A DNA stretch of 64,000 nt from Macrostomum hystrix (taxonomy: Eukaryota > Animalia > Platyhelminthes). Location: contig CATNEN010000039.1 of NCBI GenBank assembly GCA_950097015.1, positions 18,042,001 through 18,106,000 on the forward strand. Reading direction: 5' to 3'. Positions 1 through 64,000 of the stretch are shown here, piece by piece. Numbering within the stretch: position 1 is the first letter of the stretch; the number at the start of each line of letters is the position of its first letter. Position numbers and translations under genes: made by a program. The notes under the pieces were generated by a model. It ran no database searches and was not told the DNA's origin. It was given only the letters and a program-made list of their open reading frames with translations.

Positions 1-3000
1 GCACCTGCTGGCTCGCATCGAACACGAAGCCGACGCAGCCGCCGCCGATGCCGCCGACTGTCCGGAGGTGCAGCCGGCACTGCTGGTTAAACTGGGCGTG
101 CCGTGGGACTCTGCTAGCCGGCTGGCTTTCACCTTCACTCTAGGCACACACAGCGAGTCCGCTGCTGATGGCAGCGCGCAGGTAGCTTTCGTCACATTAT
201 AATCCCTTGGCTGCCTCACTTTCTGCCCCTATTAGTTCTCTCCTCCAATTCTACCCCTGCGAATTCTTCCCTCCTCTGATCCTATCCCCTTTAGCTCGAT
301 TCTACCCCCTCCGATTCTGCCCCTGTCACTTCTTTCCCCTCCGATTCTACCCCTGTTAATTCTTCCCCCTCTGATTCTACCCCTGTCAGTTCTTCGCCTC
401 CTATTCTGCCACTGTCACTTCTTTCCCCTCCGATTCTACCCATGTCAGTTCTTCCCCTCCGATTCTGCCCCTGTCAGATCTTCCCCACTGATTCTACCCC
501 TCTCAGTTCTTCCCCCTCTGGTTCTACCCCTGTCACTTCTTCCCCCCCTGGTTCTACCCCGTGTCAATACTTCCCCAAATAATGCTACACCCATTTTTCC
601 CCTCTGTTTCTACCCCTGTCAGTTCTCCCTCCAATGGTTCTACACCCGTTATTTCATCCCTCTTGGTTTCTACCCCTGTCATTTCCCCCCTTAGATTCTA
701 CCCGTCAGTTCTTCCCACCCGGTTCTACTTTGTTATTTTTCTTTCGCCAATGATTCTTCCCTGTCAGTTCTATCCCCTCCGATTCTGCCTAGTCATTTTT
801 TGCCACCTATGATTCTACCTATCAGTTTTACCCTATCCATGGATTCTACCCCTGTAAATTCTCCCCCTCAATTCTACCCCCGTCAGTTCTGCCCCCCTGA
901 TTCTACACCTGTCAGTTCTCCTCCTCTCCGTTTTTTCTCCCCATTTCTACCCCATGTGAGCTCTACTCCAGCTCAGTTATCCCACCTAACGCCTTCTCCC
1001 AACGCCGCCGCCAGGCCCAGCAGGAAGAAGAGGAGTCCACTCGTCGGCTCAGCCGCTACGGCGTTCACTTCTACGATCCGCGCGACTCGACCGCCACCTT
1101 TGCGCTGCGGCCGCCGCAGTCCGGCGCCTACCGCCTGATTCTCTACGCCAAAGAGGTCGACACGGGCGACGCTGCGACAGCTCCGGCCAAGGACCAGCTG
1201 GTTTTCGGCGCAGTCTGTGAGTACCGCCTGGACGCTGTGGTCCGATCTACTGCTCCGCGAGTTGAACCGTTTCCAATGTGTCAGAATACCAGCTACGGAC
1301 CGAATGAGGCTAATCTAAAGTACAAACTTAGCGCCATGAATCCCAACGAGGATTTACCGCTGTTTACTACTAGCAGTCTGGCTGAGGATGTCATGCTCAA
1401 GGTGAGAGCCCGCTTTCGTACTGGCTATAGATCTTAAAGTCTATATAAGATAATACTCAGTTCTTCTGCTACTTATTTCGATCGATATTGATTCGATAAT
1501 CCCTATCTCACATCGGCTACTAATCCATTTAATCTGGATTCGATAATCCCTATCTCACATCGGCTACTATTCCATTTTATCTGGATTCGATAATCCCTAT
1601 CTCACATTGGCTACTAATCCATTTTATCTGGATTCGATAATCCCTATCTCACATCGGCTACTAATCCATTTTATCTGGATTCGATAATCCCTATCTCACA
1701 TTGGCTACTAATCCATTTTATCTGGATTCGATGATCCCTATCTCACATCGGCTACTAATCCATTTTATCTGGATTCGATAATCCCTATCTCACATCGGCT
1801 ACTAATCCATTTTATCTGGATTCGATGATCCCTATCTCACATCGGCTACTAATCCATTTCATCTGGATTCGATGATCCCTATCTCACATCGGCTACTAAT
1901 CCATTTCATCTGGATTCGATAATCCCTATCTCACATCGGCTACTAATCCATTTCATCTGGATTCGATAATCCCTATCTCACATCGGCTACTAATCCATTT
2001 TATCTGGATTCGATGATCCCTATCTCACATCGGCTACTAATCCATTTCATCTGGATTCGATAATCCCTATCTCACATCGGCTACTAATCCATTTCATCTG
2101 GATTCGATGATCCCTATCTCACATCGGCTACTAATCCATTTTATCTGGATTCGATGATCCCTATCTCACATCGGCTACTAATCTGGATCCTCAGGTGCCA
2201 GGCCATGATGCCGACCGTCTGCGCTTCATGGTGAAGCTGAAGTCGCCTCACCAGTCCGAGCCGCTCGAGTCCGCCTGCGTCAGCCGCGTTGTGCAAGCCC
2301 AGCTGCTCATCAGGCCGCTGCCGCCTTCGCCCGGCCTCTACGGCCTCGAGGTGTACGCCAACCGGTCTGGCTCCGACGGTGACAAATTGTTCCTGGTTTA
2401 CCAGCTGCTGCTGGCCCACCGCGGCCCGGGAGCTATTCCACTGCCGCAGGCGCCTGGCAGTCTGGGACCATCGGCTAAGGGACAAGTATGCCTGACTGTC
2501 TATCTACCGACTGCCTGTCTGTATTTCTGTCCTGGGTGTCTTGTCTGTTTGTCCTGGGTGTCTTGTCTGTTTTTCCTGGGTGTCTTGTCTGTTTGTCCTG
2601 GGTATCTGTCTGTCCTGGGTGTCTTGTCTGTTTGTCCTGGGTATCTGTCTGTCCTGGGTGTCTTGTCTGTTTGTCCTGGGTATCTGTCTGTCCTGGGTGT
2701 CTTGTCTGTTTGTCCTGGGTATCTGTCTGTCCTGGGTGTCTCTATGTCCTGGGTGTCTATGTCCTGGGTGTCTCTGTGTCCTGGGTGTCTCTGTGTCCTG
2801 GGTGTCTCTATGTCCTGGGTGTCTGTGTCCTGGGTGTCTCTGTGTCCTGGGTGTCTCTGTGTCCTGGGTGTCTCTATGTCCTAGGTGTCTGTCTGTCCTA
2901 GGTGTCTGTCTGTCCTGGGCTTCTGTCTGTCTGTCCTGGGTGTCTGTCTGTCCTTGGGTGTCTGTCTATCCTGGGTGTCTGTCTGTCTGTCCTGGGTGTC

Positions 3001-3730
3001 TGCTTGTCTGTCCTGACTGTCAGTCAGTCCCCTGACACCCAGTCTCGCTCATCTCCAGGAGTTGAGCCTAGTTTGCGTGTCGCCAATCGATCCGCTGTGC
3101 ACCCTATCCGAGCCCAACCGCGACCTAGTGGTCGAATTTGTCGCCCGCGGCCCCAAGCTGCGCCTGACATCCCAGCTGACCCGCCTAGACAGCCAGCAGC
3201 AGCAGCAGCAGCAAAACGGTGACAGTGTGCTGCAGCAGGCCATCCCAGATCAGCCCAATCGCTACAGCTTCACCCTGAGCCCGACATCAGCTGGCTGGCA
3301 CCGCCTGGTTGTCTTCGGCATGCCCGCAGGCCAGTCGGGGGAGAATTTTCCCAATCTCTACTCCCTGCTGGTGCTGGTGACGCCGAACGCGCTGCGTCAA
3401 GCGGGCGCCCAGTCGCAACTGTTTCCTCAACAGTTTGCCCAGTGGAAGGATGGCTGCGCCCTGCGTCAGCCGACTCGCTGGCAGCTGACTCCTTCGGCCA
3501 CGCCCGACGGCTACCTGCCGTTCGATTTGCGCATACCGAAGGCGCGCGCCGTCGCCATCGTCTGCCAGAACGACTGGACCCAGCTGACTGAGTCCTCCGA
3601 AGGCAGCGGAGACTGGCACGGCCGGGCTCATCTGGGCCGATTCGGGCCGGGTAGCACCGTGTCCGTGTGCGCCAACTTCGGCGGTCCGGCTGCCAACTAC
3701 AGCACACTGCTGGAGTACCGCATCGGCTGA
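1..3730 (+). CDS. 3' part of a multi-exon gene encoding tandem Ig-like beta-sandwich domains, hillarin / kyphoscoliosis peptidase (KY) / LTD-1-like
   Basis: Four phase-0 exons joined by GT-AG: <1..181, 1015..1401, 2195..2485, 3059..3730 (TGA); AATAAA at 3788. Repeated motifs of the type P..G.Y.L..YA ([39 protein letters not shown]) and C-terminal YSTLLEYRI resemble the Ig-like repeats of that family. The transglutaminase-like core would lie upstream of the window. Confidence 0.65.
215..960. repeat. degenerate pyrimidine-rich ~30-bp intronic minisatellite (TTCTACCCCTGTCAGTTCTTCCCC...)
   Basis: Imperfect tandem copies fill intron 1; they account for spurious ORFs 561..812 and 800..1138. Confidence 0.85.
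1490..2190. repeat. 47-bp minisatellite (GATTCGATAATCCCTATCTCACATCGGCTACTAATCCATTTTATCTG), ~15 copies
   Basis: Tandem array read directly, in intron 2, running up to the splice acceptor. Confidence 0.95.
2500..3020. repeat. GTCCTGGGTGTCT-type low-complexity minisatellite
   Basis: Tandem degenerate units fill intron 3. Confidence 0.9.
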
Positions 3731-3884
3731 TCCGCCAGGCTGATCCGCCAGGCTACACTCGCGACCGAGTTCTGGATGACTTTATCGAATAAACTTATTC
3801 ATTGTTAACTGCTTTTGGGATTTTTCAATTATTGGATTCCTAAACTAAGAAATTTATGGGATTCTAGATGTAGTATTTTTATCT

Positions 3885-4150
3885 AGGATTCTAGTACTAG
3901 TATTTTCAGATTCTGGGATTTCTATATCTAGTATTTTCAGATTCTGGGATTTCTATATCTAGTATTTTCAGATTCTGGGATTTCTATATCTAGTATTTTC
4001 AGATTCTGGAATTTCTATATCTAGTATTTTCAGATTCTGGGATTTCTATATCTAGTATTTTCAGATTCTGGAATTTCTATATCTAGTATTTTCAGATTCT
4101 GGGATTTCTATATCTAGTATTTTCAGATTCTGGGATTTCCAAATCTAGTA
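3885..4150. repeat. 31-bp minisatellite (CTAGTATTTTCAGATTCTGGGATTTCTATAT)
   Basis: About 8 tandem copies. Confidence 0.95.
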
Positions 4151-4807
4151 AAATCTAGTATTTAAAAACTGACAATCTAGATTTGGGTTTTTCATGAAGA
4201 GATTCAGTAAGTAGTTTATTTGATTCGTATGTTTTGATTAAAAAATTTTAAAACTCATTATATAATACAGACTTTGATTTGCACGTCGCTGTTTTCAAAT
4301 CACGCTACTTACATATCAGTAGTCAGCTGATGCTTGGCTATTAAAGTAGTAAATACCTGTAATTTTTGCTGCAACCTAACACAATCGGACATTTTGTGCA
4401 TGAATTTTGTTATTTGAATAGAATGAATTTCTAAAAGACTAAATTTTTTGTAATTTACGAGTTTTCTTAGAAAAACACAGTTTATTATTTTCTGTCGCGT
4501 TTTTTCAATAACAAAGCCTTCAATTTACAAGTACAACTCGCCACCAGTGAAAGCAGCCATTAAGGATGTCCTGGAATTCCAACACATTACATTCGTCTTC
4601 CCAGTCATTTTAGTGCTTTGTTTTGGCCCATTTTATATTTTCCTGTTTGCTTTTCTCTTAAAGTACATTTCGATTACTCCTTATTCCTCTAGCACTGTTC
4701 TGTTGTGTTATATGCCTTTGTTAGCGCATTGAAAAACTTCGCAGTAAAAAATTGTAATAACTAGTTTTAAATCATATTATTTAAAACTAATATTCTTCTT
4801 TCATTAT

Positions 4808-5511
4808 AAGATGTAAACTACGAGACGCAGATTACAAGATATAAACTACAAGACGAAGATTACCGGATGTAAACTACGAGACGTAGATTACAGGATATAA
4901 ACTACGAGACGTAGATTACAGGATATAAACTACGAGACGTAGATTACAGGATGTCAACTACACGACGTAGATTACAGGATATAAACTACGAGACGTAGAT
5001 TACAGGATATAAACTACGAGACGTAGATTACAGGATGTCAACTACACGAAGTAGATTACAGGATGTAAACTACGAGACGTAGATTACAGGATATAAACTA
5101 CAACACGTAGATTACAGGATATAAACTACGAGACGTAGATTACAGGATATAAACTACGAGACGTAGATTACAGGATATAAACTACGAGACGTAGATTACA
5201 GGATATAAACTACGAGACGTAGATTACAGGATATAAACTACGAAACGTAGATTACAAGATATAAACTACAAGACGTAGATTACAGGATGTAAACTACAAG
5301 ACGTAGATTACAGGATATAAACTACAAGACGTAGATTAAAGGATATAAACTACGAGACGTAGATTACAGGATATAAACTACGAGACGTAGAATACAGGAT
5401 GTAAACTTCAAGACGTAGATTACAGGATATAAACTACGAGACGTAGATTACAGGATGTCAACTACACGACGTAGACTTCAGGATGTAATCAGGATATAAG
5501 CTACGAGACGT
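4808..5511. repeat. 28-bp minisatellite (GGATATAAACTACGAGACGTAGATTACA)
   Basis: About 25 tandem copies. Confidence 0.95.
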
Positions 5512-5959
5512 AAAAAAAACAAAAAAATTGCCTAATTGAATGTAGTAATTCAATTGCGAAATTTTTGCTGATGCAGTATCGTTCTTATGTTGCTTTTTTC
5601 TAAAATGCCTTTAACAAGCCTTGAGTTAGATTTTTGATTAACAATATATCTCTAGCTTAGAAAAGTTGAGCAAAAATTTATTTAAAGCTCTGTGTCAGTG
5701 GATGCAATCGTTTGTTTCTTGTTATCCTGTACTGTCTGTCTCACGCGCTATGAAAATCACTAATATGTACCACTCTATTTACTAAAATTATACACATATT
5801 TAGCTACAGCTAATTTATTAACACTACAGAATATACACTAAAAAACAATATCACATTCATCTAAGCCCACAATATTCACACATCTCTTCCATTTTGACAA
5901 TAAAAATTCATCTTTCTGCGCTTTTCATTGTGTGAATTATTTTATTTAAATATGTGGTA

Positions 5960-8900
5960 AATACAGAATCCCAACTGATCTGTGTTAGATACAGAATCCC
6001 ATCTGATCTGTGTTAGATACAAAATCCCAACTGATCTGAGTTAGATACAGAATCCCATCTGATCTGTGTTAGATACAGAATCCCATCTGATCTGTGTTAG
6101 ATACAAAATCCCAACTGATCTGAGTTAGATACAGAATCCCATCTGATCTGTGTTAGATACAGAATCCCATCTGATCTGTGTTAGATACAGAATCCAATCT
6201 GATCTGTGTTAGATACAGAATCCCATCTGATCTGTGTTAGATACAAAATCCCAACTGATCTGAGTTAGATACAGAATCCCATCTGATCTGTGTTAGATAC
6301 AGAATCCCATCTGATCTGTGTTAGATACAAAATCCCAACTGATCTGAGTTAGATACAGAATCCCATCTGATCTGTGTTAGATACAGAATCCCATCTGATC
6401 TGTGTTAGATACAGAATCCCATCCGATCTGTGTTAGATACAGAATCCCATCTGATCTGTGTTAGATACAGAATCCCATCTGATCTGTGTTAGATACAGAA
6501 TCCCATCTGATCTGTGTTAGATACAGAATCCCATCTGATCTGTGTTAGATACAGAATCCCAACTGATCTGTGTTAGATACAGAATCCCATCCGATCTGTG
6601 TTAGATACAGAATCCCATCCGATCTGTGTTAGATACAGAATCCAATCTGATCTGTGTTAGATACAGAATCCCAACTGATCTGTGTTAGATACAGAACCCC
6701 ATCTGATCTGTGTTAGATACAGAATCCCAACTGATCTGTGTTAGATACAGAATCCCATCTGATCTGTGTTAGATACAGAATCCCATCTGATCTGTGTTAG
6801 ATACAGAATCCCATCTGATCTGTGTTTGATACAGAATCCCATCTGATCTGTGTTAGATACAGAATCCAATCTGATCTGTGTTAGATACAGAACCCCATCT
6901 GATCTGTGTTAGATACAGAATCCCAACTGATCTGTGTTAGATACAGAATCCAATCTGATCTGTGTTAGATACAGAACCCCATCTGATCTGTGTTAGATAC
7001 AGAATCCCAACTGATCTGTGTTAGATACAGAATCCCATCCGATCTGTGTTAGATACAGAATCCAATCTGATCTGTGTTAGATACAGAATCCCAACTGATC
7101 TGTGTTAGATACAGAACCCCATCTGATCTGTGTTAGATACAGAATCCCAACTGATCTGTGTTAGATACAGAATCCCATCTGATCTGTGTTAGATACAGAA
7201 TCCCATCTGATCTGTGTTAGATACAGAATCCCATCTGATCTGTGTTTGATACAGAATCCCATCTGATCTGTGTTAGATACAGAATCCAATCTGATCTGTG
7301 TTAGATACAGAACCCCATCTGATCTGTGTTAGATACAGAATCCCAACTGATCTGTGTTAGATACAGAATCCCATCTGATCTGTGTTAGATACAGAACCCC
7401 ATCTGATCTGTGTTAGATACAGAATCCCAACTGATCTGTGTTAGATACAGAATCCCATCTGATCTGTGTTAGATACAGAATCCCATCTGATCTGTGTTAG
7501 ATACAGAATCCCATCTGATCTGTGTTTGATACAGAATCCCATCTGATCTGTGTTAGATACAGAATCCAATCTGATCTGTGTTAGATACAGAACCCCATCT
7601 GATCTGTGTTAGATACAGAATCCCAACTGATCTGTGTTAGATACAGAATCCCAACTGATCTGTGTTAGATACAGAATCCCATCCGATCTGTGTTAGATAC
7701 AGAATCCCATATGATCTGTGTTAGATACAGAATCCCATATGATCTGTTTTAGATACAGAATCCCATCTGATCTGTGTTAGATACAGAATCCCATCCGATC
7801 TGTGTTAGATACAGAATCCCAACTGATCTGTGTTAGATACAGAATCCCATCTGATCTGTGTTAGATACAGAATCCCATCTGATCTGTGTTTGATACAGAA
7901 TCCCATCTGATCTGTGTTAGATACAGAATCCAATCTGATCTGTGTTAGATACAGAACCCCATCTGATCTGTGTTAGATACAGAATCCCAACTGATCTGTG
8001 TTAGATACAGAATCCCAACTGATCTGTGTTAGATACAGAATCCCATCCGATCTGTGTTAGATACAGAATCCCATATGATCTGTGTTAGATACAGAATCCC
8101 ATATGATCTGTTTTAGATACAGAATCCCATCTGATCTGTGTTAGATACAGAATCCCATCTGATCTGTGTTAGATACAGAATCCCATCTGATCTGTGTTAG
8201 ATACAGAATCCCAACTGATCTGTGTTAGATACAGAATCCAATCTGATCTGTGTTAGATACAGAACCCCATCTGATCTGTGTTAGATACAGAATCCCAACT
8301 GATCTGTGTTAGATACAGAATCCCATCTGATCTGTGTTTGATACAGAATCCCATCTGATCTGTGTTAGATACAGAATCCAATCTGATCTGTGTTAGATAC
8401 AGAACCCCATCTGATCTGTGTTAGATACAGAATCCCATCTGATCTGTGTTAGATACAGAATCCCATCTGATCTGTGTTTGATACAGAATCCCATCTGATC
8501 TGTGTTAGATACAGAATCCAATCTGATCTGTGTTAGATACAGAACCCCATCTGATCTGTGTTAGATACAGAATCCCAACTGATCTGTGTTAGATACAGAA
8601 TCCCATCTGATCTGTGTTAGATACAGAATCCCAACTGATCTGTGTTAGATACAGAATCCAATCTGATCTGTGTTAGATACAGAACCCCATCTGATCTGTG
8701 TTAGATACAGAATCCCATCTGATCTGTGTTAGATACAGAATCCCAACTGATCTGTGTTAGATACAGAATCCAATCTGATCTGTGTTAGATACAGAATCCC
8801 ATCTGATCTGTGTTAGATACAGAATCCCAACTGATCTGTGTTAGATACAGAATCCCATCTGATCTGTGTTTGATACAGAATCCCATCTGATCTGTGTTAG

Positions 8901-10028
8901 ATACAGAATCCAATCTGATCTGTGTTAGATACAGAACCCCATCTGATCTGTGTTAGATACAGAATCCCAACTGATCTGTGTTAGATACAGAATCCCAACT
9001 GATCTGTGTTAGATACAGAATCCCATCTGATCTGTGTTAGATACAGAATCCCATCTGATCTGTGTTTGATACAGAATCCCATCTGATCTGTGTTAGATAC
9101 AGAATCCCATCCGATCTGTGTTAGATACAGAATCCCATCTGATCTGTGTTAGATACAGAATCCCATCTGATCTGTGTTAGATACAGAATCCCATCTGATC
9201 TGTGTTAGATACAGAATCCCAACTGATCTGTGTTAGATACAGAATCCCAACTGATCTGTGTTAGATACAGAATCCCATCTGATCTGTGTTAGATACAGAA
9301 TCCCAACTGATCTGTGTTAGATACAGAATCCCATCTGATCTGTGTTAGATACAGAATCCCATCTGATCTGTGTTAGATACAGAATCCCATCTGATCTGTG
9401 TTTGATACAGAATCCCAACTGATCTGTGTTAGATACAGAATCCCATCTGATCTGTGTTAGATACAGAATCCCATCTGATCTGTGTTAGATACAGAATCCC
9501 ATATGATCTGTGTTAGATACAGAATCCCATATGATCTGTTTTAGATACAGAATCCCATCTGATCTGTGTTAGATACAGAATCCCATCCGATCTGTGTTAG
9601 ATACAGAATCCCATCTGATCTGTGTTAGATACAGAATCCCATCTGATCTGTGTTAGATACAGAATCCCATCTGATCTGTGTTAGATACAGAATCCCAACT
9701 GATCTGTGTTAGATACAGAATCCCAACTGATCTGTGTTAGATACAGAATCCCATCTGATCTGTGTTAGATACAGAATCCCAACTGATCTGTGTTAGATAC
9801 AGAATCCCATCTGATCTGTGTTAGATACAGAATCCCATCTGATCTGTGTTAGATACAGAATCCCATCTGATCTGTGTTAGATACAGAATCCCATCTGATC
9901 TGTGTTAGATACAGAATCCCATCTGATCTGTGTTAGATACAGAACCCCATCTGATCTGTGTTAGATACAGAATCCCATCTGATCTGTGTTAGATACAGAA
10001 TCCCATCTGATCTGTGTTAGATATAGAA
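5960..10028. repeat. ~4-kb 28-bp satellite (AGATACAGAATCCCATCTGATCTGTGTT), ~145 copies with higher-order structure
   Basis: Head-to-tail array with no spacers; variant units recur in ordered blocks. Confidence 0.97.
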
Positions 10029-10289
10029 TTCTATCAGAAAAAAATAGATAACATTATAAAAACAAAGCTGATAATTATAGTGACGTGTATATTTAACTAG
10101 TTTTTTTGCCCTATTATGCATAATTGCTTAATTAAAATTCTGACTATTTCTTTCAATTAGCTTTTTAAATGAGTGTTCTGTTTCATATTAACAAAAAATT
10201 ATTCGAGTGACATTTGAAAACTTATTTAAGGAGCATAAACAACTTCTGTCTAGGTAATTAATCGGCCCCTAGCAACTAACTCGAAGGGC

Positions 10290-13200
10290 CTACTTCTCCG
10301 GATGTTTGCACAGGTGGCAGCGGGCCATCTCCTCGTCGTACTCCTCCAGTTGAATGGTGACCTCGCTGATTTTGAATTGTTGCCTAATAAGGCGCCGCGC
10401 CTCGCGTAGAATTCGCTGGCCCCTTGCTTCGTAAGCCGGGTCTGAAATCGATAAATTAGATGATTTTTAACGAATGTCCGCAATAGTCTACTGCGAGTAG
10501 AGCTATCAGAAAATACAATCCAGCATAACCGTTTCCACTTGCCAATAGCGAGGTGGGCGGACAGAGCCGTCCTGGTGGTGGTGAGGCTCCACATTCGAAG
10601 GCTGTGCACATCCTTGACGCCATCGATGTCGCTCAGCGTGGCAGCCACCTGGGCGAAGTCAATGCCCTGCGGCGTGCCCTCCATCAGGATGTTCATGGCG
10701 TCCTTCAGGATCGTGATGGTGGTGAACAGGACGAGCACGGAGAAGATGAATGTGCAGATAGGATCAGCCAGCTTGTAGTTTGGCTGCAATGATTGCGGAT
10801 GAACCAAGACTGAATGGATTGATCATAATAAAGGATTGATTGATAAGAATCGATAACACCTTGCTTAGATTGATAAGTGCTTGTTAATTTGTCTAACTTG
10901 CTGTCTTAAAGTTGATTAATTAGCACCTCAATATAGATGACAATGGCGGCAATCATGACGCCGACACTCTGGATCAGGTCCCCAATGACATGAATGAAAG
11001 CCGCCCGGACATTCAAATTGTGACTGTGGCCGTCCTCCTTGTGCTGGTCCTCCTCGCCGCGTTCAGCCGCGTCGCCGGCGGCTGCGGCGGCGGCTGACAC
11101 GCCGCTGACGGGCGTGCTGGCGCCCGAGCTCGGCTCCGTGTGCGTCGGCGTCCTGCCAGCGCCGGCGTCGTCGTGCGAATGCGAAGAGCCGCCGCCGTGG
11201 GTGTGGCCGTGCTGGTGCAACGTTACCGCCATGCTGGCATGCATCAATGGGGAGAAACAGTCTGAGCTGGGATTCTGCAGCCTGAAGAACTGATCCTTAG
11301 GTTTCTGGGGATCTGACGAAGAAAGAGTGTTAGGATCTGATGGAACAGGGATTATGGGATCTGATGGAACAGGGGTAATGGGATCTAATGGAACAGGGAT
11401 TATGGGATCTGATGGAACAGGGATTATGGGATCTGATGGAACAGGGATTCTATGGGTCTGATGGAACAGGGATTATAGGATCTGATGGAACAGGGATTCT
11501 ATGTGTCTGATGGAACAGGGATTATGGGATCTGATGGAACAGGGGTAATGGGATCTAATGGAACAGGGATTATGGGATCTGATGGAACAGGGATTATGGG
11601 ATCTGATGGAACAGGGATTCTATGGGTCTGATGGAACAGGGATTATAGGATCTGATGGAACAGGGATTCTATGTGTCTGATGGAACAGGGATTATGGGAT
11701 CTGATGGAACAGGGATTCTATGGGTCTGATGAAACAGGGATTATAGGGATCTGATGAAACAGGGATTATGGGATTTGATGAAACAGGGATTATGGGAACA
11801 GGGTCGCTGGCTGCGGGTCTAGTGTCACTTAATGATGTGCCATGGCCCGCAGCCCTCCTGAAATTATTATCATTATTATTCATTCGGGGTCTAGCCTGCC
11901 GAGAAAGGCTTACAACCTTTAATTCCCAACCCACCCCAAGCTGAATTGCCTCAATTACACAATTATAAAGTGGCCTTACATCATGTTGACCACCACTCCA
12001 ACCGATGACGTAATCAGCATGATCTTTCCGTTCACTTCGAAATTGCGTTGAACCACTCGCTCAACAGCCAGATAGAATAGGACACCTGTGACCACCCAGA
12101 TTAGCAGGACCGAGATAAGGGCTCCCACCACTTCTGCAAAAAACATGTTTATTTTCGACTTAATAATTCAGGTAAATAATGCGTTATTGCATAAACTAAA
12201 AACTATTATTATCGGCCCCTAACCTGCTCTGTGCCAGCCGAAGCTCATTGACTTCGTGGCCGGCCGGGCAGCCAGGTAGATTGCCAACAGGCTGATCATG
12301 AAGCTAGCGAAGTCAGTCAACAGGTGAGCTGCGTCTGTCATGATGGCCAGACTGTTTGCCAATGCGCCACCTGTGTGTGAGGTTTTTTTTATTTTTTTGT
12401 TTATCATTAGACCCGGACTCACTGGACTAATCAAACTCGCTATTCGAGCGTAAATATCGGCCGAAAATTCGAACCAACGACGTATTTAAAAAATTTGGTA
12501 CAATCTGGCCTACCCTGACCGAATCCAGATTCAATTTTTTATGTTAACTAGCCATTTACCCAGGAACGGTGAAAATCGATTGAGCCGTTCGGGAGATTGC
12601 AAAGTCTATTGCAAACAAGATATTAAGCAAGTAAGATTTAGATTTTTTTAATATTTGATTGAAATCATTTTTAGTGTATTAGACTAGCAAAACTAAACCC
12701 CATTTTAAACTCCCGAAGTCTACTGTTACACAGAATATATAAATCTACGCGCATACATTCCCAGCTGAATGATCGGAAGGATTTTGACAATATCGGATCT
12801 GATCTGAATTGTCTCTGAAGGCTACATCAAAGCAATTAACAGCTGAGCATGAGTCTGTATGTGTGTGTCCACCCACTTCCGATAGTTCTTTGAGCTAGTG
12901 GTGATAGTTTTTCAAAACAATTTTCCCGCGTGCCATCTAACCTTCTTCCCTGGTCTATCGCAAGAGCTCGGCGAGATCCAAGCCTCTCAGATCCCGGAAG
13001 TGCGCTCAAAATCCCCTCCAATTTCTCTTCCAAATTTTAAAACGAACGAAAAATAATTTGTTCGATTATTTTTTTCTAAAGCGAACTCAACCAACTCAAC
13101 GAGAATTTTAGTAGTTAAAAATCCGAAAATAGCTGCGATCGATGATGCATTTGGCAGTCATATCAGTGGAGTTTAGTCACTCACCGATAATTTCTCCGGT

Positions 13201-13983
13201 CATGAACACCAGGCACAATGCGCTGGCAACCAACAGTTTTTTTCTGGCATTGACGTCAACCTTTGCCTCCTGTTTCTCTGTGGCACTGTGGCAGTGGTCT
13301 GGAAAGCAATAGTGATTGGATTTGGAGGGGTAGGAGGGAGATGATGCTCATTTTTAATGACCCGGTGAAAAAAGTCAGTTTTTGTCTATGGCTAAGAGGG
13401 AGATCGGTGGCAGAGCAGTTAACGCGTTTGCCTCTCGCATCAATGTCCCTGAGCTTGATTCCACGGCGAGGCCACATTCATTTGGGGCGCAGCCGCGGAT
13501 AGAAGGCTTGGGGGCTTGTCGTGCAATTTACGCGCTTGAGGGCCAACCTCCAAGGCACAGTTAAAGTATACACTACGCCTGAAGATGAGAAAGTCAGGGC
13601 AGGTGTACCCACTCTATGTGAGTGTGTGCTCAGGAGTCTGCTGGCTTCGGGTCTAATGTCACCAAATGCCATTGCTCGCAGCCCTCCTGCAATGATCATT
13701 ATCAGATCATCTATGGCTAAGATATGCATGCTGACATTTTATTTCGTTCTCAAAACGATTCGCTGACTCACTGCTCTGATCAGTTCCAATGGTTTCGTAG
13801 TTCTTGTGGCTGAAATTGGGTTCATCAATATACGGTGTAAAATTGATTGATTTACTATAAATAGTTTCATAGATATTAGGATTTTTTTGGATTTAGAATT
13901 TTTGTCTCGGCTTACCCAGTCGCTTGCATTTCAGTCGACGACGGAATCAAATTGGTCTTGTCCTCCTTGGCCTTGTTGAACAT
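10290..13983 (-). CDS. SLC30A2: Zinc transporter, CDF family, SLC30A2/3/4/8 (ZnT2-like) group
   Basis: Exons 13983-13916, 13809-13772, (13716-13609 optional), 13298-13185, 12370-12224, 12133-11980, 11233-10927, 10783-10543, 10441-10290, with consistent phases. Motifs: N-terminal [25 protein letters not shown], His-rich loop, [33 protein letters not shown] and C-terminal CxxCxxP. Exact orthology not determined. Confidence 0.93.
11325..11803. repeat. 24-bp minisatellite (GGGATCTGATGGAACAGGGATTAT)
   Basis: Tandem array inside a ZnT intron. Confidence 0.95.
13398..13570 (+). mobile_element. tRNA-derived SINE, family B
   Basis: A-box-like TGGCAGAGCAG and degenerate B box; homologous to the inverted copy at 27950-28102 (shared GGCGAGGCCACATTCAT and AAGGCTTGGGGGCTTGTC). 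Confidence 0.65.
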
Positions 13984-14309
13984 TTTCTTACTTTTGACGG
14001 GCTCTTCGCTAATTAGTAGTGTTTTGCTGAATTGGGATCCGCAGTTTGTGGGAAAGCAGTAGGGGAAACTGCAGCAAATCGGCACCAATTTATATTCAGC
14101 TCGCGCAAATCCCAGAACTGCTGCGCGATCGAAGTTCGCTGTTCGCAAAGTTTCGCCGGCGACCAATCGAAAAGTTTGTAGAGCTCTCAGATATTTGAAA
14201 CTCAGAGAGAAAACAGAAAATTAACGACGTCTGCTTTTGGTTTAGCTGTCAAGAAGCAGGCAAGAAGTTGCAATGCTAGAAAAAAAAACTAAAAAATTCC
14301 TAGAGAAGA

Positions 14310-14785
14310 GGCCAGGAATCATTTCAGGAATCGTATCAAGAATCGTAGCAAAGAAACGGATCAGGAATCGCATCTCAAGAATCGCCGCAGGAATCGTAGC
14401 ATAATAATCTTAGCAGGAATCGTACCTCAAGAATCGTATCAGGAATCGTATCAGGAATCGCAGCTTTAGAATCACTGCAGGAATCGCAGCTAGAACCACT
14501 GCAGGAATCGCAGCTAGAAACACTGCAGGAACCGTAGCTAGAATCACTGCAGGAATCGTAGCTAGAATCACTGCAGGAATCGTAGCTAGAATCACTGCAG
14601 GAACCGTAGCTAGAATCACTGCAGGAATCGCAGCTAGAATCACACCAGGAATCGTAGCTAGAATCACTCCAGAAATCGTAGCTAGAATCACACCAGGAAT
14701 CGCAGCTAGGATCACAGCAGGAATCGTAGCTAGGAATTCGTATCAGGAATTTTAGCTAGTAATCGTTTCAGGAATTGTAGCTCCA
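14310..14785. repeat. 24-bp minisatellite (GCAGGAATCGTAGCTAGAATCACT), left part, interrupted by a LINE
   Basis: The same unit resumes at 18524-18812; it accounts for the 'ILAAIPAV' ORFs. Confidence 0.9.
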
Positions 14786-17700
14786 ACAACAACAACAACA
14801 ATATACGCCAGGTCTCTCCATGGTCCATGGCGTCAGAAGGCATGTTTCAAGGCCTGGGCGCGAACAAAAGCAGGACCCCCGGCAGTATCCGGGGCGCCGG
14901 CGTCGGCTAGCAGGCAGTCGACGAAACGCCGAGTTCGCGCTTGCAAGCACCCTACCCCGCCGGTAGGGTGCTTGCGTCGTCAGCAGAAGTACCTCTTGCA
15001 CGGGCTGGGGGCAGTACTCCTCGGCTCGGATTAGGTGGCCTGCCAGCTGTAGCCGTCGACGGCGCAACAGCTCGCTTGGACGGGTCAGGCCGGCGCGGCG
15101 ATAGAGTGCCGCGTTGGTGGTCCGATCATCATTGCCGACTTTGAAGGCAGCACGCAGCAGGCCAGCGTGCGCTGCATCGACTAGATGCTCCAGCGTCTCC
15201 GTCAGCGTCCATGTCTCGGCGTTGTAAAGCAGGACGGTCTCGACCACCGCCTGGAACAGCGCCGCCCTCTGACGGTCAGGCGAGGCCACGGAATGCAGGA
15301 CAGCTCGCACCGAGTGGAAGGCTGCCCAGGCAAGACCGCGGCGACGCCGCAGATCCTCGCGGACGTTAGGCACCAGACCGCCAAGGTAGACGAATTGCTG
15401 ACAGCGCGGGAGTTCCGCCACCTGCCCGTCAGCGCCTCGGCAGAAAATTGCGGCCTCGATGTCGCCCGGCACGCAGAGCACGACGGTCTTCTGCGTGTTG
15501 ACCACCAGACCGACGCTCGCCACCGCAGCAACCAGCCTATCCAGCTGGCGTTGGGCGCCCTCGACAGTCGAGGACAGCAGGGCGAGATCGTCGGCGTAGC
15601 CAAGCACGCTGAGCCGCCTCTCTGGTTGGCGTCGACCCACGCGTCGCCGCAGCAGAAAACCGTCGTCATTAGTCGGCATGGCAGTGCGCAGCACCCAGTC
15701 TAGCACCAGAACGAACAGGAACGGCGCCAGCGTGTCCCCTTGAAGCACTCCGGAGGATGTGTCAAAGGGATCCGATAGGCCGTCCGGTGTCATCACGGCA
15801 GCTTTGGTGTCGTGGTACATCGCCATGACGGCGGAAACCAGCTGCTCTGGCACGTTGTAAGCGCGAAGCACCAATGGGAGCGCGGCCCTCAACACCGAGT
15901 CGAAGGCCTTCCTGAAATCTACGAAGATCAGGATCAGGATCGACTGGCGGATGTTCGCTTCCTCGATGACTCGGCGAAGAGCAAGGATCTGCGCCACTGT
16001 GCCGCGTTGGGGTCGGAACCCGTTCTGCTCGGGCCGCAGGTAGGGATCCAACACGGGCTGCAACCGGGATAGCAGCATCCGGTTAAACAGCTTCGCAGCG
16101 CAGGACTGCAGGCAGATGCCTCGATGCTCCTCTAGCTTTGTGGTGCCCGGCTTCTTCGGAATCGCGACGATGTGGGCCATGGTCCATTCGTTGGGCGCCG
16201 CCTCACCGGAAAGCACGCGATTCATCACACTGGCGACCTCGCCAGCCACACAGTGGAGCCGCAGTGCTTCGATGGGTACCTCGTCTGGACCCAGCGCTTT
16301 GCCGCCCGATGACTTTTGGGCCAGCAGTACAACATCATCCTTGGTGACCGGTGCCACGTTGAAACTCTCTGCCGACGGTAACGGCGTCTCCGGCGGCAGT
16401 CTCAGGTTGTTGGGTTGTGGGGGTGGCGGCGCGTTGACAGTGGCGGCGAAGAACTCGCGCAGCTCGTTGCGGCGCTCTTCAGCAGTGTCGCCAGCCAAGT
16501 TCAGTTGTAGGCGCCGCTTTCGCCCCGTCAGAGCATTGATGGCGGACCAGGCCACTCGACCTTTAGCGTCGGGCCCAGCGGCTGACACGGCCTTGATGGC
16601 GTCATCCACAGCGGCTTGCTGCCGTTGCAGGTAGACGACTGCTAGGGCCTCCTCAGCCTCGCGTGTAGGTCGCCTGCTCAGACGGAGCTTCTCCAGTTCC
16701 TCCCTCGCTTGCTGGATCACGGGGTCACTCTGCCAGACCGGCAGCCCACGCTGGGCCGGCTGCATCAGTGGGACCGCTTGCTCCGCTGCGGCTGGAACAG
16801 CAGCGCTGATCTCCGCGTACTCGGCACTTCCACACCTGCCGCCCAGCGCGGTGGTGAATGCGGTAGCGAAGCGGCGGCGCGTGTCAGCGTCCTTAAGCGC
16901 ACGGTAGTAGCGCCGCGGTGGCCGCTTAGGCGGGCGATAGAGCGGATCGCGTAGGTTGAGGTCGCAGACGAGGAGCTTGTGATCGGACCGCAGGACTAGC
17001 GGCGTGATAGCGCGGCAATTGGCAACGCGGCCTTGCTCACGAGAGCGCACAAGCACGTGGTCGAGCTGTGCTAGCCGTCGCGTAGCATTTCGGCGGCGCG
17101 CATTCCGCCTTCTCCGCTTGCAGCCCACAAAGGTTGCGAGCCTGCTCGGTGGTTTGCGGAAACGTGTGTTGGCCGACACCATGTCCTGCCTTTCCAGGAA
17201 GTCCTCCAGTGCTTCGGTATTGTTGTTCTCGCGTGGCGTAAAAAACAGCGACCGCTTGGACCTCCGTGCAACTGCGTTCAGGTCTCCAAGAACGACCACA
17301 GTGTCTCGTTGTGCCATCTCCTCCACCAGCGCCGAGAGTTGCTCGAAGAAGCCTTGAGCCTCATCAGGGCGAGTGGAAGGGGGCGTGTACACACAGAATA
17401 GACGGGCGTTCCGGCCGCGGAGCCGGACGTCGACACGAAGCACACGGTCAGACAAGGAGACACAGCGAAATCTCTGCTGTAGCCTCGGCCCGATCAGCGC
17501 TCCAACTCCTCCACGGCCTCGTTGGTCCGCCGTTGAATAGTAGAAGGTCCAGCCGGCACCCAGGTCTTCACAGTGAAGGCCTGGTTCCGCCCTGATGGAC
17601 ACTTCCTGCAGAGAGATGATGTCGCAGCCCAGGTCTAGAGCTAGCTTCGCCAGCGCTCCTCTCCGCCAGTTGGCCTTGAGTGTGCGGCAGTTCAGCGTCC

Positions 17701-17962
17701 CGACCCGAAGCTTGCCTTCTGATAGAGCTGGGGCTCGATGCTGTTGAGCCTCACGGTCCCCGGCGCCACCCGGAAGATCCGAAGGACCAGCAGTGGTAGC
17801 ACTTCGACGGGTAGCGCCACGTAGCCGACCTCGCCGATTTCGCTCACGCCGGCGTTCAACGCGCCGGCGCATGCTTCGCTGCCCTCGCTTGGTCTTGCCG
17901 CTGTTGGCCGCCGCAGCAGCTAAGCGCGGCTCACCGACTTCACCACGTGGAGGTCGCGGCAT
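14768..17962 (-). CDS. AP endonuclease-reverse transcriptase polyprotein; C-terminus frameshifted by a 10-bp insertion
   Basis: APE motifs GTLNCRTL, SLQEV, GDLNA, LDHVLV, SDH; RT motifs IPKK, QNGFR, FVDFRKAFDSV, GVLQGDTLAPFLF, YADD, YLG; RTE-type tail LLYNAETW. Confidence 0.95.
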   Translation of the reverse strand: MPRPPRGEVGEPRLAAAAANSGKTKRGQRSMRRRVERRRERNRRGRLRGATRRSATTAGPSDLPGGAGDREAQQHRAPALSEGKLRVGTLNCRTLKANWRRGALAKLALDLGCDIISLQEVSIRAEPGLHCEDLGAGWTFYYSTADQRGRGGVGALIGPRLQQRFRCVSLSDRVLRVDVRLRGRNARLFCVYTPPSTRPDEAQGFFEQLSALVEEMAQRDTVVVLGDLNAVARRSKRSLFFTPRENNNTEALEDFLERQDMVSANTRFRKPPSRLATFVGCKRRRRNARRRNATRRLAQLDHVLVRSREQGRVANCRAITPLVLRSDHKLLVCDLNLRDPLYRPPKRPPRRYYRALKDADTRRRFATAFTTALGGRCGSAEYAEISAAVPAAAEQAVPLMQPAQRGLPVWQSDPVIQQAREELEKLRLSRRPTREAEEALAVVYLQRQQAAVDDAIKAVSAAGPDAKGRVAWSAINALTGRKRRLQLNLAGDTAEERRNELREFFAATVNAPPPPQPNNLRLPPETPLPSAESFNVAPVTKDDVVLLAQKSSGGKALGPDEVPIEALRLHCVAGEVASVMNRVLSGEAAPNEWTMAHIVAIPKKPGTTKLEEHRGICLQSCAAKLFNRMLLSRLQPVLDPYLRPEQNGFRPQRGTVAQILALRRVIEEANIRQSILILIFVDFRKAFDSVLRAALPLVLRAYNVPEQLVSAVMAMYHDTKAAVMTPDGLSDPFDTSSGVLQGDTLAPFLFVLVLDWVLRTAMPTNDDGFLLRRRVGRRQPERRLSVLGYADDLALLSSTVEGAQRQLDRLVAAVASVGLVVNTQKTVVLCVPGDIEAAIFCRGADGQVAELPRCQQFVYLGGLVPNVREDLRRRRGLAWAAFHSVRAVLHSVASPDRQRAALFQAVVETVLLYNAETWTLTETLEHLVDAAHAGLLRAAFKVGNDDRTTNAALYRRAGLTRPSELLRRRRLQLAGHLIRAEEYCPQPVQEVLLLTTQAPYRRGRVLASANSAFRRLPASRRRRPGYCRGSCFCSRPGLETCLLTPWTMERPGVYCCCCCWSYNS

Positions 17963-18523
17963 ATATCTGCACCGAGGTGCAAATATATTAAGTCTGCAAA
18001 TATATTAAGTCTGCAAATATATTAAGTCTGCAAATATATTAAGTCTGCAAATATATTAAGTCTGCAAATATATTAAGTCTGCAAATATATTAAGTCTGCA
18101 AATATATTAAGTCTGCAAATATATTAAGTCTGCAAATATATTAAGTCTGCAAATATATTAAGTCTGCAAATATATTAAGTCTGCAAATATATTAAGTCTG
18201 CAAATATATTAAGTCTGCAAATATATTAAGTCTGCAAATATATTAAGTCTGCAAATATATTAAGTCTGCAAATATATTAAGTCTGCAAATATATTAAGTC
18301 TGCAAATATATTAAGTCTGCAAATATATTAAGTCTGCAAATATATTAAGTCTGCAAATATATTAAGTCTGCAAATATATTAAGTCTGCAAATATATTAAG
18401 TCTGCAAATATATTAAGTCTGCAAATATATTAAGTCTGCAAATATATTAAGTCTGCAAATATATTAAGTCTGCAAATATATTAAGTCTGCAAATATATTA
18501 AGTCAGAGAGAATGAGTATCTGA
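14786..18523 (-). mobile_element. Full-length non-LTR retrotransposon (RTE-like, single APE-RT ORF)
   Basis: 9-bp direct repeat GTAGCTCCA at 14777-14785 and 18524-18532 (candidate TSD); (TTG)n 3' tail at ~14786-14801; single long ORF; 5' UTR carries a 17-bp tandem array. Confidence 0.88.
17978..18504. repeat. perfect 17-bp tandem array (TGCAAATATATTAAGTC) x ~31 in the LINE 5' UTR
   Basis: Units appear identical; the array lies between the ORF start and the distal TSD. Confidence 0.97.
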
Positions 18524-18812
18524 GTAGCTCCAGGATCACAGCAGGAATCGCAGCTAGAATCACAGTAGGAATCGCAGCTAGAATCACAGCAGAAATCGCA
18601 GCTAGGATCACAGCAGGAATCGCAGCTAGGATCATAGCAGGAATCGCATCTATGATCATAGCAGGAATCGCAGCTAGGATCATAGCAGGAATCGCATCTA
18701 TGATCATATCAGGAATCGCAGCAGGAGTCGTTGCTAGAATCACTGCAGGAATCGCAGCTAGAATCACAGCAGGAATCGTAGCTAGGAATTCGTATCAGGA
18801 ATCGTAGCTCAT
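18524..18812. repeat. 24-bp minisatellite, right part (same family as 14310-14785)
   Basis: GCAGGAATCGCAGCTAGAATCACA units. Confidence 0.9.
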
Positions 18813-19275
18813 GGATCGGCCTGTGATGCTTGTTCGCATCTGAAACCACATTTCCCATAATCTATTACAGATTTCTCTTAAATGGTAACAGAAGTGTGAG
18901 CTCAGTGCGATGACCAAACGAAAGCGGCGAACTGTGGCTCTCTAAAGAAGGTCTCACGCGAAGAAATAAAGAACTGGATCGCTAGCACTGCACACTAAAC
19001 ATATCTTTTATATGTCACCATACAGAATCACCTGTGTTTTTAATAATTGTGGTTTAATCAGCCTACTAGCAGTAGTTCATTTGATTTATTCAACTTGTCT
19101 AAAGAATTTAGTGGATGGCCGAATAAAGCCATGAGTAAAGCAGTTTCTGCTAGTTTCCGTTTCCATAGTTTCTGTTGGTCTTCGCTGCTGGGCAGTATAG
19201 TAGGGTGCAGTATAAAAGCCTTAGCTATGGCACAATTAAGCTGCAGAATTCGAAAGCTAAATATTACGAGAATTT

Positions 19276-21090
19276 TGTAGCTGACTTGCTACAAATGTTG
19301 CTGTTAAATTTAAGAGTCGGCAAAAGCTTGGGCTTGTTTATTTAGTTTTGTCGTGGGGTTACATTTAAGTCTTAACCGGGCAACTGTACCTATCGATAAC
19401 AAGGGTCATAGACAAATTAGCGGTAAGGGGGGAAATAAAAGTACCATTTGAATCTTTAAATATTAAGAGTTAAAAGAAAGAAGTGAATTTGCTGCTACAA
19501 GATACTCCCCCCACCCAAAACGGAGTTTATGCAAAGGTTTTGATTGTCGTTATGAAACAGTTAGAAAACGATGCTTTTCAGTTAGGTTAATAATGGTTCA
19601 GTTGCGTAAAACAGTTTAACAGATGGTTCTGTGGAAAAACGAACGTGGGAAGCGGTTTTAGCACGTATGTTTGCTGCCGGTGGGTTTTCCGGTGTTACAG
19701 TAGTTGCTGGTGCTTTGCTAATTGGTACCGGTGCTGGGAGTGTAGCTGGTTTCACTCGATCGATAGACACTACAGAAGGCTTGCCGTTGATTTCCAATGT
19801 AAATGTCGTTTCGTGTCTCTCCAACACTGCATAGGGTCCCTGGTAGGGTGCTTCTAGGGGACGTCGAACTCGATCTAGTCGCAACCAGACGTGGGTGCAT
19901 GCAGCCAAGTCTGCTGGCAGATGAATTCTTACCTCGCGCGTTCGTGGTTGGCGATACGGAAAAAAAAGTTGGTGCAGTCTTGTGGAAAGTTCCTTGACAG
20001 AGGAGGTGTCGGCAACTACAGGTGGGACTAATGGTTGTTCACCGGTAACGATGGAGAATGGCGATGCACCTGTCTCGTCTGCAAAAATGCGCATTCCGAG
20101 AAGCACGATGGGTAGCTGCTGCAGCCAGTTCTTGCCACGTGCTTTCAGCCCGGACTTTAATGTTCGGTGGGTTCGCTCGACGATGCCATTTGCCCTCGGA
20201 TTATAGGCTGAAGTGCGGATGTGATGGATTCCGAGCAGTGTCGCCAGGTTTCGCATGAGCTCCGCGCGGAACTGCGCGCCTTGATCGGTCACCAGCGTCA
20301 ATGGTGGGCCAAACCGAGAAATCCAGGATTCTAGGAAGGCGCACGCGACTGAAGTGGCGGTGATGTCAATGAGAGGGGCAGCTTCAATCCAACGTGAATA
20401 TGCATCGACCATTGTGAGCAAGTAGCGAGGTCTGGGACTAACGTCGGTCGACTCTGGGGGTGGCAGTGGTCCGACTAAATCGATATGGACCGTCGTGAAG
20501 CGTTGAGAGGGTGCTGGAAGCTGTTGCAACGGGCGTTGGACGTGACGACCTGTCTTGCACTGCTGGCACTGTTGACATTCGGCTACCCACCTTTGGATGT
20601 CGTTAGCCATACCTAGCCAGAAAAAACGATAAACGATGAGTCGTTGCGTGGCTTTGCGGCCAGGATGTGCGAATGCATGCAGCGAGTCAAAAACAGCGCG
20701 TCGGAGAGTCCTAGGGATGACGGGACGTGGGTTTGTCTGCGAGATTTCGCATCGCAGTGGGAAGTCCTTGATTCCAATGTCGAAGTTGCTGAAACGGCCT
20801 GTCTGGGGTTCATCCTCCGGGTTTTCCTTCTGTGCTCGTGCAACGGCTGGCAGGTCCACACATTGAGGAAGGTCAGACAGCAGTCGAATTGTGGTTGGTG
20901 GCGGGTTCTGGGATGGGTAAACCGGTCGTGATAGCGTGTCGGCTACGATGTTGTCCTTGCCGGAAATGTGGATGATGTCGCTCACAAACTCCGTGATGAC
21001 GGATAGCTGGCGTTGTTGTCGATCGGAAAACCGTTCTTTCTTATTTCTAAACGCTCCGCTGATGGGCTTGTGGTCGCAGAACCACATTAG
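19276..21090 (-). mobile_element. 5'-truncated Ty3/Gypsy LTR retrotransposon: end of RNase H, integrase, PPT and 3' LTR
   Basis: Integrase ORF, then polypurine tract GGGTGGGGGGAG (~19505-19516), then a putative 224-bp LTR 19499-19276 with TGTAGC...GCTACA termini and an AATAAA on the minus strand. Confidence 0.8.
19582..21087 (-). pseudogene. Gypsy pol fragment (RNase H C-terminus, HHCC zinc finger, DDE integrase, GPY motif)
   Basis: DHKP...HISGKDNIVADTLSR; H-AFA-H...CQQC; VHIDLVGP, VTDQG, NGIVER; PYQGPY. No gag, protease or RT upstream. Confidence 0.92.
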
Positions 21091-21178
21091 GTTCTGAGTC
21101 TCTCTGACGCCCGAGTCTCACCTCTCTCGTAATCTAGAAACACTGCTTAGGCAATACATTGTTGCAGTCAAATTAAAA

Positions 21179-24100
21179 ATGCCAACCAATTTCTCAGTTG
21201 GAGCATTGCTGAGGACTGTTTGCATCTTCCTGATGCAAGCCGCTGCAGGAATTCGCGGCCGCAGGAGCGCTTCGTCAGCGGACCATGCGGAGTTCCTGCT
21301 TGCTGTTCTGCTAGGAGATGTACGAACCATAGACCACTGTCTGAGAAGGGGTTTGAAGTTAAACGCTTTGTATGCGTTTGATGGAATAATGATTTCTCCT
21401 CTCAATATTGCAATCACTATCGGGCGATTGGAATCTGTACATTTCCTGCTCAATGCTGGAGCTGATGTTGACCTCCAAAATCTGAATGGAGAATCGGCCA
21501 TCCACTTTGCATCACAAAAAGGGCATCAGCAAGTCGTTGAGTCACTCATCAAAGCAAAAGCCGACGTTAACCTTCAAAAAAAAAATGGCGTCTCACCTCT
21601 CTACGTTGCATCAGCATTTGGGCATCAGCAAGTCGTTGAGTCACTCATCAAAGCACAAGCCAACGTTAATCTTCAAGCTAAAAATGGCGTCTCACCTCTC
21701 TACGTTGCATCACAAAATGGGCATCAGCAAGTCGTTGAGTCACTCATCAAAGCACAAGCCGACGTTAACCTTCAAGCTAAAAATGGCGTCTCACCTCTCT
21801 ACGTTGCATCACAAAATGGGCATCAGCAAGTCGTTGAGTCACTCATCAAAGCACAAGCCGACGTTAACCTTCAAGAAATCGATGGGTGCTCACCTCTCTT
21901 CATTGCATCACAAGAAGGGCATCAGCAAGTCGTTGAGTCACTCATCAAAGCTGACGCCGGCGTCAACATTCAAGAGAAGGTAAAAGGCATCTCACCTCTC
22001 TTCATTGCATCACAAAATGGCCATCAGCAAGTCGTTGAGTCACTCATCAAAGCACAAGCCGACGTTAATCTTCAAGAGAAGGTCCGTGGCTTCTCACCTC
22101 TCATCGTTGCATCACACGATGGGCATCAGCGAGTCGTTGAATTGCTCATCAAAGCACAAGCCGACGTCAATCTTCAAGAAATCGATGGGTGCTCACCTCT
22201 CTACATCGCATCACAAAATGGGCATCAGGATGTCGTTGAGTCACTCATCAAAGCACAAGCCAACGTTAATATTCAAGCTAAAAATGGCGTCTCACCTCTC
22301 TACGTTGCATCACAAAATGGGCATCAGCAAATCGTTGAGTCACTCATCAAAGCACAAGCCAACGTTAATCTTCAAACTAAAAATGGCGACTCACCTCTCT
22401 ACGTTGCATCAGCATTTGGGCATCAGCAAGTCGTGGAGTCACTCATCAAAGCTCACGCCCGCGTCAACATTCAAGAGAAGGTAAAAGGCTCCTCACCTCT
22501 CTTCATTGCATCACAAAATGGGCATCAACAAGTCGTTGAGTCACTCATCAAAGCTCACGCCCGCGTCAACATTCAAGAGAAGGTAAAAGGCTCCTCACCT
22601 CTCTTCATTGCATCACAAAATGGGCATCAACAAGTCGTTGAGTCACTCATCAAAGCAAAAGCCGACGTCAATCTTGCGCAGAAAAATGGCACCTCACCTC
22701 TTCATATTGCATCACAAAATGGGCATCAACAAGTCGTTCAGTCACTCATCAAAGCAAAAGCCGACGTCAATCTTGCGCAGAAAAAAGGCGCCTCACCTCT
22801 CTACGTTGCATCAGCATTTGGGCATCAGCAAGTCGTTGAGTCACTCATCAAAGCTCACGCCCGCGTCAACATTCAAGAGAAGGTAAAAGGCTCCTCACCT
22901 CTCTTCATTGCATCACAAAATGGGCATCAACAAGTCGTTGAGTCACTCATCAAAGCACAAGCCGACGTTAATCTTCAAACTAAAGATGGCGTCTCACCTC
23001 TCTACATTGCATCACAAAAAGGGCATCAGCAAGTCGTTGATGCACTCATCAGAGCTGGAGCCGAAGTCATAGATCCTCATCTTGATCTGTAAGTTTGTGT
23101 TTTGTGAAAATTTGCTTTCATATTTTTTACATAACTTGCTCAACGTTCAGCATGTAGAGTCCTAATTTGGAATCATTTTAAATTGGAAATTGAGCATGGC
23201 ATTTGACTTCTCCACGATCGTAAGCACACTTTTATAATTGTCAGGAATCCTAGCGCATTTATGGTCAGAAATTACCTTTAAACCTGGATCTTTTTTCTTT
23301 TGCTTTATGAGCAACCTGTCTTTATAATGGAGTCCATTAAACCGTAAGGACGAGTTAATTAAGAAGAGTTCTGACGCGGTTATCACTAAAGATTTTATTC
23401 GTTTAAGCTTCCTTGTTCTCTGCTGTCTACGAGCTCGTATTTAGCTCAATCGAACATTCTAGAACTCCCTCGAAAGTGGATCTTGTTATAATCTTCGGAA
23501 GTGAGTTGAGCAATTCCCGGGTTATATTAGTGCAAAAGCGATCAGTACCAATTGTAGTTTGACTGATGACACTCTCTGATGTTGGACAAGACTCACATTG
23601 GATCTCTACAATCCATTTACCTGTTGGCCAAGGCCTATACGTGACCGGCGACCAAAATTCTGCTTCGTGAATTGTGTTCTAGAGCATTGTTGTTGTTCTA
23701 CATGCACCTATATTTAACATAGTTTATTTCTTCAAAGAAAATCAAACTTGCTTTCGATTCCAGAGCTCACTTAAAGCCACCCGCTGAGCATCCAAGTCTC
23801 ACCGACTCACAGCTGAGTGAGCTGCTGCACTCAAAACTCAGTCTTTCTGGCTTTGTGGACACCAGAGCTGCCTTGCAGAGCGCTGCTGCTGACGTTTTTG
23901 AAGAGATCCTGAGGAAGAGGCTGAATAGTAAAGTATTTGTCATAGGCAGCTTTTCGGAAGGCTGGGGCAACAGTCTTACGACCCTGGACGGTAAAACCGA
24001 CATCAAGTCCGATATTGACATCATGATGCTTATCCCTGGCCGTCTCTACCACTTAAGAGACCTGTGCGAGTGCAGTACGTCAAGTGAGAAGTTGGAGTAC

Positions 24101-25993
24101 AAAAATGGTCACGTGATTTGTTCTGGATTTGGTGAGTAAAACATACGAGCGTAATACTATTTTACACATTTTCAGATCTTAGTTGTCAGTAAGAAATATA
24201 CTTTTGCTTGGGTCTAAAACATAAATTTTAGTACTCAAATCAATTCTTTACCACTCAGTAAACTACCGGTCCTAGTTTTGACGCTGTAAGGACGAAGGGA
24301 AGATTCTGTACAGGATTTAGGACAGACGTGCGACTTGCATGCTAACTTTATCGATAAATTTGGATAACATACTTGATAAATATACGATTTGGAATGCACA
24401 AATCTGCACTTATGTGAAGTCTACTTGCATTATGCATTCTAAAACAGAGTCAGCATCATCTGCTTGTTTGGCTATACCTGGGCTGTAGGCAGAAGGCTTC
24501 GTTTAATTGTTCGTATACACACAGATTTAGTTGATTGCCCAGTCTCAAAGTCTGTGATCTTTATGAGAAGGAGAAAAATATTTATTTGTCAACAAGCCCT
24601 TTATTGTCGTCTAACATCAGGAATTGCCGAACTGAATTGCAGCATCGAACCCCGCTCAGCCGATACCCGGATTCCCTGGAGGCCGGCAGTGGACCTTGTC
24701 TCCGCCTGCCTTCTGTGCAGCTACCCGCCTCTCGCACCGCTCCAATCGGACCGAACATCAACCTCCAATATCCCACAATCCGTGCTGGAGTCTCTCCGGC
24801 GAGATCTCGTCTCCACCTCATCGCCCTGTCACCTGGTACACGCAGCCTGTCCTGGTCGAGCAGGCAAAGAGCTCCGTGTAAGCACCAGCTTTCTGGAGAA
24901 ACGGCTGCTGAGAAGCCTCAACAGCCTGCAAGGCCAGCTGTTCGTCACACTCAAGTACCTGGTGAAGAAGGTCATCTGTCCGAGTGACGGGGCTATTCAA
25001 GGTCTGAAGCCGTATCACGCGAAGACTATCTTGTTCCGCATGTTGGAGCAGACACCGGCGGAGCAGTGGAAGCCGGAGAATCTCGTGAGCCTTTTGAGAC
25101 AATCCCTGGAGATGCTGCTGGACAGCGTGAAGAGCAGCTGCAGACCTGACAATACCGATGGTCGAATCATGGAGCACTTCTTTCTGATGGATGCCTCACT
25201 GTACCTCAAGGGAGTTGATCGACAAAAGTCGATTGATACACTCAGCAAACTCGCCGACAAATTAAGAGCTGAGATTGAGCGACTACCTGAGATTCTGGTG
25301 CAGTTTGCGGACAGCCTCAAGCCCGTGAGTAAGTCGGGCAGATTCTATTTCCACCCGTTCCAAATCCTGCCAGATCTAAGACCTAGTTCCGTGCCACAGT
25401 ATAGTAACAAAATAGAATATCATGATATCTACCACGTCGTCAGAGAAAGTGTTCTGCGACTGTCCGATCGGGATTGCAGCCAGCAAGAATCTCTCATGGA
25501 GCTGATTGGCAGACTGCCAAACTGTGCCTTCACGACACGGGAGGCTCTGAGAGCGCTGGCCTGCCTCAAGTTCGGTGACAGAGAGACTGCTGAGCAGATT
25601 TTGAACCGGAGCATGGGGCATAGGGTGAGCAGAGGCATCGATATGATTGCTTCGATGCCGAAAGTCTATGTAACGACAGATTTCTTGTGGCGGCATCTGG
25701 AACGTCACAACTCCGCATGGAAGTTCTGCTTCGGGTTTGACGGGCGGATACAAATCAGCTTCGTGACTGGAGGACTTCTAAAGCATTTTTTTCCCAAAAA
25801 GTTAGCTGTTGGCGATTTCTTCATCAACTTCGAAGCCGTGCTGTGGGCTCTGCGCCTCGAACTCTGGACGCACAGCACTGCAAGAGCTCAGGAATGGATC
25901 CGACAAGAGAGTTATCAGGAGGACCCTGATGAGGAGAAGCTGGAGGAGCTGTGGGAGCTGGAGCAAGCGCGTATACGCCAACGTTCATTCTGA
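21179..25993 (+). CDS. Ankyrin-repeat / Mab-21 (cGAS-like receptor, cGLR) nucleotidyltransferase fusion protein, ~1216 aa, 3 exons
   Basis: Exons 21179..23088 (CT|GTAAGT, phase 2), 23764..24131 (CAG|A ... G|GTGAG, phase 1) and 24621..25993 (CAG|GA) splice in frame. Exon 1 has 17 ANK repeats plus an N-cap. Exon 2 has IGSFSEG-x-SDIDIM; exon 3 has AVDLV...YP, HLV, RVSTSFLEKRLL, LKPYHAKTILF, QW..ENL, HFF, the Mab-21/cGAS fold signature. Confidence 0.85.
21485..23060 (+). repeat. coding tandem array of 99/102-bp ankyrin units with high nucleotide identity
   Basis: Near-invariant GGCATCAGCAAGTCGTTGAGTCACTCATCAAAGC core in 16 successive units. Confidence 0.97.
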
Positions 25994-26234
25994 TAATCTA
26001 ATGCGTTTGCTACTTATAGTTAAAGCAAACTGCCTGCTTTCAGTTAAAAAATATTCTTTTATTTTGGCCTATTATTGAAAGCCGTAGCGGTCATTTAACT
26101 GGCTGTCCGTAAAAAAGAGCTTAAATCAATATCTTGCGGACTAAAGCATCTGACTCTGATCCAAAAAGTTAAATTATAGCCTTGGGAGCCTTTTATTAAG
26201 GCTTTATAGCACAGCATTCAGTTAAGATGTAAAG

Positions 26235-27026
26235 TGTATTCCCTATTCCCTTGATTGATTGTATATCCCTATGTATGCAACTGTAGGGAAGAACATAAAG
26301 CAGGGATTCGCGAGGAGATTAGCGGCCGAAGCAAAGGCCCTAGCGTCGATTTGGTTTATTTGTTCGGTTTCAATTTGATTCGGTAATTCGAAAAACATGG
26401 GCCGAGAGCAGCATAAAACCCACAAACAACCACCCCAAAGCCGTCTAGACGCGCTTTGCAAGCCAGCTAGTCAAACCGGTCATTGTTAGCAGAAACTCTC
26501 CGTCTTACTAACTTAAATGCAGCTAGGGGGCCTGGGACACTTGACGCACAAACACAGGAATGCCCCCAGGCCGGCGAACTAGGCGGGAGTCGCCCCATCG
26601 CGCCATCTGGACCCCTGGATTCAGGCACCTCACACACAGCAGCAAGCCAAGCGGGGCGGCAGCCGGAGTGCCTCACCCCAGGCCCGCACACGCACAGAGC
26701 TGACCAAACCAGGGGAGGACTTAGATGCCTAAAGGGTAGGGACGAGAGTACACATTGGTGCACACCCGCCCCACCCCCATACAACGCCTCACACCTGGCC
26801 AAACGCACAAACAGAAACACAAACAAGCAGGCATGCAGAAGGCAGGGGTTAAGCTTAGCTTAGGTTGCACAGAATAATGTGCATCTCCGCAAGTCACTAC
26901 TTCGCATACCTCCAACCAAGCCCCGAAATAATCGTGACTTGGAGGGAGGAACGAACCAGCGACCATTCGAAAGTGAGGCAGCGACATTAGCCGCTAACCC
27001 ACTCACCCCCTAAACTTTCCGTCACA
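26235..27026 (-). mobile_element. candidate solo LTR (~790 bp)
   Basis: GC-rich island bounded by TG...CA (minus strand starts TGTGACGG), flanked by 4-bp direct repeat AAAG, with AATAAA on the minus strand near 26355. Confidence 0.4.
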
Positions 27027-27949
27027 AAAGCACTACTGCATTGCGAGCTATATTAACAATTCCTGGAAATTTATTATGGAATACTATTGTTTCTGGTTTT
27101 ATGATTTGAATTTCAAGAAAAGTTTACTAAAATGCTTAATTTAATTTTTACTATCGGTTTTGTGTGTTTTGACGATGTACGAGTAAAATAGTTTCTGCTT
27201 TCATTTAAACCATTCGGTATTCTGTTCGTTTGTGAAGAGCAGCTCAGAAATATAATAAATTTTCTCTTTTTGCTCAAACTTGAGGGAATGGAGATTGTAT
27301 AGTCACTCAAATTTGAGACATTTGAGTTAAACCGAGGTCGAAGCTATTGTTTAGGTCAGTCCTGAGTCATATTCTTTTTTCAGGCTCATTATTAAACCCA
27401 AATTGAGTATCTCCATTAAAAATAAATATTTTTTCTCTCAGACAGATGGGTCTGTTATGGTACTCAAAATGTTCAACAATAGCAAGTTTTATTGTGCTAG
27501 TCACCACAGACCAAGAAATAACAGTTTTCTCTTCATGAACAGTGGAATGTGGGCTTGAGAACAACCTCTAGCCGTTTCGAACAGTCACAAGACAGACGAG
27601 CTTCTCAATCAGCGCATTTTCAGGCTCTCCTGCCTCAGTCTCATTGTGACTGTGGTTTTTCCGCCCCACTCCGCACGTTTTTTCTCAATCGGTCCCGCCT
27701 CGTGCTGTGGCCTCGAAGCTCCATAGTTCGCGGCCTGCATCTTGAGCAGATCTCAGGAGCCTGTCTGCGCTGCCACTGAGTGAGAGGTTAAGAGGCTACT
27801 TTGCTTATTTAATAGTCTCTAAGCATTTTTTATTTGCAATCACATATTTTGCTAATTTTTCGTTCGATTTATATTTTTGTTGTCTGCTTCAGTGGAGCGA
27901 GCTCTGATGTCTTGTAAATTATCTATACATTGCTATTATCCCTTCTAAA

Positions 27950-28102
27950 GAACTGTGTACTTTTAACCGCATAATTTGAACTGCATGACAAGCCCCCAAG
28001 CCTTTCCTCCGTGGCTGTATGAATGTGGCCTCGCCACAGAATCGAACTCAGGGACCTTGGTGAGAGAGGCAAACACGTTAGACAGCTCTGCCACTGACAC
28101 CA
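27950..28102 (-). mobile_element. tRNA-derived SINE, family B
   Basis: Minus strand GTGGCAGAGC...GAGTTCGATTC (A/B boxes); homologous to 13398-13570. Confidence 0.7.
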
Positions 28103-28907
28103 TTGCTCTGATTTCTTGTTTTTTATTCGAAATCTGCAGTGATTCTGTCCTGTTTTTAGTATATTGTGAGGTTCCATTCTTAAAATACAGCTTTCGAAAA
28201 GAATATTGTGCTAACACAAAAGTATATTTCAAAATGTACAAATGATGTGTTAGATGATTGATGTATTGGCACATCAGTTCCATGACTAGAAATAAAAAAA
28301 TCGATTTGCATTTGAGCTGCCTTGAAGTTAAGCGTAGCAATTATTAACGGTTTCCTGACAGTGAAGAACAGGTTGTGTCAGACAGGCTGTGTGTGCCATT
28401 TGACATGCCCTAAGATTTATTTATCCTCGTTTATCTCAGTAGTTTTTTATTCCGATTCTACATCACAGGCTCCCTGAATTTAGACTGAGTTTATTTAAGT
28501 GTTTACCTGGCAGACTGCAACCTAAGGCTCTATTTTGCAGACGGAGGGGTTTTGTGGTTAGCAACGGGCTCGGATTCAATTAACCAATGCTTTTCACCGC
28601 TCGCAGCTTTTGCTGAAGCAAGTCCTGCAGCCACCCCGTTTCGATGAGTAGCTTTCTGAGGAGTGGCTGCTCCATAAGTGCATTTTCTCGTTGCACCTGT
28701 AGCTATTTATAGCTTTAGCTTCATTTCACAGCTTGTCTGGCGGTTTGGCAGTCGAATCTCACCAGCCTCTCCAACTCCGCACGTTTTTCCTCCCTCGGAC
28801 CTGCCTCGTGCCGCGGCATCGGCCCCATTGTTTGCGGACCTAGCTCTTGAGCAGTTCTCAGGCCGGTTGCCTCTGCGCATTTACAGACGTCTTCTTTAAC
28901 TTGGCAC

Positions 28908-28955
28908 CAGGGACTACTAAAACACTACTAAAACACAGTGTTTTAGTAGTCCCTG
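28908..28955. mobile_element. 48-bp hAT-like miniature element
   Basis: 19-bp perfect TIRs CAGGGACTACTAAAACACT; 8-bp TSD CTTGGCAC at 28900-28907 and 28956-28963. Confidence 0.85.
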
Positions 28956-29059
28956 CTTGGCACTTTGGCATCGCAGCAGGCTTGTAATGGGTCATTGCTG
29001 CCAGCTTTCCAAAAACTCGAGATTTTTATAAGAGGTAATTAGTTATAATAGTAATTGTG

Positions 29060-29350
29060 ATTACTGTCCTAATTGGGCCAGATGAGCAGCTCATCCCGGC
29101 AGCAGTGCTGCAGCTATTGCGTGGTGCATCTGAATGCTGCGTACAGCTGTTCAGTCCATGGACTGGGTTACACCATACCCACCCTAATTTAACCCAGCTA
29201 ATGCTGGAACCCATTAACACCTGGGTGAACTGAAGCAATGCAGAGTTAAGTGTCTTGCTAAGGTCACAAATTGTTTCAATGGAGTCGAGAATCGAACCAC
29301 CTTCCTTCAAGTCATGAGTAGGTGGTTCGACTCTAACTCGTCTAGCCGTA
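29060..29350 (-). mobile_element. tRNA-derived SINE, family A (CORE-like central domain)
   Basis: B box GGTTCGATTC followed by TGTGACCTTAGCAAGACACTTAACTCTGCATTGCTTCAGTTCACCCAGGTGTTAATGGG; homologous copies at 40250, 42060 and 56335. Confidence 0.8.
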
Positions 29351-30194
29351 ATTTACTATTCAAAGCCGTCTTTAATTTTCGTCGCTTAGCGAGAGGTCAC
29401 ATGCAGTGCCTCCTTTTATTTGTTCAGAACTGCCGCAAAAGAGCAGTCAAAACTATTTTTTGTTTGAGACGAACGCTGCTATTTACGGTCTAAGCTGGTT
29501 CAAATGAATGCTTTTCGTTTATACTCGTAGAATTTTTTGGATGCAGCTTGAATATAGCAAGGTGCTTTGAAGAGCCCAAATATTAATTGGTTTCATTCCA
29601 TTTTCTCGTTTAGCTACTCTGTTTTGTCGCAACTAGATTTTAGCACTGCTTTCCAGTCCAGTCCTGACGTTTTCTCTCTGCGACTATATAGGTCTCAAAT
29701 CGTGTATCAGCTTTGTCCCATTGTTCGCAGCACTCTACAGGACTGTTCTTCCATGTCTCAAATATACCCTGTCTGAGGTGGTATCTGAATCTATGTACTG
29801 GAACAAACGGTGCTGTTGATTCAATTCATTTAGTTGCTCATTACATTTTTGTGAGTTCTGTACGCAGAATATACTTTTCAGATTTTTCTTCTGATATTCC
29901 CAGGATTATTTATAGTATCTAACATCAGATTTTCTGTGAAGATTGAGGTCAGGGAAGTAGGCTCTCGCACCTCGGCGCCTCTACAGGCGTGGTGGCAACA
30001 GCTCCGGTAATGAATTTCTCGAACTCGCGCTGCAGAACGAATCAGACCAAGTTCCCAATGCGCGGAGCACGCTGGATCGTGGCGATGTACGTGGTCCGCT
30101 GCAGGTAACTACTGGCTGGTTTGCGGAGTATGTTGATGCTTTTACGGAAGCTGCTGATGACAGGAGTTAAAGTGCATTGTTTTAAATTGAAATT

Positions 30195-30402
30195 AAATAT
30201 TGACGATTTCTTCTTCATCAACTTCGACGCCTTGCTGTGGGCTCTGCGCCTCGAACTCCGGGTGGTCAGCACTGCAAGAGCTCAGGACAGGATCCGGGAT
30301 GTGGCTCTTCGGGAGGACGCGGATGAGCAGGAGCTGCAGGTGGCTGCATGGCATTCTTGGGACTTTAAGCTGGCTTGTGTTATTCTGAAGAAATTGGATT
30401 GA
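30195..30402 (+). pseudogene. relic of the C-terminal region of a paralogous ANK-cGLR gene
   Basis: DDFFFINFDALLWALRLELRVVSTARAQDRIR aligns with GDFFINFEAVLWALRLELWTHSTARAQEWIR at 25810-25905; similarity is clear at DNA level; upstream exons are absent. Confidence 0.85.
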
Positions 30403-30921
30403 GTTTCTGAGAAAGCAACTGCATCGAATGAGATTCGTTGATGATTTTAGTTGATATGGAATGAATAGAGCCTCTAATGCTGGGAAATCGACTTATTGTA
30501 TCCAGCGTCTAAACCCTTTTTCATCTATTTGCGTAATTTTGACAATTATTACTTTATTTAGTGCTTAATTGAATAGCGGTCCATTAAAATCTGTCTTGTT
30601 GACTGAAGCAACTGCAGGCGCACCCGAAAATAGTTTAATAGCCATTGGGAACATTAAAAGCATGGTTGCAAGAGATAAAAATGTAGAGATGCGAAATTAG
30701 TTTTCTATGTTTGTTCTAATTTTCAAACAACTACCTTAGTACTCGTAGATAGTCAGTGGTCCTACTTATTAGTCTGGAGGTAAACGAAATCACAAACGTT
30801 TATTCATCAGTTCTCATGAAGCTCCTCGAGCTCATGACTAGCTTTTAGAAGACGCTTGACTCATGCCTCAAATAATGAACAAGTGCCCATAGTCTCCTGC
30901 AAGTGTTAGAATGAATATTGA

Positions 30922-31450
30922 TAATATACCTTTTTACGTTCTATTTGATAAAAACTGCAACCAATTTGGCCACGGCTCAGCCTGACGCAGCCGCAGCAAT
31001 TTTCCATAGGCAGCCGCCGCTAGCAGCAACCAATTTGGTAAAAACTGCGAGCTATTTTGCCAGCTTGAAGATATCATTGTTATCATTGTTATCATCTTAT
31101 CATTCTTATCATTCTTATCATTCTTATCATTCTTATCATTCTTATCATTCTTATCATCACTCTGATGACGAATCGTGGGCCTTACCAAAAGATAAGTCAG
31201 CTGGATCTAGAGCGAATCGTGAGAGCGTGCAGGAATGGCGACGACTGGAGAGAGCTTGGCAGAATGATGGGGATGAAGAAACCGACAGTGAGGAACATCA
31301 TGACCACGTATGAACGAACTGGTAGTTTTTACCACATTGGTTGCTGCTAGCGGCGGCTGTCTATGGAAAATTGCTGCGGCTGCGTCAGGCTGAGCCGTGG
31401 CCAAATTGGTTGCAGTTTTTATCAAATCAAGAACGTAAAAAGGTATATTA
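30922..31450 (+). mobile_element. internally deleted Tc1/mariner element (MITE-like) retaining the transposase N-terminal HTH
   Basis: About 125-bp TIRs (TATACCTTTTTACGTTC... / ...GAACGTAAAAAGGTATA) in a TA-rich flank; internal ORF 31165-31350 (RIVRACRNG..WRELGRMMGMKKPTVRNIMTTYERTG) is an HTH; (ATCATTCTT)n microsatellite inside. Confidence 0.8.
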
Positions 31451-32534
31451 ATCCAAGTGATCCAGGTGATCCAAAAACATGAACTGCGCCCATGCAGGTG
31501 GCCTTTAAAGTTCCTAAAATATATGTTTGTACTTTACGCTGTCGGACTATACGATACCCATTGCTGTCTTTTAATTCGCGAAAGAATTTTTACGAATCAT
31601 TTCTCGTAAGCTGCCCGTCTCTTTACTTTTTAAAAATAATAATTTATAGTTTTGCCACAAATCGGTAACAAAGACTTGTGTGAGTACTTGAGGAAGTTAA
31701 TTTTCCCAGCAGTTTCCCAGCAGCAAAGCTTATAGTATTAAACTACAGTTACGAACGCAGTAAAACTTTTGCAGAGAAATATCTTGGTAACGGAAACATG
31801 ATCTTATTAGTACTATATTAGTAGTACAATTTGTGTCACGTTAGCTAAATCCTTAAGTAGTATAGCGCTTTAAGTTTTGGTTTCTGTTTTGGTATTTCCT
31901 ATATGTTAGTCTAGCGATTGGCTGCAGTCTAGATGTCTTGAAGGCTATAACTCCTAACGACTATCGCTCTCAGTATCTCGGCTGACTGGTGTAATCTCTT
32001 CCTGGATTTTTACCTCGAGATCAAATCAATAAAGAACTCAAACACAGTTGGTTTTCTAATTAGTTAACTTAACGGAGCTCAAAGCTAATTCTCTAACGCT
32101 CTCGCGGCGGACCATTTTTCCGCGCTCCGCTCCAACTTATATAATGTCCTCGAAACCCCTCGTTCCGAGGAGAAGACAATACCGTAGCAACAGTACGCAT
32201 GAGAATTTGGGGTGAGTGAGGTCGCAGCCTCGAGTCTAGTACAGTCATTATCATTAGACTAGTTGGTTGGCAAGCACACCAACCCCTTTTCTATGGAGGG
32301 TGGGGAAGTCCTGAAAACGCCTTAGTTGAGTTCGGAAGTGTTCCCGCTTCTAACCGAGACCTCTTTCCTACTGTTCATTATATCCCCTTCCCTTCATCGA
32401 TCCAGTCTTCTTGTGCGGTCGCGGCCTCTTCCAGATCTCGTTCCAGATCGGGTCCGGGCTGCTCCGATTTCAGGCAGGGCTTGGTCGATGCAGGCAGCTG
32501 CGGGTCGGGACAGGCCGGGCCGGGTCGAGTCCAG

Positions 32535-35500
32535 TGTTGTGTATTGACTGACTGAATGCTAATTTACGCATACTGCCACTATGAGTAGTGCAGTGAGGAA
32601 GCTAGTAGTTTCTAGAACCTTCTGTAGCCAGAATATTCTAGAACCTTCTATAGTCCGTGTTTTCTAGAACTTTCGATTTAACATATCAGCTACCTATAAA
32701 TATACGGACACAAAGCTATCACAAAAAGGATAACTTCTCAATTTGGAATCTGCCAACAAATCCGTTGTTCCCTTCGTTCACTACATAACAACTGGCGACG
32801 AGGATGGCCCTCAACGTTAGCCCACCGACACCGTACCTGCCGGCAAGCGGACCTCCAGCAGTTCCATGGAATCGATGGCTAGACGCTTTCGATATCTATT
32901 GCCAAGCGGCGCAGATCTGGACTGACCGGCCGGCAGAGGGCGAAGCTCCAACAGAGGAAGCTACGCGACTGGCAACGAGGAGCCGCAACATGCTGCTGCA
33001 CCTGCTCGGTTTCGAAGGGCAGCGGATTGCCAGGGCACGCAACGCGATTGTCGACGGCCACACCTTCTGGCAAACCCGCGACATGCTGACGACTGTGTTT
33101 GGCGACCGGCCAAACGTGATGTTGGCGCGTCACCGATTCCGGGAGCGACATCAGCTGCCCGGAGAGGACGCAGTCACGTTTGTCGCAGCACTACGCGAGC
33201 TGTCAGCCACCTGCAACTACGGAGCAATGGCTGACGAAATGATCCGCGACCAGCTGGCCCAGAAAACCAGCAGCAGCCGGATTCGTGAGCGCCTGCTGAC
33301 TGAGGACGCCGCCAGGCTGACACTGGACCAAGCCATCGTGATCGCGACGACTATCGAGGAGGCAGCGGCAGGCAGCAAGGCGATGGCAGCAGCCGGCTCT
33401 TCAGGAAATGTCCAGGCTGTGCAGGAGGCCAGACCCCGAGGTCACCATGGCGCTCCGTCCAAGAAGAAGCCAGGGCAGCAAGCCGGAGGATCCTGCCAGC
33501 GATGCGGCCGCAGCCATGATGGCAAAGCCCAATGTCCCGCGCACGGCAAGAAGTGCAACAACTGCGGCAAACTGAATCACTTCAGCCGATGCTGCCGCAA
33601 TAAGACAATGCAGGTCAGCGCGGAAGAGACAATCTACGCAGTCCACGGCAACAACGAGGTCCGCGCAGACCTTCAGCTCGGCAGCATCCGAAAGACCGTC
33701 AGCCTGATGGTCGACTGCGGTGCCAAGGTGTCTCTGCTGAACGAGGCCACGGCACGGGGCTTGGGCGACATTCGCCTAAGAACGTCGTCGATGAGGCTAC
33801 GAGCCTACGGCGGGAAGCTGATCGCCCTAGCTGGGATCGCAACAGTGCCCGTCAAGCACCACAGCCGTGAGCTCCAACACGACTTCTACGTCACGAGGTC
33901 TGGCGAGAACCTCATCGGCCGCGACCTGATGGAGAAGCTAGGCTTCCGCGTGCAACTGCAGCCGCCAGCTGAGATCGGTGCCGAGATCGCCAGCGTAGAC
34001 ATCGAGCGAGAGTTCCCAACGGTCTTCAGCGGCTCGATCGGTCTCTGCAAAGGCGCAGTGCACAAACCGAGGATTAACGCAGCGGTGCCACCAGTGCAGC
34101 AGCCGCTCCGTCGACTTCCGCTCGCTAAGCAGCAACAAGTCGGCGAGGAGCTGGACCGTCTGGAGGCCATGGGAATCATCGAACGGGTGAATTCCAGCCC
34201 ATGGATCTCCAACTTGGTTGTCGCTAACAAGAAGGACGGAAATATTCGAGTCTGCATTGACGTGCGAGAGCCGAACAAGTCGCTCGTCATCGACCGGCAC
34301 CCGATGCCGCAGCTGGACGAGATCTCGGCCAAGATCAAAGCGGCCGGAGGCAGCGTGTTCTCCAAGATCGACCTTAAGGCAGGATACATGCAGATGAAGC
34401 TGCACGAGTCATCACGTGACCTGACAGCATTCATTACTCACCAGGGTCTGTATCGCTACTGCAGGGTGCCGTTCGGCCTTGCTTCTGCACCGGCGGCATT
34501 CCAGAGGATGCTGGACGACCTGGTGTCTGATCTGCAGGGTGTTGAGCACATCCTGGACGACTTCATCGTCTTCGGAGCAACTGAAGCCGAGCACGACTCG
34601 AGGCTGCGAGCACTGCTGAAGCGATTGGAGGACGCCGGTCTCACTGCCAACAAGGACAAGTGCCAGCTGCGGAGGACTGAGATTGAGTTCTTTGGCTTCA
34701 TCTTCTCAGCCAACGGCATGCGACCGTCTGAGAGTCAGACCAACGGCCAGACCGAGAGACTCAACAGGACGCTGATGGACAGCATCCGAGCGGCCAGGGC
34801 GGCGAACATTCCGATGCAGGACGCGCTGCTGCAGTTCCTTGAGGCTTACCGCAGCACTCCACACGCCCTGACTGGGAAGAGCCCGGCTGAGCTGATGCTG
34901 GGCAGGCGATGGCGCACAGCCCTGTCTCTGCTGTCACCGTCTAAGGACAACGCGGTTGCGCATACCGAGATGGCCCAGCGAATCCAAGAGCGCCAGCAGC
35001 GGACGGCAGCCTACACGGACCAGCGGCGAAGAGCGCGACCGCCGGCACTGCGCGCCGGCGACTGGGTTCGGGTGCGGCGTCCAATACGACGGGGCAAGCT
35101 CGGAACGCGGCTCTCGGCGCCGCTTCGGATCGTCAAAACGATGGGCGCTGCTTGCCGACTGACCGACGGCAGCACCTGGAATCAGCAGGCACTCGTACCA
35201 ACATCGATGCGCCTGAGCCCCGAGACACCGGTGCCTGACGAGCTCGACCCGCTCATCGACTTTCAAGGACAGCACACGGTTCCGGACGATGGAGGCGGAG
35301 ATCCCTTGCCTGCACCGGATCCAGCACAGGGACTAGCGACCCCGCCGGTACGACGATCCGGTCGGCCGAGGCGACCTGTGCAGCGTTATGGCTTCTGACT
35401 GACTGATTTTGCGGAGAGGGGGAAGATGTTGTGTATTGACTGACTGAATGCTAATTTACGCATACTGCCACTATGAGTAGTGCAGTGAGGAAGCTAGTAG

Positions 35501-35682
35501 TTTCTAGAACCTTCTGTAGCCAGAATATTCTAGAACCTTCTATAGTCCGTGTTTTCTAGAACTTTCGATTTAACATATCAGCTACCTATAAATATACGGA
35601 CACAAAGCTATCACAAAAAGGATAACTTCTCAATTTGGAATCTGCCAACAAATCCGTTGTTCCCTTCGTTCACTACATAACA
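32535..35682 (+). mobile_element. Ty3/Gypsy (Mag-like) LTR retrotransposon, internally deleted, identical LTRs
   Basis: 256-bp LTRs 32535-32790 and 35427-35682 (TGTTG...TAACA); 5-bp TSD TCCAG; PBS TGGCGACGAG; PPT GGAGAGGGGGAAGA. Confidence 0.97.
32804..35398 (+). CDS. Gag-protease-RT fused in frame to the integrase C-terminal part (RNase H and most of integrase deleted)
   Basis: Two Zn knuckles, protease MVDCGA, RT (FSKIDL, PFGL, ILDD), then an abrupt junction GMRPSE|SQTNGQTERLNRTL. Confidence 0.92.
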   Translation: MALNVSPPTPYLPASGPPAVPWNRWLDAFDIYCQAAQIWTDRPAEGEAPTEEATRLATRSRNMLLHLLGFEGQRIARARNAIVDGHTFWQTRDMLTTVFGDRPNVMLARHRFRERHQLPGEDAVTFVAALRELSATCNYGAMADEMIRDQLAQKTSSSRIRERLLTEDAARLTLDQAIVIATTIEEAAAGSKAMAAAGSSGNVQAVQEARPRGHHGAPSKKKPGQQAGGSCQRCGRSHDGKAQCPAHGKKCNNCGKLNHFSRCCRNKTMQVSAEETIYAVHGNNEVRADLQLGSIRKTVSLMVDCGAKVSLLNEATARGLGDIRLRTSSMRLRAYGGKLIALAGIATVPVKHHSRELQHDFYVTRSGENLIGRDLMEKLGFRVQLQPPAEIGAEIASVDIEREFPTVFSGSIGLCKGAVHKPRINAAVPPVQQPLRRLPLAKQQQVGEELDRLEAMGIIERVNSSPWISNLVVANKKDGNIRVCIDVREPNKSLVIDRHPMPQLDEISAKIKAAGGSVFSKIDLKAGYMQMKLHESSRDLTAFITHQGLYRYCRVPFGLASAPAAFQRMLDDLVSDLQGVEHILDDFIVFGATEAEHDSRLRALLKRLEDAGLTANKDKCQLRRTEIEFFGFIFSANGMRPSESQTNGQTERLNRTLMDSIRAARAANIPMQDALLQFLEAYRSTPHALTGKSPAELMLGRRWRTALSLLSPSKDNAVAHTEMAQRIQERQQRTAAYTDQRRRARPPALRAGDWVRVRRPIRRGKLGTRLSAPLRIVKTMGAACRLTDGSTWNQQALVPTSMRLSPETPVPDELDPLIDFQGQHTVPDDGGGDPLPAPDPAQGLATPPVRRSGRPRRPVQRYGF

Positions 35683-38005
35683 TCCAGCAGTTCCACGTCA
35701 GCACAGCTGCGGGTCGATTTCAGCTGCAGCTCCACGTCAGCACAACTGCGGCCATGCCGGACCGGGTTTGCTCTGAAATGAATAGGTGAACTCGGGGCGA
35801 ATCTTTGTCTAATCTTTCTGCTTTCAGTTGCTTGCCCTCTCTGTTGCTATTTTTAGCCCAGTTTTATCCTAGAGCTCTCTTGAATTCCCTTCAGATTTCT
35901 AAGTCTTATAAGTAGAGCATTTATTGCTCAAATAAAGTTATTAAAATGTTAATAAAACTAGTCTACATTTAGACTAGTGAATAGCGAATAGTGAAACATA
36001 GTCTCGAGATATAAAAAAATGCTTCGGTAAAATAACAGTATTTGCATCGCTCCCTTCCCAGGAACGAATTACGAAACCATAACGAAAAGTGCTGTGCACG
36101 TCAGTCTGCCTAAATACAGTAAACAACGTCACTGCAGGGTGAAAACGTGCACAAATTTTGTTTACGCACAAGACAAAGAACAGTCCCACAATTAAAAGGA
36201 GCGGCCCAGGATGTGCAGCCTCTGGCGAGCTGACCCACTGGCGGAGGGTATAAAACAACTGACCAAATGTACTGGCAAATCTTAATCAGGGTAATTTGGC
36301 TTCGATTGTATGCTGATATTTTCGTGGAGAAGGCGTAGGCCGTAGAGGCAAGAAAAAATGGCGAGAAAATCCAAGTGGATGTTTCGGTGCGGCGGAAAGT
36401 CTCGTCGCGGGAAAAGCTCGGCGTGAAAAGCACGGCGGGAAAATTATTGTCTGCGGGAATGTCTCGTGCTCCCTAGCGAGCGAATCCAGCCGCGGCGGTG
36501 GGCAATTTCCTGTCGTGCAAATTAAATACCCCGCCCTACTATTCCGTACAATTTAAAAAGTTACTTTACGGGTACTGCTTCATTCATACAGTAAGTAATA
36601 ATGTCAAATTTTATTGTAAACACTAACATATATTAATTATTTGTTTGTGTTGCGTCGATAATCGAATTTACAGTAATTATATGCATAACATCAGCCAGTA
36701 GAGGACTCTCCTAAAAAATCTAAAAACTGAGACAGGACTCTTAACTCAACTCAAATCAACAATTAAACTCAAACTCCGAGCGCTATATATATTTGTACAT
36801 GAGTCATGCAACCATATTTAATTGAGTAAGTGCAACTAAAAGCGTCTATTTAAGAGCGTCTCGAAATAATTTAATAAATATAAATAAAATAGTTTTAGAA
36901 AAAGTGAAACTAAAATAAAAAAACATTCCGGCTTTTAATATAAAAACCATAACGGTTGTCATGATGACCGCACGCAAAGAAATGGCGGTTTTTCAACTTG
37001 TTGATTCGATTGCCTTTTTATATGTTTTACGCTTTTAGCCAGTTTGTACTCAATCGAATTTAGTTCTCTTTTTTGCGAAGTGCAATATAGCAGTAACTGT
37101 TCTATGGTCTAGATTCTGATATTTTATTAATTTTCATTATTGCACTAATCGTTTGTAATGAGCCAAGAGCAATTAATGGTAGACATTCAAATAAAAGCAT
37201 TTTTATGTTATAATTGTTGCTCATATCGTTCTGCATTTACATAAGATGATTTAAATAACTATATTTTTTTATTTAATTGCAGCGGCTATAATTGCTAGTT
37301 TAAAAAGATAATTGCTCGAATTGTATAACCTGAAACTGATAAACTTCATACTTATTGACCATATTGATTCTGTGATTGGTAGCGACTATTTAGCTTGTTA
37401 TTAGAGGGTTATCATTGCTGCTCTATATTTGTTTCAGCTTGCCTATTTTTTTCAGCAGGCTTTTAAACATAAATGGTTAAAACAGTGAGAATACGAATAA
37501 AGAAAGAAAAGTTTTTATATTTCTGATACAAATATGATGACTCGGATGAATGTTATGTTACTGATATCATACTTTTGAAATTATTTGTATTTTATATGCA
37601 GCGGAAAATAAATTAAAAAATGATATAAAGGCTAGGTAATGAAAAAATTCTCAGCTTTGTTACTTTTGCCAAATCGTGATAGAAATTCTTCTTGTCTTAT
37701 TGTAATAACTAGTACCTAACTATTCAGTACCTCGTTAAGACATTTCTTGCAATATACTTTTGATTTTACAGTTTACTTAAACTACTGTTTCAGTAACTCA
37801 AATCCTATTAAATATAAATATTCATATAAATATTCATATCAATATTCATTCAATTATTTTACATTTTTCTTTCAGGTGAAAACATCAGTTAGTTCCTGAC
37901 TTTCATCAATTTGTTGCAACATACTATAAAAGACAAACTGGCACTAATAGCACATAGCTGCCAGCCACTCTAATGCATTGCTAGTGCGAGCTGCCGACTT
38001 GAACG

Positions 38006-41000
38006 ATGACAGAAATCGAAGCGGGGCCTGGCGAAAGTCGCAGCCTGTTGCGCAAGCGCTACGAGGCCGATTTCACCTTCCAGCCAAAGATCAGCAGCAA
38101 CAGCCAGAAACTCACCGAGAATCTGGCTACCGACTTTCTCACCAGACAACAGCACCATATTGAGAAGCAGAAGAAGCATGTTAGTCTTCCAAAATAATGA
38201 AACGGAATATGATATAATAAAATTTAAAAGAGTGGAATAGAATAGAATGGAATAGAATCGAATAGAATAGAATCAAATCGAATAGAATCGAATAGAATGG
38301 AATAGAATGGAATAGATTGGAATAGAATGGAATAGAATGGAATAGAATGGAATAGAATAGAATCGAATCGAATAGAATGGAATAGAATGGAATAGATTGG
38401 AATAGAATGGAATAGAATGGAATAGATTGGAATAGAATGGAATCGAATCGAATCGAATCGAATAGAATGGAATAGAATGAAATAGATTGGAATAGAATGG
38501 AATATAATGGAATAGATTGGAATAGAATGGAATAGAATCGAATCGAATCGAATAGAATGGAATAGAATGGAATAGAATGGAATAGAATAGAATCGAATCG
38601 AATAGAATGGAATAGAATGGAATAGAATGGAATAGATTGGAATAGAATGGAATAGAATGGAATAGAATGGAATAGAATCGAATCGAATCGAATAGAATGG
38701 AATAGAATGGAATAGAATGGAATAGAATGGAATAGAATGGAATAGATTGGAATAGAATGGAATAGAATCGAATCGAATCGAATAGAATGGAATAGAATGG
38801 AATAGAATGGAATAGATTGGAATAGAATGGAATAGAATAGAATCGAATCGAATAGAATGGAATATACGCCCTTGAGGGCCAACATTAGAGGCACAGTAAA
38901 AGGGTACAATGCGTGGCGATGAGAAATATAGGACAGATGTACACACCTGTGTGAGCGTGTGCCTCGAGACCCCATGGTTAGGAGTCCAAATCGGTGGGCT
39001 ACGACTGGCCACCGTCAGTAACACTACTCAAGCTATACCCTTGTCTTTTTAATTCAGTTTCTAACCTTTCTTTTAATGTAAAAAAATTGACAGAAAAAAC
39101 CTAAAGACAAGGCAGGAAAAAGCGTGAGAATCTTATTTATTAAGCCTATTAATTTTCCTCCTTTTCTAGCTAGGAGATTTACTATTCTTTGATGCTTTGC
39201 TGTTGACTGGATTATTTTTTTTCGTTTTTTCTAATTATTTAAAATAGTCTGGACTCATATGCTTTTTTGAAGTTTATTTTCTTTTAATGGAACTTTGACA
39301 ACCTATTTTTCAACCAGTACGAGCAGGCACTTCAATCCACCGAGCCACTGCTGGATCGTCCTAGAAGAATTCGCCTAAGCTACGGTGGCAGCCCCCAGAC
39401 TCAGCAGCAGCAGCAACAGCAGCAGCAGCAGGCCAACTCGGACAGCTCCGATGATCAGCAATCGTCAACTGGTGGAGGCAAAAATAAGAAGTCGCGAAAG
39501 CAGCAAGCCTCGTTTCTAGACACTCAACAGCCCGGCGACATTCCGAGACCGTCGGCGGATGATGCAATCGACAGCAAGAAGAAGCGCAGCCGATCTTTGC
39601 CACCGAAGGCTAACAAAAAGTCTCAGCAGGTGCGTCATTCGCTGACTGCATAAAGGCATAAGGCTTCCGATTAAGATGGGATTGCCATTTTATTTAAACT
39701 GTAGCCTGCTTGTAACATAGAGTAAGGCTGTAGCCTAGAGTGGGGTTGTAGCCTAGAGTGGGGTTGTAGCCTAGAGTGGGGTTGTAGCCTAGAGTGGGGT
39801 TGTAGCCTAGAGTGGAGTTGTAGCCTAGAGTGGGGTTGTAGCCTAGAGTGGGGTTGTAGCCTAGAGTGGGGTTGTAGCTTAGAGGGTGTGTTGCAGCCTA
39901 GAGTGGGGTTTAGCCTCGTGAGGGGTTATAGATTATGGTGGGGTTGTAGCCTAGAGTGGGGTTGTAGCCTAGAGTGGGTTTGTAGCCTAGAGTGGGGTTG
40001 TAGACTCGAGAGTGGGGTTGTAGCCTAGAGTGGGGTTGTAGCCTAGAGTGGGGTTGTAGCCTAGAGTGGGGTTGTAGCCTAGAGTGGGGTTGTAGCCTAG
40101 AGTGGGGTTGTAGCCTAGAGTGGGGTTGTAGCCTAGAGTGGGGTTGTAGCCTAGAGTGGGGTTGTAGCCTAGAGTGGGGTTGTAGCCTAGAGTGGGGTTG
40201 TAGCCTAGAGTGGGGTTGTAGCCTAGAGTGCGGTTCTGAGGCCGAGCGAGTGGTTGTAGCCTACTGTTTAGATTGTCGGCTTCAAGACTTAAAGGTCAGG
40301 GGTTCGAGTCCTTACTCCACTGAAACAATTTGTGTTTTTTAGCAAGACACTGAACTTTGTTTACTTCAGTTCACATAGCTGTTAAATGGGTACCAGCTCT
40401 ATCTGGGGTTATTGATGGTTGATGTTGCGTCATTTTGTCCACGTACTGAACAGCCGTACGCAGCCTTCAGATGCGCCGCGCAATAGCTGCGGCTGTGCTG
40501 ACGCTGCACATCTGGCCCTGTTAGGCAGATGTTATCAATTATTATTATCAATGGTTTTAACAAAAGTTAAATTAAAAGCTATACACTGCATTACTACTGA
40601 GCAACCTATTAATCCAACACTTATCATTCCTGTCCTGCAAATATTGCTGCACTTGAATGCTGCAACTAAGTCATAAAAACTTTGTCTGACACAGATCGAG
40701 AGCTAAAACTGAGCAATGCGTCGGAGGATTACCATGAATAATAGATTAAGGTCCCGATGTGAGTTATAATCTCCCATTAATCTGCCTGTACTGGGAAACA
40801 CTGCGGCTGTGCTTGAGGTGTGAAGGCCGCCTGTGTCACCTGCGCAACAAGCATACAATGTCCCAAAATACTACTTAAGCAAAATGCTACGTCAGAGGAA
40901 AATATTCCTTCATACTACTATTGGCTTGAGCAGATCGGAGGAGTGAATTTCGATATTAGTTATAATTAAACCAAAACTGGACAACATGTACAGCGATTTC

Positions 41001-44000
41001 CGAATCCTAGATTTCCGAGTCCTAGATTTCCGAATCCTAGATTTCCGAATCGTAGATTTCCGAATCCTAGATTTCCGAATCCTAGATTTCCAAATCCTAG
41101 ATTTCCGAATCCTAGATTTCCGAATCGTAGATTTCCGAATCCTAGATTTCCGAATCCTAGATTTCAGAATCCTAGATTTCCGAATCCTAGATTTCCGAAC
41201 CGTAGATTTCTGAATCCTAGATTTCCGAATCCTAGATTTCCGAATCCTAGATTTCCGAATCCTAGATTTCCGAATCCTAGATTTCCGAATCCTAGATTTC
41301 CGAATCCTAGATTTCCGAATCGTAGATTTCCGAATCCTAGATTTCCGAATCGTAGATTTCCGAATCGTAGATTTCTGAATCCTGGATTTCCGAATCGTAG
41401 ATTTCCGAATCGTAGATTTCCGAATCCTAGATTTCCGAATCCTAGATTTCCAAATCCTAGATTTCCGAATCATTTATTTCTGCATTAAAAACGACTTTGT
41501 CGCTAAATCTCGGGCCTGCAGGATTCCGTCGCCGCAGCCGCTGGTGACGCCGACGCCGAAAGCGACAGCGGACCAGTCGGCGGCGGTGGCGGCGGTTCGT
41601 CAACTCGCCGACGCCGCAGCGCAGGCGCCGTCAACGATCAACGCCTGCGCAAGGCCAAGGAGCTCGCCGATCAGGCGATGCGCGATCGCCGAATCTTCAC
41701 CATCCTGGGCCCGTATCCGCGGGTGCGTGACGCGCTGCGGGCCCGCGGCTGGGTGGAGAAATTCTACGTCAAGGAGGAGGACAAGCAGCAGCAGCAGACT
41801 GTCCGGCGAAGCTTGCCAGGCGGCAAACGCTCCGGCGTCGACGACACTGCGGCTACCGGAGACGACGATGACGACGGAGATGGCGACGGTGACGCCGACG
41901 ATATGGGCGACAATGATGACGGAAAAGTGCCGCCCTGGGAGGAGGAGGGCGGCTTCTACGGTCTGATGGTGAGTCTCTGATTTTTTGGGGATTATTAAGA
42001 GATCAGAGTTCGAATCCTAGACAAAGGGAAATTATTTCTAATTTAGCATTCACTTTAGAGGTTGTGGGGGTTGTTACCGATTGAAGTTGGGTGTGGCGGC
42101 CCCCCAGTCCAGTCCATGGACTGAACAGCGGTACGCAGCCTTCAGATGCGCCGCGCAATAGCTGCTGTCGTCTGCACATCTGGCTCAATTGGGGAAGGTG
42201 TTATTAAATATTATTGTTATTGTTATTAATTATTAAATTTAGGGAATATAATCTGTATTGAATTCTTAAAATAAACAGAGTTTTCGCAGTAAAAACAGGT
42301 GTTTACGGCCCTGAACAAATCTTAAATGACCGAGAATCAGATATATTATAATAAACAAGAGATAAGGATGGGCCAGAAGGCAATATATGACAGATGAACT
42401 GCTAGCCAATCAGAGACGAAGGAAAGGAAAGAGAAGTAAAGTTTAGATAAGAAGTTGAACCAATTAAGAGAGAGAGAATGTACAATAAGATCGCCCGAGA
42501 TTCAACGACCACAAAGACATGGGGGAAGAAATGACAAAACCGAAAGCATTTTTAAAAACAATTTTTTGCCCTGTCTTCTTGTCTCGGCGATAGTCTCGTC
42601 TGGTGCGCAATTGCCAGCCGACGCTAATCTGGTCGTTGCGCAAGGACCAGGTAGATTTCAAATTTCTCCGGCGAGACCAGCTGGTAAATCACTTCGGCAA
42701 AGCCGGCTGTTTCACCACCAAAATCGGGCTCTGCCGATCGCTGCGCGAGTTGCCCTGGTTCGACTGCGAGAATGCCGACATTTTTTATCCACGCTGCTAT
42801 GTGCTCAGCTCTGAAGAGGAGAAAGAAGCTTTTAAAGGTAATTGAGACCGTGATCCTTATTAAAGGACACGTGTAAGTTCAGTTTCTAAGAAATAAGTTT
42901 AAAAATGTACGTATTTTCCAAAAAACATTTACTTTACACAATTAATATGTTGGGAAAAATAATAGAAATAGTATTTCGAAAACTATGAAGTTTTTTCTAA
43001 CATCTTATTTCGTTTTATTTTAGTTTGTGTCTTCTTCCAGAGGTTTCTTAAATTTTTTTAGAAATTGGTTGATTTCTCACTTTTATCCTGAATAATCCTG
43101 TATAATAACCTTAAATTAAGAAATTTAAGGTTAATTATTAAATTAAGAAAAAATATGTCTCATATCTAGTTTAAAAATAATTATCGCACAGACGACTACC
43201 GAATCACGGCCTGCATGTCGCTGCTCAGAATTGTCAGCGAAGACGCCAGCGATGAGCTGGCTTCGGCAACCGATGATGGGCCGGAGGAGGAATTGTCAGC
43301 CACCGCGCCGGCTTCGCTGGAGACCGCGAGATCGACAGTTTCTGGAGCTGGCGGACCGACCTCACCCAAGAAGACACCGGCGGAGGGCTCGCCAGCCAAG
43401 GGACACCACAAGGACGCCAAGAAAAGTTTGTTGCTTTTTAAGAAATCATTGCTTTCAGGAATCCTTGATTATTGAAATAGTTTATTTTTTAGACATCGTT
43501 GATTTACGAAGTCGTTAACTTAAATTTTTTTCGAATTTTAGTTTTGAATGAAAATCGTATATTTTTTACGTTGATTTAATAAGTCGATGATTTTAAAATT
43601 GTTTATTTTATAAATCGTTTTATAATATATCGTTTATTTTTTTAATCGTAAATTTATAATTCGATAATTAAAAAAAATAGTTGATTTTATAAAGCGTTGA
43701 TTTTATAAATCGTTGATTTTATAAATCGTTGATTTTATAAATCGTTGATTTTATAAATAGTTGATTTTTTAAATCGTTGATTTTATAAATCGTTGATTTT
43801 ATAAATCGTTGATTTTCGGAGTCGTTGATCTCAGGCTACCTCGGTCTATTATTTAGTCTCATTTATTCTTAATCTACAGTTGCTCCAAAGATTCAATTCA
43901 AAAGTCCTCGCCCGGCAAACAATGAGATGGTGGCCAAGTCGGTGCTGGAGACTGCCATCGCCCAGTGCGAGCGACTCATTCAGGACAGAAATCATGACAA

Positions 44001-47000
44001 CCTGGACGACTGGGACCCGGTGAGTGACATTTAGATAATGAATTTCGGATATTTAGCATTGCGTAATAGTTCACAATATTTTATTTTCACTTGTTTGTTT
44101 AAAATTTTTTGCAGGCAAGCTGTTTGTCTGAGTCGGACTGGTACACTTTTCTGCAGGCATTCTACAGGGTGGCGCAGTGAGTGAACTCCTGATTAAATAG
44201 AGAAAGAGACAGGGAAGTAGGCAGTAAAAAGTAGGCAGGGAGAAGTAGATTGCTAGAAGTAGATAGTTAGGGTTAGAAGTAGACAGAAAGAATTAGACCA
44301 CGAGAAGAAGACAGCTAGAAGTAGACAACAGGGAGAAGTAGACAACAGGGAGAAGTAGACAACAGGGAGAAGTAGACAACAGGGAGAAGTAGACAACAGG
44401 GAGAAGTAGACAACAGGGAGAAGTAGACAACAGGGAGAAGTAGACAACAGGGAGAAGTAGACAACAGGGAGAAGTAGACAACAGGGAGAAGTAGACAACA
44501 GGGAGAAGTAGACAACAGGGAGAAGTAGACAACAGGGAGAAGTAGACAACAGGGAGAAGTAGACAACAGGGAGAAGTAGACAACAGGGAGAAGTAGACAA
44601 CAGGGAGAAGTAGACAACAGGGAGAAGTAGACAACAGGGAGAAGTAGACAACAGGGAGAAGTAGACAACAGGGAGAAGTAGACAACAGGGAGAAGTAGAC
44701 AACAGGGAGAAGTAGACAACAGGGAGAAGTAGACAACAGGGAGAAGTAGACAACAGGGAGAAGTAGACAACAGGGAGAAGTAGACAACAGGGAGAAGTAG
44801 ACAACAGGGAGAAGTAGACAACAGGGAGAAGTAGACAACAGGGAGAAGTAGACAACAGGGAGAAGTAGACAACAGGGAGAAGTAGACAACAGGGAGAAGT
44901 AGACAACAGGGAGAAGTAGACAACAGGGAGAAGTAGACAACAGGGAGAAGTAGACAACAGGGAGAAGTAGACAACAGGGAGAAGTAGACAACAGGGAGAA
45001 GTAGACAACAGGGAGAAGTAGACAACAGGGAGAAGTAGACAACAGGGAGAAGTAGACAACAGGGAGAAGTAGACAACAGGGAGAAGTAGACAACAGGGAG
45101 AAGTAGACAACAGGGAGAAGTAGACAACAGGGAGAAGTAGACAACAGGGAGAAGTAGACAACAGGGAGAAGTATACAACAGGGAGAAGTAGACAACAGGG
45201 AGAAGTAGACAACAGGGAGAAGTAGACAACAGGGAGAAGTAGACAACAGGGAGAAGTAGACAACAGGGAGAAGTAGACAACAGGGAGAAGTAGACAACAG
45301 GGAGAAGTAGACAACAGGGAGAAGTAGACAACAGGGAGAAGTAGACAACAGGGAGAAGTAGACAACAGGGAGAAGTAGACAACAGGGAGAAGTAGACAAC
45401 AGGGAGAAGTAGACAACAGGGAGAAGTAGACAACAGGGAGACATGCAGTACACATGTCAACCCGGGTCCCAATCCAACCGCACCTTCAGTTACGGCGCCC
45501 GCATTCGGGATTCGGACTCGCTAAAGTCGCGCTGTCGCGAGCTGTGCGCCGCCCTCCGCTCCGAATATCCCCAATTCGACATCGACGGCTATCGCAACGC
45601 GTGGATTGTGAAGCCGGGCGCCAAGTCGCGTGGCCGCGGCATCTTCTGCGTTCGGACGCTGGAATCGGTGATGGAGCTGGTTAGGCAGCCGTCTGCTGTC
45701 GGCGTCAGTGCCAACAAGCTGGTTGTGCAAAAGTACATCGAACGACCGCTATTAGTGCATCGAACTAAATTTGACATTCGTCAGTGGTTTGTGGTGACGG
45801 ACTTCAATCCGCTGACAATTTGGTGGTACAAGGACTGCTATGTGAGATTCTGCTCGCAACACTTCACACTGAACGATTTCAACGAGTGAGTTGCGAGACA
45901 AACTTGAAATTGTAATTTTTTAAATCTTTTTTTTTTCAGAAAAAGCTCGTTAGCTTGTTAGCTGGGGAGAGAAGGCTTGGGAGCTTGTCTTAATTTACCC
46001 TAAAATGGTAAATTATAGTATATACATTTTATTATCCTGAGAAGCGTTTTGTCTTCTAGGAAAGTTATTTCATAAAACTTGTGAAAACAACAAATTTAAT
46101 TATTAGAAGTCCTTTTTCTTGAAATCAATTGGTTGGTTTCTAAGAAAGTAGTTGATTTCTTAGAAAGTAGATGATTTCTTAGAAAGTAGATGAATTCTTA
46201 GAAAGTATATGATTTCTAGAAAGTATATGATTTCTTAGAAAATAGTTGCTTACTCAGAAAGTAGTTGATTTCTTAGAAAGGGGTTTGTTGTGTAATGATC
46301 GATGCTGGCTAGCCGATGTGCAGTCTTTCTCTTTCTCTCTCAGTGCACCTGCCCCCCAGTCCCCCATTGACGCGTACAATGTACATTGCTCACTGCACTT
46401 GACTAAACAATAATATATATATCGGCTCTCTGCCCATCGCTGGCTTTAAGCGTTTCGTAGCTCGCACACACTCGCCTTGACTTCTAACATAACATGGCGT
46501 CGCAAGTCTAAACTTTCTAGCAAGCCAGCATGGATGGATTGAGGCCGCCAGAGCCCATGATTTTTGACACCAATAGGGCAGACAACTGGAGGCGATGGAT
46601 CAGTGCATTTGATTTCTACATGAAAGCTACGAAGAGGACTGAAGAAAGTGAAGAAGTGAAGATCGCTGTTCTCCTGACCGCGCTTGGATCCGATGGACAG
46701 GACGTATTCTCCACGTTTCCTGCAGACCAAGTAGCAACGTACGCAGCTGTAAAGAGTGCGTTCCAAGAGTACTGCGAGCCTCTGTCGAATGAGACCTTTG
46801 AGCGCTACCAGCTTCGAACAAGAGTGCAAGGAGAAGCTGAGGACTTCGACCAATTCGTCGGCTCACTTCGCCAGCTCATCAAGCGATGCAACTACAGCGA
46901 GCCAGCGAACAAGGAGACCATCGAGAACAGCGTCATTCGAGATCAGATCGTCATCGGTGCGAACGACCCAGCTCTGAGGGAGAGGCTTCTCCGCGAGACA

Positions 47001-50000
47001 AAGCTGACGCTGGACCGCGCCATCCAGATGGGTCGAGCGTCGGAGACTTCGAAGCGGCAGGCTCGGACCCTGGCCACAGCGCAGATCAGCCGAGCAACGC
47101 CTGCACCCGCGCCAGCGTCCGTCGAGGCAGTTCAAGGCCGAACCAGCCGGTCGCAGCCCGCCAGCAATGCCAAGTCGGCTCGCAGCTGCGGCTTCTGCGG
47201 ACAGCAGCATGAGCGGCGCAAGTGCCCGGCATTCGGTAAGACCTGCAATAACTGTGGTCGCGCAAACCATTTCTCGTCCGTGTGCCGCTCAGCTAAGAAG
47301 GTCAACGAGCTGGTGGAGAACACCGAGACCGAGTCCGCAGGTGATGGCCCGGCTGCAGCAATCATGACCGTGGAGCAGCCAGGTGCTCGAACCAAGGCGC
47401 AAACCGACAGCTCGGCGATGATGGTGTGCCTGACTGTCACGGACTCTGGAAGAAGGCTGCAGTTCAAGGTGGACACCGGTGCGGACGTCAACGTGATCCC
47501 TCTGAAACGGCTGATCCAGCTCGCCCCTGCAGCATCGATTGAGCCGACATCTTGGACTCTGACAACGTACAACAAGCAGCTGCTGGACGTGGTCGGCATC
47601 ACGTACTTGACTGTGTCTTCGCCCTGCCGGAAGAATGCCCGACTGCAGTTTGTTGTTGTCGGCGAGAACTCCACGCCCATCATCGGCTGGAAGTCAGCGA
47701 TTGAGGAGCTGCAGCTGGTCAAGAAGCTGTTCTCGTTGCAGCAGAGTCTAAGCAGCATGAGCAAGGTGAGCAAGCAGCAGTTATCGGAACTGAACTCCAG
47801 CCAGTTAAAGGCCAGCTTCCCAGAAGTATTCAACGGCGTTGGATGCATGAAGCAGCCATACACCATTCAACTGTCGGACAACGCAGTGCCTAAAGTGCAG
47901 CCTCCTCGCAAGGTGCCATTTGCTGCGTATCAACCTCTGAAGTGCGAGCTGGAGAGACTGGAGAAGGAAGGAACGATCGCGCGAGTCGACGAACCGACGC
48001 AGTGGGTCTCCAATGTGGCCATCGTGTGGAAGAAGGACGGCTCGATGCGACTGTGTCTAGATCCGACCTACCTGAACAGGTTCATCATCAGAGAGTACCA
48101 CCCGATCCCCACCGCCGAGGAAGTTCGAGCTGCGACTGCTGGAGCCATCCTGTACAGCTCATTCGATGCGAACGAGAGCTTTCACCAACTAAAACTCGAT
48201 GATGAAAGCTCCTTCCTGACCACGTTCCACACCCCGTTCGGCCGATATCGCTGGAAACGAGTTCCATACGGTCTCTCATCCATTCCCGAGGTCTTCCAGA
48301 AGAGAATGGAAGAAAACGTCACAAACAACGTGAGAAACTCTAAGAACTTCTTTGACGACATCATCGTGTGGGGAAGAACAGTCGAGGAGCACGACCAAGC
48401 TGTGCGAGAGCTCCTGGAGCAGTGCAAGCGTGCCAAGGTGACACTGAACCCACAGAAGATGCGAGTCGGTGTCCAAGAGCTCAACTACCTAGGCGATGTG
48501 CTCAGCTCGGAAGGGTTGCGAGCAGATCCAATGAAGGTCAAAGCCATCAAAGAAATGATCCGGCCGAATGATGTTGAAGGTCTCACTTCGAAGAAGGAGC
48601 AGCTAAGGCGATTTCTCGGCTGTGTGACGTACCTGGCCAAGTTTTGTCCTCATCTTTCCGCTACTGCAGAGCCGCTTAGACACCTGCTCAAGAAAGACGT
48701 CATTTGGAGCTGGACGCATCAGCACGACGAGGCGTACGACTCGATCATCACGGAGCTGTGTTCTAACAGGGTTTTGGCTACATTTGACGTCAGCAAGCCA
48801 GTCACCGTGTCTGTGGATGCCAGCAAGAGCGGCATCGGTGCTGTGCTACTCCAAGAGGACCGTCCGGTTGAGTTCGCTTCATCAGCCATGACTAAAGCTC
48901 AGCAGGCATACGCGCAGATTGAGAAGGAGCTCCTGGCTATTGTGTACGGCTGCAAGAAATTTCACCGCTACCTCTGGGGCCGCACTGTCAATGTCCAGAG
49001 TGACCATAAGCCACTGGAGTCCATCTTAAAGAAGCAGCTCTGTGACACCACGCCGCGCATCCAGCGCTTGCTGCTGCAGCTGCAGCCCTACGACATTCGT
49101 GTGAAGTACACACCAGGAAAGGAGCTGTACGTTGCAGACACGCTAAGCCGAGCTCACGGAAAGACGGACAGCCTGACGCTTCTGCTGGAGGAAGCTTTGG
49201 ACGGACAAGTGCTAGCTGTGGAGCGATGCTTCAGTGGAGACCGCGAGATTCTGACAATGATCAAGAAGGCCACGGCTGCAGACCAGACGAGCCAGCGTCT
49301 GCAGGAGGTCATTCAAGCCGGATGGCCCGAGCATCGAAACCGACAACCTGACGATTTGAAAGCATTTTGGGATCTTCGCCATGATCTGACTTTCGTCTCA
49401 GGACTCCTATGCCTGAAGGACCGCATCTACGTGCCAGCCGGCAGCGCCAGAAGCTCGATCCTAAGAATTTTGCACGCTGGACACCCTGGAATCGTCAAGA
49501 TGGACCTGAAAGCCAAAGACTATTTTTACTGGCCAGGAATGCGCACCTGCATCGAGCGAACTGTCAGCCAGTGCGAGGCCTGCCAGCGTAACATGAAGGC
49601 CCAGTCAAAGGAGACTTTGATGATCGTTGAAATGCCCGAGTTTCCGTTCCAAGTCTGCTCGACCGACTTGTTCGAGTTCCGTGGCGCTGCGCACCTGGTG
49701 TACGTAGACGCCTACAGCCACTGGATGAGCATCACCCGCCTGCGGTCGACAACAAGCCTGGCAGTAGTTCAGGTGCTCCAAGACCATTTCCAGAACTTTG
49801 GAGTGCCAGAGAAGCTCATCAGTGACAACGGGCCGCAGTTCACCGCAGGAGAGTTCCGCCAGTTCATGAACAGATTTCAAGTGGAGCACCGGACATCGAG
49901 TCCGGCCTACCCGCAGTCCAACGGCAAAGCAGAGCGATATGTGCAGACTGCCAAGAATATGATGAAGAAGTGCCAGGAGACTGGACAGAGCCTGGCACTG

Positions 50001-53000
50001 GCCCTTTTGCACTATCGCAACACGCCGGTCGGCAGCGGCTTCCCCAGCCCGGCGGAAATGGCGTTTGGCCGGAAACTGCGGTGCGACCTGCCGACAACGG
50101 TGCAAGATCTGCGGCCTCGGGAGACCTACGTGCATGCCAGCATCGAAGCATTCCAGAAGGAGCGGACCCGGGCAGCTCAGCTCTACAACCGCGGTGCGCG
50201 CGCACTTCGACGCTTGGAGGTCGGCGAGCCAGTCTGGCTTCAGTGCGATCGTCGGAACTGGGTGGCTGCCGAGGTCGACAGCGAGGTGGACGGCAGCCCG
50301 CGGTCGTACTGGCTTCGCACGGAGTCGGGCCAGCTGCTCAGGCGCAACCGGCGGTTTATCAGGCCACGTGAGATCGGCGTGCCATTCCATGAAAGCTACC
50401 CAGTGGCTGATGAGGATGTCAATCTGTCGGAGGCGGACGACCAGCAGGCACCCGTGCAACCGGCCGTGCAACCGGCCGTGCAACCGGCCGTGCAACCGGC
50501 GACAGAGCAGCCTGCAGAGCCAGTGCAGCCAGCTGAGGAGCCGGCATCTGTGCAACCGTGCTCAAGCTCGGACGACTCTGGGTTCCGGACCAAGCGAGGT
50601 CGGCTTGTCCATCAGCCGCAGAGGTACCAGGCCTCGTGGTGAACTTTTGAGTGAAAAATGACTGTTGACTGAATTTAAATGAACTGGAAGCTCTTTTTAA
50701 GTTCCTATAATTTTGGTGAAAGGAGGTATGGCAGAAGTTGATGTGTTGCCTTTGCTGCTCAAGCGTGCGATTTAACAAACGGTCTAAAATGATATTTTTC
50801 AACATTAATATTGTATTGTTCCATATGATCGTAAAATATTTCAATGTTTTTAGTTTTCCCCATTCAACTGTTTTCGTGCGACTCCATTCGAGCTACTATA
50901 TTCGTTCTACTCTTTTCGTGCCATTATATTCGTACTTTTCAATGTAAGGAGGTGTTGTGTAATGATCGATGCTGGCTAGCCGATGTGCAGTCTTTCTCTT
51001 TCTCTCTCAGTGCACCTGCCCCCCAGTCCCCCATTGACGCGTACAATGTACATTGCTCACTGCACTTGACTAAACAATAATATATATATCGGCTCTCTGC
51101 CCATCGCTGGCTTTAAGCGTTTCGTAGCTCGCACACACTCGCCTTGAATTCTAACATAACAGGGTTGATTTCTTAGAACGTAACTGGAACAGATACTTTA
51201 TTGATTTTACGAATTTTATCTATTTTAACCAACCGTCTCTTCACATCCAGGGCTGTGCATTTATCCAACAACTCAATCCAGTACAAGTACATCAATCAGC
51301 CGGACAGACACCCGGATTTGCCCGATGACAATATCTGGGATTGCATCACGCTGCAGACGCATTTGACCACCATCGGCCAGCCAAATGTCTACTATGATGT
51401 GATTTATCCGGGAATGCAGAAGGCTGTGATTAACAGCATGCTGTGCAGCCAGGATCACGTGGAGATGAGAAAGGTGAGCTAATAGGTAGCTGTAGATTTA
51501 TGGATAGATTAGACAGGTAAGAAAAAAAATATTTTAAAGATTTGTCAATGAGACAATGAACAGGGAAGAAGGCCTAATGGAAGAAAAAACACGGGAGAGA
51601 TGAGACAGGGGAGAGATGACACAGGAGAGAGATGAGACAGAGGAGAGATGACACAGGAGAGAGATGAGACAGGGGAGAGATGACACAGGAGAGAGATGAG
51701 ACAGAGGAGAGATGACACAGGAGAGAGATGAGACAGGGGAGAGATGACACAGGAGAGAGATGAGACAGAGGAGAGATGACACAGGAGAGAGATGAGACAG
51801 GGGAGAGATGACACAGGAGAGAGATGAGACAGAGGAGAGATGACACAGGAGAGAGATGAGACAGGGGAGAGATGACACAGGATAGAGATGAGACAGAGGA
51901 GAGATGACACAGGAGAGAGATGAGACAGGGGAGAGATGACACAGGAGAGAGATGAGACAGAGGAGAGATGACACAGGAGAGAGATGAGACAGAGGAGAGA
52001 TGACACAGGAGAGAGATGAGACAGAGGAGAGATGACACAGGAGAGAGATGAGACAGGGGAGAGATGACACAGGAGAGAGATGAGACAGAGGAGAGATGAC
52101 ACAGGAGAGAGATGAGACAGAGGAGAGATGACACAGGAGAGAGATGAGACAGAGGAGAGATGACACAGGAGAGAGATGAGACAGAGGAGAGATGACACAG
52201 GAGAGAGATGAGACAGAGGAGAGATGACACAGGAGAGAGATGAGACAGGGGAGAGATGACACAGGAGAGAGATGAGACAGGGGAGAGATGACACAGGAGA
52301 GAGATGAGACAGAGGAGAGATGACACAGGAGAGAGATGAGACAGAGGAGAGATGACACAGGAGAGAGATGAGACAGAGGAGAGATGACACAGGAGAGAGA
52401 TAAGACAGCAGAGGGATGAGGCACGGGAGAGATGAGACAGGAGATATGAGACCGGGGAGAGATGAGACATGGAAGAGATGAGACATGGAAGAGAGGAGAC
52501 AGGAGAGAGATAAGACAGTGGAGAGATGAGACACAGAAGAGATGAGACAGGGGAAAGATGAGACTGGGGAGAGATAAGACACATTAAAGATGAGACACAG
52601 GAGATGAGATGCGGGAGAGATGAGTTAAGGAAATGCGATAAAGGAAAAATAATGTCATAGAGAGTTCTAATCCGTTCCTAACTCGATAATCCCAAATCCC
52701 GCAGAACTGCTTCGAACTGTACGGCGCTGATTTCATGATAGACGAAAACTTCCAACCCTGGCTACTTGAGATTAACTGCAGTCCCACAATGGCCCCATCC
52801 ACTGTGGTCACAACTAGACTATGCCGCAATGTGCAAGACGACATAATGAAGGGTAAGCGGAAAATTTAATGAATTCAGAAGAATAAAGTCTGGTTGGGTT
52901 TGAGAGAATATTTTATACCAATTTCTATGCGTTGTTCATTTGTTCATCGCTGCTTTTTCTGTTAAACAGTAGAGAAACACGTTTGCTTCTTTGCTATCAC

Positions 53001-54665
53001 ATCTGTCTCTCTCTCTCTTTGTCGTCTTTGGCAAGTGTAAGGAATGAAAAGAGAATTACGAGCTATTATGTTAATGAGCCTATTCTGGTTGGCAAATTGA
53101 GAGTTGTTTGTGCGAGATACTAAATGCGATAAAACAGCTTCAAACTACAATGAGGCCATTGTTAACTTTTTCATATTGAGATTGTTTTTAGTGCATGGTC
53201 TTATTTTATTTTTATTTTCCTGTGTTAAAACTACAATTCCGTGCATGAATTAGTCCACTAGTCTACTTAATTGTATAAGTAGTGAGTGTACGAGGTAGAA
53301 ATAAATAATTTATAGTATAAATGCTAGAGTTTAGTGCAGTTAATTGTGGAGTCAGTAGTCTTCTAATCGTTTTGAATCGTCGATCGAAAATATCTTACGA
53401 TTGTATATTTTAAAGAAGCTTAGAAAACTTGCTTATCGATAAAAAATTAATCAATGAATCAATCAACCAATCAAACAGTGATTATCGATCGACGTCAGGA
53501 TCGTACCTGCGACACCGGCAGATTCGAGCTGATTTACAAACAGCAGCAAGTTAACGCGCCAACCTACGCAGGGGTGGACCTGACCCTGCTGGGCCAGTCG
53601 GTCAAGCGGCCCTGGAACTGCTCCGTGTCGGCGCCCCGTCCCGAGCGCTCCGTCAGCCTGTTCGCTGAAGAGCGGCGATTGGACCGCGAACGGCTGACCC
53701 TGTCCAATCAGCGAGGCCCGGCGGCACCAACCCCTCCGGATGAGTCATCTGCGTCTGGCCAATCGGGTAGCGGCGCCGCCAGCGCCCCAACTGGTCATGT
53801 GACCAAAGCGGCCAACCCCAAGCTAGTCTCGGTGGCCAATAGGAAGCCGCCAACTCGTGTTGAAATTATACCAATCAATACTGGATTGCCAAAGAAGTCC
53901 AGCAATCAGCCGACTTATTTTCGAAGCAAAAGTAAGTGCCACAAGTTCTTTTGTCCAGTTTTATGGTGATTGGTTTCTAGATTTTGTGCATTAATTTAAT
54001 TTTACTAGTATCTAAATTACTAAACATAAGGAATTTTAATCTGCGCCATAAAGCTTGAAGTTTTAGTAGACCTCACGAAACAAGAAATGTGAGTTTCTTT
54101 TTTTAATTATTTTGCTGCAACACCAGACTAGTCAGAGCTCTGCTAAGCATTGAATCATGAGTTGTAGGTGTTTCCTGATTAAAAATCGTATATTTAGTAT
54201 GACGCAGAGCCCACGAAGTTTGCTTAAATGTGTGCATTATTGAAAGTAAAATATGGACGAAAAAAATCACGAGTATGTTTTTTATTAGGCTTATTCAGTT
54301 TAGGCTCAGGTATAGACACAGAGTCATGTGACCTTTGACATTAGCCAGTCAAGTGACCACCAGAGTTGGACGGTCACGTGACTTTTACTGAATTTCGATC
54401 ACGTGATCTTCATAGGGCTGAAAAGCCCCTATTCCTATTGACTTAAGATTGTCACGTGACTCGCAAAATTCCGGCTACTTAACCAAGTGACGGTTGCCTA
54501 GAAGTTAATCGTGGGACATACACTGTCCTATCTTCAGCAAAAGAAAACTGTTTACAATTTCCACACCCCAAAGGGAACAAAGAAAAAAGGTCGAAGATTC
54601 TGACCACCTACGGCGTTCAAGACGGAGGCCCAGCCGCTGCTCTGCTGCCCAGCGTTCCGCGGTGA
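38006..54665 (+). CDS. TTLL3: Tubulin glycylase, TTLL3/TTLL8 family, multi-exon; alternative last exon possible at 55971-56203
   Basis: Phase-consistent exons 38006-38179, 39318-39629, 41522-41968, 42594-42837, 43192-43425, 43880-44019, 44115-44176, 45490-45885, 51251-51473, 52705-52852, 53479-53931, 54538-54665. Motifs [23 protein letters not shown]...[68 protein letters not shown]. The first two exons and the last exon are less certain. Confidence 0.9.
38234..38863. repeat. pentamer-based simple repeat (GAATA/GAATG/GAATC)n
   Basis: Read directly; intronic. Confidence 0.97.
39726..40234. repeat. 19-bp minisatellite (GGGGTTGTAGCCTAGAGT-type unit) abutting a SINE head
   Basis: About 27 units, directly followed by a family A SINE that starts GGTTGTAGCCTA. 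Confidence 0.93.
40250..40545 (+). mobile_element. tRNA-derived SINE, family A (CORE-like)
   Basis: TGTAGCCTA A box, GGTTCGAGTCC B box, AGCAAGACACT...TTCAGTTCAC...AAATGGGTACCAGC core, (TTA)n tail. Confidence 0.82.
40995..41471. repeat. 15-bp minisatellite (TAGATTTCCGAATCC)
   Basis: About 31 units; accounts for the spurious IRKSR ORF. Confidence 0.97.
42060..42228 (+). mobile_element. 3' fragment of SINE family A
   Basis: CAGTCCATGGACTGAAC...GTACGCAGCCTTCAGATGCGCCGCGCAATAGCTGC, shared with 40450-40490; TTA/TTG tail. Confidence 0.75.
43675..43830. repeat. 16-bp AT-rich minisatellite (CGTTGATTTTATAAAT)
   Basis: Tandem copies in an intron. Confidence 0.85.
44316..45441. repeat. near-perfect 17-bp minisatellite (GGGAGAAGTAGACAACA) x ~66
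   Basis: Fills most of a TTLL intron; stop-free on the minus strand, giving three spurious ORFs. Confidence 0.98.
46135..46285. repeat. 19-bp degenerate minisatellite (GTAGTTGATTTCTTAGAAA), interrupted by a Gypsy element
   Basis: The unit resumes after the element at 51162 (GGGTTGATTTCTTAGAA). Confidence 0.85.
46286..51161 (+). mobile_element. Intact Ty3/Gypsy (Mag-like) LTR retrotransposon in a TTLL intron
   Basis: 209-bp LTRs 46286-46494 and 50953-51161, with one difference that I could see (GACTTC/GAATTC); 5-bp TSD GGGTT; PBS TGGCGTCGC. Confidence 0.97.
46530..50642 (+). CDS. Gag-Pol polyprotein (Gag, 2 Zn knuckles, protease, RT, RNase H, integrase), 1370 aa
   Basis: KVDTGAD protease; RT PYGL...FFDD; RNase H VDAS, EKELLA, SDHKPL, ADTLSR; integrase H.GH...C..C, STDLF, SDNG, AER. 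Confidence 0.97.
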   Translation: MDGLRPPEPMIFDTNRADNWRRWISAFDFYMKATKRTEESEEVKIAVLLTALGSDGQDVFSTFPADQVATYAAVKSAFQEYCEPLSNETFERYQLRTRVQGEAEDFDQFVGSLRQLIKRCNYSEPANKETIENSVIRDQIVIGANDPALRERLLRETKLTLDRAIQMGRASETSKRQARTLATAQISRATPAPAPASVEAVQGRTSRSQPASNAKSARSCGFCGQQHERRKCPAFGKTCNNCGRANHFSSVCRSAKKVNELVENTETESAGDGPAAAIMTVEQPGARTKAQTDSSAMMVCLTVTDSGRRLQFKVDTGADVNVIPLKRLIQLAPAASIEPTSWTLTTYNKQLLDVVGITYLTVSSPCRKNARLQFVVVGENSTPIIGWKSAIEELQLVKKLFSLQQSLSSMSKVSKQQLSELNSSQLKASFPEVFNGVGCMKQPYTIQLSDNAVPKVQPPRKVPFAAYQPLKCELERLEKEGTIARVDEPTQWVSNVAIVWKKDGSMRLCLDPTYLNRFIIREYHPIPTAEEVRAATAGAILYSSFDANESFHQLKLDDESSFLTTFHTPFGRYRWKRVPYGLSSIPEVFQKRMEENVTNNVRNSKNFFDDIIVWGRTVEEHDQAVRELLEQCKRAKVTLNPQKMRVGVQELNYLGDVLSSEGLRADPMKVKAIKEMIRPNDVEGLTSKKEQLRRFLGCVTYLAKFCPHLSATAEPLRHLLKKDVIWSWTHQHDEAYDSIITELCSNRVLATFDVSKPVTVSVDASKSGIGAVLLQEDRPVEFASSAMTKAQQAYAQIEKELLAIVYGCKKFHRYLWGRTVNVQSDHKPLESILKKQLCDTTPRIQRLLLQLQPYDIRVKYTPGKELYVADTLSRAHGKTDSLTLLLEEALDGQVLAVERCFSGDREILTMIKKATAADQTSQRLQEVIQAGWPEHRNRQPDDLKAFWDLRHDLTFVSGLLCLKDRIYVPAGSARSSILRILHAGHPGIVKMDLKAKDYFYWPGMRTCIERTVSQCEACQRNMKAQSKETLMIVEMPEFPFQVCSTDLFEFRGAAHLVYVDAYSHWMSITRLRSTTSLAVVQVLQDHFQNFGVPEKLISDNGPQFTAGEFRQFMNRFQVEHRTSSPAYPQSNGKAERYVQTAKNMMKKCQETGQSLALALLHYRNTPVGSGFPSPAEMAFGRKLRCDLPTTVQDLRPRETYVHASIEAFQKERTRAAQLYNRGARALRRLEVGEPVWLQCDRRNWVAAEVDSEVDGSPRSYWLRTESGQLLRRNRRFIRPREIGVPFHESYPVADEDVNLSEADDQQAPVQPAVQPAVQPAVQPATEQPAEPVQPAEEPASVQPCSSSDDSGFRTKRGRLVHQPQRYQASW
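51590..52625. repeat. purine-rich minisatellite (GAGAGATGAGACAG[A/G]GGAGAGATGACACAGGA)
   Basis: Intronic array; a related degenerate array sits at 63690-64000. Confidence 0.96.
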
Positions 54666-56334
54666 CAGTCGAACCGGCAGCAGCCCTCTAAATCCTTAAT
54701 CTCTCTCGGAACAGCTTATTCCCAGCTTTTGCCCATGCACCCCTCGAGCTCTCTGTGCTGAAACGCCTCGCACAAAATCAGGAAAATCACATTTGAAAAA
54801 TTTGTGAGTAAACACTACTTGAAGTAGACTATATCCTAGTGTTGCGTCATCGAATGTGAACGAATTTGTTTGCAACTCACAGCGAATGAGACTGGCTGGC
54901 CTTTCTTAGTAGGAAGCGACTTATTCTGGTCTTAAGATTGAATTGAAAAACAATTCATACATAAAAACATATTAAAAGTGCATAGAAAAATAAAGAAACT
55001 AAAAAACTAAAACATTTTGACAAACGTACACTAATAAACTCGCATTGAGTCTAACCTCGAGTAGCTATACTTATCTGTGGAGTTTTTAATGATTTTACTT
55101 TTCTAATTGTGTTTTTGTGCATGACTTTTGTTTTTTTAATAACTGTCTTTCTTTGTAAAAAAGAACAGTGGCTTCTGCGATAGTTGTCAATTTAGCCTAT
55201 TTGTCTATTACTGTCATTCTGGTAAAATATATTATCCAAGATATTGTCTGTCTAAAGATATCATAAAATGATTGTAAGGGTCCGTTTTGACCGAAAAATT
55301 CTACCTTTTCCTTTGGTACATGTGGATCTTTAATCTATGATATACGCTCGTATCAACTCATCTGAACTTCATTGATAAACTTCTCTAGGAAAGCACCTAG
55401 CTCTTATCAATTCAAAATGGTAGAAAATTTTGCTCCATAAAATCAGATGCAGTAAATTTAGATAGTTTTTTTCTTCCATTTATTCTAAACGTCGATACCT
55501 TAATAGTTCAGAAATTACCTAAATATAGTCTTTCGCGATGACGTCACTTGGGGTGTGACTCACTCGCGAGTGGATCGATAAATCTATTTTTAGATCATGG
55601 TATAAACTCGTGATTAAGTTACAAGGCATGAATGTATAGCTCGTAGTATACTATAGCTTTGCATGCCAAAACATTTTTTGTGTAAATGTGAAGATTTATA
55701 AAACTAACTTAACAAGAAATGTTTATAGAAACATGCATTCTTTCCTCTTAAAGTCTCGTCTACCTGATTCTGTTGCAAATATGCCTGCCTAAATTATTTA
55801 ATAAGTCGCTTGAGAAGCTGCTCCTATTTTGTCTACTCTGACAGTTATTTTTGCAGTGTCACAACAGTTCGTTAACTTTCTCTACTCACTATATCGAAAT
55901 TTGTAGCGAATGAAAAATTGCAGCTTTTATTCAAGTTGTACTTAATGTAACATGTACTTTTCCATTTCAGCCACCAGCTACATACCCGGTCGCCCTCTTG
56001 GCGGTTTTCATAGTTACCAGCATCAGCATCAGCAGCAGCAGCTATCAATAGTTGAAGCTTATCCGCCGCCACCGCCGTCTCGGCCGCCATTGCTGATCAA
56101 ATCATCCGGAGGCAATCTGACAAGCTCTCAGACGAGTCGTTTAAATGGACCGGCTGCTCATCAGGTTATCATTGCGCATCGTTATTCGCATAGAAATCTT
56201 TGATTTATTTACAATTTTGTTTTAATTAGACCAGTCTCTGTGGTCTCCGCCTCATTGCCATGCTGTTCGGCGCAAATTTATAATTGCTTTTGTTCGTGCT
56301 TCTTGCATGTTTGCTAATTCTTTTAAACATCTGC

Positions 56335-56595
56335 CTTAATTGAGTTCTACAGCGGCAGCTATTGCACAACGTATCTGAAATCTACGTACAGCAGTTCAGT
56401 CCATGGACTGGAGGGATGCCACACCCACTCTCAGTTACCCCAGCTGATGCTGGTACCCATTTAACAGCTGGGTGAACTGAAGCAATGCAGAATTAATTGT
56501 CTAGCTAAATGACACATTTTTCTGTCTAATCCGGAATCGAACCCTCGACCTTTAAGTCGTGAGTCCGATGCCTCTAAACACTAGGCTTCAACCGC
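56335..56595 (-). mobile_element. tRNA-derived SINE, family A (CORE-like)
   Basis: Minus strand GGTTGAAGCCTAGTGTTTAG...GGTTCGATTCC...TTGCTTCAGTTCACCCAGCTGTTAAATGGGTACCAGC. Confidence 0.82.
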
Positions 56596-57579
56596 GTTGA
56601 AATTTCTGAAAATCTGAAATTTGGCTAACAGGTTGACTTCATAAAGAAAAAATATACTTTTCTATGTTGGCATTCCACAATAATCTCTATACCGATGATC
56701 GTTTCACTGAACTTAATTGTTTTGTCACGATCATCTGTTTACATGGAAATTCCACGGAAATACCGGCTCTCTCTTGACTTTAGTTCAAGTCGTATTTCTC
56801 GTACAGGACGTTACTTCACTATGGAGCTCTGTTAAATCTTTTATTTGCTGCTTTTGCATATTTGTATTTCGCTAAATTTGCTAAAATATGTTTTGTGCTT
56901 CTCTGTTCAATATACACAATAATATAGATCATGATGATGTTTTATTTTACGCTTGTTTCTAAAAACAATTTCCAAGAAAATAACTGTTTATAATGGTATT
57001 TTTTAATTGGTGCGCTTTCTAATTCTTTCATTTTGATTCCTAGAGTTCCTTTTTTAACTTTAAATATGTTGACAGAGTTCTATTTTAGATTTTCTTTTTA
57101 TAATTGTATATTTTTAACATAAAACTTGAATTGATATTCGCTAAATACTTTTCTCTAATAATTTATTTTACTCTGGGTTGATTAGCATGCAAAGTAAAAA
57201 AAGCGGTTTTCGGCTTGCTTTTATTGACTTCTATCAGAAAATAAATTCAATCATTCTTTTTCATTGATACATGCAACATGCATGCTGTTCACAATATGTA
57301 AATATAAATAAATAAAGCTTCAGTGCCGTCTGACATTAAACTGTTGTAATGAACGCGTAGCCATGACGTTTTGCTTAAGAAAGACATCGTAATTACGTAT
57401 AATAACTAATCTATAATTATCCAACACCGACATATTGTTGACAGTGTTTTAATTTGAATTAAATTGAAAACCGATGCTAACTGCTTTTGTCATTGGAGAG
57501 AATATAATGCTTTGCTGCCTCTGTTAAAATTCTGTTTATTGTTTACTCAATTTTTTCTAATGTAGGATACATGCCTTGA

Positions 57580-57853
57580 TATCTAACAGGTCGTTCAGTA
57601 TCTAACAGGTCATTCAGTATCTAGCAGGTCATTCAGTATCTAACATGTCATTCAGTATCTAGCAGGTCATTCAGTATCTAACAGGTCATTCAGTATCTAA
57701 CAGGTCATTCAGTATCTAACAGGTCATTCAGTATCTAACAGATCATTCAGTATCTAACAGGTCATTCAGTATCTAACAGATCATTCAGTATCTAACAGGT
57801 CATTCAGTATCTAACACGTCATTCAGTATCTAACAGGTCATTCAGTATCTAAC
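57580..57853. repeat. 19-bp minisatellite (TATCTAACAGGTCATTCAG)
   Basis: About 14 tandem copies. Confidence 0.95.
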
Positions 57854-58649
57854 CACTGACCTTCGAGTCCAACGCTCTCACCACAAGGCTTTTTCGCCCG
57901 ACCCTACAGTAAACTGAAAAGTATAAGGTATATTAAAAGCCTTTCTGAAGAGTTATTTCGAGATAAATTGGATATGCAAATATTATAACTATAGTAAACC
58001 TATAAATTATTCAGCTGTCTATCAATCGAACACAGTCTGTGTTTTACATCTCCGCTATAACTTCATGAATATGCCGTGAATTAATTCAAACAGCTTTTCT
58101 ACACGATTTAATGAAAAGTTGCAGAAAACTTTTGCCAAATATGATGAATTGTCGCAGTTATTAACGAATAGAAGTACATTTACATAAGCGAATTATGGAA
58201 ATAAGTTGAGTTGTGAGCGATGCGAACCAATTTATCGCATTAGATGCATGATGACTGCAGAACAATGCTATAGAAAACACAAACCAATCTACATGCGAGC
58301 CTCCAGTTGATGGCTATTTCTAATCAGCTCTGATCGCCATTATAGTCCGGCTATTCATACCGCTTGTCTTCATTTTGTGACAGGCTCTACCAAATCAATC
58401 AAAAGCGATTCAGGGTAGTACCATGAATGACTGGGAGTGAAGTGAATGAGAGGCAGTACCAGTATACTGTAATAGTACTGGAGCAGCTAGTACTAACTTT
58501 TTGGCGAGCAATGAAAGACCTGACTTAATCAAATCCTATCAAATAAAGTTGAGGGCATTAACGATTCCTGGAAAGGCTATTTTATTTTTCCGTGGCAGAT
58601 GTGCCAGTGACAATCAACCATTGTTAAGAGAATCGGTTCCGGTTCCAGT

Positions 58650-59135
58650 TCCGGTATCTTGGCGGTCTTGTGCCATGTGTCCAAGAGGATTTGCGACGTC
58701 GCAGAGGGCTCGCCTGGGCGGCCTTCAAAGCGACAGCCTCCAGATCTGGTGAGGACCCGACTGTTCCAGGCGGTTGTGGAAACCGTGCTTTTCTACAATG
58801 CCGAAACCTGGACCATGACGGAGGCGCTGCAACGTCAGCTGGACGCAGCTCACTCCAGCCTGCTACGCGCTGCCTTCAGCATCCACCGCCACACCGACCG
58901 ACCATATCACAAACCAGGCCCTCTATCAACGGGCGAAGCTGAGCCCTCCAAGCGTGACCCTGCGACAACGGCGCCTGAAGCTGACGGGTCACGTTCTTCG
59001 CGCTGAGTCATACTGCCCGGAGCCGCTGCAGGAGGTATTGCTGCACACGCAGCAGGGCCCATACCGGCGAGGTCAGTCGCGAACCCGGAGGTTCATCGAC
59101 TGTCTGTTAGAAGACGCCAGGGCGCCCGATCAGCT
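58650..59135 (+). pseudogene. 5'-truncated, frameshifted 3' fragment of an RTE-like LINE related to 14786-18523
   Basis: YLGGLVP..EDLRRRRGLAWAAF, LFQAVVETVLFYNAETW and RAESYCPEP...PYRRG spread over several frames. Confidence 0.92.
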
Positions 59136-59849
59136 TAGGTTAATTTAGGTTCCAATATGTATTCCAGTCGTATGATTCGCAGATTAGTATCGGACTCAAT
59201 CTTTGGGCTCAAATATACATATCGGCGAGGTCTAAGTGTTTTGAATTACAGTCGCGGCGAGGCAAAAAAAACTTATGCGCGCATTTTTTGCAAAAAAAAT
59301 TGAAATTCACATCGTGCTAATTAAAAAAGACTACGATTTGAGAATTAAAATTTGGGTATATACCAGACATTCTGCGAGAAAGTGATCACAATTCAGCAGC
59401 CAATGAGATGCAGGCATTTAACGAAGTTCACTGATTGGCTTGTAGCTCAAGATTCCTTACCATTTTAGGAGCCGGCATAGCAAGCGCATAGGTATCAGAG
59501 CTGAACTTGGCCTATAATATCTAATAAAATAGGCGCTTGAAAACTTATTTTACGACTAAAAGTTTAAACGTTTCACTTTCCACATAAAAGCAAAAAAACC
59601 TGACCAAAACTGAGCGTTAGCTGACTACGGAAAAGCGTCACGAATCTACCAAAATTTAATGTTAAATTAAAATAGAAAAGGCATCAACCCAGTCACTTGC
59701 CACACACACCCAGACATTACTGTCTAAATACAGAGAGACAGCTTCGACAATCTAGTGAGAAGCTACTCGTCAGCTAACTTAAAAAGCGTCGTGAATTTTT
59801 TAGTAAGCGTCGCCAACCTTCTGTTAACGGCGTCGTCAACGTTTTTAGG

Positions 59850-59975
59850 AAGCATTGTTAAATTTCTTAGAAAGTCGTGAACCTTCTTAGAAAGCGTCGT
59901 GAACCTTCTTAGAAAGCGTCGTGAACACCTTCTTAGAAAGCGTCGTCAACTTTCTTAGAAAGCGGCGTGAACCTA
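59850..59975. repeat. ~22-bp short tandem repeat (GTGAACCTTCTTAGAAAGCGTC) just upstream of the EF-hand gene
   Basis: About 5 imperfect units. Confidence 0.8.
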
Positions 59976-60065
59976 AGCCGCTACAAAACTATCCGGAAAG
60001 CTTTATCGTGAGTTACGAAAACATTTAGCAAATCGATAATCAGTCAACTCTGACGAAGCAGCGGA

Positions 60066-60539
60066 ATGGCAAGTCGCGCTGCACCCAACGAACTGGACGC
60101 CGAAACCATTGGCTTCCTGATGGAGGCCAGCCGGCTCAGTGCCGACGAGCTGCGCTTGCGCTACGCCGAGTTCAAGGAGACCCAGCCGGGCGGCCGAACG
60201 TCCGACTTCATGGCGTTCATCGCGCGCAGTCAAAGCTCCAATGCTCGACTGCGCAAGCAAGCGCAGCAGTTCTTTGACCTGTTCGACAGCAACCGAGATC
60301 GCAGCATCTCCAAGGACGAAGTGCTGATTGTGATGCACACCGTGTTCCAGACTGCTCGCGATCGCGGAGTCCAGCTCAACAAAAGTCCTCAGGCCGTCTG
60401 CGATGAATTCTTCAATAAGCTGGACGCCGATGGCAACTGCGAGATCTCCGAGGAAGAGTTCGTTCAGGGCGTCCTGACGGATCCTGACCTGCTGAAGATT
60501 CTTCAGAATCCCGAGGTGATGAACACACTTATGAGCTAG
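60066..60539 (+). CDS. Intronless EF-hand Ca2+-binding protein, neuronal calcium sensor (recoverin/frequenin)-like, 157 aa
   Basis: EF loops DSNRDRSISKDE and DADGNCEISEEE; NCS-like N-terminus (L.EASRLSADEL...Y.EF....PGG) and tail (EEFVQGVLTDPDLLKIL); GC-rich coding-like composition. Confidence 0.85.
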   Translation: MASRAAPNELDAETIGFLMEASRLSADELRLRYAEFKETQPGGRTSDFMAFIARSQSSNARLRKQAQQFFDLFDSNRDRSISKDEVLIVMHTVFQTARDRGVQLNKSPQAVCDEFFNKLDADGNCEISEEEFVQGVLTDPDLLKILQNPEVMNTLMS

Positions 60540-61424
60540 GTTTTGGTTGTGTTACTTCTTTGAGTGAGAGTGAACACTAGGCAAGCATTTCTGCTAGATA
60601 GAGATCGATGAACTTGCTTATTATATAAACCTATAAAGTTCATTTTCGTTCGTAAAGGACGGCGTGAATTTATAATAGCCGGTAGGATCGACAGAAAATC
60701 GTCAGTATTAAAAATAATGAATCGTAAAAAACATTTTTTTAAATTTACGTCTAATTCGATTAGTCGCCTAGGATTAGGAAATAATCATTATTACAGGCAA
60801 TAGTTATGCATTCCAATTTGTTGAGTCCTCTATAATGTCTCCTAAAAATTAATTAATATTTTCAAAGATAATTGTCGCTTTTATAATCGGGGTAATAATA
60901 TTGTACTTTTTGTTTACTAAAACTATTAAAACGATATGTGCAACGATTTTTTCTTAACTATCTCTTTTTACCATGTTAAGTTACGTTATATGTAATGCAG
61001 AAACGCACAATAAAGAGATTAATCAAAGTCACGAGCCTGTCCTTATTCTTCATCCTTAGGCTCGATTTGCCACTCTGCCGTTCAATCTATGTTCTGATAG
61101 TAGTGTGATATTAGATGTGTTATGAGAGTCCGTCCAATAGTGATGGAGTGTGTAATAACTAATAGAGCTGTTATTAATATTTGTCACGCCTGTACAACTG
61201 TTTGCAAGTTTGTTACACTCAGTCCAAATAGTAGCTAAAATAGTGCAGATGCATGTTAATGAGAGCATCAGTGTTGTTGTTGCTACACATATAACACTGA
61301 TGGATTTTATTCGGTACAGCAGGGATAAATACTTATAATACGAGCGTAGTGACATGTAGTCAGTGAAGGATATTTTGGACTTTATTTGCCGTCATTCGGT
61401 TATTACGAATTCAATCATTATTCT

Positions 61425-63030
61425 CAGATAATTCAGTCATTATCCTCCGATCATTCACTGCGATAATTCAGTCATTATCCTCCGATCATTCACTGCGATA
61501 ATTCAGTCATTATCATCCGATCATTCACTGCGATAATTCAGTCATTATCCTCCGATCATTCACTCCGATCATTCAGTCATTATCCTCCGATCATTCACTG
61601 CGATAATTCAGTCATTATCCTCCGATCATTCACTCCGATCATTCAGTCATTATCCTCCGATCATTCACTGCGATTATCCTCCGATCATTCAGTCATTATC
61701 CTCCGATCATTCACTCCGATCATTCAGTCATTATCCTCCGATCATTCACTGCGATTATCCTCCGATCATTCAGTCATTATCCTCCGATCATTCACTCCGA
61801 TTATCCTCCGATCATTCACTCCGATTATTCAGTCATTATCCTCCGATCATTCACTCCGATCATTCAGTCATTATCCTCCGATCATTCACTGCGATAATTC
61901 AGTCATTATCCTCCGATCATTCACTGCGATAATTCAGTCATTATCCTCCGATCATTCACTGCGATAATTCAGTCATTATCCTCCGATCATTCACTCCGAT
62001 CATTCAGTCATTATCCTCCGATCATTCACTCCGATCATTCAGTCATTATCCTCCGATCATTCACTGCGATTATCCTCCGATCATTCAGTCATTATCCTCC
62101 GATCATTCACTCCGATTATCCTCCGATCATTCAATCCGATCATTCAGTCATTATCCTCCGATCATTCACTCCGATCATTCAGTCATTATCCTCCGATCAT
62201 TCACTCCGATCATTCAGTCATTACCCTCCGATCATTCACTCCGATCATTCAGTCATTATCCTCCGATCATTCACTCCGATCATTCAGTCATTATCCTCCG
62301 ATCATTCACTCCGATTATTCAGTCATTATCCTCCGATCATTCAGTCATTATTCTCCGATCATTCACTCCGATTATCCTCCGATCATTCACTCCGATCATT
62401 CAGTCATTATCCTCCGATCATTCACTCCGATCATTCAGTCATTATCCTCCGATCATTTACTCCGATCATTCAGTCATTATCCTCCGATCATTCAGTCATT
62501 ATCCTCCGATCATTCAGTCATTATCCTCCGATCATTCAGTCATTATCCTCCGATCATTCAGTCATTATCCTCCGATCATTCAGTCATTATCCTCCGATCA
62601 TTCAGTCATTATCCTCCGATCATTCAGTCATTATCCTCCGATCATTCACTCCGATTATCCTCCGATCATTCACTCCGATCATTCAGTCATTATCCTCCGA
62701 TCATTCACTCCGATTATTCAGTCATTATCCTCCGATCATTCAGTCATTATTCTCCGATCATTCACTCCGATTATCCTCCGATCATTCACTCCGATCATTC
62801 AGTCATTATCCTCCGATCATTTACTCCGATCATTCAGTCATTATCCTCCGATCATTCAGTCATTATCCTCCGATCATTCAGTCCTTATCCTCCGATCATT
62901 CAGTCATTATCCTCCGATCATTCAGTCATTATCCTCCGATCATTCAGTCATTATCCTCCGATCATTCAGTCATTATCCTCCGATCATTCAGTCATTATCC
63001 TCCGATCATTCAGTCATTATCCTCCGATAA
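61425..63030. repeat. compound minisatellite built from TCATTATCCTCCGATCATTCAG and TCATTCACTCCGA modules
   Basis: About 1.6 kb of mixed 22/35-bp units. Confidence 0.96.
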
Positions 63031-63084
63031 TACAGCCTCCTTCCATTCAAGTGTGTAACACTAAGCCAGAAAAGATAGACAGAA

Positions 63085-63205
63085 ATCTCACGTTGCACAC
63101 TTGGCTAAGTCGGTGAGTGGCACAACAGCAGCTATTAACTAGCTGAGAATCGAACCCCCGACCTCCTAGTAAGAAGTACCAAGCTTTAACAACTGGTCTA
63201 CAAGC
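63085..63205 (-). mobile_element. tRNA-like SINE head or tRNA pseudogene
   Basis: Minus strand TGTAGACCAGTTGTTAAAG...GGGGGTTCGATTCTC (A/B boxes); no clean cloverleaf seen. Confidence 0.55.
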
Positions 63206-63689
63206 TTCACTAAGCCATAATAAAAGTCGCAGACTTTTAGTTGCTACCCATATCATATCCTAGCTACATAGACATGAATGGGTCTTAACTAGACACAGCT
63301 TCATCAATAGTTGAGCTCAATGCTGGAGTCAGGCCTAGATAGACAGACACAGAAACAGGATTCCTCACCAACCTAACAGACAGACAGAGCCCCTCTCCTC
63401 CTTGCGTGATTAAAGGTGAACACGATCCGTTAGAAATATTCTTGCATTCTCGTATTGCACCAATCTCTCTCATAGCGGGCTTTTTCATTCCCAAAGGAAT
63501 CCGATTTTCCTGTCATATACTGCAAATTCCTGAGCTGCTTCGATAATCGATAAACAGGGCTCGAGATGCTACCAGGGCAGCAAGATAGTCATGGCTGCCC
63601 TGGGATCAAGAACAGTGGTCGTCAGGCAGCTCATTTGCTTCCCTGGCGATGATAGAAAAATGAAGATGCGACCGATTGAAAGAGAATAT

Positions 63690-64000
63690 AGATGAGAAAG
63701 GGGAGAGATGAGACAGTAGAGAGATGAGACAGGGAGAGATGAGACTGGGGAGAGATGAGACAGTAGAGAGATGAGACTGGAAGGATGAGACAGCAAAGAG
63801 ATGGGACGGGAAGAATGAGACAGGGGAGAGATGAGACAGGAGAGAGATGAGACAGGAGAGAGATGAGACAGGGGAGAGGTGAGACAGGGGAGAGATGAGA
63901 CACAGGAGAGATGAGACAGACAGGGGAGAGATGAGACAGGGGAGAGTTGAGACAGTAGAGAGATGTGACGGGAAGGATGAGACAGCAGAGAGATGAGACG
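63690..64000. repeat. degenerate GAGATGAGACAG purine-rich minisatellite (runs off the window)
   Basis: Same motif as 51590-52625. Confidence 0.9.

Follow-up and report, generated by a model that had tools for sequence, protein, structure and literature searches.

A predicted ankyrin-repeat cGAS-like receptor gene, one of a family of roughly 150, in the flatworm Macrostomum hystrix

Introduction

Three open reading frames lie close together on the forward strand of a 64,000-nucleotide stretch of Macrostomum hystrix DNA (the window), at 21179-23092 (637 aa), 23855-24139 (94 aa) and 24464-25993 (509 aa). Are they parts of one gene and, if so, what kind of receptor does it encode? A preliminary description had joined them into a single protein of about 1216 aa, with an array of ankyrin (ANK) repeats preceding the nucleotidyltransferase (NTase) of a cGAS-like receptor (cGLR). 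Animal cGLRs are for the most part orphan enzymes. Li et al. (2023; bioRxiv 10.1101/2023.02.22.529553, PMC9980059) catalogued ANK-fused cGLRs, including the PAA* proteins of Macrostomum lignano and three Stylophora pistillata fusions, and assigned none of them a ligand, product or function, in agreement with the earlier statement that repeat-domain fusions are reported but uncharacterised. The same study describes most platyhelminths as being without a cGLR beyond Mab21-like proteins. An ANK-fused cGLR is thus not new as a kind, the M. lignano homologues having already been catalogued with Ank domains. Because the architecture is known, the M. hystrix copy adds a member and its genomic context rather than a new principle.

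Results

All three reading frames were found where the preliminary description had placed them, and the sequence itself shows splice sites that connect them. Exon 1 (21179..23088, + strand), delimited by the ORF, the Pfam Ank matches and the donor, starts with the ATG at 21179 and comprises 636 codons plus 2 bases; it ends in phase 2 at 23088, with the donor GTAAGT at 23089. Intron 1 (23089..23763, + strand, 675 bp, GTAAGT...AG) has its acceptor AG at 23762-23763. Exon 2 (23764..24131, + strand) encodes the N-terminal spine helix together with the opening half of the NTase core, as judged from the sequence and hhalign, and ends in phase 1 at 24131, with the donor GTGAGT at 24132. Intron 2 (24132..24620, + strand, 489 bp, GTGAGT...AG) has its acceptor AG at 24619-24620, and exon 3 begins at 24621; an alternative acceptor nearby, at 24642/24643, was rejected as out of phase. 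The first part of exon 3 (24621..25294, + strand) codes for the Mab-21 helical lobe as well as the strand that bears the third catalytic Asp, and the second part (25295..25993, + strand) the family-specific C-terminal tail and the stop codon (25991-25993). Both split codons are closed in frame, CT+A giving Leu at junction 1 and G+GA giving Gly at junction 2, and the codons sum to 636+1+122+1+456 = 1216. The joins 23088/23764 and 24131/24621 are canonical GT-AG and phase-matched, and at the sequence level the proposed single protein holds. The TAA that ends ORF 1 is formed by the intron 1 donor itself, so that retention of intron 1 would yield an ANK-only protein of 637 residues. Upstream of the gene, a truncated LTR-element pol (retrotransposon) ends 92 bp before the start codon and could disturb expression; several further retroelements lie within the 64-kb window. 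An AG at 21166-21167, ahead of the start codon, is a candidate trans-splice acceptor.

The order of an ANK exon, an exon of about 120 aa and an exon of about 490 aa was seen in 13/13 fully fetched paralogous loci. In two annotation sets of M. lignano, proteins contain ANK and Mab-21_C within a single chain and are collinear with all three exons, and P0031, P0055 and P0069 of that species align without a gap over the exon 2/3 junction. Since it recurs in all of these paralogous loci and in annotated M. lignano proteins, the three-exon layout is not due to chance. In this macrostomid flatworm the locus forms an intact gene of three exons, with a predicted product of 1,216 codons.

Exon 1 begins with an N-terminal leader of 68 residues that has a conserved hydrophobic motif; the start motif, M..F..AL..I..LMQ, also occurs in paralogues. 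The leader is followed by 17 ankyrin repeats of 33/34 residues each (21383..23080, + strand; repeat table and Pfam). Pfam Ank matched 17 stretches in exon 1 (E 5e-128) and a separate manual count at the 33/34-residue spacing also gave 17, the number previously claimed. Beneath these repeats, Tandem Repeats Finder detected a DNA-level tandem array (21507..23069, + strand) with a 99 bp period, 15.5 copies and 84% match; its super-periods of 300 and 402 bp are cassette duplications. Among the paralogues the N-terminal exon ranges from 328 to 1014 aa and the repeat copy number varies. Per-position entropy placed most of the variation between repeats at positions 1, 2, 4, 8, 12, 13, 26, 28 and 33. 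We take positions 1, 2, 4, 12 and 13 to be the classical binding-surface positions known from designed ankyrin repeat proteins. The 17 near-identical repeats would accordingly differ mainly at positions that form the ankyrin ligand-binding face.

The three exons were searched separately against domain and sequence databases. PF20266 (Mab-21_C) matched exon 3 at 24941-25222 (LKPYHAKT...W...HFF) with 33.6 bits (cut-off 24.1), and the helical lobe previously read as LKPYHAKTILF...W...HFF is present. Exon 2 had no Pfam match to PF03281, the Mab-21 NTase half, and gave only NTP_transf_2 at 14 bits. Against canonical Mab-21 proteins, hhalign gave 99.0% (E 3.7e-18) for exon 3 and only 58.6% (E 9.6e-5) for exon 2, with GS and SDID aligned. 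The family profile reached 99.8% (E 1.2e-27) over 298 columns, and here the active-site columns for GS, SDxD and the third Asp were all in register with Mab-21. A profile search of the PDB ranked cGAS-like receptor 1 first and cGAS next; an exon-by-exon sequence search of PDB chains returned none for exon 3 and a chance SH3 match for exon 2.

The active site is divided between two exons. In exon 2 are the IGS codons at 23942-23950 (GS 23945-23950) and DIDI at 24011-24022 (the DID metal-binding dyad at 24011-24019), with the DIDI 20 residues past IGS as first read. The third catalytic Asp, within AVDLV, is in exon 3 at 24692-24694. This AVDLV had been correctly recognised, but its distance had not: counted across the exon 2/3 junction, the third Asp is 62 residues past the second Asp of DID, and not about 58. 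The cGLR active site is defined as a GS loop plus [DE]h[DE]h X50-90 h[DE]h (Li et al. 2023, PMC9980059); the M. hystrix protein has every element of it, with its 62-residue spacing inside the 50-90 range.

For the fold we relied on the M. lignano homologue P0011, which is 50-62% identical to exons 2 and 3 and was modelled with a pLDDT of 92.4. The best 50 Foldseek matches of this model were all cGAS or Cv-cGLR1, and DNA-bound cGAS structures were nearest. A bilobed cGAS/Mab-21 NTase fold is thus predicted for the M. hystrix protein through its close homologue, as the preliminary description had expected. The C-terminal tail (230-232 residues) is family-specific and is predicted to be helical with a small sheet; the confident structure model agrees with the helical tail proposed earlier. 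Taken together, Mab-21_C, hhalign, the fold of the homologue and the full GS + DxD + D motif bear out the assignment as a cGLR. Two other identities were rejected. A developmental Mab-21 of the MAB21L1/2 type does not fit the complete active site and the missing PF03281 match; a single canonical Mab-21 gene is found elsewhere in the genome (G000:C24:4853213-4853761, PF03281 128.7 bits). An OAS identity was rejected on finding no OAS Pfam match in the exons, and no OAS chain was among the best 50 Foldseek/VIA rows, all of which were cGAS, cGLR or MB21D2.

Searches of the 220-Mb M. hystrix genome returned at least 94 matches to exon 3 and at least 149 to exon 2, almost all of them open. The gene is thus one of roughly 150 genes of the same layout that arose in a birth-and-death radiation. 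The preliminary description, which treated a single locus, did not mention this radiation. The copies are 35-64% identical and arranged in tandem clusters. In a tree, M. hystrix and M. lignano lineages interleave and species-specific tandem clades are also present; the copy in the window has no close M. lignano orthologue there, and its close database relatives are all M. lignano ANK+Mab-21 proteins. Transposon-borne copies were rejected as the origin of the family on these same grounds: the degree of identity, the tandem clusters and the interleaving.

Catalytic residues were retained across the family. M. hystrix paralogues kept GS in 18/18, DxD in 17/18 and the third Asp in 16/16, and M. 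lignano cluster representatives, with identity down to 26%, kept them in 47/48, 44-46/48 and 42/46, respectively. Retention is about 85-95% across lineages that are only 26-35% identical, which is hard to explain without catalysis. A sister paralogue carries DIG where the gene at 21179-25993 keeps DID.

A possible receptor for a nucleotide product was found on another contig, where the genome has a single STING-like locus (G000:C2:9104529-9104996). Its Pfam STING_LBD score was 25 bits, below the cut-off of 27. Weak PDB matches of this candidate were all to STING (30/30), only over the first LBD helix and with E values of 0.06-1.5. A word search returned no homologues of it and the Atlas no usable match, and the exons upstream of it had no Pfam domain.

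Discussion

We consider the best explanation, at a probability of about 0.6, to be that the locus encodes a four-part cGLR of 1,216 residues, a member of the radiation of about 150 genes, that signals by nucleotides under the control of its ANK array. Such a protein would be inactive at rest. A non-self or danger ligand would bind the variable ANK face, and activation may also involve nucleic acid bound to the catalytic domain, which is mildly basic. Binding would release the enzyme, and the oligonucleotide that it then makes, whether cyclic or linear, would be the signal read by a receptor downstream; the divergent STING-like gene is a candidate for this role. Weighing against this reading are the missing PF03281 match in exon 2, five homologous M. 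lignano NTase-only constructs that are not marked as active in the published screen (Li et al. 2023, PMC9980059), the sub-cut-off score of the STING-like candidate and the truncated retrotransposon upstream of the gene.

The protein could also be an active cGLR whose ANK array is not the sensor. Its catalytic domain would then sense nucleic acid as cGAS and cGLR1 do, and the array would act as an autoinhibitor, as a scaffold or as a module for localisation or oligomerisation. We regard this as unlikely. The pI is basic for both the P0011 catalytic domain (8.94, residues 1-322) and the catalytic part of exon 3 (8.85), as is the pI above 8.5 published for nucleic-acid-sensing cGLRs (Li et al. 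2023, PMC9980059), and the modelled proximity to DNA-bound cGAS is in keeping with it. Exon 2, however, is acidic (pI 5.93), and the net charge of both catalytic pieces of the M. hystrix protein together is only about +2. Furthermore, five M. lignano NTase-only constructs were cloned and screened with dsDNA and poly I:C, and none was marked among the 15 selected active enzymes (Li et al. 2023, PMC9980059). The variation in repeat number and on the binding face of the array looks like diversification of a recognition surface, which counts against this alternative.

A non-enzymatic adaptor of the Mab-21 type, which keeps the fold and signals by protein-protein contacts with no nucleotide messenger, is improbable. 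MAB21L1, MiD49/51 and shrimp Mab21 proteins are reported to signal in this manner. The ANK array and the helical tail are two large protein-interaction modules that would suit such an adaptor, as would the standing of the M. lignano constructs outside the selected active enzymes. A 2026 report (PMC12928593) also describes crustacean Mab21 proteins that act outside nucleic-acid sensing. Against an adaptor is the retention of the GS loop, the two DxD aspartates and the third Asp over such divergent lineages, and many cGLRs appear inactive in vitro for want of the right ligand (Li et al. 2023, PMC9980059). Least probable by our estimate is that the fused model is wrong or the copy dead, with the ANK ORF translated alone or the gene a silent recent duplicate beside transposons: the ORF 1 stop made by the donor and the neighbouring retroelements would suit this, but three open exons, canonical in-phase splice sites, a layout that all examined paralogues and annotated M. 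lignano proteins have in common, and catalytic residues intact where a sister paralogue has DIG speak against it.

More speculatively, and with low confidence, macrostomids may have placed NLR-like recognition on a cGLR chassis, in which each of some 150 rapidly reshuffled ANK arrays directly binds its own pathogen or danger protein and triggers a nucleotide messenger that is read by the STING-like protein or by the helical tail of the family itself. If this were true, the flatworms, a phylum thought to be largely without cGLR immunity, would provide the first protein-ligand-gated cGLRs and the first repeat-based, diversified repertoire that feeds into cyclic-nucleotide signalling. The family qualifies the statement that most flatworms lack such immunity. 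It combines a conserved catalytic site with an attached ANK array whose binding face and repeat number vary. Many cGLRs were inactive in the published screen, which presumably means that they respond to something other than nucleic acids, and a family of about 150 genes would be a natural place to seek other ligands and new nucleotide signals. RNAi and transgenesis are available in Macrostomum lignano, a laboratory model. As it carries the same family, the question is experimentally approachable.

Among known systems, the ANK-cGLRs of M. lignano in the catalogue of Li et al. are closest to the M. hystrix protein, with ANK N-terminal to the NTase and a complete active site. They are direct homologues, with 50-60% identity in exon 3 and a common GSF.EGWGNSL...SDID motif; the M. 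hystrix copy differs from these entries in coming from another species and in having no close M. lignano orthologue in the tree. Vertebrate cGAS (mouse 4k98, human 7ftr) is only about 20% identical in sequence. Where cGAS has its zinc thumb, the M. hystrix protein shows no detectable sequence match, and its NTase is flanked by 17 ANK repeats on the N-terminal side and by a 230-residue helical tail on the C-terminal side. Cv-cGLR1 of Crassostrea virginica (8gjw) and bivalve-type cGLRs carry C-terminal TPR extensions and no ANK array; their C-terminal regions do not align with the Macrostomum tail, hhalign stopping at profile column 339. Human MB21D2 (7lt1) is also an orphan cGLR but, unlike the ANK-cGLRs, is single-domain and single-copy in vertebrates. 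The NLR-type receptors of fungi and invertebrates have highly similar, hypervariable ANK, TPR or WD40 arrays and form large clustered birth-and-death families. The M. hystrix protein appears analogous to them in its near-identical repeats, in variation at the binding face and in repeat number, and in belonging to a clustered birth-and-death family, a resemblance of working principle only and not of membership. NLR-type receptors signal by a NACHT/NB-ARC ATPase, whereas the M. hystrix protein has a nucleotidyltransferase.

An ankyrin array and a cGAS-like nucleotidyltransferase in one gene

The preliminary description joined three open reading frames into a single protein of about 1216 aa. All three frames were found (21179-23092, 23855-24139 and 24464-25993), and both proposed junctions, 23088/23764 and 24131/24621, are canonical and phase-matched when read directly from the sequence. 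On the plus strand, exon 1 runs to 23088, leaving two codon bases before GTAAGT, exon 2 (23764-24131) follows AG at 23762-23763 and leaves one codon base before GTGAGT, and exon 3 (24621-25993) is preceded by AG at 24619-24620. The sum of 636+1+122+1+456 gives 1216 codons with both split codons in frame. The observation of this gene is real. The TAA stop of the first frame is formed by the donor itself, and an unspliced message would therefore yield an ANK-only protein. An alternative acceptor AG at 24641-24642, 22 bases further downstream, was out of phase and was rejected. A further AG at 21166-21167, behind a TTGTTGC tract and 11 bases 5' of the start ATG, could be a (trans-)splice acceptor, which would leave a very short 5' UTR.

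Database and domain searches were run exon by exon, with the exons kept separate. In exon 1, Pfam Ank matched 17 stretches (E 5e-128) and our own count also gave 17 repeats, at a spacing of 33/34 residues, in agreement with the number first proposed. The underlying DNA is a 99-bp tandem repeat (15.5 copies, 84% match) with super-periods of 300 and 402 bp. The repeats are near-identical and differ at positions 1, 2, 4, 8, 12, 13, 26, 28 and 33; positions 1, 2, 4, 12 and 13 correspond to binding-face positions of ankyrin domains, as in designed ankyrin repeat proteins. A 68-residue leader (21179-21382) precedes the array; its first residues (FSVGALLRTVCIFLMQAAAG) are hydrophobic or amphipathic, and paralogues open with the same conserved pattern, M..F..AL..I..LMQ. 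The leader may cap the ANK array as a helix or serve as a membrane anchor.

The cGAS/Mab-21 family assignment is sound. IGS, with DIDI 20 residues on, is present in exon 2 as described. The third acidic residue is also present, as the Asp of RPAVDLV at the start of exon 3, although it lies 62 residues after the dyad and not about 58. Exon 2 gave only a weak match to the generic NTP_transf_2 domain in Pfam (14 bits), and exon 3 matched Mab-21_C at 33.6 bits (cut-off 24.1), consistent with the proposed Mab-21 lobe. HMMER with exon 3 against 1.8 billion representatives returned 272 matches. About 70 strong matches are long proteins of 900-1575 aa, with a few above that length. Of these strong matches, 16 were looked up and each comes from Macrostomum lignano; Pfam scans of seven found an ANK array and Mab-21_C together in one chain every time. 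The weak end of the list consists of proteins bearing true Pfam Mab-21 and Mab-21_C domains. When the Macrostomum family was compared profile to profile with these canonical proteins, the probability was 99.8% (E 1.2e-27, 298 columns), and GS, SDxD and the third Asp lay in matching columns. Exon 3 alone gave 99.0% (E 3.7e-18), and exon 2 alone a short match across GS...SDID (58.6%, E 9.6e-5). Against PDB sequences, the family profile best matched cGAS-like receptor 1 (E 6.6e-4), then cGAS.

Intron 2 interrupts the nucleotidyltransferase core and is kept in every paralogue read. We therefore modelled P0011, a contiguous M. lignano homologue sharing 50-62% identity with exons 2 and 3 (pLDDT 92.4, pTM 0.91). 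The best 50 Foldseek matches of this model were all cGAS or oyster Cv-cGLR1. The fold check suggested in the preliminary description, run on this homologue, returned a cGAS-like structure. The window protein's own C-terminal end (25295-25990, pLDDT 88) was predicted to be helical with a small sheet, in line with the helical tail first noted, and we treat these last ~230 residues as a family-specific tail. Between the dyad and the third Asp, exon 2 also contains H-x5-C-x-C-x13-G-H (YHLRDLCEC...NGH, 24035-24114). Both His are invariant in the alignment of ANK-cGLR family members and the Cys are kept in the nearer subfamily only; the pattern could be a metal site.

Proposed mechanism and alternatives

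We propose that the ANK face would recognise a ligand, that the enzyme would then make a nucleotide messenger, and that the messenger would be read by a STING-like or other receptor. In the main alternative the enzyme is retained, but its ligand is a nucleic acid. The pI values of the P0011 catalytic domain (8.94) and of the catalytic part of window exon 3 (8.85) favour this alternative, whereas exon 2 is acidic (pI 5.93).

A non-enzymatic adaptor is less likely; the conservation of the active site has the pattern expected of working enzymes. Among own-genome paralogues, exon 2 with GS was seen in 18 of 19 distinct loci, DxD was kept in 17 of these 18, and the third Asp was present in all 16 loci whose alignment covers that site. 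Of 48 M. lignano cluster representatives, which reach down to 26-35% identity with P0011, 47 keep GS, 44 and 46 retain the respective Asp of the dyad, and 42/46 have the third Asp. The one own-genome locus that departs from DxD lies on contig 2 (L015:6760-7128 = G000:C2:6150759-6151127, plus strand; G000 is the M. hystrix assembly): this sister paralogue of the window gene, with 62-64% identity to it in exon 3, reads DIG in place of DID and may be catalytically impaired. A silent or split gene is likewise less likely, and the three-part layout was identical in all 13 loci fetched in full.

A search of the genome for STING, as the preliminary description had suggested, gave one locus, on contig 2 (L001:1000-2010 = region of G000:C2:9104529-9104996, minus strand), where the STING ligand-binding domain scored 25 bits, below the Pfam cut-off of 27. 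PDB matches of this frame were all STING (30/30), weak, and limited to helix 1 of the ligand-binding domain (GEAFAWNFAFTFLRLILPKL). By eye, the frame also has R-x-aromatic and D-W-A-S-P at what we take to be the positions of R238-V-Y240 and E-Y-A-T-P in human STING. About 170 more residues follow the domain. Upstream of it, the adjacent exons showed no Pfam domain and no obvious transmembrane segment, and a word search found no homologues of the frame. The locus is a lead, as a divergent candidate receptor.

Gene radiation and transposon surroundings

The ANK-cGLR family is large and fast-turning-over, and the window member is an intact gene in which ANK array, cGLR domain and tail are combined and the catalytic site is conserved. 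The paralogue search proposed at the outset revealed at least 94 exon 3 matches in the 220-Mb assembly, almost all of them open, from a search in which only 93 of 175 candidates were scored, and 149 exon 2 matches, only one with a stop; one exon 2 match lies on contig 39 (20412619-20412954). Copies form tandem clusters on contig 1 (12.7-12.8 Mb), contig 3 (10-11.9 Mb) and contig 18, and the N-terminal ANK exon spans 328-1014 residues across the 13 loci. In a quick maximum-likelihood tree of exon 3 regions (20 own, 44 M. lignano) the two species interleave, with at least seven label changes forced by well-supported branches, and species-specific tandem clades are also present. In this tree the DIG paralogue is sister to the window gene (SH-aLRT 98), the branches of the pair are fairly long, and none of the 44 M. 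lignano regions is a close partner of the window gene. Besides this family, the genome contains a single canonical Mab-21 gene (L014 = G000:C24:4853213-4853761, minus strand). It matches PF03281 along the whole model at 128.7 bits and is probably the MAB21L-type orthologue with a developmental role. None of the contigs or stretches was flagged as resembling human sequence.

The third exon of one paralogue (L023:3603-5987, plus strand, = G000:C1:367603-369987) is open for 795 residues with an ankyrin-like end, so that this paralogue may have ANK repeats C-terminally as well as N-terminally. Several paralogues have long low-complexity tandem arrays in or beside introns and in upstream regions (L017:3054-4770; L018:4746-9000; L019:2700-3900 and 5066-6022), open in all six frames, the repeating peptides being, for example, ITGLGCS and EEKRR.

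The window gene lies in a transposon-rich stretch. A minus-strand ORF with an RNase H end, Integrase_H2C2 and rve (19582-21087) ends 92 bp upstream of the start ATG of the ANK-cGLR gene. The reverse-transcriptase part expected further upstream on that strand is missing, and the element is thus truncated at the 5' end of the gene. Three further retroelement ORFs are a LINE-like ORF with Exo_endo_phos and RVT_1 (14768-17962, minus strand), an RVT_1 ORF (32804-35398, plus strand) and a full Gypsy-like pol with RVT_1, RNase H and integrase (46530-50642, plus strand).

Comparison with described cGLRs

Among the papers searched, none connects Macrostomum with cGAS or cGLRs in the main text. Five nucleotidyltransferase-only M. 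lignano constructs (numbers 89-93) appear in a published screening table, and M. lignano PAA accessions with Ank_2 in its domain table (Li et al. 2023, PMC9980059). The sequences of constructs 89-93 plainly belong to the window gene's family. Their note column is blank, and a separate numbering is used for the 15 selected active enzymes (Li et al. 2023, PMC9980059); these constructs can be said to be unmarked as selected active enzymes, and absence of a mark is not proof of inactivity. The same survey describes ~3,000 cGLRs, 87% of them single-domain, with 1-5 in most animals and >200 in some bivalves, and states that Mab21-like proteins are the sole cGLRs of nematodes and most platyhelminths (Li et al. 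2023, PMC9980059). As the preliminary description had held, repeat-domain fusions are already reported, some with TPR or ankyrin repeats (Li et al. 2023, PMC9980059). The ANK-fused kind is thus catalogued, and the window gene adds one member to it; of interest are how large this gene family has become in a flatworm, the diversification of its ANK arrays and its family-specific tail.

What the first reader, a model, noticed from the sequence alone, without database searches (positions are those of the whole stretch)
21395..23070. Ankyrin repeats diversified at binding-surface positions and shuffled as cassettes (natural DARPin-like library)
Seen: the scaffold GHQQVVESLIKA is almost invariant, even at synonymous sites. 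Variation concentrates in the beta-turn (QKKNGV, QAKNGV, QEIDGC, QEKVKGI, QEKVRGF, QTKNGD, QEKVKGS, AQKNGT, AQKKGA, QTKDGV) and helix 1 (YV/FI/IV/YI/HI and QN/AF/QE/HD/QK). The same sub-modules reappear in new combinations, and repeats 11-12 largely recur as 15-16. All lie in a single exon. Established: these positions form the concave ligand-binding face of ankyrin proteins, and fungal NLRs use highly conserved ANK/TPR/WD arrays in this way to generate new specificities by unequal crossing-over. Inference: a recombination-driven variable recognition module coupled to a cGAS-like output, which I do not know to have been described as a system.
Basis: partly seen in the sequence, partly recalled or inferred. 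Interest (0 to 1): 0.85.

Follow-up and report, generated by a model that had tools for sequence, protein, structure and literature searches.

The report
Hypervariable ankyrin array on flatworm cGAS-like gene
A flatworm gene joins 17 near-identical ankyrin repeats, which differ mainly at the residues such repeats use to grip partners, to a cGAS-like enzyme; the pattern matches fungal immune receptors and suggests an inherited, fast-reshuffling sensor, but its ligand, its expression and its variation between individuals are all untested.

Summary
One open frame (21179-23088) holds 17 ankyrin units of 99 or 102 bp. The scaffold is nearly invariant. Variation sits in helix 1 and the beta-hairpin. 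Five of the six most variable codon columns are DARPin-randomised positions (P=1.5e-4).

Sub-modules are reassorted: 77 of 190 informative site pairs fail the four-gamete test, and exact 119-129 nt blocks recur at offsets of 102, 300 and 402 bp.

The exon splices, by sequence only, to two Mab-21/cGAS-like exons. The genome matches Macrostomum hystrix (220 Mb, 42 contigs) and holds at least 94 related Mab-21 exons. Twenty related arrays have 7-57 units. In this array every unit's scaffold is closest to another unit of the same array, and the 340 units pooled differ three times less within arrays than between them.

Nonsynonymous change is about 6.5-fold enriched at surface codons. Family-wide omega is 1.8-2.3. 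For this array alone it is 1.4, not significant.

This is the regime known from fungal NLR repeats. Ankyrin-cGLR fusions, including Macrostomum lignano ones, are already catalogued (Li et al. 2023). Nothing points to somatic diversification.

Polymorphism, expression and ligand remain untested. This scan has reported the same pattern on other DNA of this genome.

The parts
21179..23088 (+). Exon 1 (1,910 nt, ends in phase 2). It holds an N-terminal hydrophobic segment, a degenerate cap region and 17 ankyrin units.
   Evidence: ORF. Pfam Ank E=5e-128. The start MPTNF..LMQA is conserved with paralogue ORFs. The donor GTAAGT at 23089 was read.
21179..21250 (+). N-terminal hydrophobic segment of about 24 aa (MPTNFSVGALLRTVCIFLMQAAAG), shared in layout with paralogues. 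Possibly a membrane anchor; function untested.
   Evidence: Read by eye.
21395..21592 (+). Units 1 and 2. Unit 1 is a divergent, cap-like repeat (43-50 nt differences from every other unit). Unit 2 is a transitional repeat.
21593..22993 (+). Core array, units 3-16 (99 or 102 bp each). The scaffold is homogeneous. The hypervariable codon columns are 4, 8, 9 and 28-34.
22391..22657 (+). Source or copy of a recent intra-array block duplication (unit 11, unit 12 and the head of unit 13).
   Evidence: Exact repeats of 119-129 nt at offsets 102, 300 and 402 bp. Units 11 and 15 differ by 1 nt.
22793..22957 (+). Second copy of the duplicated block (unit 15 and the head of unit 16).
22994..23088 (+). 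Unit 17, a divergent C-terminal cap-like repeat (…VVDALIRAGAEVIDPHLD).
23089..23763 (+). Intron 1 (GTAAGT … AG). Inferred from sequence and reading phase only.
   Evidence: No RNA run was available.
23764..24131 (+). Exon 2 (368 nt): linker plus the nucleotidyltransferase core motif GSFSEGWG…SDIDIM.
   Evidence: Open frame. It matches the family consensus FVVGSYSEGWGNSLTTLDGRTD..SDIDVM. The Pfam NTP_transf_2 hit is sub-threshold, E=0.063.
24132..24620 (+). Intron 2 (GTGAGT … AG). Inferred.
   Evidence: The junction is colinear with uninterrupted M. lignano proteins.
24621..25993 (+). Exon 3: third acidic motif (RPAVDLV) and the Mab-21 C-terminal helical domain, through the stop codon.
   Evidence: Pfam Mab-21_C E=4.6e-8, 33.6 bits against a cut-off of 24.1. 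A family profile hits cGAS chains at E=3.5e-5. Open frame.
19582..21087 (-). Context: a retrotransposon integrase fragment abutting the 5' end of the gene. It is not part of the gene.
   Evidence: Pfam rve and Integrase_H2C2. Contigs of all three runs diverge at 21082.

Best explanation
The array is the N-terminal recognition or regulatory domain of a three-exon gene predicted to encode 1,216 aa. The gene fuses ankyrin repeats to a cGAS-like receptor (ANK-cGLR). It is one member of a family with at least 94 Mab-21 exons in a Macrostomum flatworm, most likely M. hystrix.

Shown:
- The repeats are homogenised within this array. Unit number differs between paralogues (7-57 units).
- Sub-modules have been reassorted, and multi-unit blocks have recently been duplicated.
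- Amino-acid change is concentrated on the inner helix and hairpin.
- Family-wide, nonsynonymous change at those codons outruns synonymous change.

Inferred:
- The array evolves in the germline by unequal crossing-over and gene conversion, while selection favours diversity on the concave ligand-binding face. This is the regime described for the repeats of fungal NLRs.
- Ligand binding in the ankyrin groove would control the Mab-21 nucleotidyltransferase, by relief of autoinhibition or by clustering, and so trigger synthesis of a nucleotide signal.
For: - Fold and register: Pfam Ank E=5e-128; alignment to a solved DARPin chain at E=2e-127; AlphaFold model with pLDDT 97.3, placing helix 1 at columns 2-9, helix 2 at columns 12-20, and loop plus hairpin at columns 21-34.
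- Position-specific variation: amino-acid identity is 0.43 at eight surface columns and 0.88 elsewhere. Five of the top six variable columns are DARPin-randomised positions, P=1.5e-4.
- Enrichment: Fisher P=8.6e-4 for this array and P=3e-40 family-wide.
- Selection: among 153 closest unit pairs, surface codons show 146 nonsynonymous and 16 synonymous changes, against 84 and 60 elsewhere. Omega is 1.8 against local synonymous change. It is 2.3 against all synonymous sites (binomial P=1e-9). Positions 3 and 5 are individually significant, P about 0.001-0.002.
- Concerted evolution: the scaffold of every unit in this array is closest to another unit of the same array (0-11% against 11-24%). Visible array-specific scaffold signatures appear.
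- Reassortment: Rm=6 and 77 of 190 site pairs incompatible; exact 119-129 nt repeats.
- Possible exchange between loci: ankyrin scaffold pS against paralogues is 0.20-0.52, while the Mab-21 exon pS for the same gene pairs is 0.54-0.60.
- Fusion partner.
- Family size.
- Precedent: Dyrka et al. 2014; Li et al. 2023.
Against: - For this array alone, local dN/dS at surface codons is only 1.4 (46 nonsynonymous, 6 synonymous) and is not distinguishable from 1.
- Pairwise pN/pS at surface codons is about 1.0. Relaxed constraint plus scaffold-limited homogenisation could therefore produce the pattern without adaptive selection.
- Several 'variable' columns are linked packages, so there are fewer independent events than the counts suggest.
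- This array is among the less homogeneous of the family: 76% pairwise identity and 83% to its consensus, under the 85% criterion used for fungal arrays.
- The splice model rests on sequence alone.
- One run carries a variant with a stop codon in unit 1.
- The assembly was polished with short reads, which can miscorrect tandem repeats.
Confidence: 0.6

Rival explanations
1. Neutral by-product. Surface positions of ankyrin repeats are simply unconstrained. Gene conversion and unequal crossing-over homogenise only the well-matched scaffold, because conversion tracts stop at diverged loops. The 'library' look would then arise without any selection for new specificities. The array might serve as a generic scaffold, a localisation domain or an autoinhibitory domain.
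For: Pairwise pN/pS at surface codons is about 1.0 for this array and 1.1 family-wide. Parsimony-based local dN/dS is 1.08 family-wide and 1.40 for this array. Synonymous divergence is also about twofold higher at surface codons. Earlier notes of this scan report the same pattern on ankyrin arrays of channels and kinases in this genome (not tested here), which would fit a genome-wide repeat dynamic.
Against: Among the closest unit pairs the synonymous rates at surface and scaffold codons are similar (4.0 against 3.0 per site), yet surface nonsynonymous change is 7.3 per site, giving omega 1.8-2.3. Positions 3 and 5 individually exceed the neutral expectation. The variable set matches the known paratope positions rather than all exposed positions.
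Confidence: 0.25
2. The gene is a decaying or non-functional family member. Its variation would then partly reflect loss of constraint after a retroelement insertion next to its 5' end.
For: An integrase fragment ends about 90 bp upstream of the start codon. The locus is a singleton in a transposon-rich region. A variant contig in run X2 has CGA>TGA in unit 1. No RNA run was found.
Against: All three exons are open, for 1,216 codons in total. The GS…DID…D motifs are kept. The non-surface codons of the array show purifying selection, dN/dS 0.43. The start codon and N-terminus are conserved with paralogues.
Confidence: 0.1
3. Assembly or polishing artefact. The order and number of repeats, or the variant positions themselves, were created by long-read mis-assembly or by short-read polishing of a tandem array.
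For: Short-read unitigs do not span the array. The published assembly was polished with Illumina reads.
Against: The longest exact internal repeat is 129 nt, and the whole array is 1.7 kb, so PacBio reads can span it. Unique flanks are identical in run X1. Unitigs matching individual units exactly exist in X1 (table 8). The same position-specific pattern recurs in 19 other arrays.
Confidence: 0.03
4. Somatic diversification. The array would be rearranged in body cells from donor cassettes, like lamprey variable lymphocyte receptors.
For: None directly. Only the cassette-like look of the units suggests it.
Against: The germline copy is a complete open reading frame. No orphan units exist elsewhere in the 64-kb window. 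At least 16 of the 20 genomic arrays are followed on the same strand by a Mab-21 exon and look like complete genes. The diversity is fully explained by differences between paralogues and between units in the germline.
Confidence: 0.02

Closest known systems
[quoted passage not shown] 2007; Chevanne et al. 2010; Dyrka et al. 2014, PMC4986451)
   Same: Near-identical tandem repeats. Array-specific homogenisation, that is, concerted evolution. Differences in repeat number. Reassortment of repeats. Hypervariable positions on the inner helices and hairpin of ankyrin repeats, with signs of positive selection.
   Different: The attached module is a Mab-21/cGAS-like nucleotidyltransferase, not a NACHT or NB-ARC NTPase. 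The repeats are N-terminal, not C-terminal. The host is an animal. This array falls just under the 85% identity criterion. Allelic polymorphism, documented in Podospora, is untested here.
ANK-cGLR fusion architecture catalogued by Li et al. 2023 (cGLRs are a diverse family of pattern recognition receptors; bioRxiv 10.1101/2023.02.22.529553)
   Same: Ankyrin repeats fused to a cGLR domain are listed as a recurrent architecture. M. lignano accessions with Ank_2 hits appear in the paper's domain table, and one (PAA86972.1) was in the biochemical screen. The best relatives of exon 3 are M. lignano Mab-21 proteins.
   Different: The text and supplements I could read describe the ankyrin part only as a predicted interaction domain. 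They do not mention internal conservation, hypervariable positions or concerted evolution. [quoted passage not shown]
DARPin libraries (designed ankyrin repeat proteins; randomised positions 2, 3, 5, 13, 14 and 33, from my own knowledge of Binz et al. 2003)
   Same: A fixed consensus scaffold with diversity at the same hairpin and helix-1 positions. Five of the six randomised positions are the most variable columns here.
   Different: DARPins are an engineered library, not a natural family. Here position 1 is also highly variable, and the helix-1 positions 9 and 10 and loop positions 27, 29 and 32 vary in this array. Position 33 varies only weakly. A one-codon hairpin insertion exists. The diversity is a few dozen unit types, not a random library.
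Lamprey variable lymphocyte receptors (LRR cassettes assembled somatically)
   Same: A repeat-protein recognition surface built from cassette-like units.
   Different: The germline gene here is complete, and no flanking donor cassettes exist. Nothing indicates somatic assembly.

Membership tests
Ankyrin repeat domain (Pfam PF00023 / PF12796) | 33-residue units matching the Ank profile, in tandem | tested here: met
   Ank E=5e-128 with 17 stretches; Ank_2 E=4e-121. DARPin and ankyrin-R chains at E=1e-127 to 1e-120.
Ankyrin repeat domain (Pfam PF00023 / PF12796) | Helix-turn-helix plus hairpin solenoid fold | tested here: met
   AlphaFold2 with a 27-row alignment gives pLDDT 97.3 and pTM 0.91, with two helices per unit at columns 2-9 and 12-20. 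The single-sequence run failed at pLDDT 47.
cGAS-like receptor / Mab-21 nucleotidyltransferase | Mab-21 C-terminal helical domain | tested here: met
   PF20266 scores 33.6 bits against a cut-off of 24.1, E=4.6e-8. A profile of close relatives hits cGAS chains at E=3.5e-5. Exon 3 alone finds no solved structure.
cGAS-like receptor / Mab-21 nucleotidyltransferase | Catalytic G-S … [DE]-h-[DE] … D motifs | tested here: inconclusive
   GSFSEGWG…SDIDIM and RPAVDLV are present and colinear with the family consensus. The only profile support is NTP_transf_2 at E=0.063, and exon 2 finds no solved structure.
cGAS-like receptor / Mab-21 nucleotidyltransferase | One transcript joining the ankyrin exon to the Mab-21 exons | tested here: inconclusive
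   GT-AG sites in compatible phase give 3,648 coding nt. M. lignano proteins carry both domains (P0015). No RNA run was available.
cGAS-like receptor / Mab-21 nucleotidyltransferase | Ligand-dependent synthesis of a nucleotide second messenger | not testable with these tools
   Needs biochemistry.
High-internal-conservation recognition repeats (fungal NLR type) | At least 85% identity between repeats over at least 100 aa (criterion of Dyrka et al. 2014) | tested here: not met
   This array has 76% mean pairwise identity and 83% identity to its consensus. Sixteen of the 19 paralogous arrays reach 0.87-0.94 identity to their consensus.
High-internal-conservation recognition repeats (fungal NLR type) | Variation concentrated on the binding face (inner helix and hairpin) | tested here: met
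High-internal-conservation recognition repeats (fungal NLR type) | Positive diversifying selection at those positions | tested here: inconclusive
   Family-wide omega is 1.8-2.3 (P=1e-9 against all synonymous sites). For this array alone it is 1.4, not significant. No recombination-aware codon model was run.
High-internal-conservation recognition repeats (fungal NLR type) | Concerted evolution and repeat shuffling within and between family members | tested here: met
   Nearest scaffold neighbours lie within the array. Rm=6. Block duplications. Ankyrin scaffold pS is lower than Mab-21 pS against paralogues. The inference of exchange between loci is indirect.
High-internal-conservation recognition repeats (fungal NLR type) | Repeat-number polymorphism between alleles or individuals | not testable with these tools
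   Only short-read unitigs from one study were available, and none spans the array. Between paralogues the unit number ranges from 7 to 57.
High-internal-conservation recognition repeats (fungal NLR type) | Attachment to a NACHT or NB-ARC (STAND) NTPase | tested here: not met
   The partner is Mab-21 and no NTPase domain is present. The locus therefore works like these repeats but is not an NLR.
Somatically assembled repeat receptors (VLR type) | Incomplete germline gene flanked by donor cassettes | tested here: not met
   Complete ORF. No units outside 21395-23069 anywhere in the window.

The most novel reading that the evidence does not exclude
Macrostomum flatworms carry an inherited repertoire of roughly a hundred cGAS-like receptors whose ankyrin grooves diversify by concerted evolution plus selection. 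This would be the animal counterpart of fungal NLR repeat arrays. These cGLRs would then sense proteins or other non-nucleic-acid ligands with NLR-like, rapidly evolving specificity, rather than sensing DNA or RNA.
Probability: 0.35. Interest if true: 0.8.

Novelty: new variant of a known kind. Interest (0 to 1): 0.58.

Why it matters
Ligands are known for only a few characterised cGLRs, and those are nucleic acids. For most cGLRs the ligand is unknown.

A large family in which the enzyme is fused to a repeat domain that bears the evolutionary signature of a fast-changing protein-binding surface would point to a different recognition logic for cGLRs. In that logic, specificity is generated by repeat shuffling, as in fungal NLRs. 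It would also be an independent animal example of that diversification mechanism.

It also gives testable material: defined hypervariable codons, natural unit variants, and a laboratory-tractable flatworm genus with inbred lines and wild samples.

Tried and rejected
- **Single-sequence AlphaFold of the ankyrin exon.** It gave a meaningless beta model (pLDDT 47.5). I discarded it and replaced it with an alignment-based model.
- **phmmer of exons 2 and 3 against solved structures.** Nothing was found. Only a family profile reached cGAS.
- **Reads.** Three runs from one study were found, all kept as short-read unitigs. They confirm the unique flanks but cannot span the array, so they say nothing on repeat-number polymorphism or somatic variants.
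- **The single 'joint' 22178>22986 in X1.** It rests on one contig with 30 nt on its shorter side. I reject it as a unitig path through repeated sequence, not a deletion allele. The apparent X2 variants at 21865 and 21868 are the GTT/GTC and AAC/AAT alternatives that distinguish units, so those contigs are probably mislaid from other units.
- **Protein search with the ankyrin exon.** It returned generic ankyrin proteins from many phyla at 55% identity or less and no closer relative.
- **STING.** One hit falls below Pfam's cut-off (25 bits against 27). I do not claim a STING partner.
- **Shared loop cassettes between paralogues at nucleotide level.** Support is weak. Loop types recur (EKVxG, E[IV]DGC), but no loop of this array is identical to a loop elsewhere.
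Full report
**What is there**

Tandem Repeats Finder reports a 99-bp period, 15.5 copies and 84% matches at 21507-23055. The array lies inside one ORF, 21179-23092 on the + strand. That ORF matches Pfam Ank at E=5e-128 in 17 stretches.

I segmented it into 17 units starting at 21395. Five are 102 bp because of one extra hairpin codon (EKVxG). The last is 96 bp and the other eleven are 99 bp. Units 1 and 17 are divergent and cap-like. Units 2-16 differ pairwise by 1-26 nt.

At codon level the scaffold is close to invariant. Variation sits at columns 4, 5, 8, 9, 22, 24 and 27-34 of the unit, counted from S-P-L.

**Register and structure**

Alignment to a solved DARPin chain (5le2, E=2e-127) puts my columns 30, 32, 34, 8, 9 and 28 on the positions that differ between that DARPin's internal repeats. 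Those are the randomised positions 2, 3, 5, 13, 14 and 33; the numbering comes from my own knowledge of Binz et al. 2003.

A single-sequence AlphaFold run failed (pLDDT 47). A run with a 27-row alignment of paralogous arrays and other ankyrin proteins gave pLDDT 97.3 and pTM 0.91. It places helix 1 at columns 2-9, helix 2 at columns 12-20, and loop plus hairpin at columns 21-34. The variable residues therefore lie on the inner helix and the hairpin. Published co-crystal surveys assign this region as the ankyrin binding face (quoted in Dyrka et al. 2014).

**Is the concentration of variation more than chance?**

- In this array, amino-acid identity is 0.43 at eight surface columns (4, 8, 9, 28, 29, 30, 32, 34) and 0.88 at the rest.
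- Parsimony counts on a unit tree give 46 nonsynonymous and 6 synonymous changes at surface codons, against 20 and 16 elsewhere. Fisher P=8.6e-4.
- Across 20 arrays of the genome, five of the six most variable columns are DARPin-randomised positions. Hypergeometric P=1.5e-4.

**Cassette behaviour**

- Units 11 and 15 differ by 1 nt.
- Exact stretches of 119-129 nt recur at offsets of 102, 300 and 402 bp: 22436-22554 = 22538-22656 = 22838-22956, and 22529-22657 = 22829-22957. These show recent block duplications whose end points lie inside units.
- Among 20 informative biallelic sites, 77 of 190 pairs show all four gametes. The Hudson-Kaplan minimum is six exchanges within the 102-nt unit.
- For example, helix-1 types YV and FI each occur with both the 33- and the 34-codon hairpin. 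Because that difference involves an indel, recurrent mutation is an unlikely explanation.

**The gene**

- The ORF ends in a GTAAGT donor at 23089.
- An acceptor at 23762-23763 opens a 368-nt exon in the right phase. It encodes GSFSEGWG…SDIDIM.
- A GTGAGT donor at 24132 and an acceptor at 24619-24620 lead to a final exon. It encodes RPAVDLV and a Mab-21 C-terminal domain (PF20266, 33.6 bits against a cut-off of 24.1).
- The three exons sum to 3,648 coding nt, or 1,216 codons.
- Both junction regions are colinear with uninterrupted M. lignano proteins (consensus). A profile of those relatives hits cGAS chains at E=3.5e-5.
- The N-terminus MPTNF…LMQA is shared with paralogue ORFs, so the start codon is the family's own.
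- No RNA run was available, so the splice model is inferred.

**Organism and family**

The best relatives of exon 3 are all M. lignano proteins, at 57% identity or less. The assembly has 220,453,370 bases in 42 contigs. That matches the published M. hystrix assembly: about 220 Mb in 42 contigs, PacBio with canu, Arrow and pilon polishing, inbred line SR1, pooled worms.

The genome holds at least 94 matches to exon 3. The nearest is 64% identical. A DNA search with the array found 59 matches, which I resolved into 20 arrays of 7-57 units. For at least 16 of them a Mab-21 exon lies downstream on the same strand.

This locus is the only one found on its contig, and the window around it is rich in transposons. 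The window contains no ankyrin units outside the gene.

**Concerted evolution**

Several arrays have their own visible scaffold signature: GHQQVVESLIKAQ here, GHKEVVDSLIKAR on C38, GHNDVVHSLIKAR on C18, GHHEVARSLIQAG on C3 and C2. The hairpin and helix-1 positions vary in all of them.

For every unit of this array, the scaffold segment is closest to another unit of the same array (0-11% divergence) and 11-24% from the best unit elsewhere. Over all 340 units, mean scaffold divergence is 0.057 within arrays and 0.179 between them.

Against 16 paralogues, synonymous divergence of the Mab-21 exon is 0.54-0.60, while that of the ankyrin scaffold is 0.20-0.52. This fits exchange of units between loci after the genes diverged. 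Synonymous constraint on the scaffold is an alternative I cannot exclude.

**Selection or relaxation?**

- Pairwise Nei-Gojobori values at surface codons are pN 0.30 and pS 0.27 family-wide, and 0.36 and 0.36 for this array. Elsewhere they are 0.035 and 0.077.
- Taken locally, omega is therefore about 1. That is what relaxed constraint on codons with older genealogies would give.
- Multi-hit codons inflate pS in that method. I therefore restricted the count to minimum-spanning-tree edges between units differing by 5 nt or fewer, and to single-nucleotide codon changes.
- That gave 146 nonsynonymous and 16 synonymous changes at surface codons, against 84 and 60 elsewhere. Synonymous rates per site were similar (4.0 and 3.0). 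Omega was 1.8 locally. Against all synonymous sites it was 2.3 (binomial P=1e-9).
- On array trees, positions 3 and 5 exceed the neutral expectation individually, P about 0.001-0.002 uncorrected.

I read this as moderate family-level support for diversifying selection. For this array alone the result is inconclusive (omega 1.4). Recombination can bias all of these counts, and no recombination-aware model was available.

**Artefact and polymorphism**

The longest exact internal repeat is 129 nt and the array is 1.7 kb, so the PacBio reads of the published assembly can span it. Run X1 matches the unique flanks exactly, and short-read unitigs break inside the array as expected.

Run X2 differs at 7 of 404 nt in the 5' part, including CGA>TGA at 21425 in unit 1. 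It also differs at a few sites inside the array. This could be an allele or a close copy in another sample. It shows sequence differences but says nothing about repeat number. Variation between individuals and somatic variation remain untested.

**Comparison with what is known**

Li et al. 2023 list ANK-cGLR fusions as an architecture, mention them in a coral, and include M. lignano accessions with Ank_2 hits in their domain table. One was cloned, without its ankyrin part, for their screen. The fusion itself is therefore known.

The evolutionary regime is known from fungal NLR repeats. Dyrka et al. found high internal conservation in only 0.8% of metazoan ANK, TPR and WD repeat proteins.

My literature searches found no description of this regime for animal cGLR ankyrin arrays. 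That is the new element.

This locus is not an NLR, because it has no NTPase domain. It also falls just under the 85% identity criterion, whereas 16 of the 19 paralogous arrays reach 0.87-0.94 identity to their consensus.

**Earlier notes of this scan**

Other windows of this genome have already been reported as ANK-cGLR genes and as hypervariable ankyrin arrays on cGLR, channel and kinase genes. My analyses were done independently of those reports and agree with them. I did not test the channel and kinase cases. If they hold, they suggest that array homogenisation is widespread in this genome, which slightly favours the neutral rival.

**Verdict**

The most likely account is a germline, recombination-driven, surface-diversifying ankyrin recognition module on a cGAS-like enzyme. 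It is a new variant of a known kind, with expression, polymorphism, ligand and enzymatic output all still to be shown.

Noticed in passing
window 21425 (also 21165, 21300, 21311, 21331, 21405-21406): A contig of run X2 covering 21133-21536 differs at 7 sites from the window. One difference is CGA>TGA, a stop codon in ankyrin unit 1. It may be a null allele or a close copy in another sample.
   Followed up: partly
window 19582-21087 (-), boundary at 21082: A retrotransposon integrase fragment (rve, Integrase_H2C2) ends about 90 bp upstream of the gene's start codon. Contigs of all three runs continue differently beyond 21082, so it belongs to a multi-copy element truncated here. X2 also diverges upstream of 21133.
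   Followed up: partly
window 21179-21250: A hydrophobic N-terminal segment of about 24 residues is conserved in layout across paralogues: MPTNFSVGALLRTVCIFLMQA here, MAFNFVFQALRMIVTILMQA in L047, MFPLLRILTAVLVYLMNS in L004. It may be a membrane anchor or a signal-like helix, which would be unusual for a cGAS-like protein.
   Followed up: no
G000:C2:9104529-9104996 (-), locus L049:526-1536: This is the only STING ligand-binding-domain match in the genome. It scores 25 bits against a cut-off of 27 (E=1.4e-5 in the Pfam scan), in a 337-aa open frame. It could be a divergent STING-like receptor for the cGLR family, but it is unconfirmed.
   Followed up: partly
ankyrin arrays and Mab-21 exons of 16 paralogues (L002-L048): Between this gene and its paralogues, the ankyrin scaffold is much less diverged at synonymous sites (0.20-0.52) than the Mab-21 exon (0.54-0.60). 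This suggests that repeat units have been exchanged between loci.
   Followed up: partly
L047 (G000:C2:6148000-6151243): The paralogue with the closest Mab-21 exon (64% identity) has an ordinary, internally diverged ankyrin array. Its second catalytic acidic residue is replaced (SDIGVL instead of SDIDIM), so the family contains non-homogenised and possibly inactive members.
   Followed up: no
window 18000-18809: A perfect 17-bp tandem repeat, 29.7 copies at 100% identity, lies at 18000-18504. It is followed by 24-, 48- and 72-bp repeats at 18532-18809.
   Followed up: no
window 14768-17962 (-), 32804-35398 (+), 46530-50642 (+): Three retroelement ORFs: a LINE-like ORF with endonuclease and reverse transcriptase, a second reverse transcriptase ORF, and an LTR-type pol with RT, RNase H and integrase. 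The gene sits in a transposon-rich stretch.
   Followed up: partly
window 44253-45455 (-) and 51574-52584 (-): Overlapping long ORFs lie in strongly skewed, low-complexity sequence (GC skew 0.33, AT skew 0.43 around 44-46 kb). They have only spurious Pfam matches and are probably simple repeats rather than genes.
   Followed up: no
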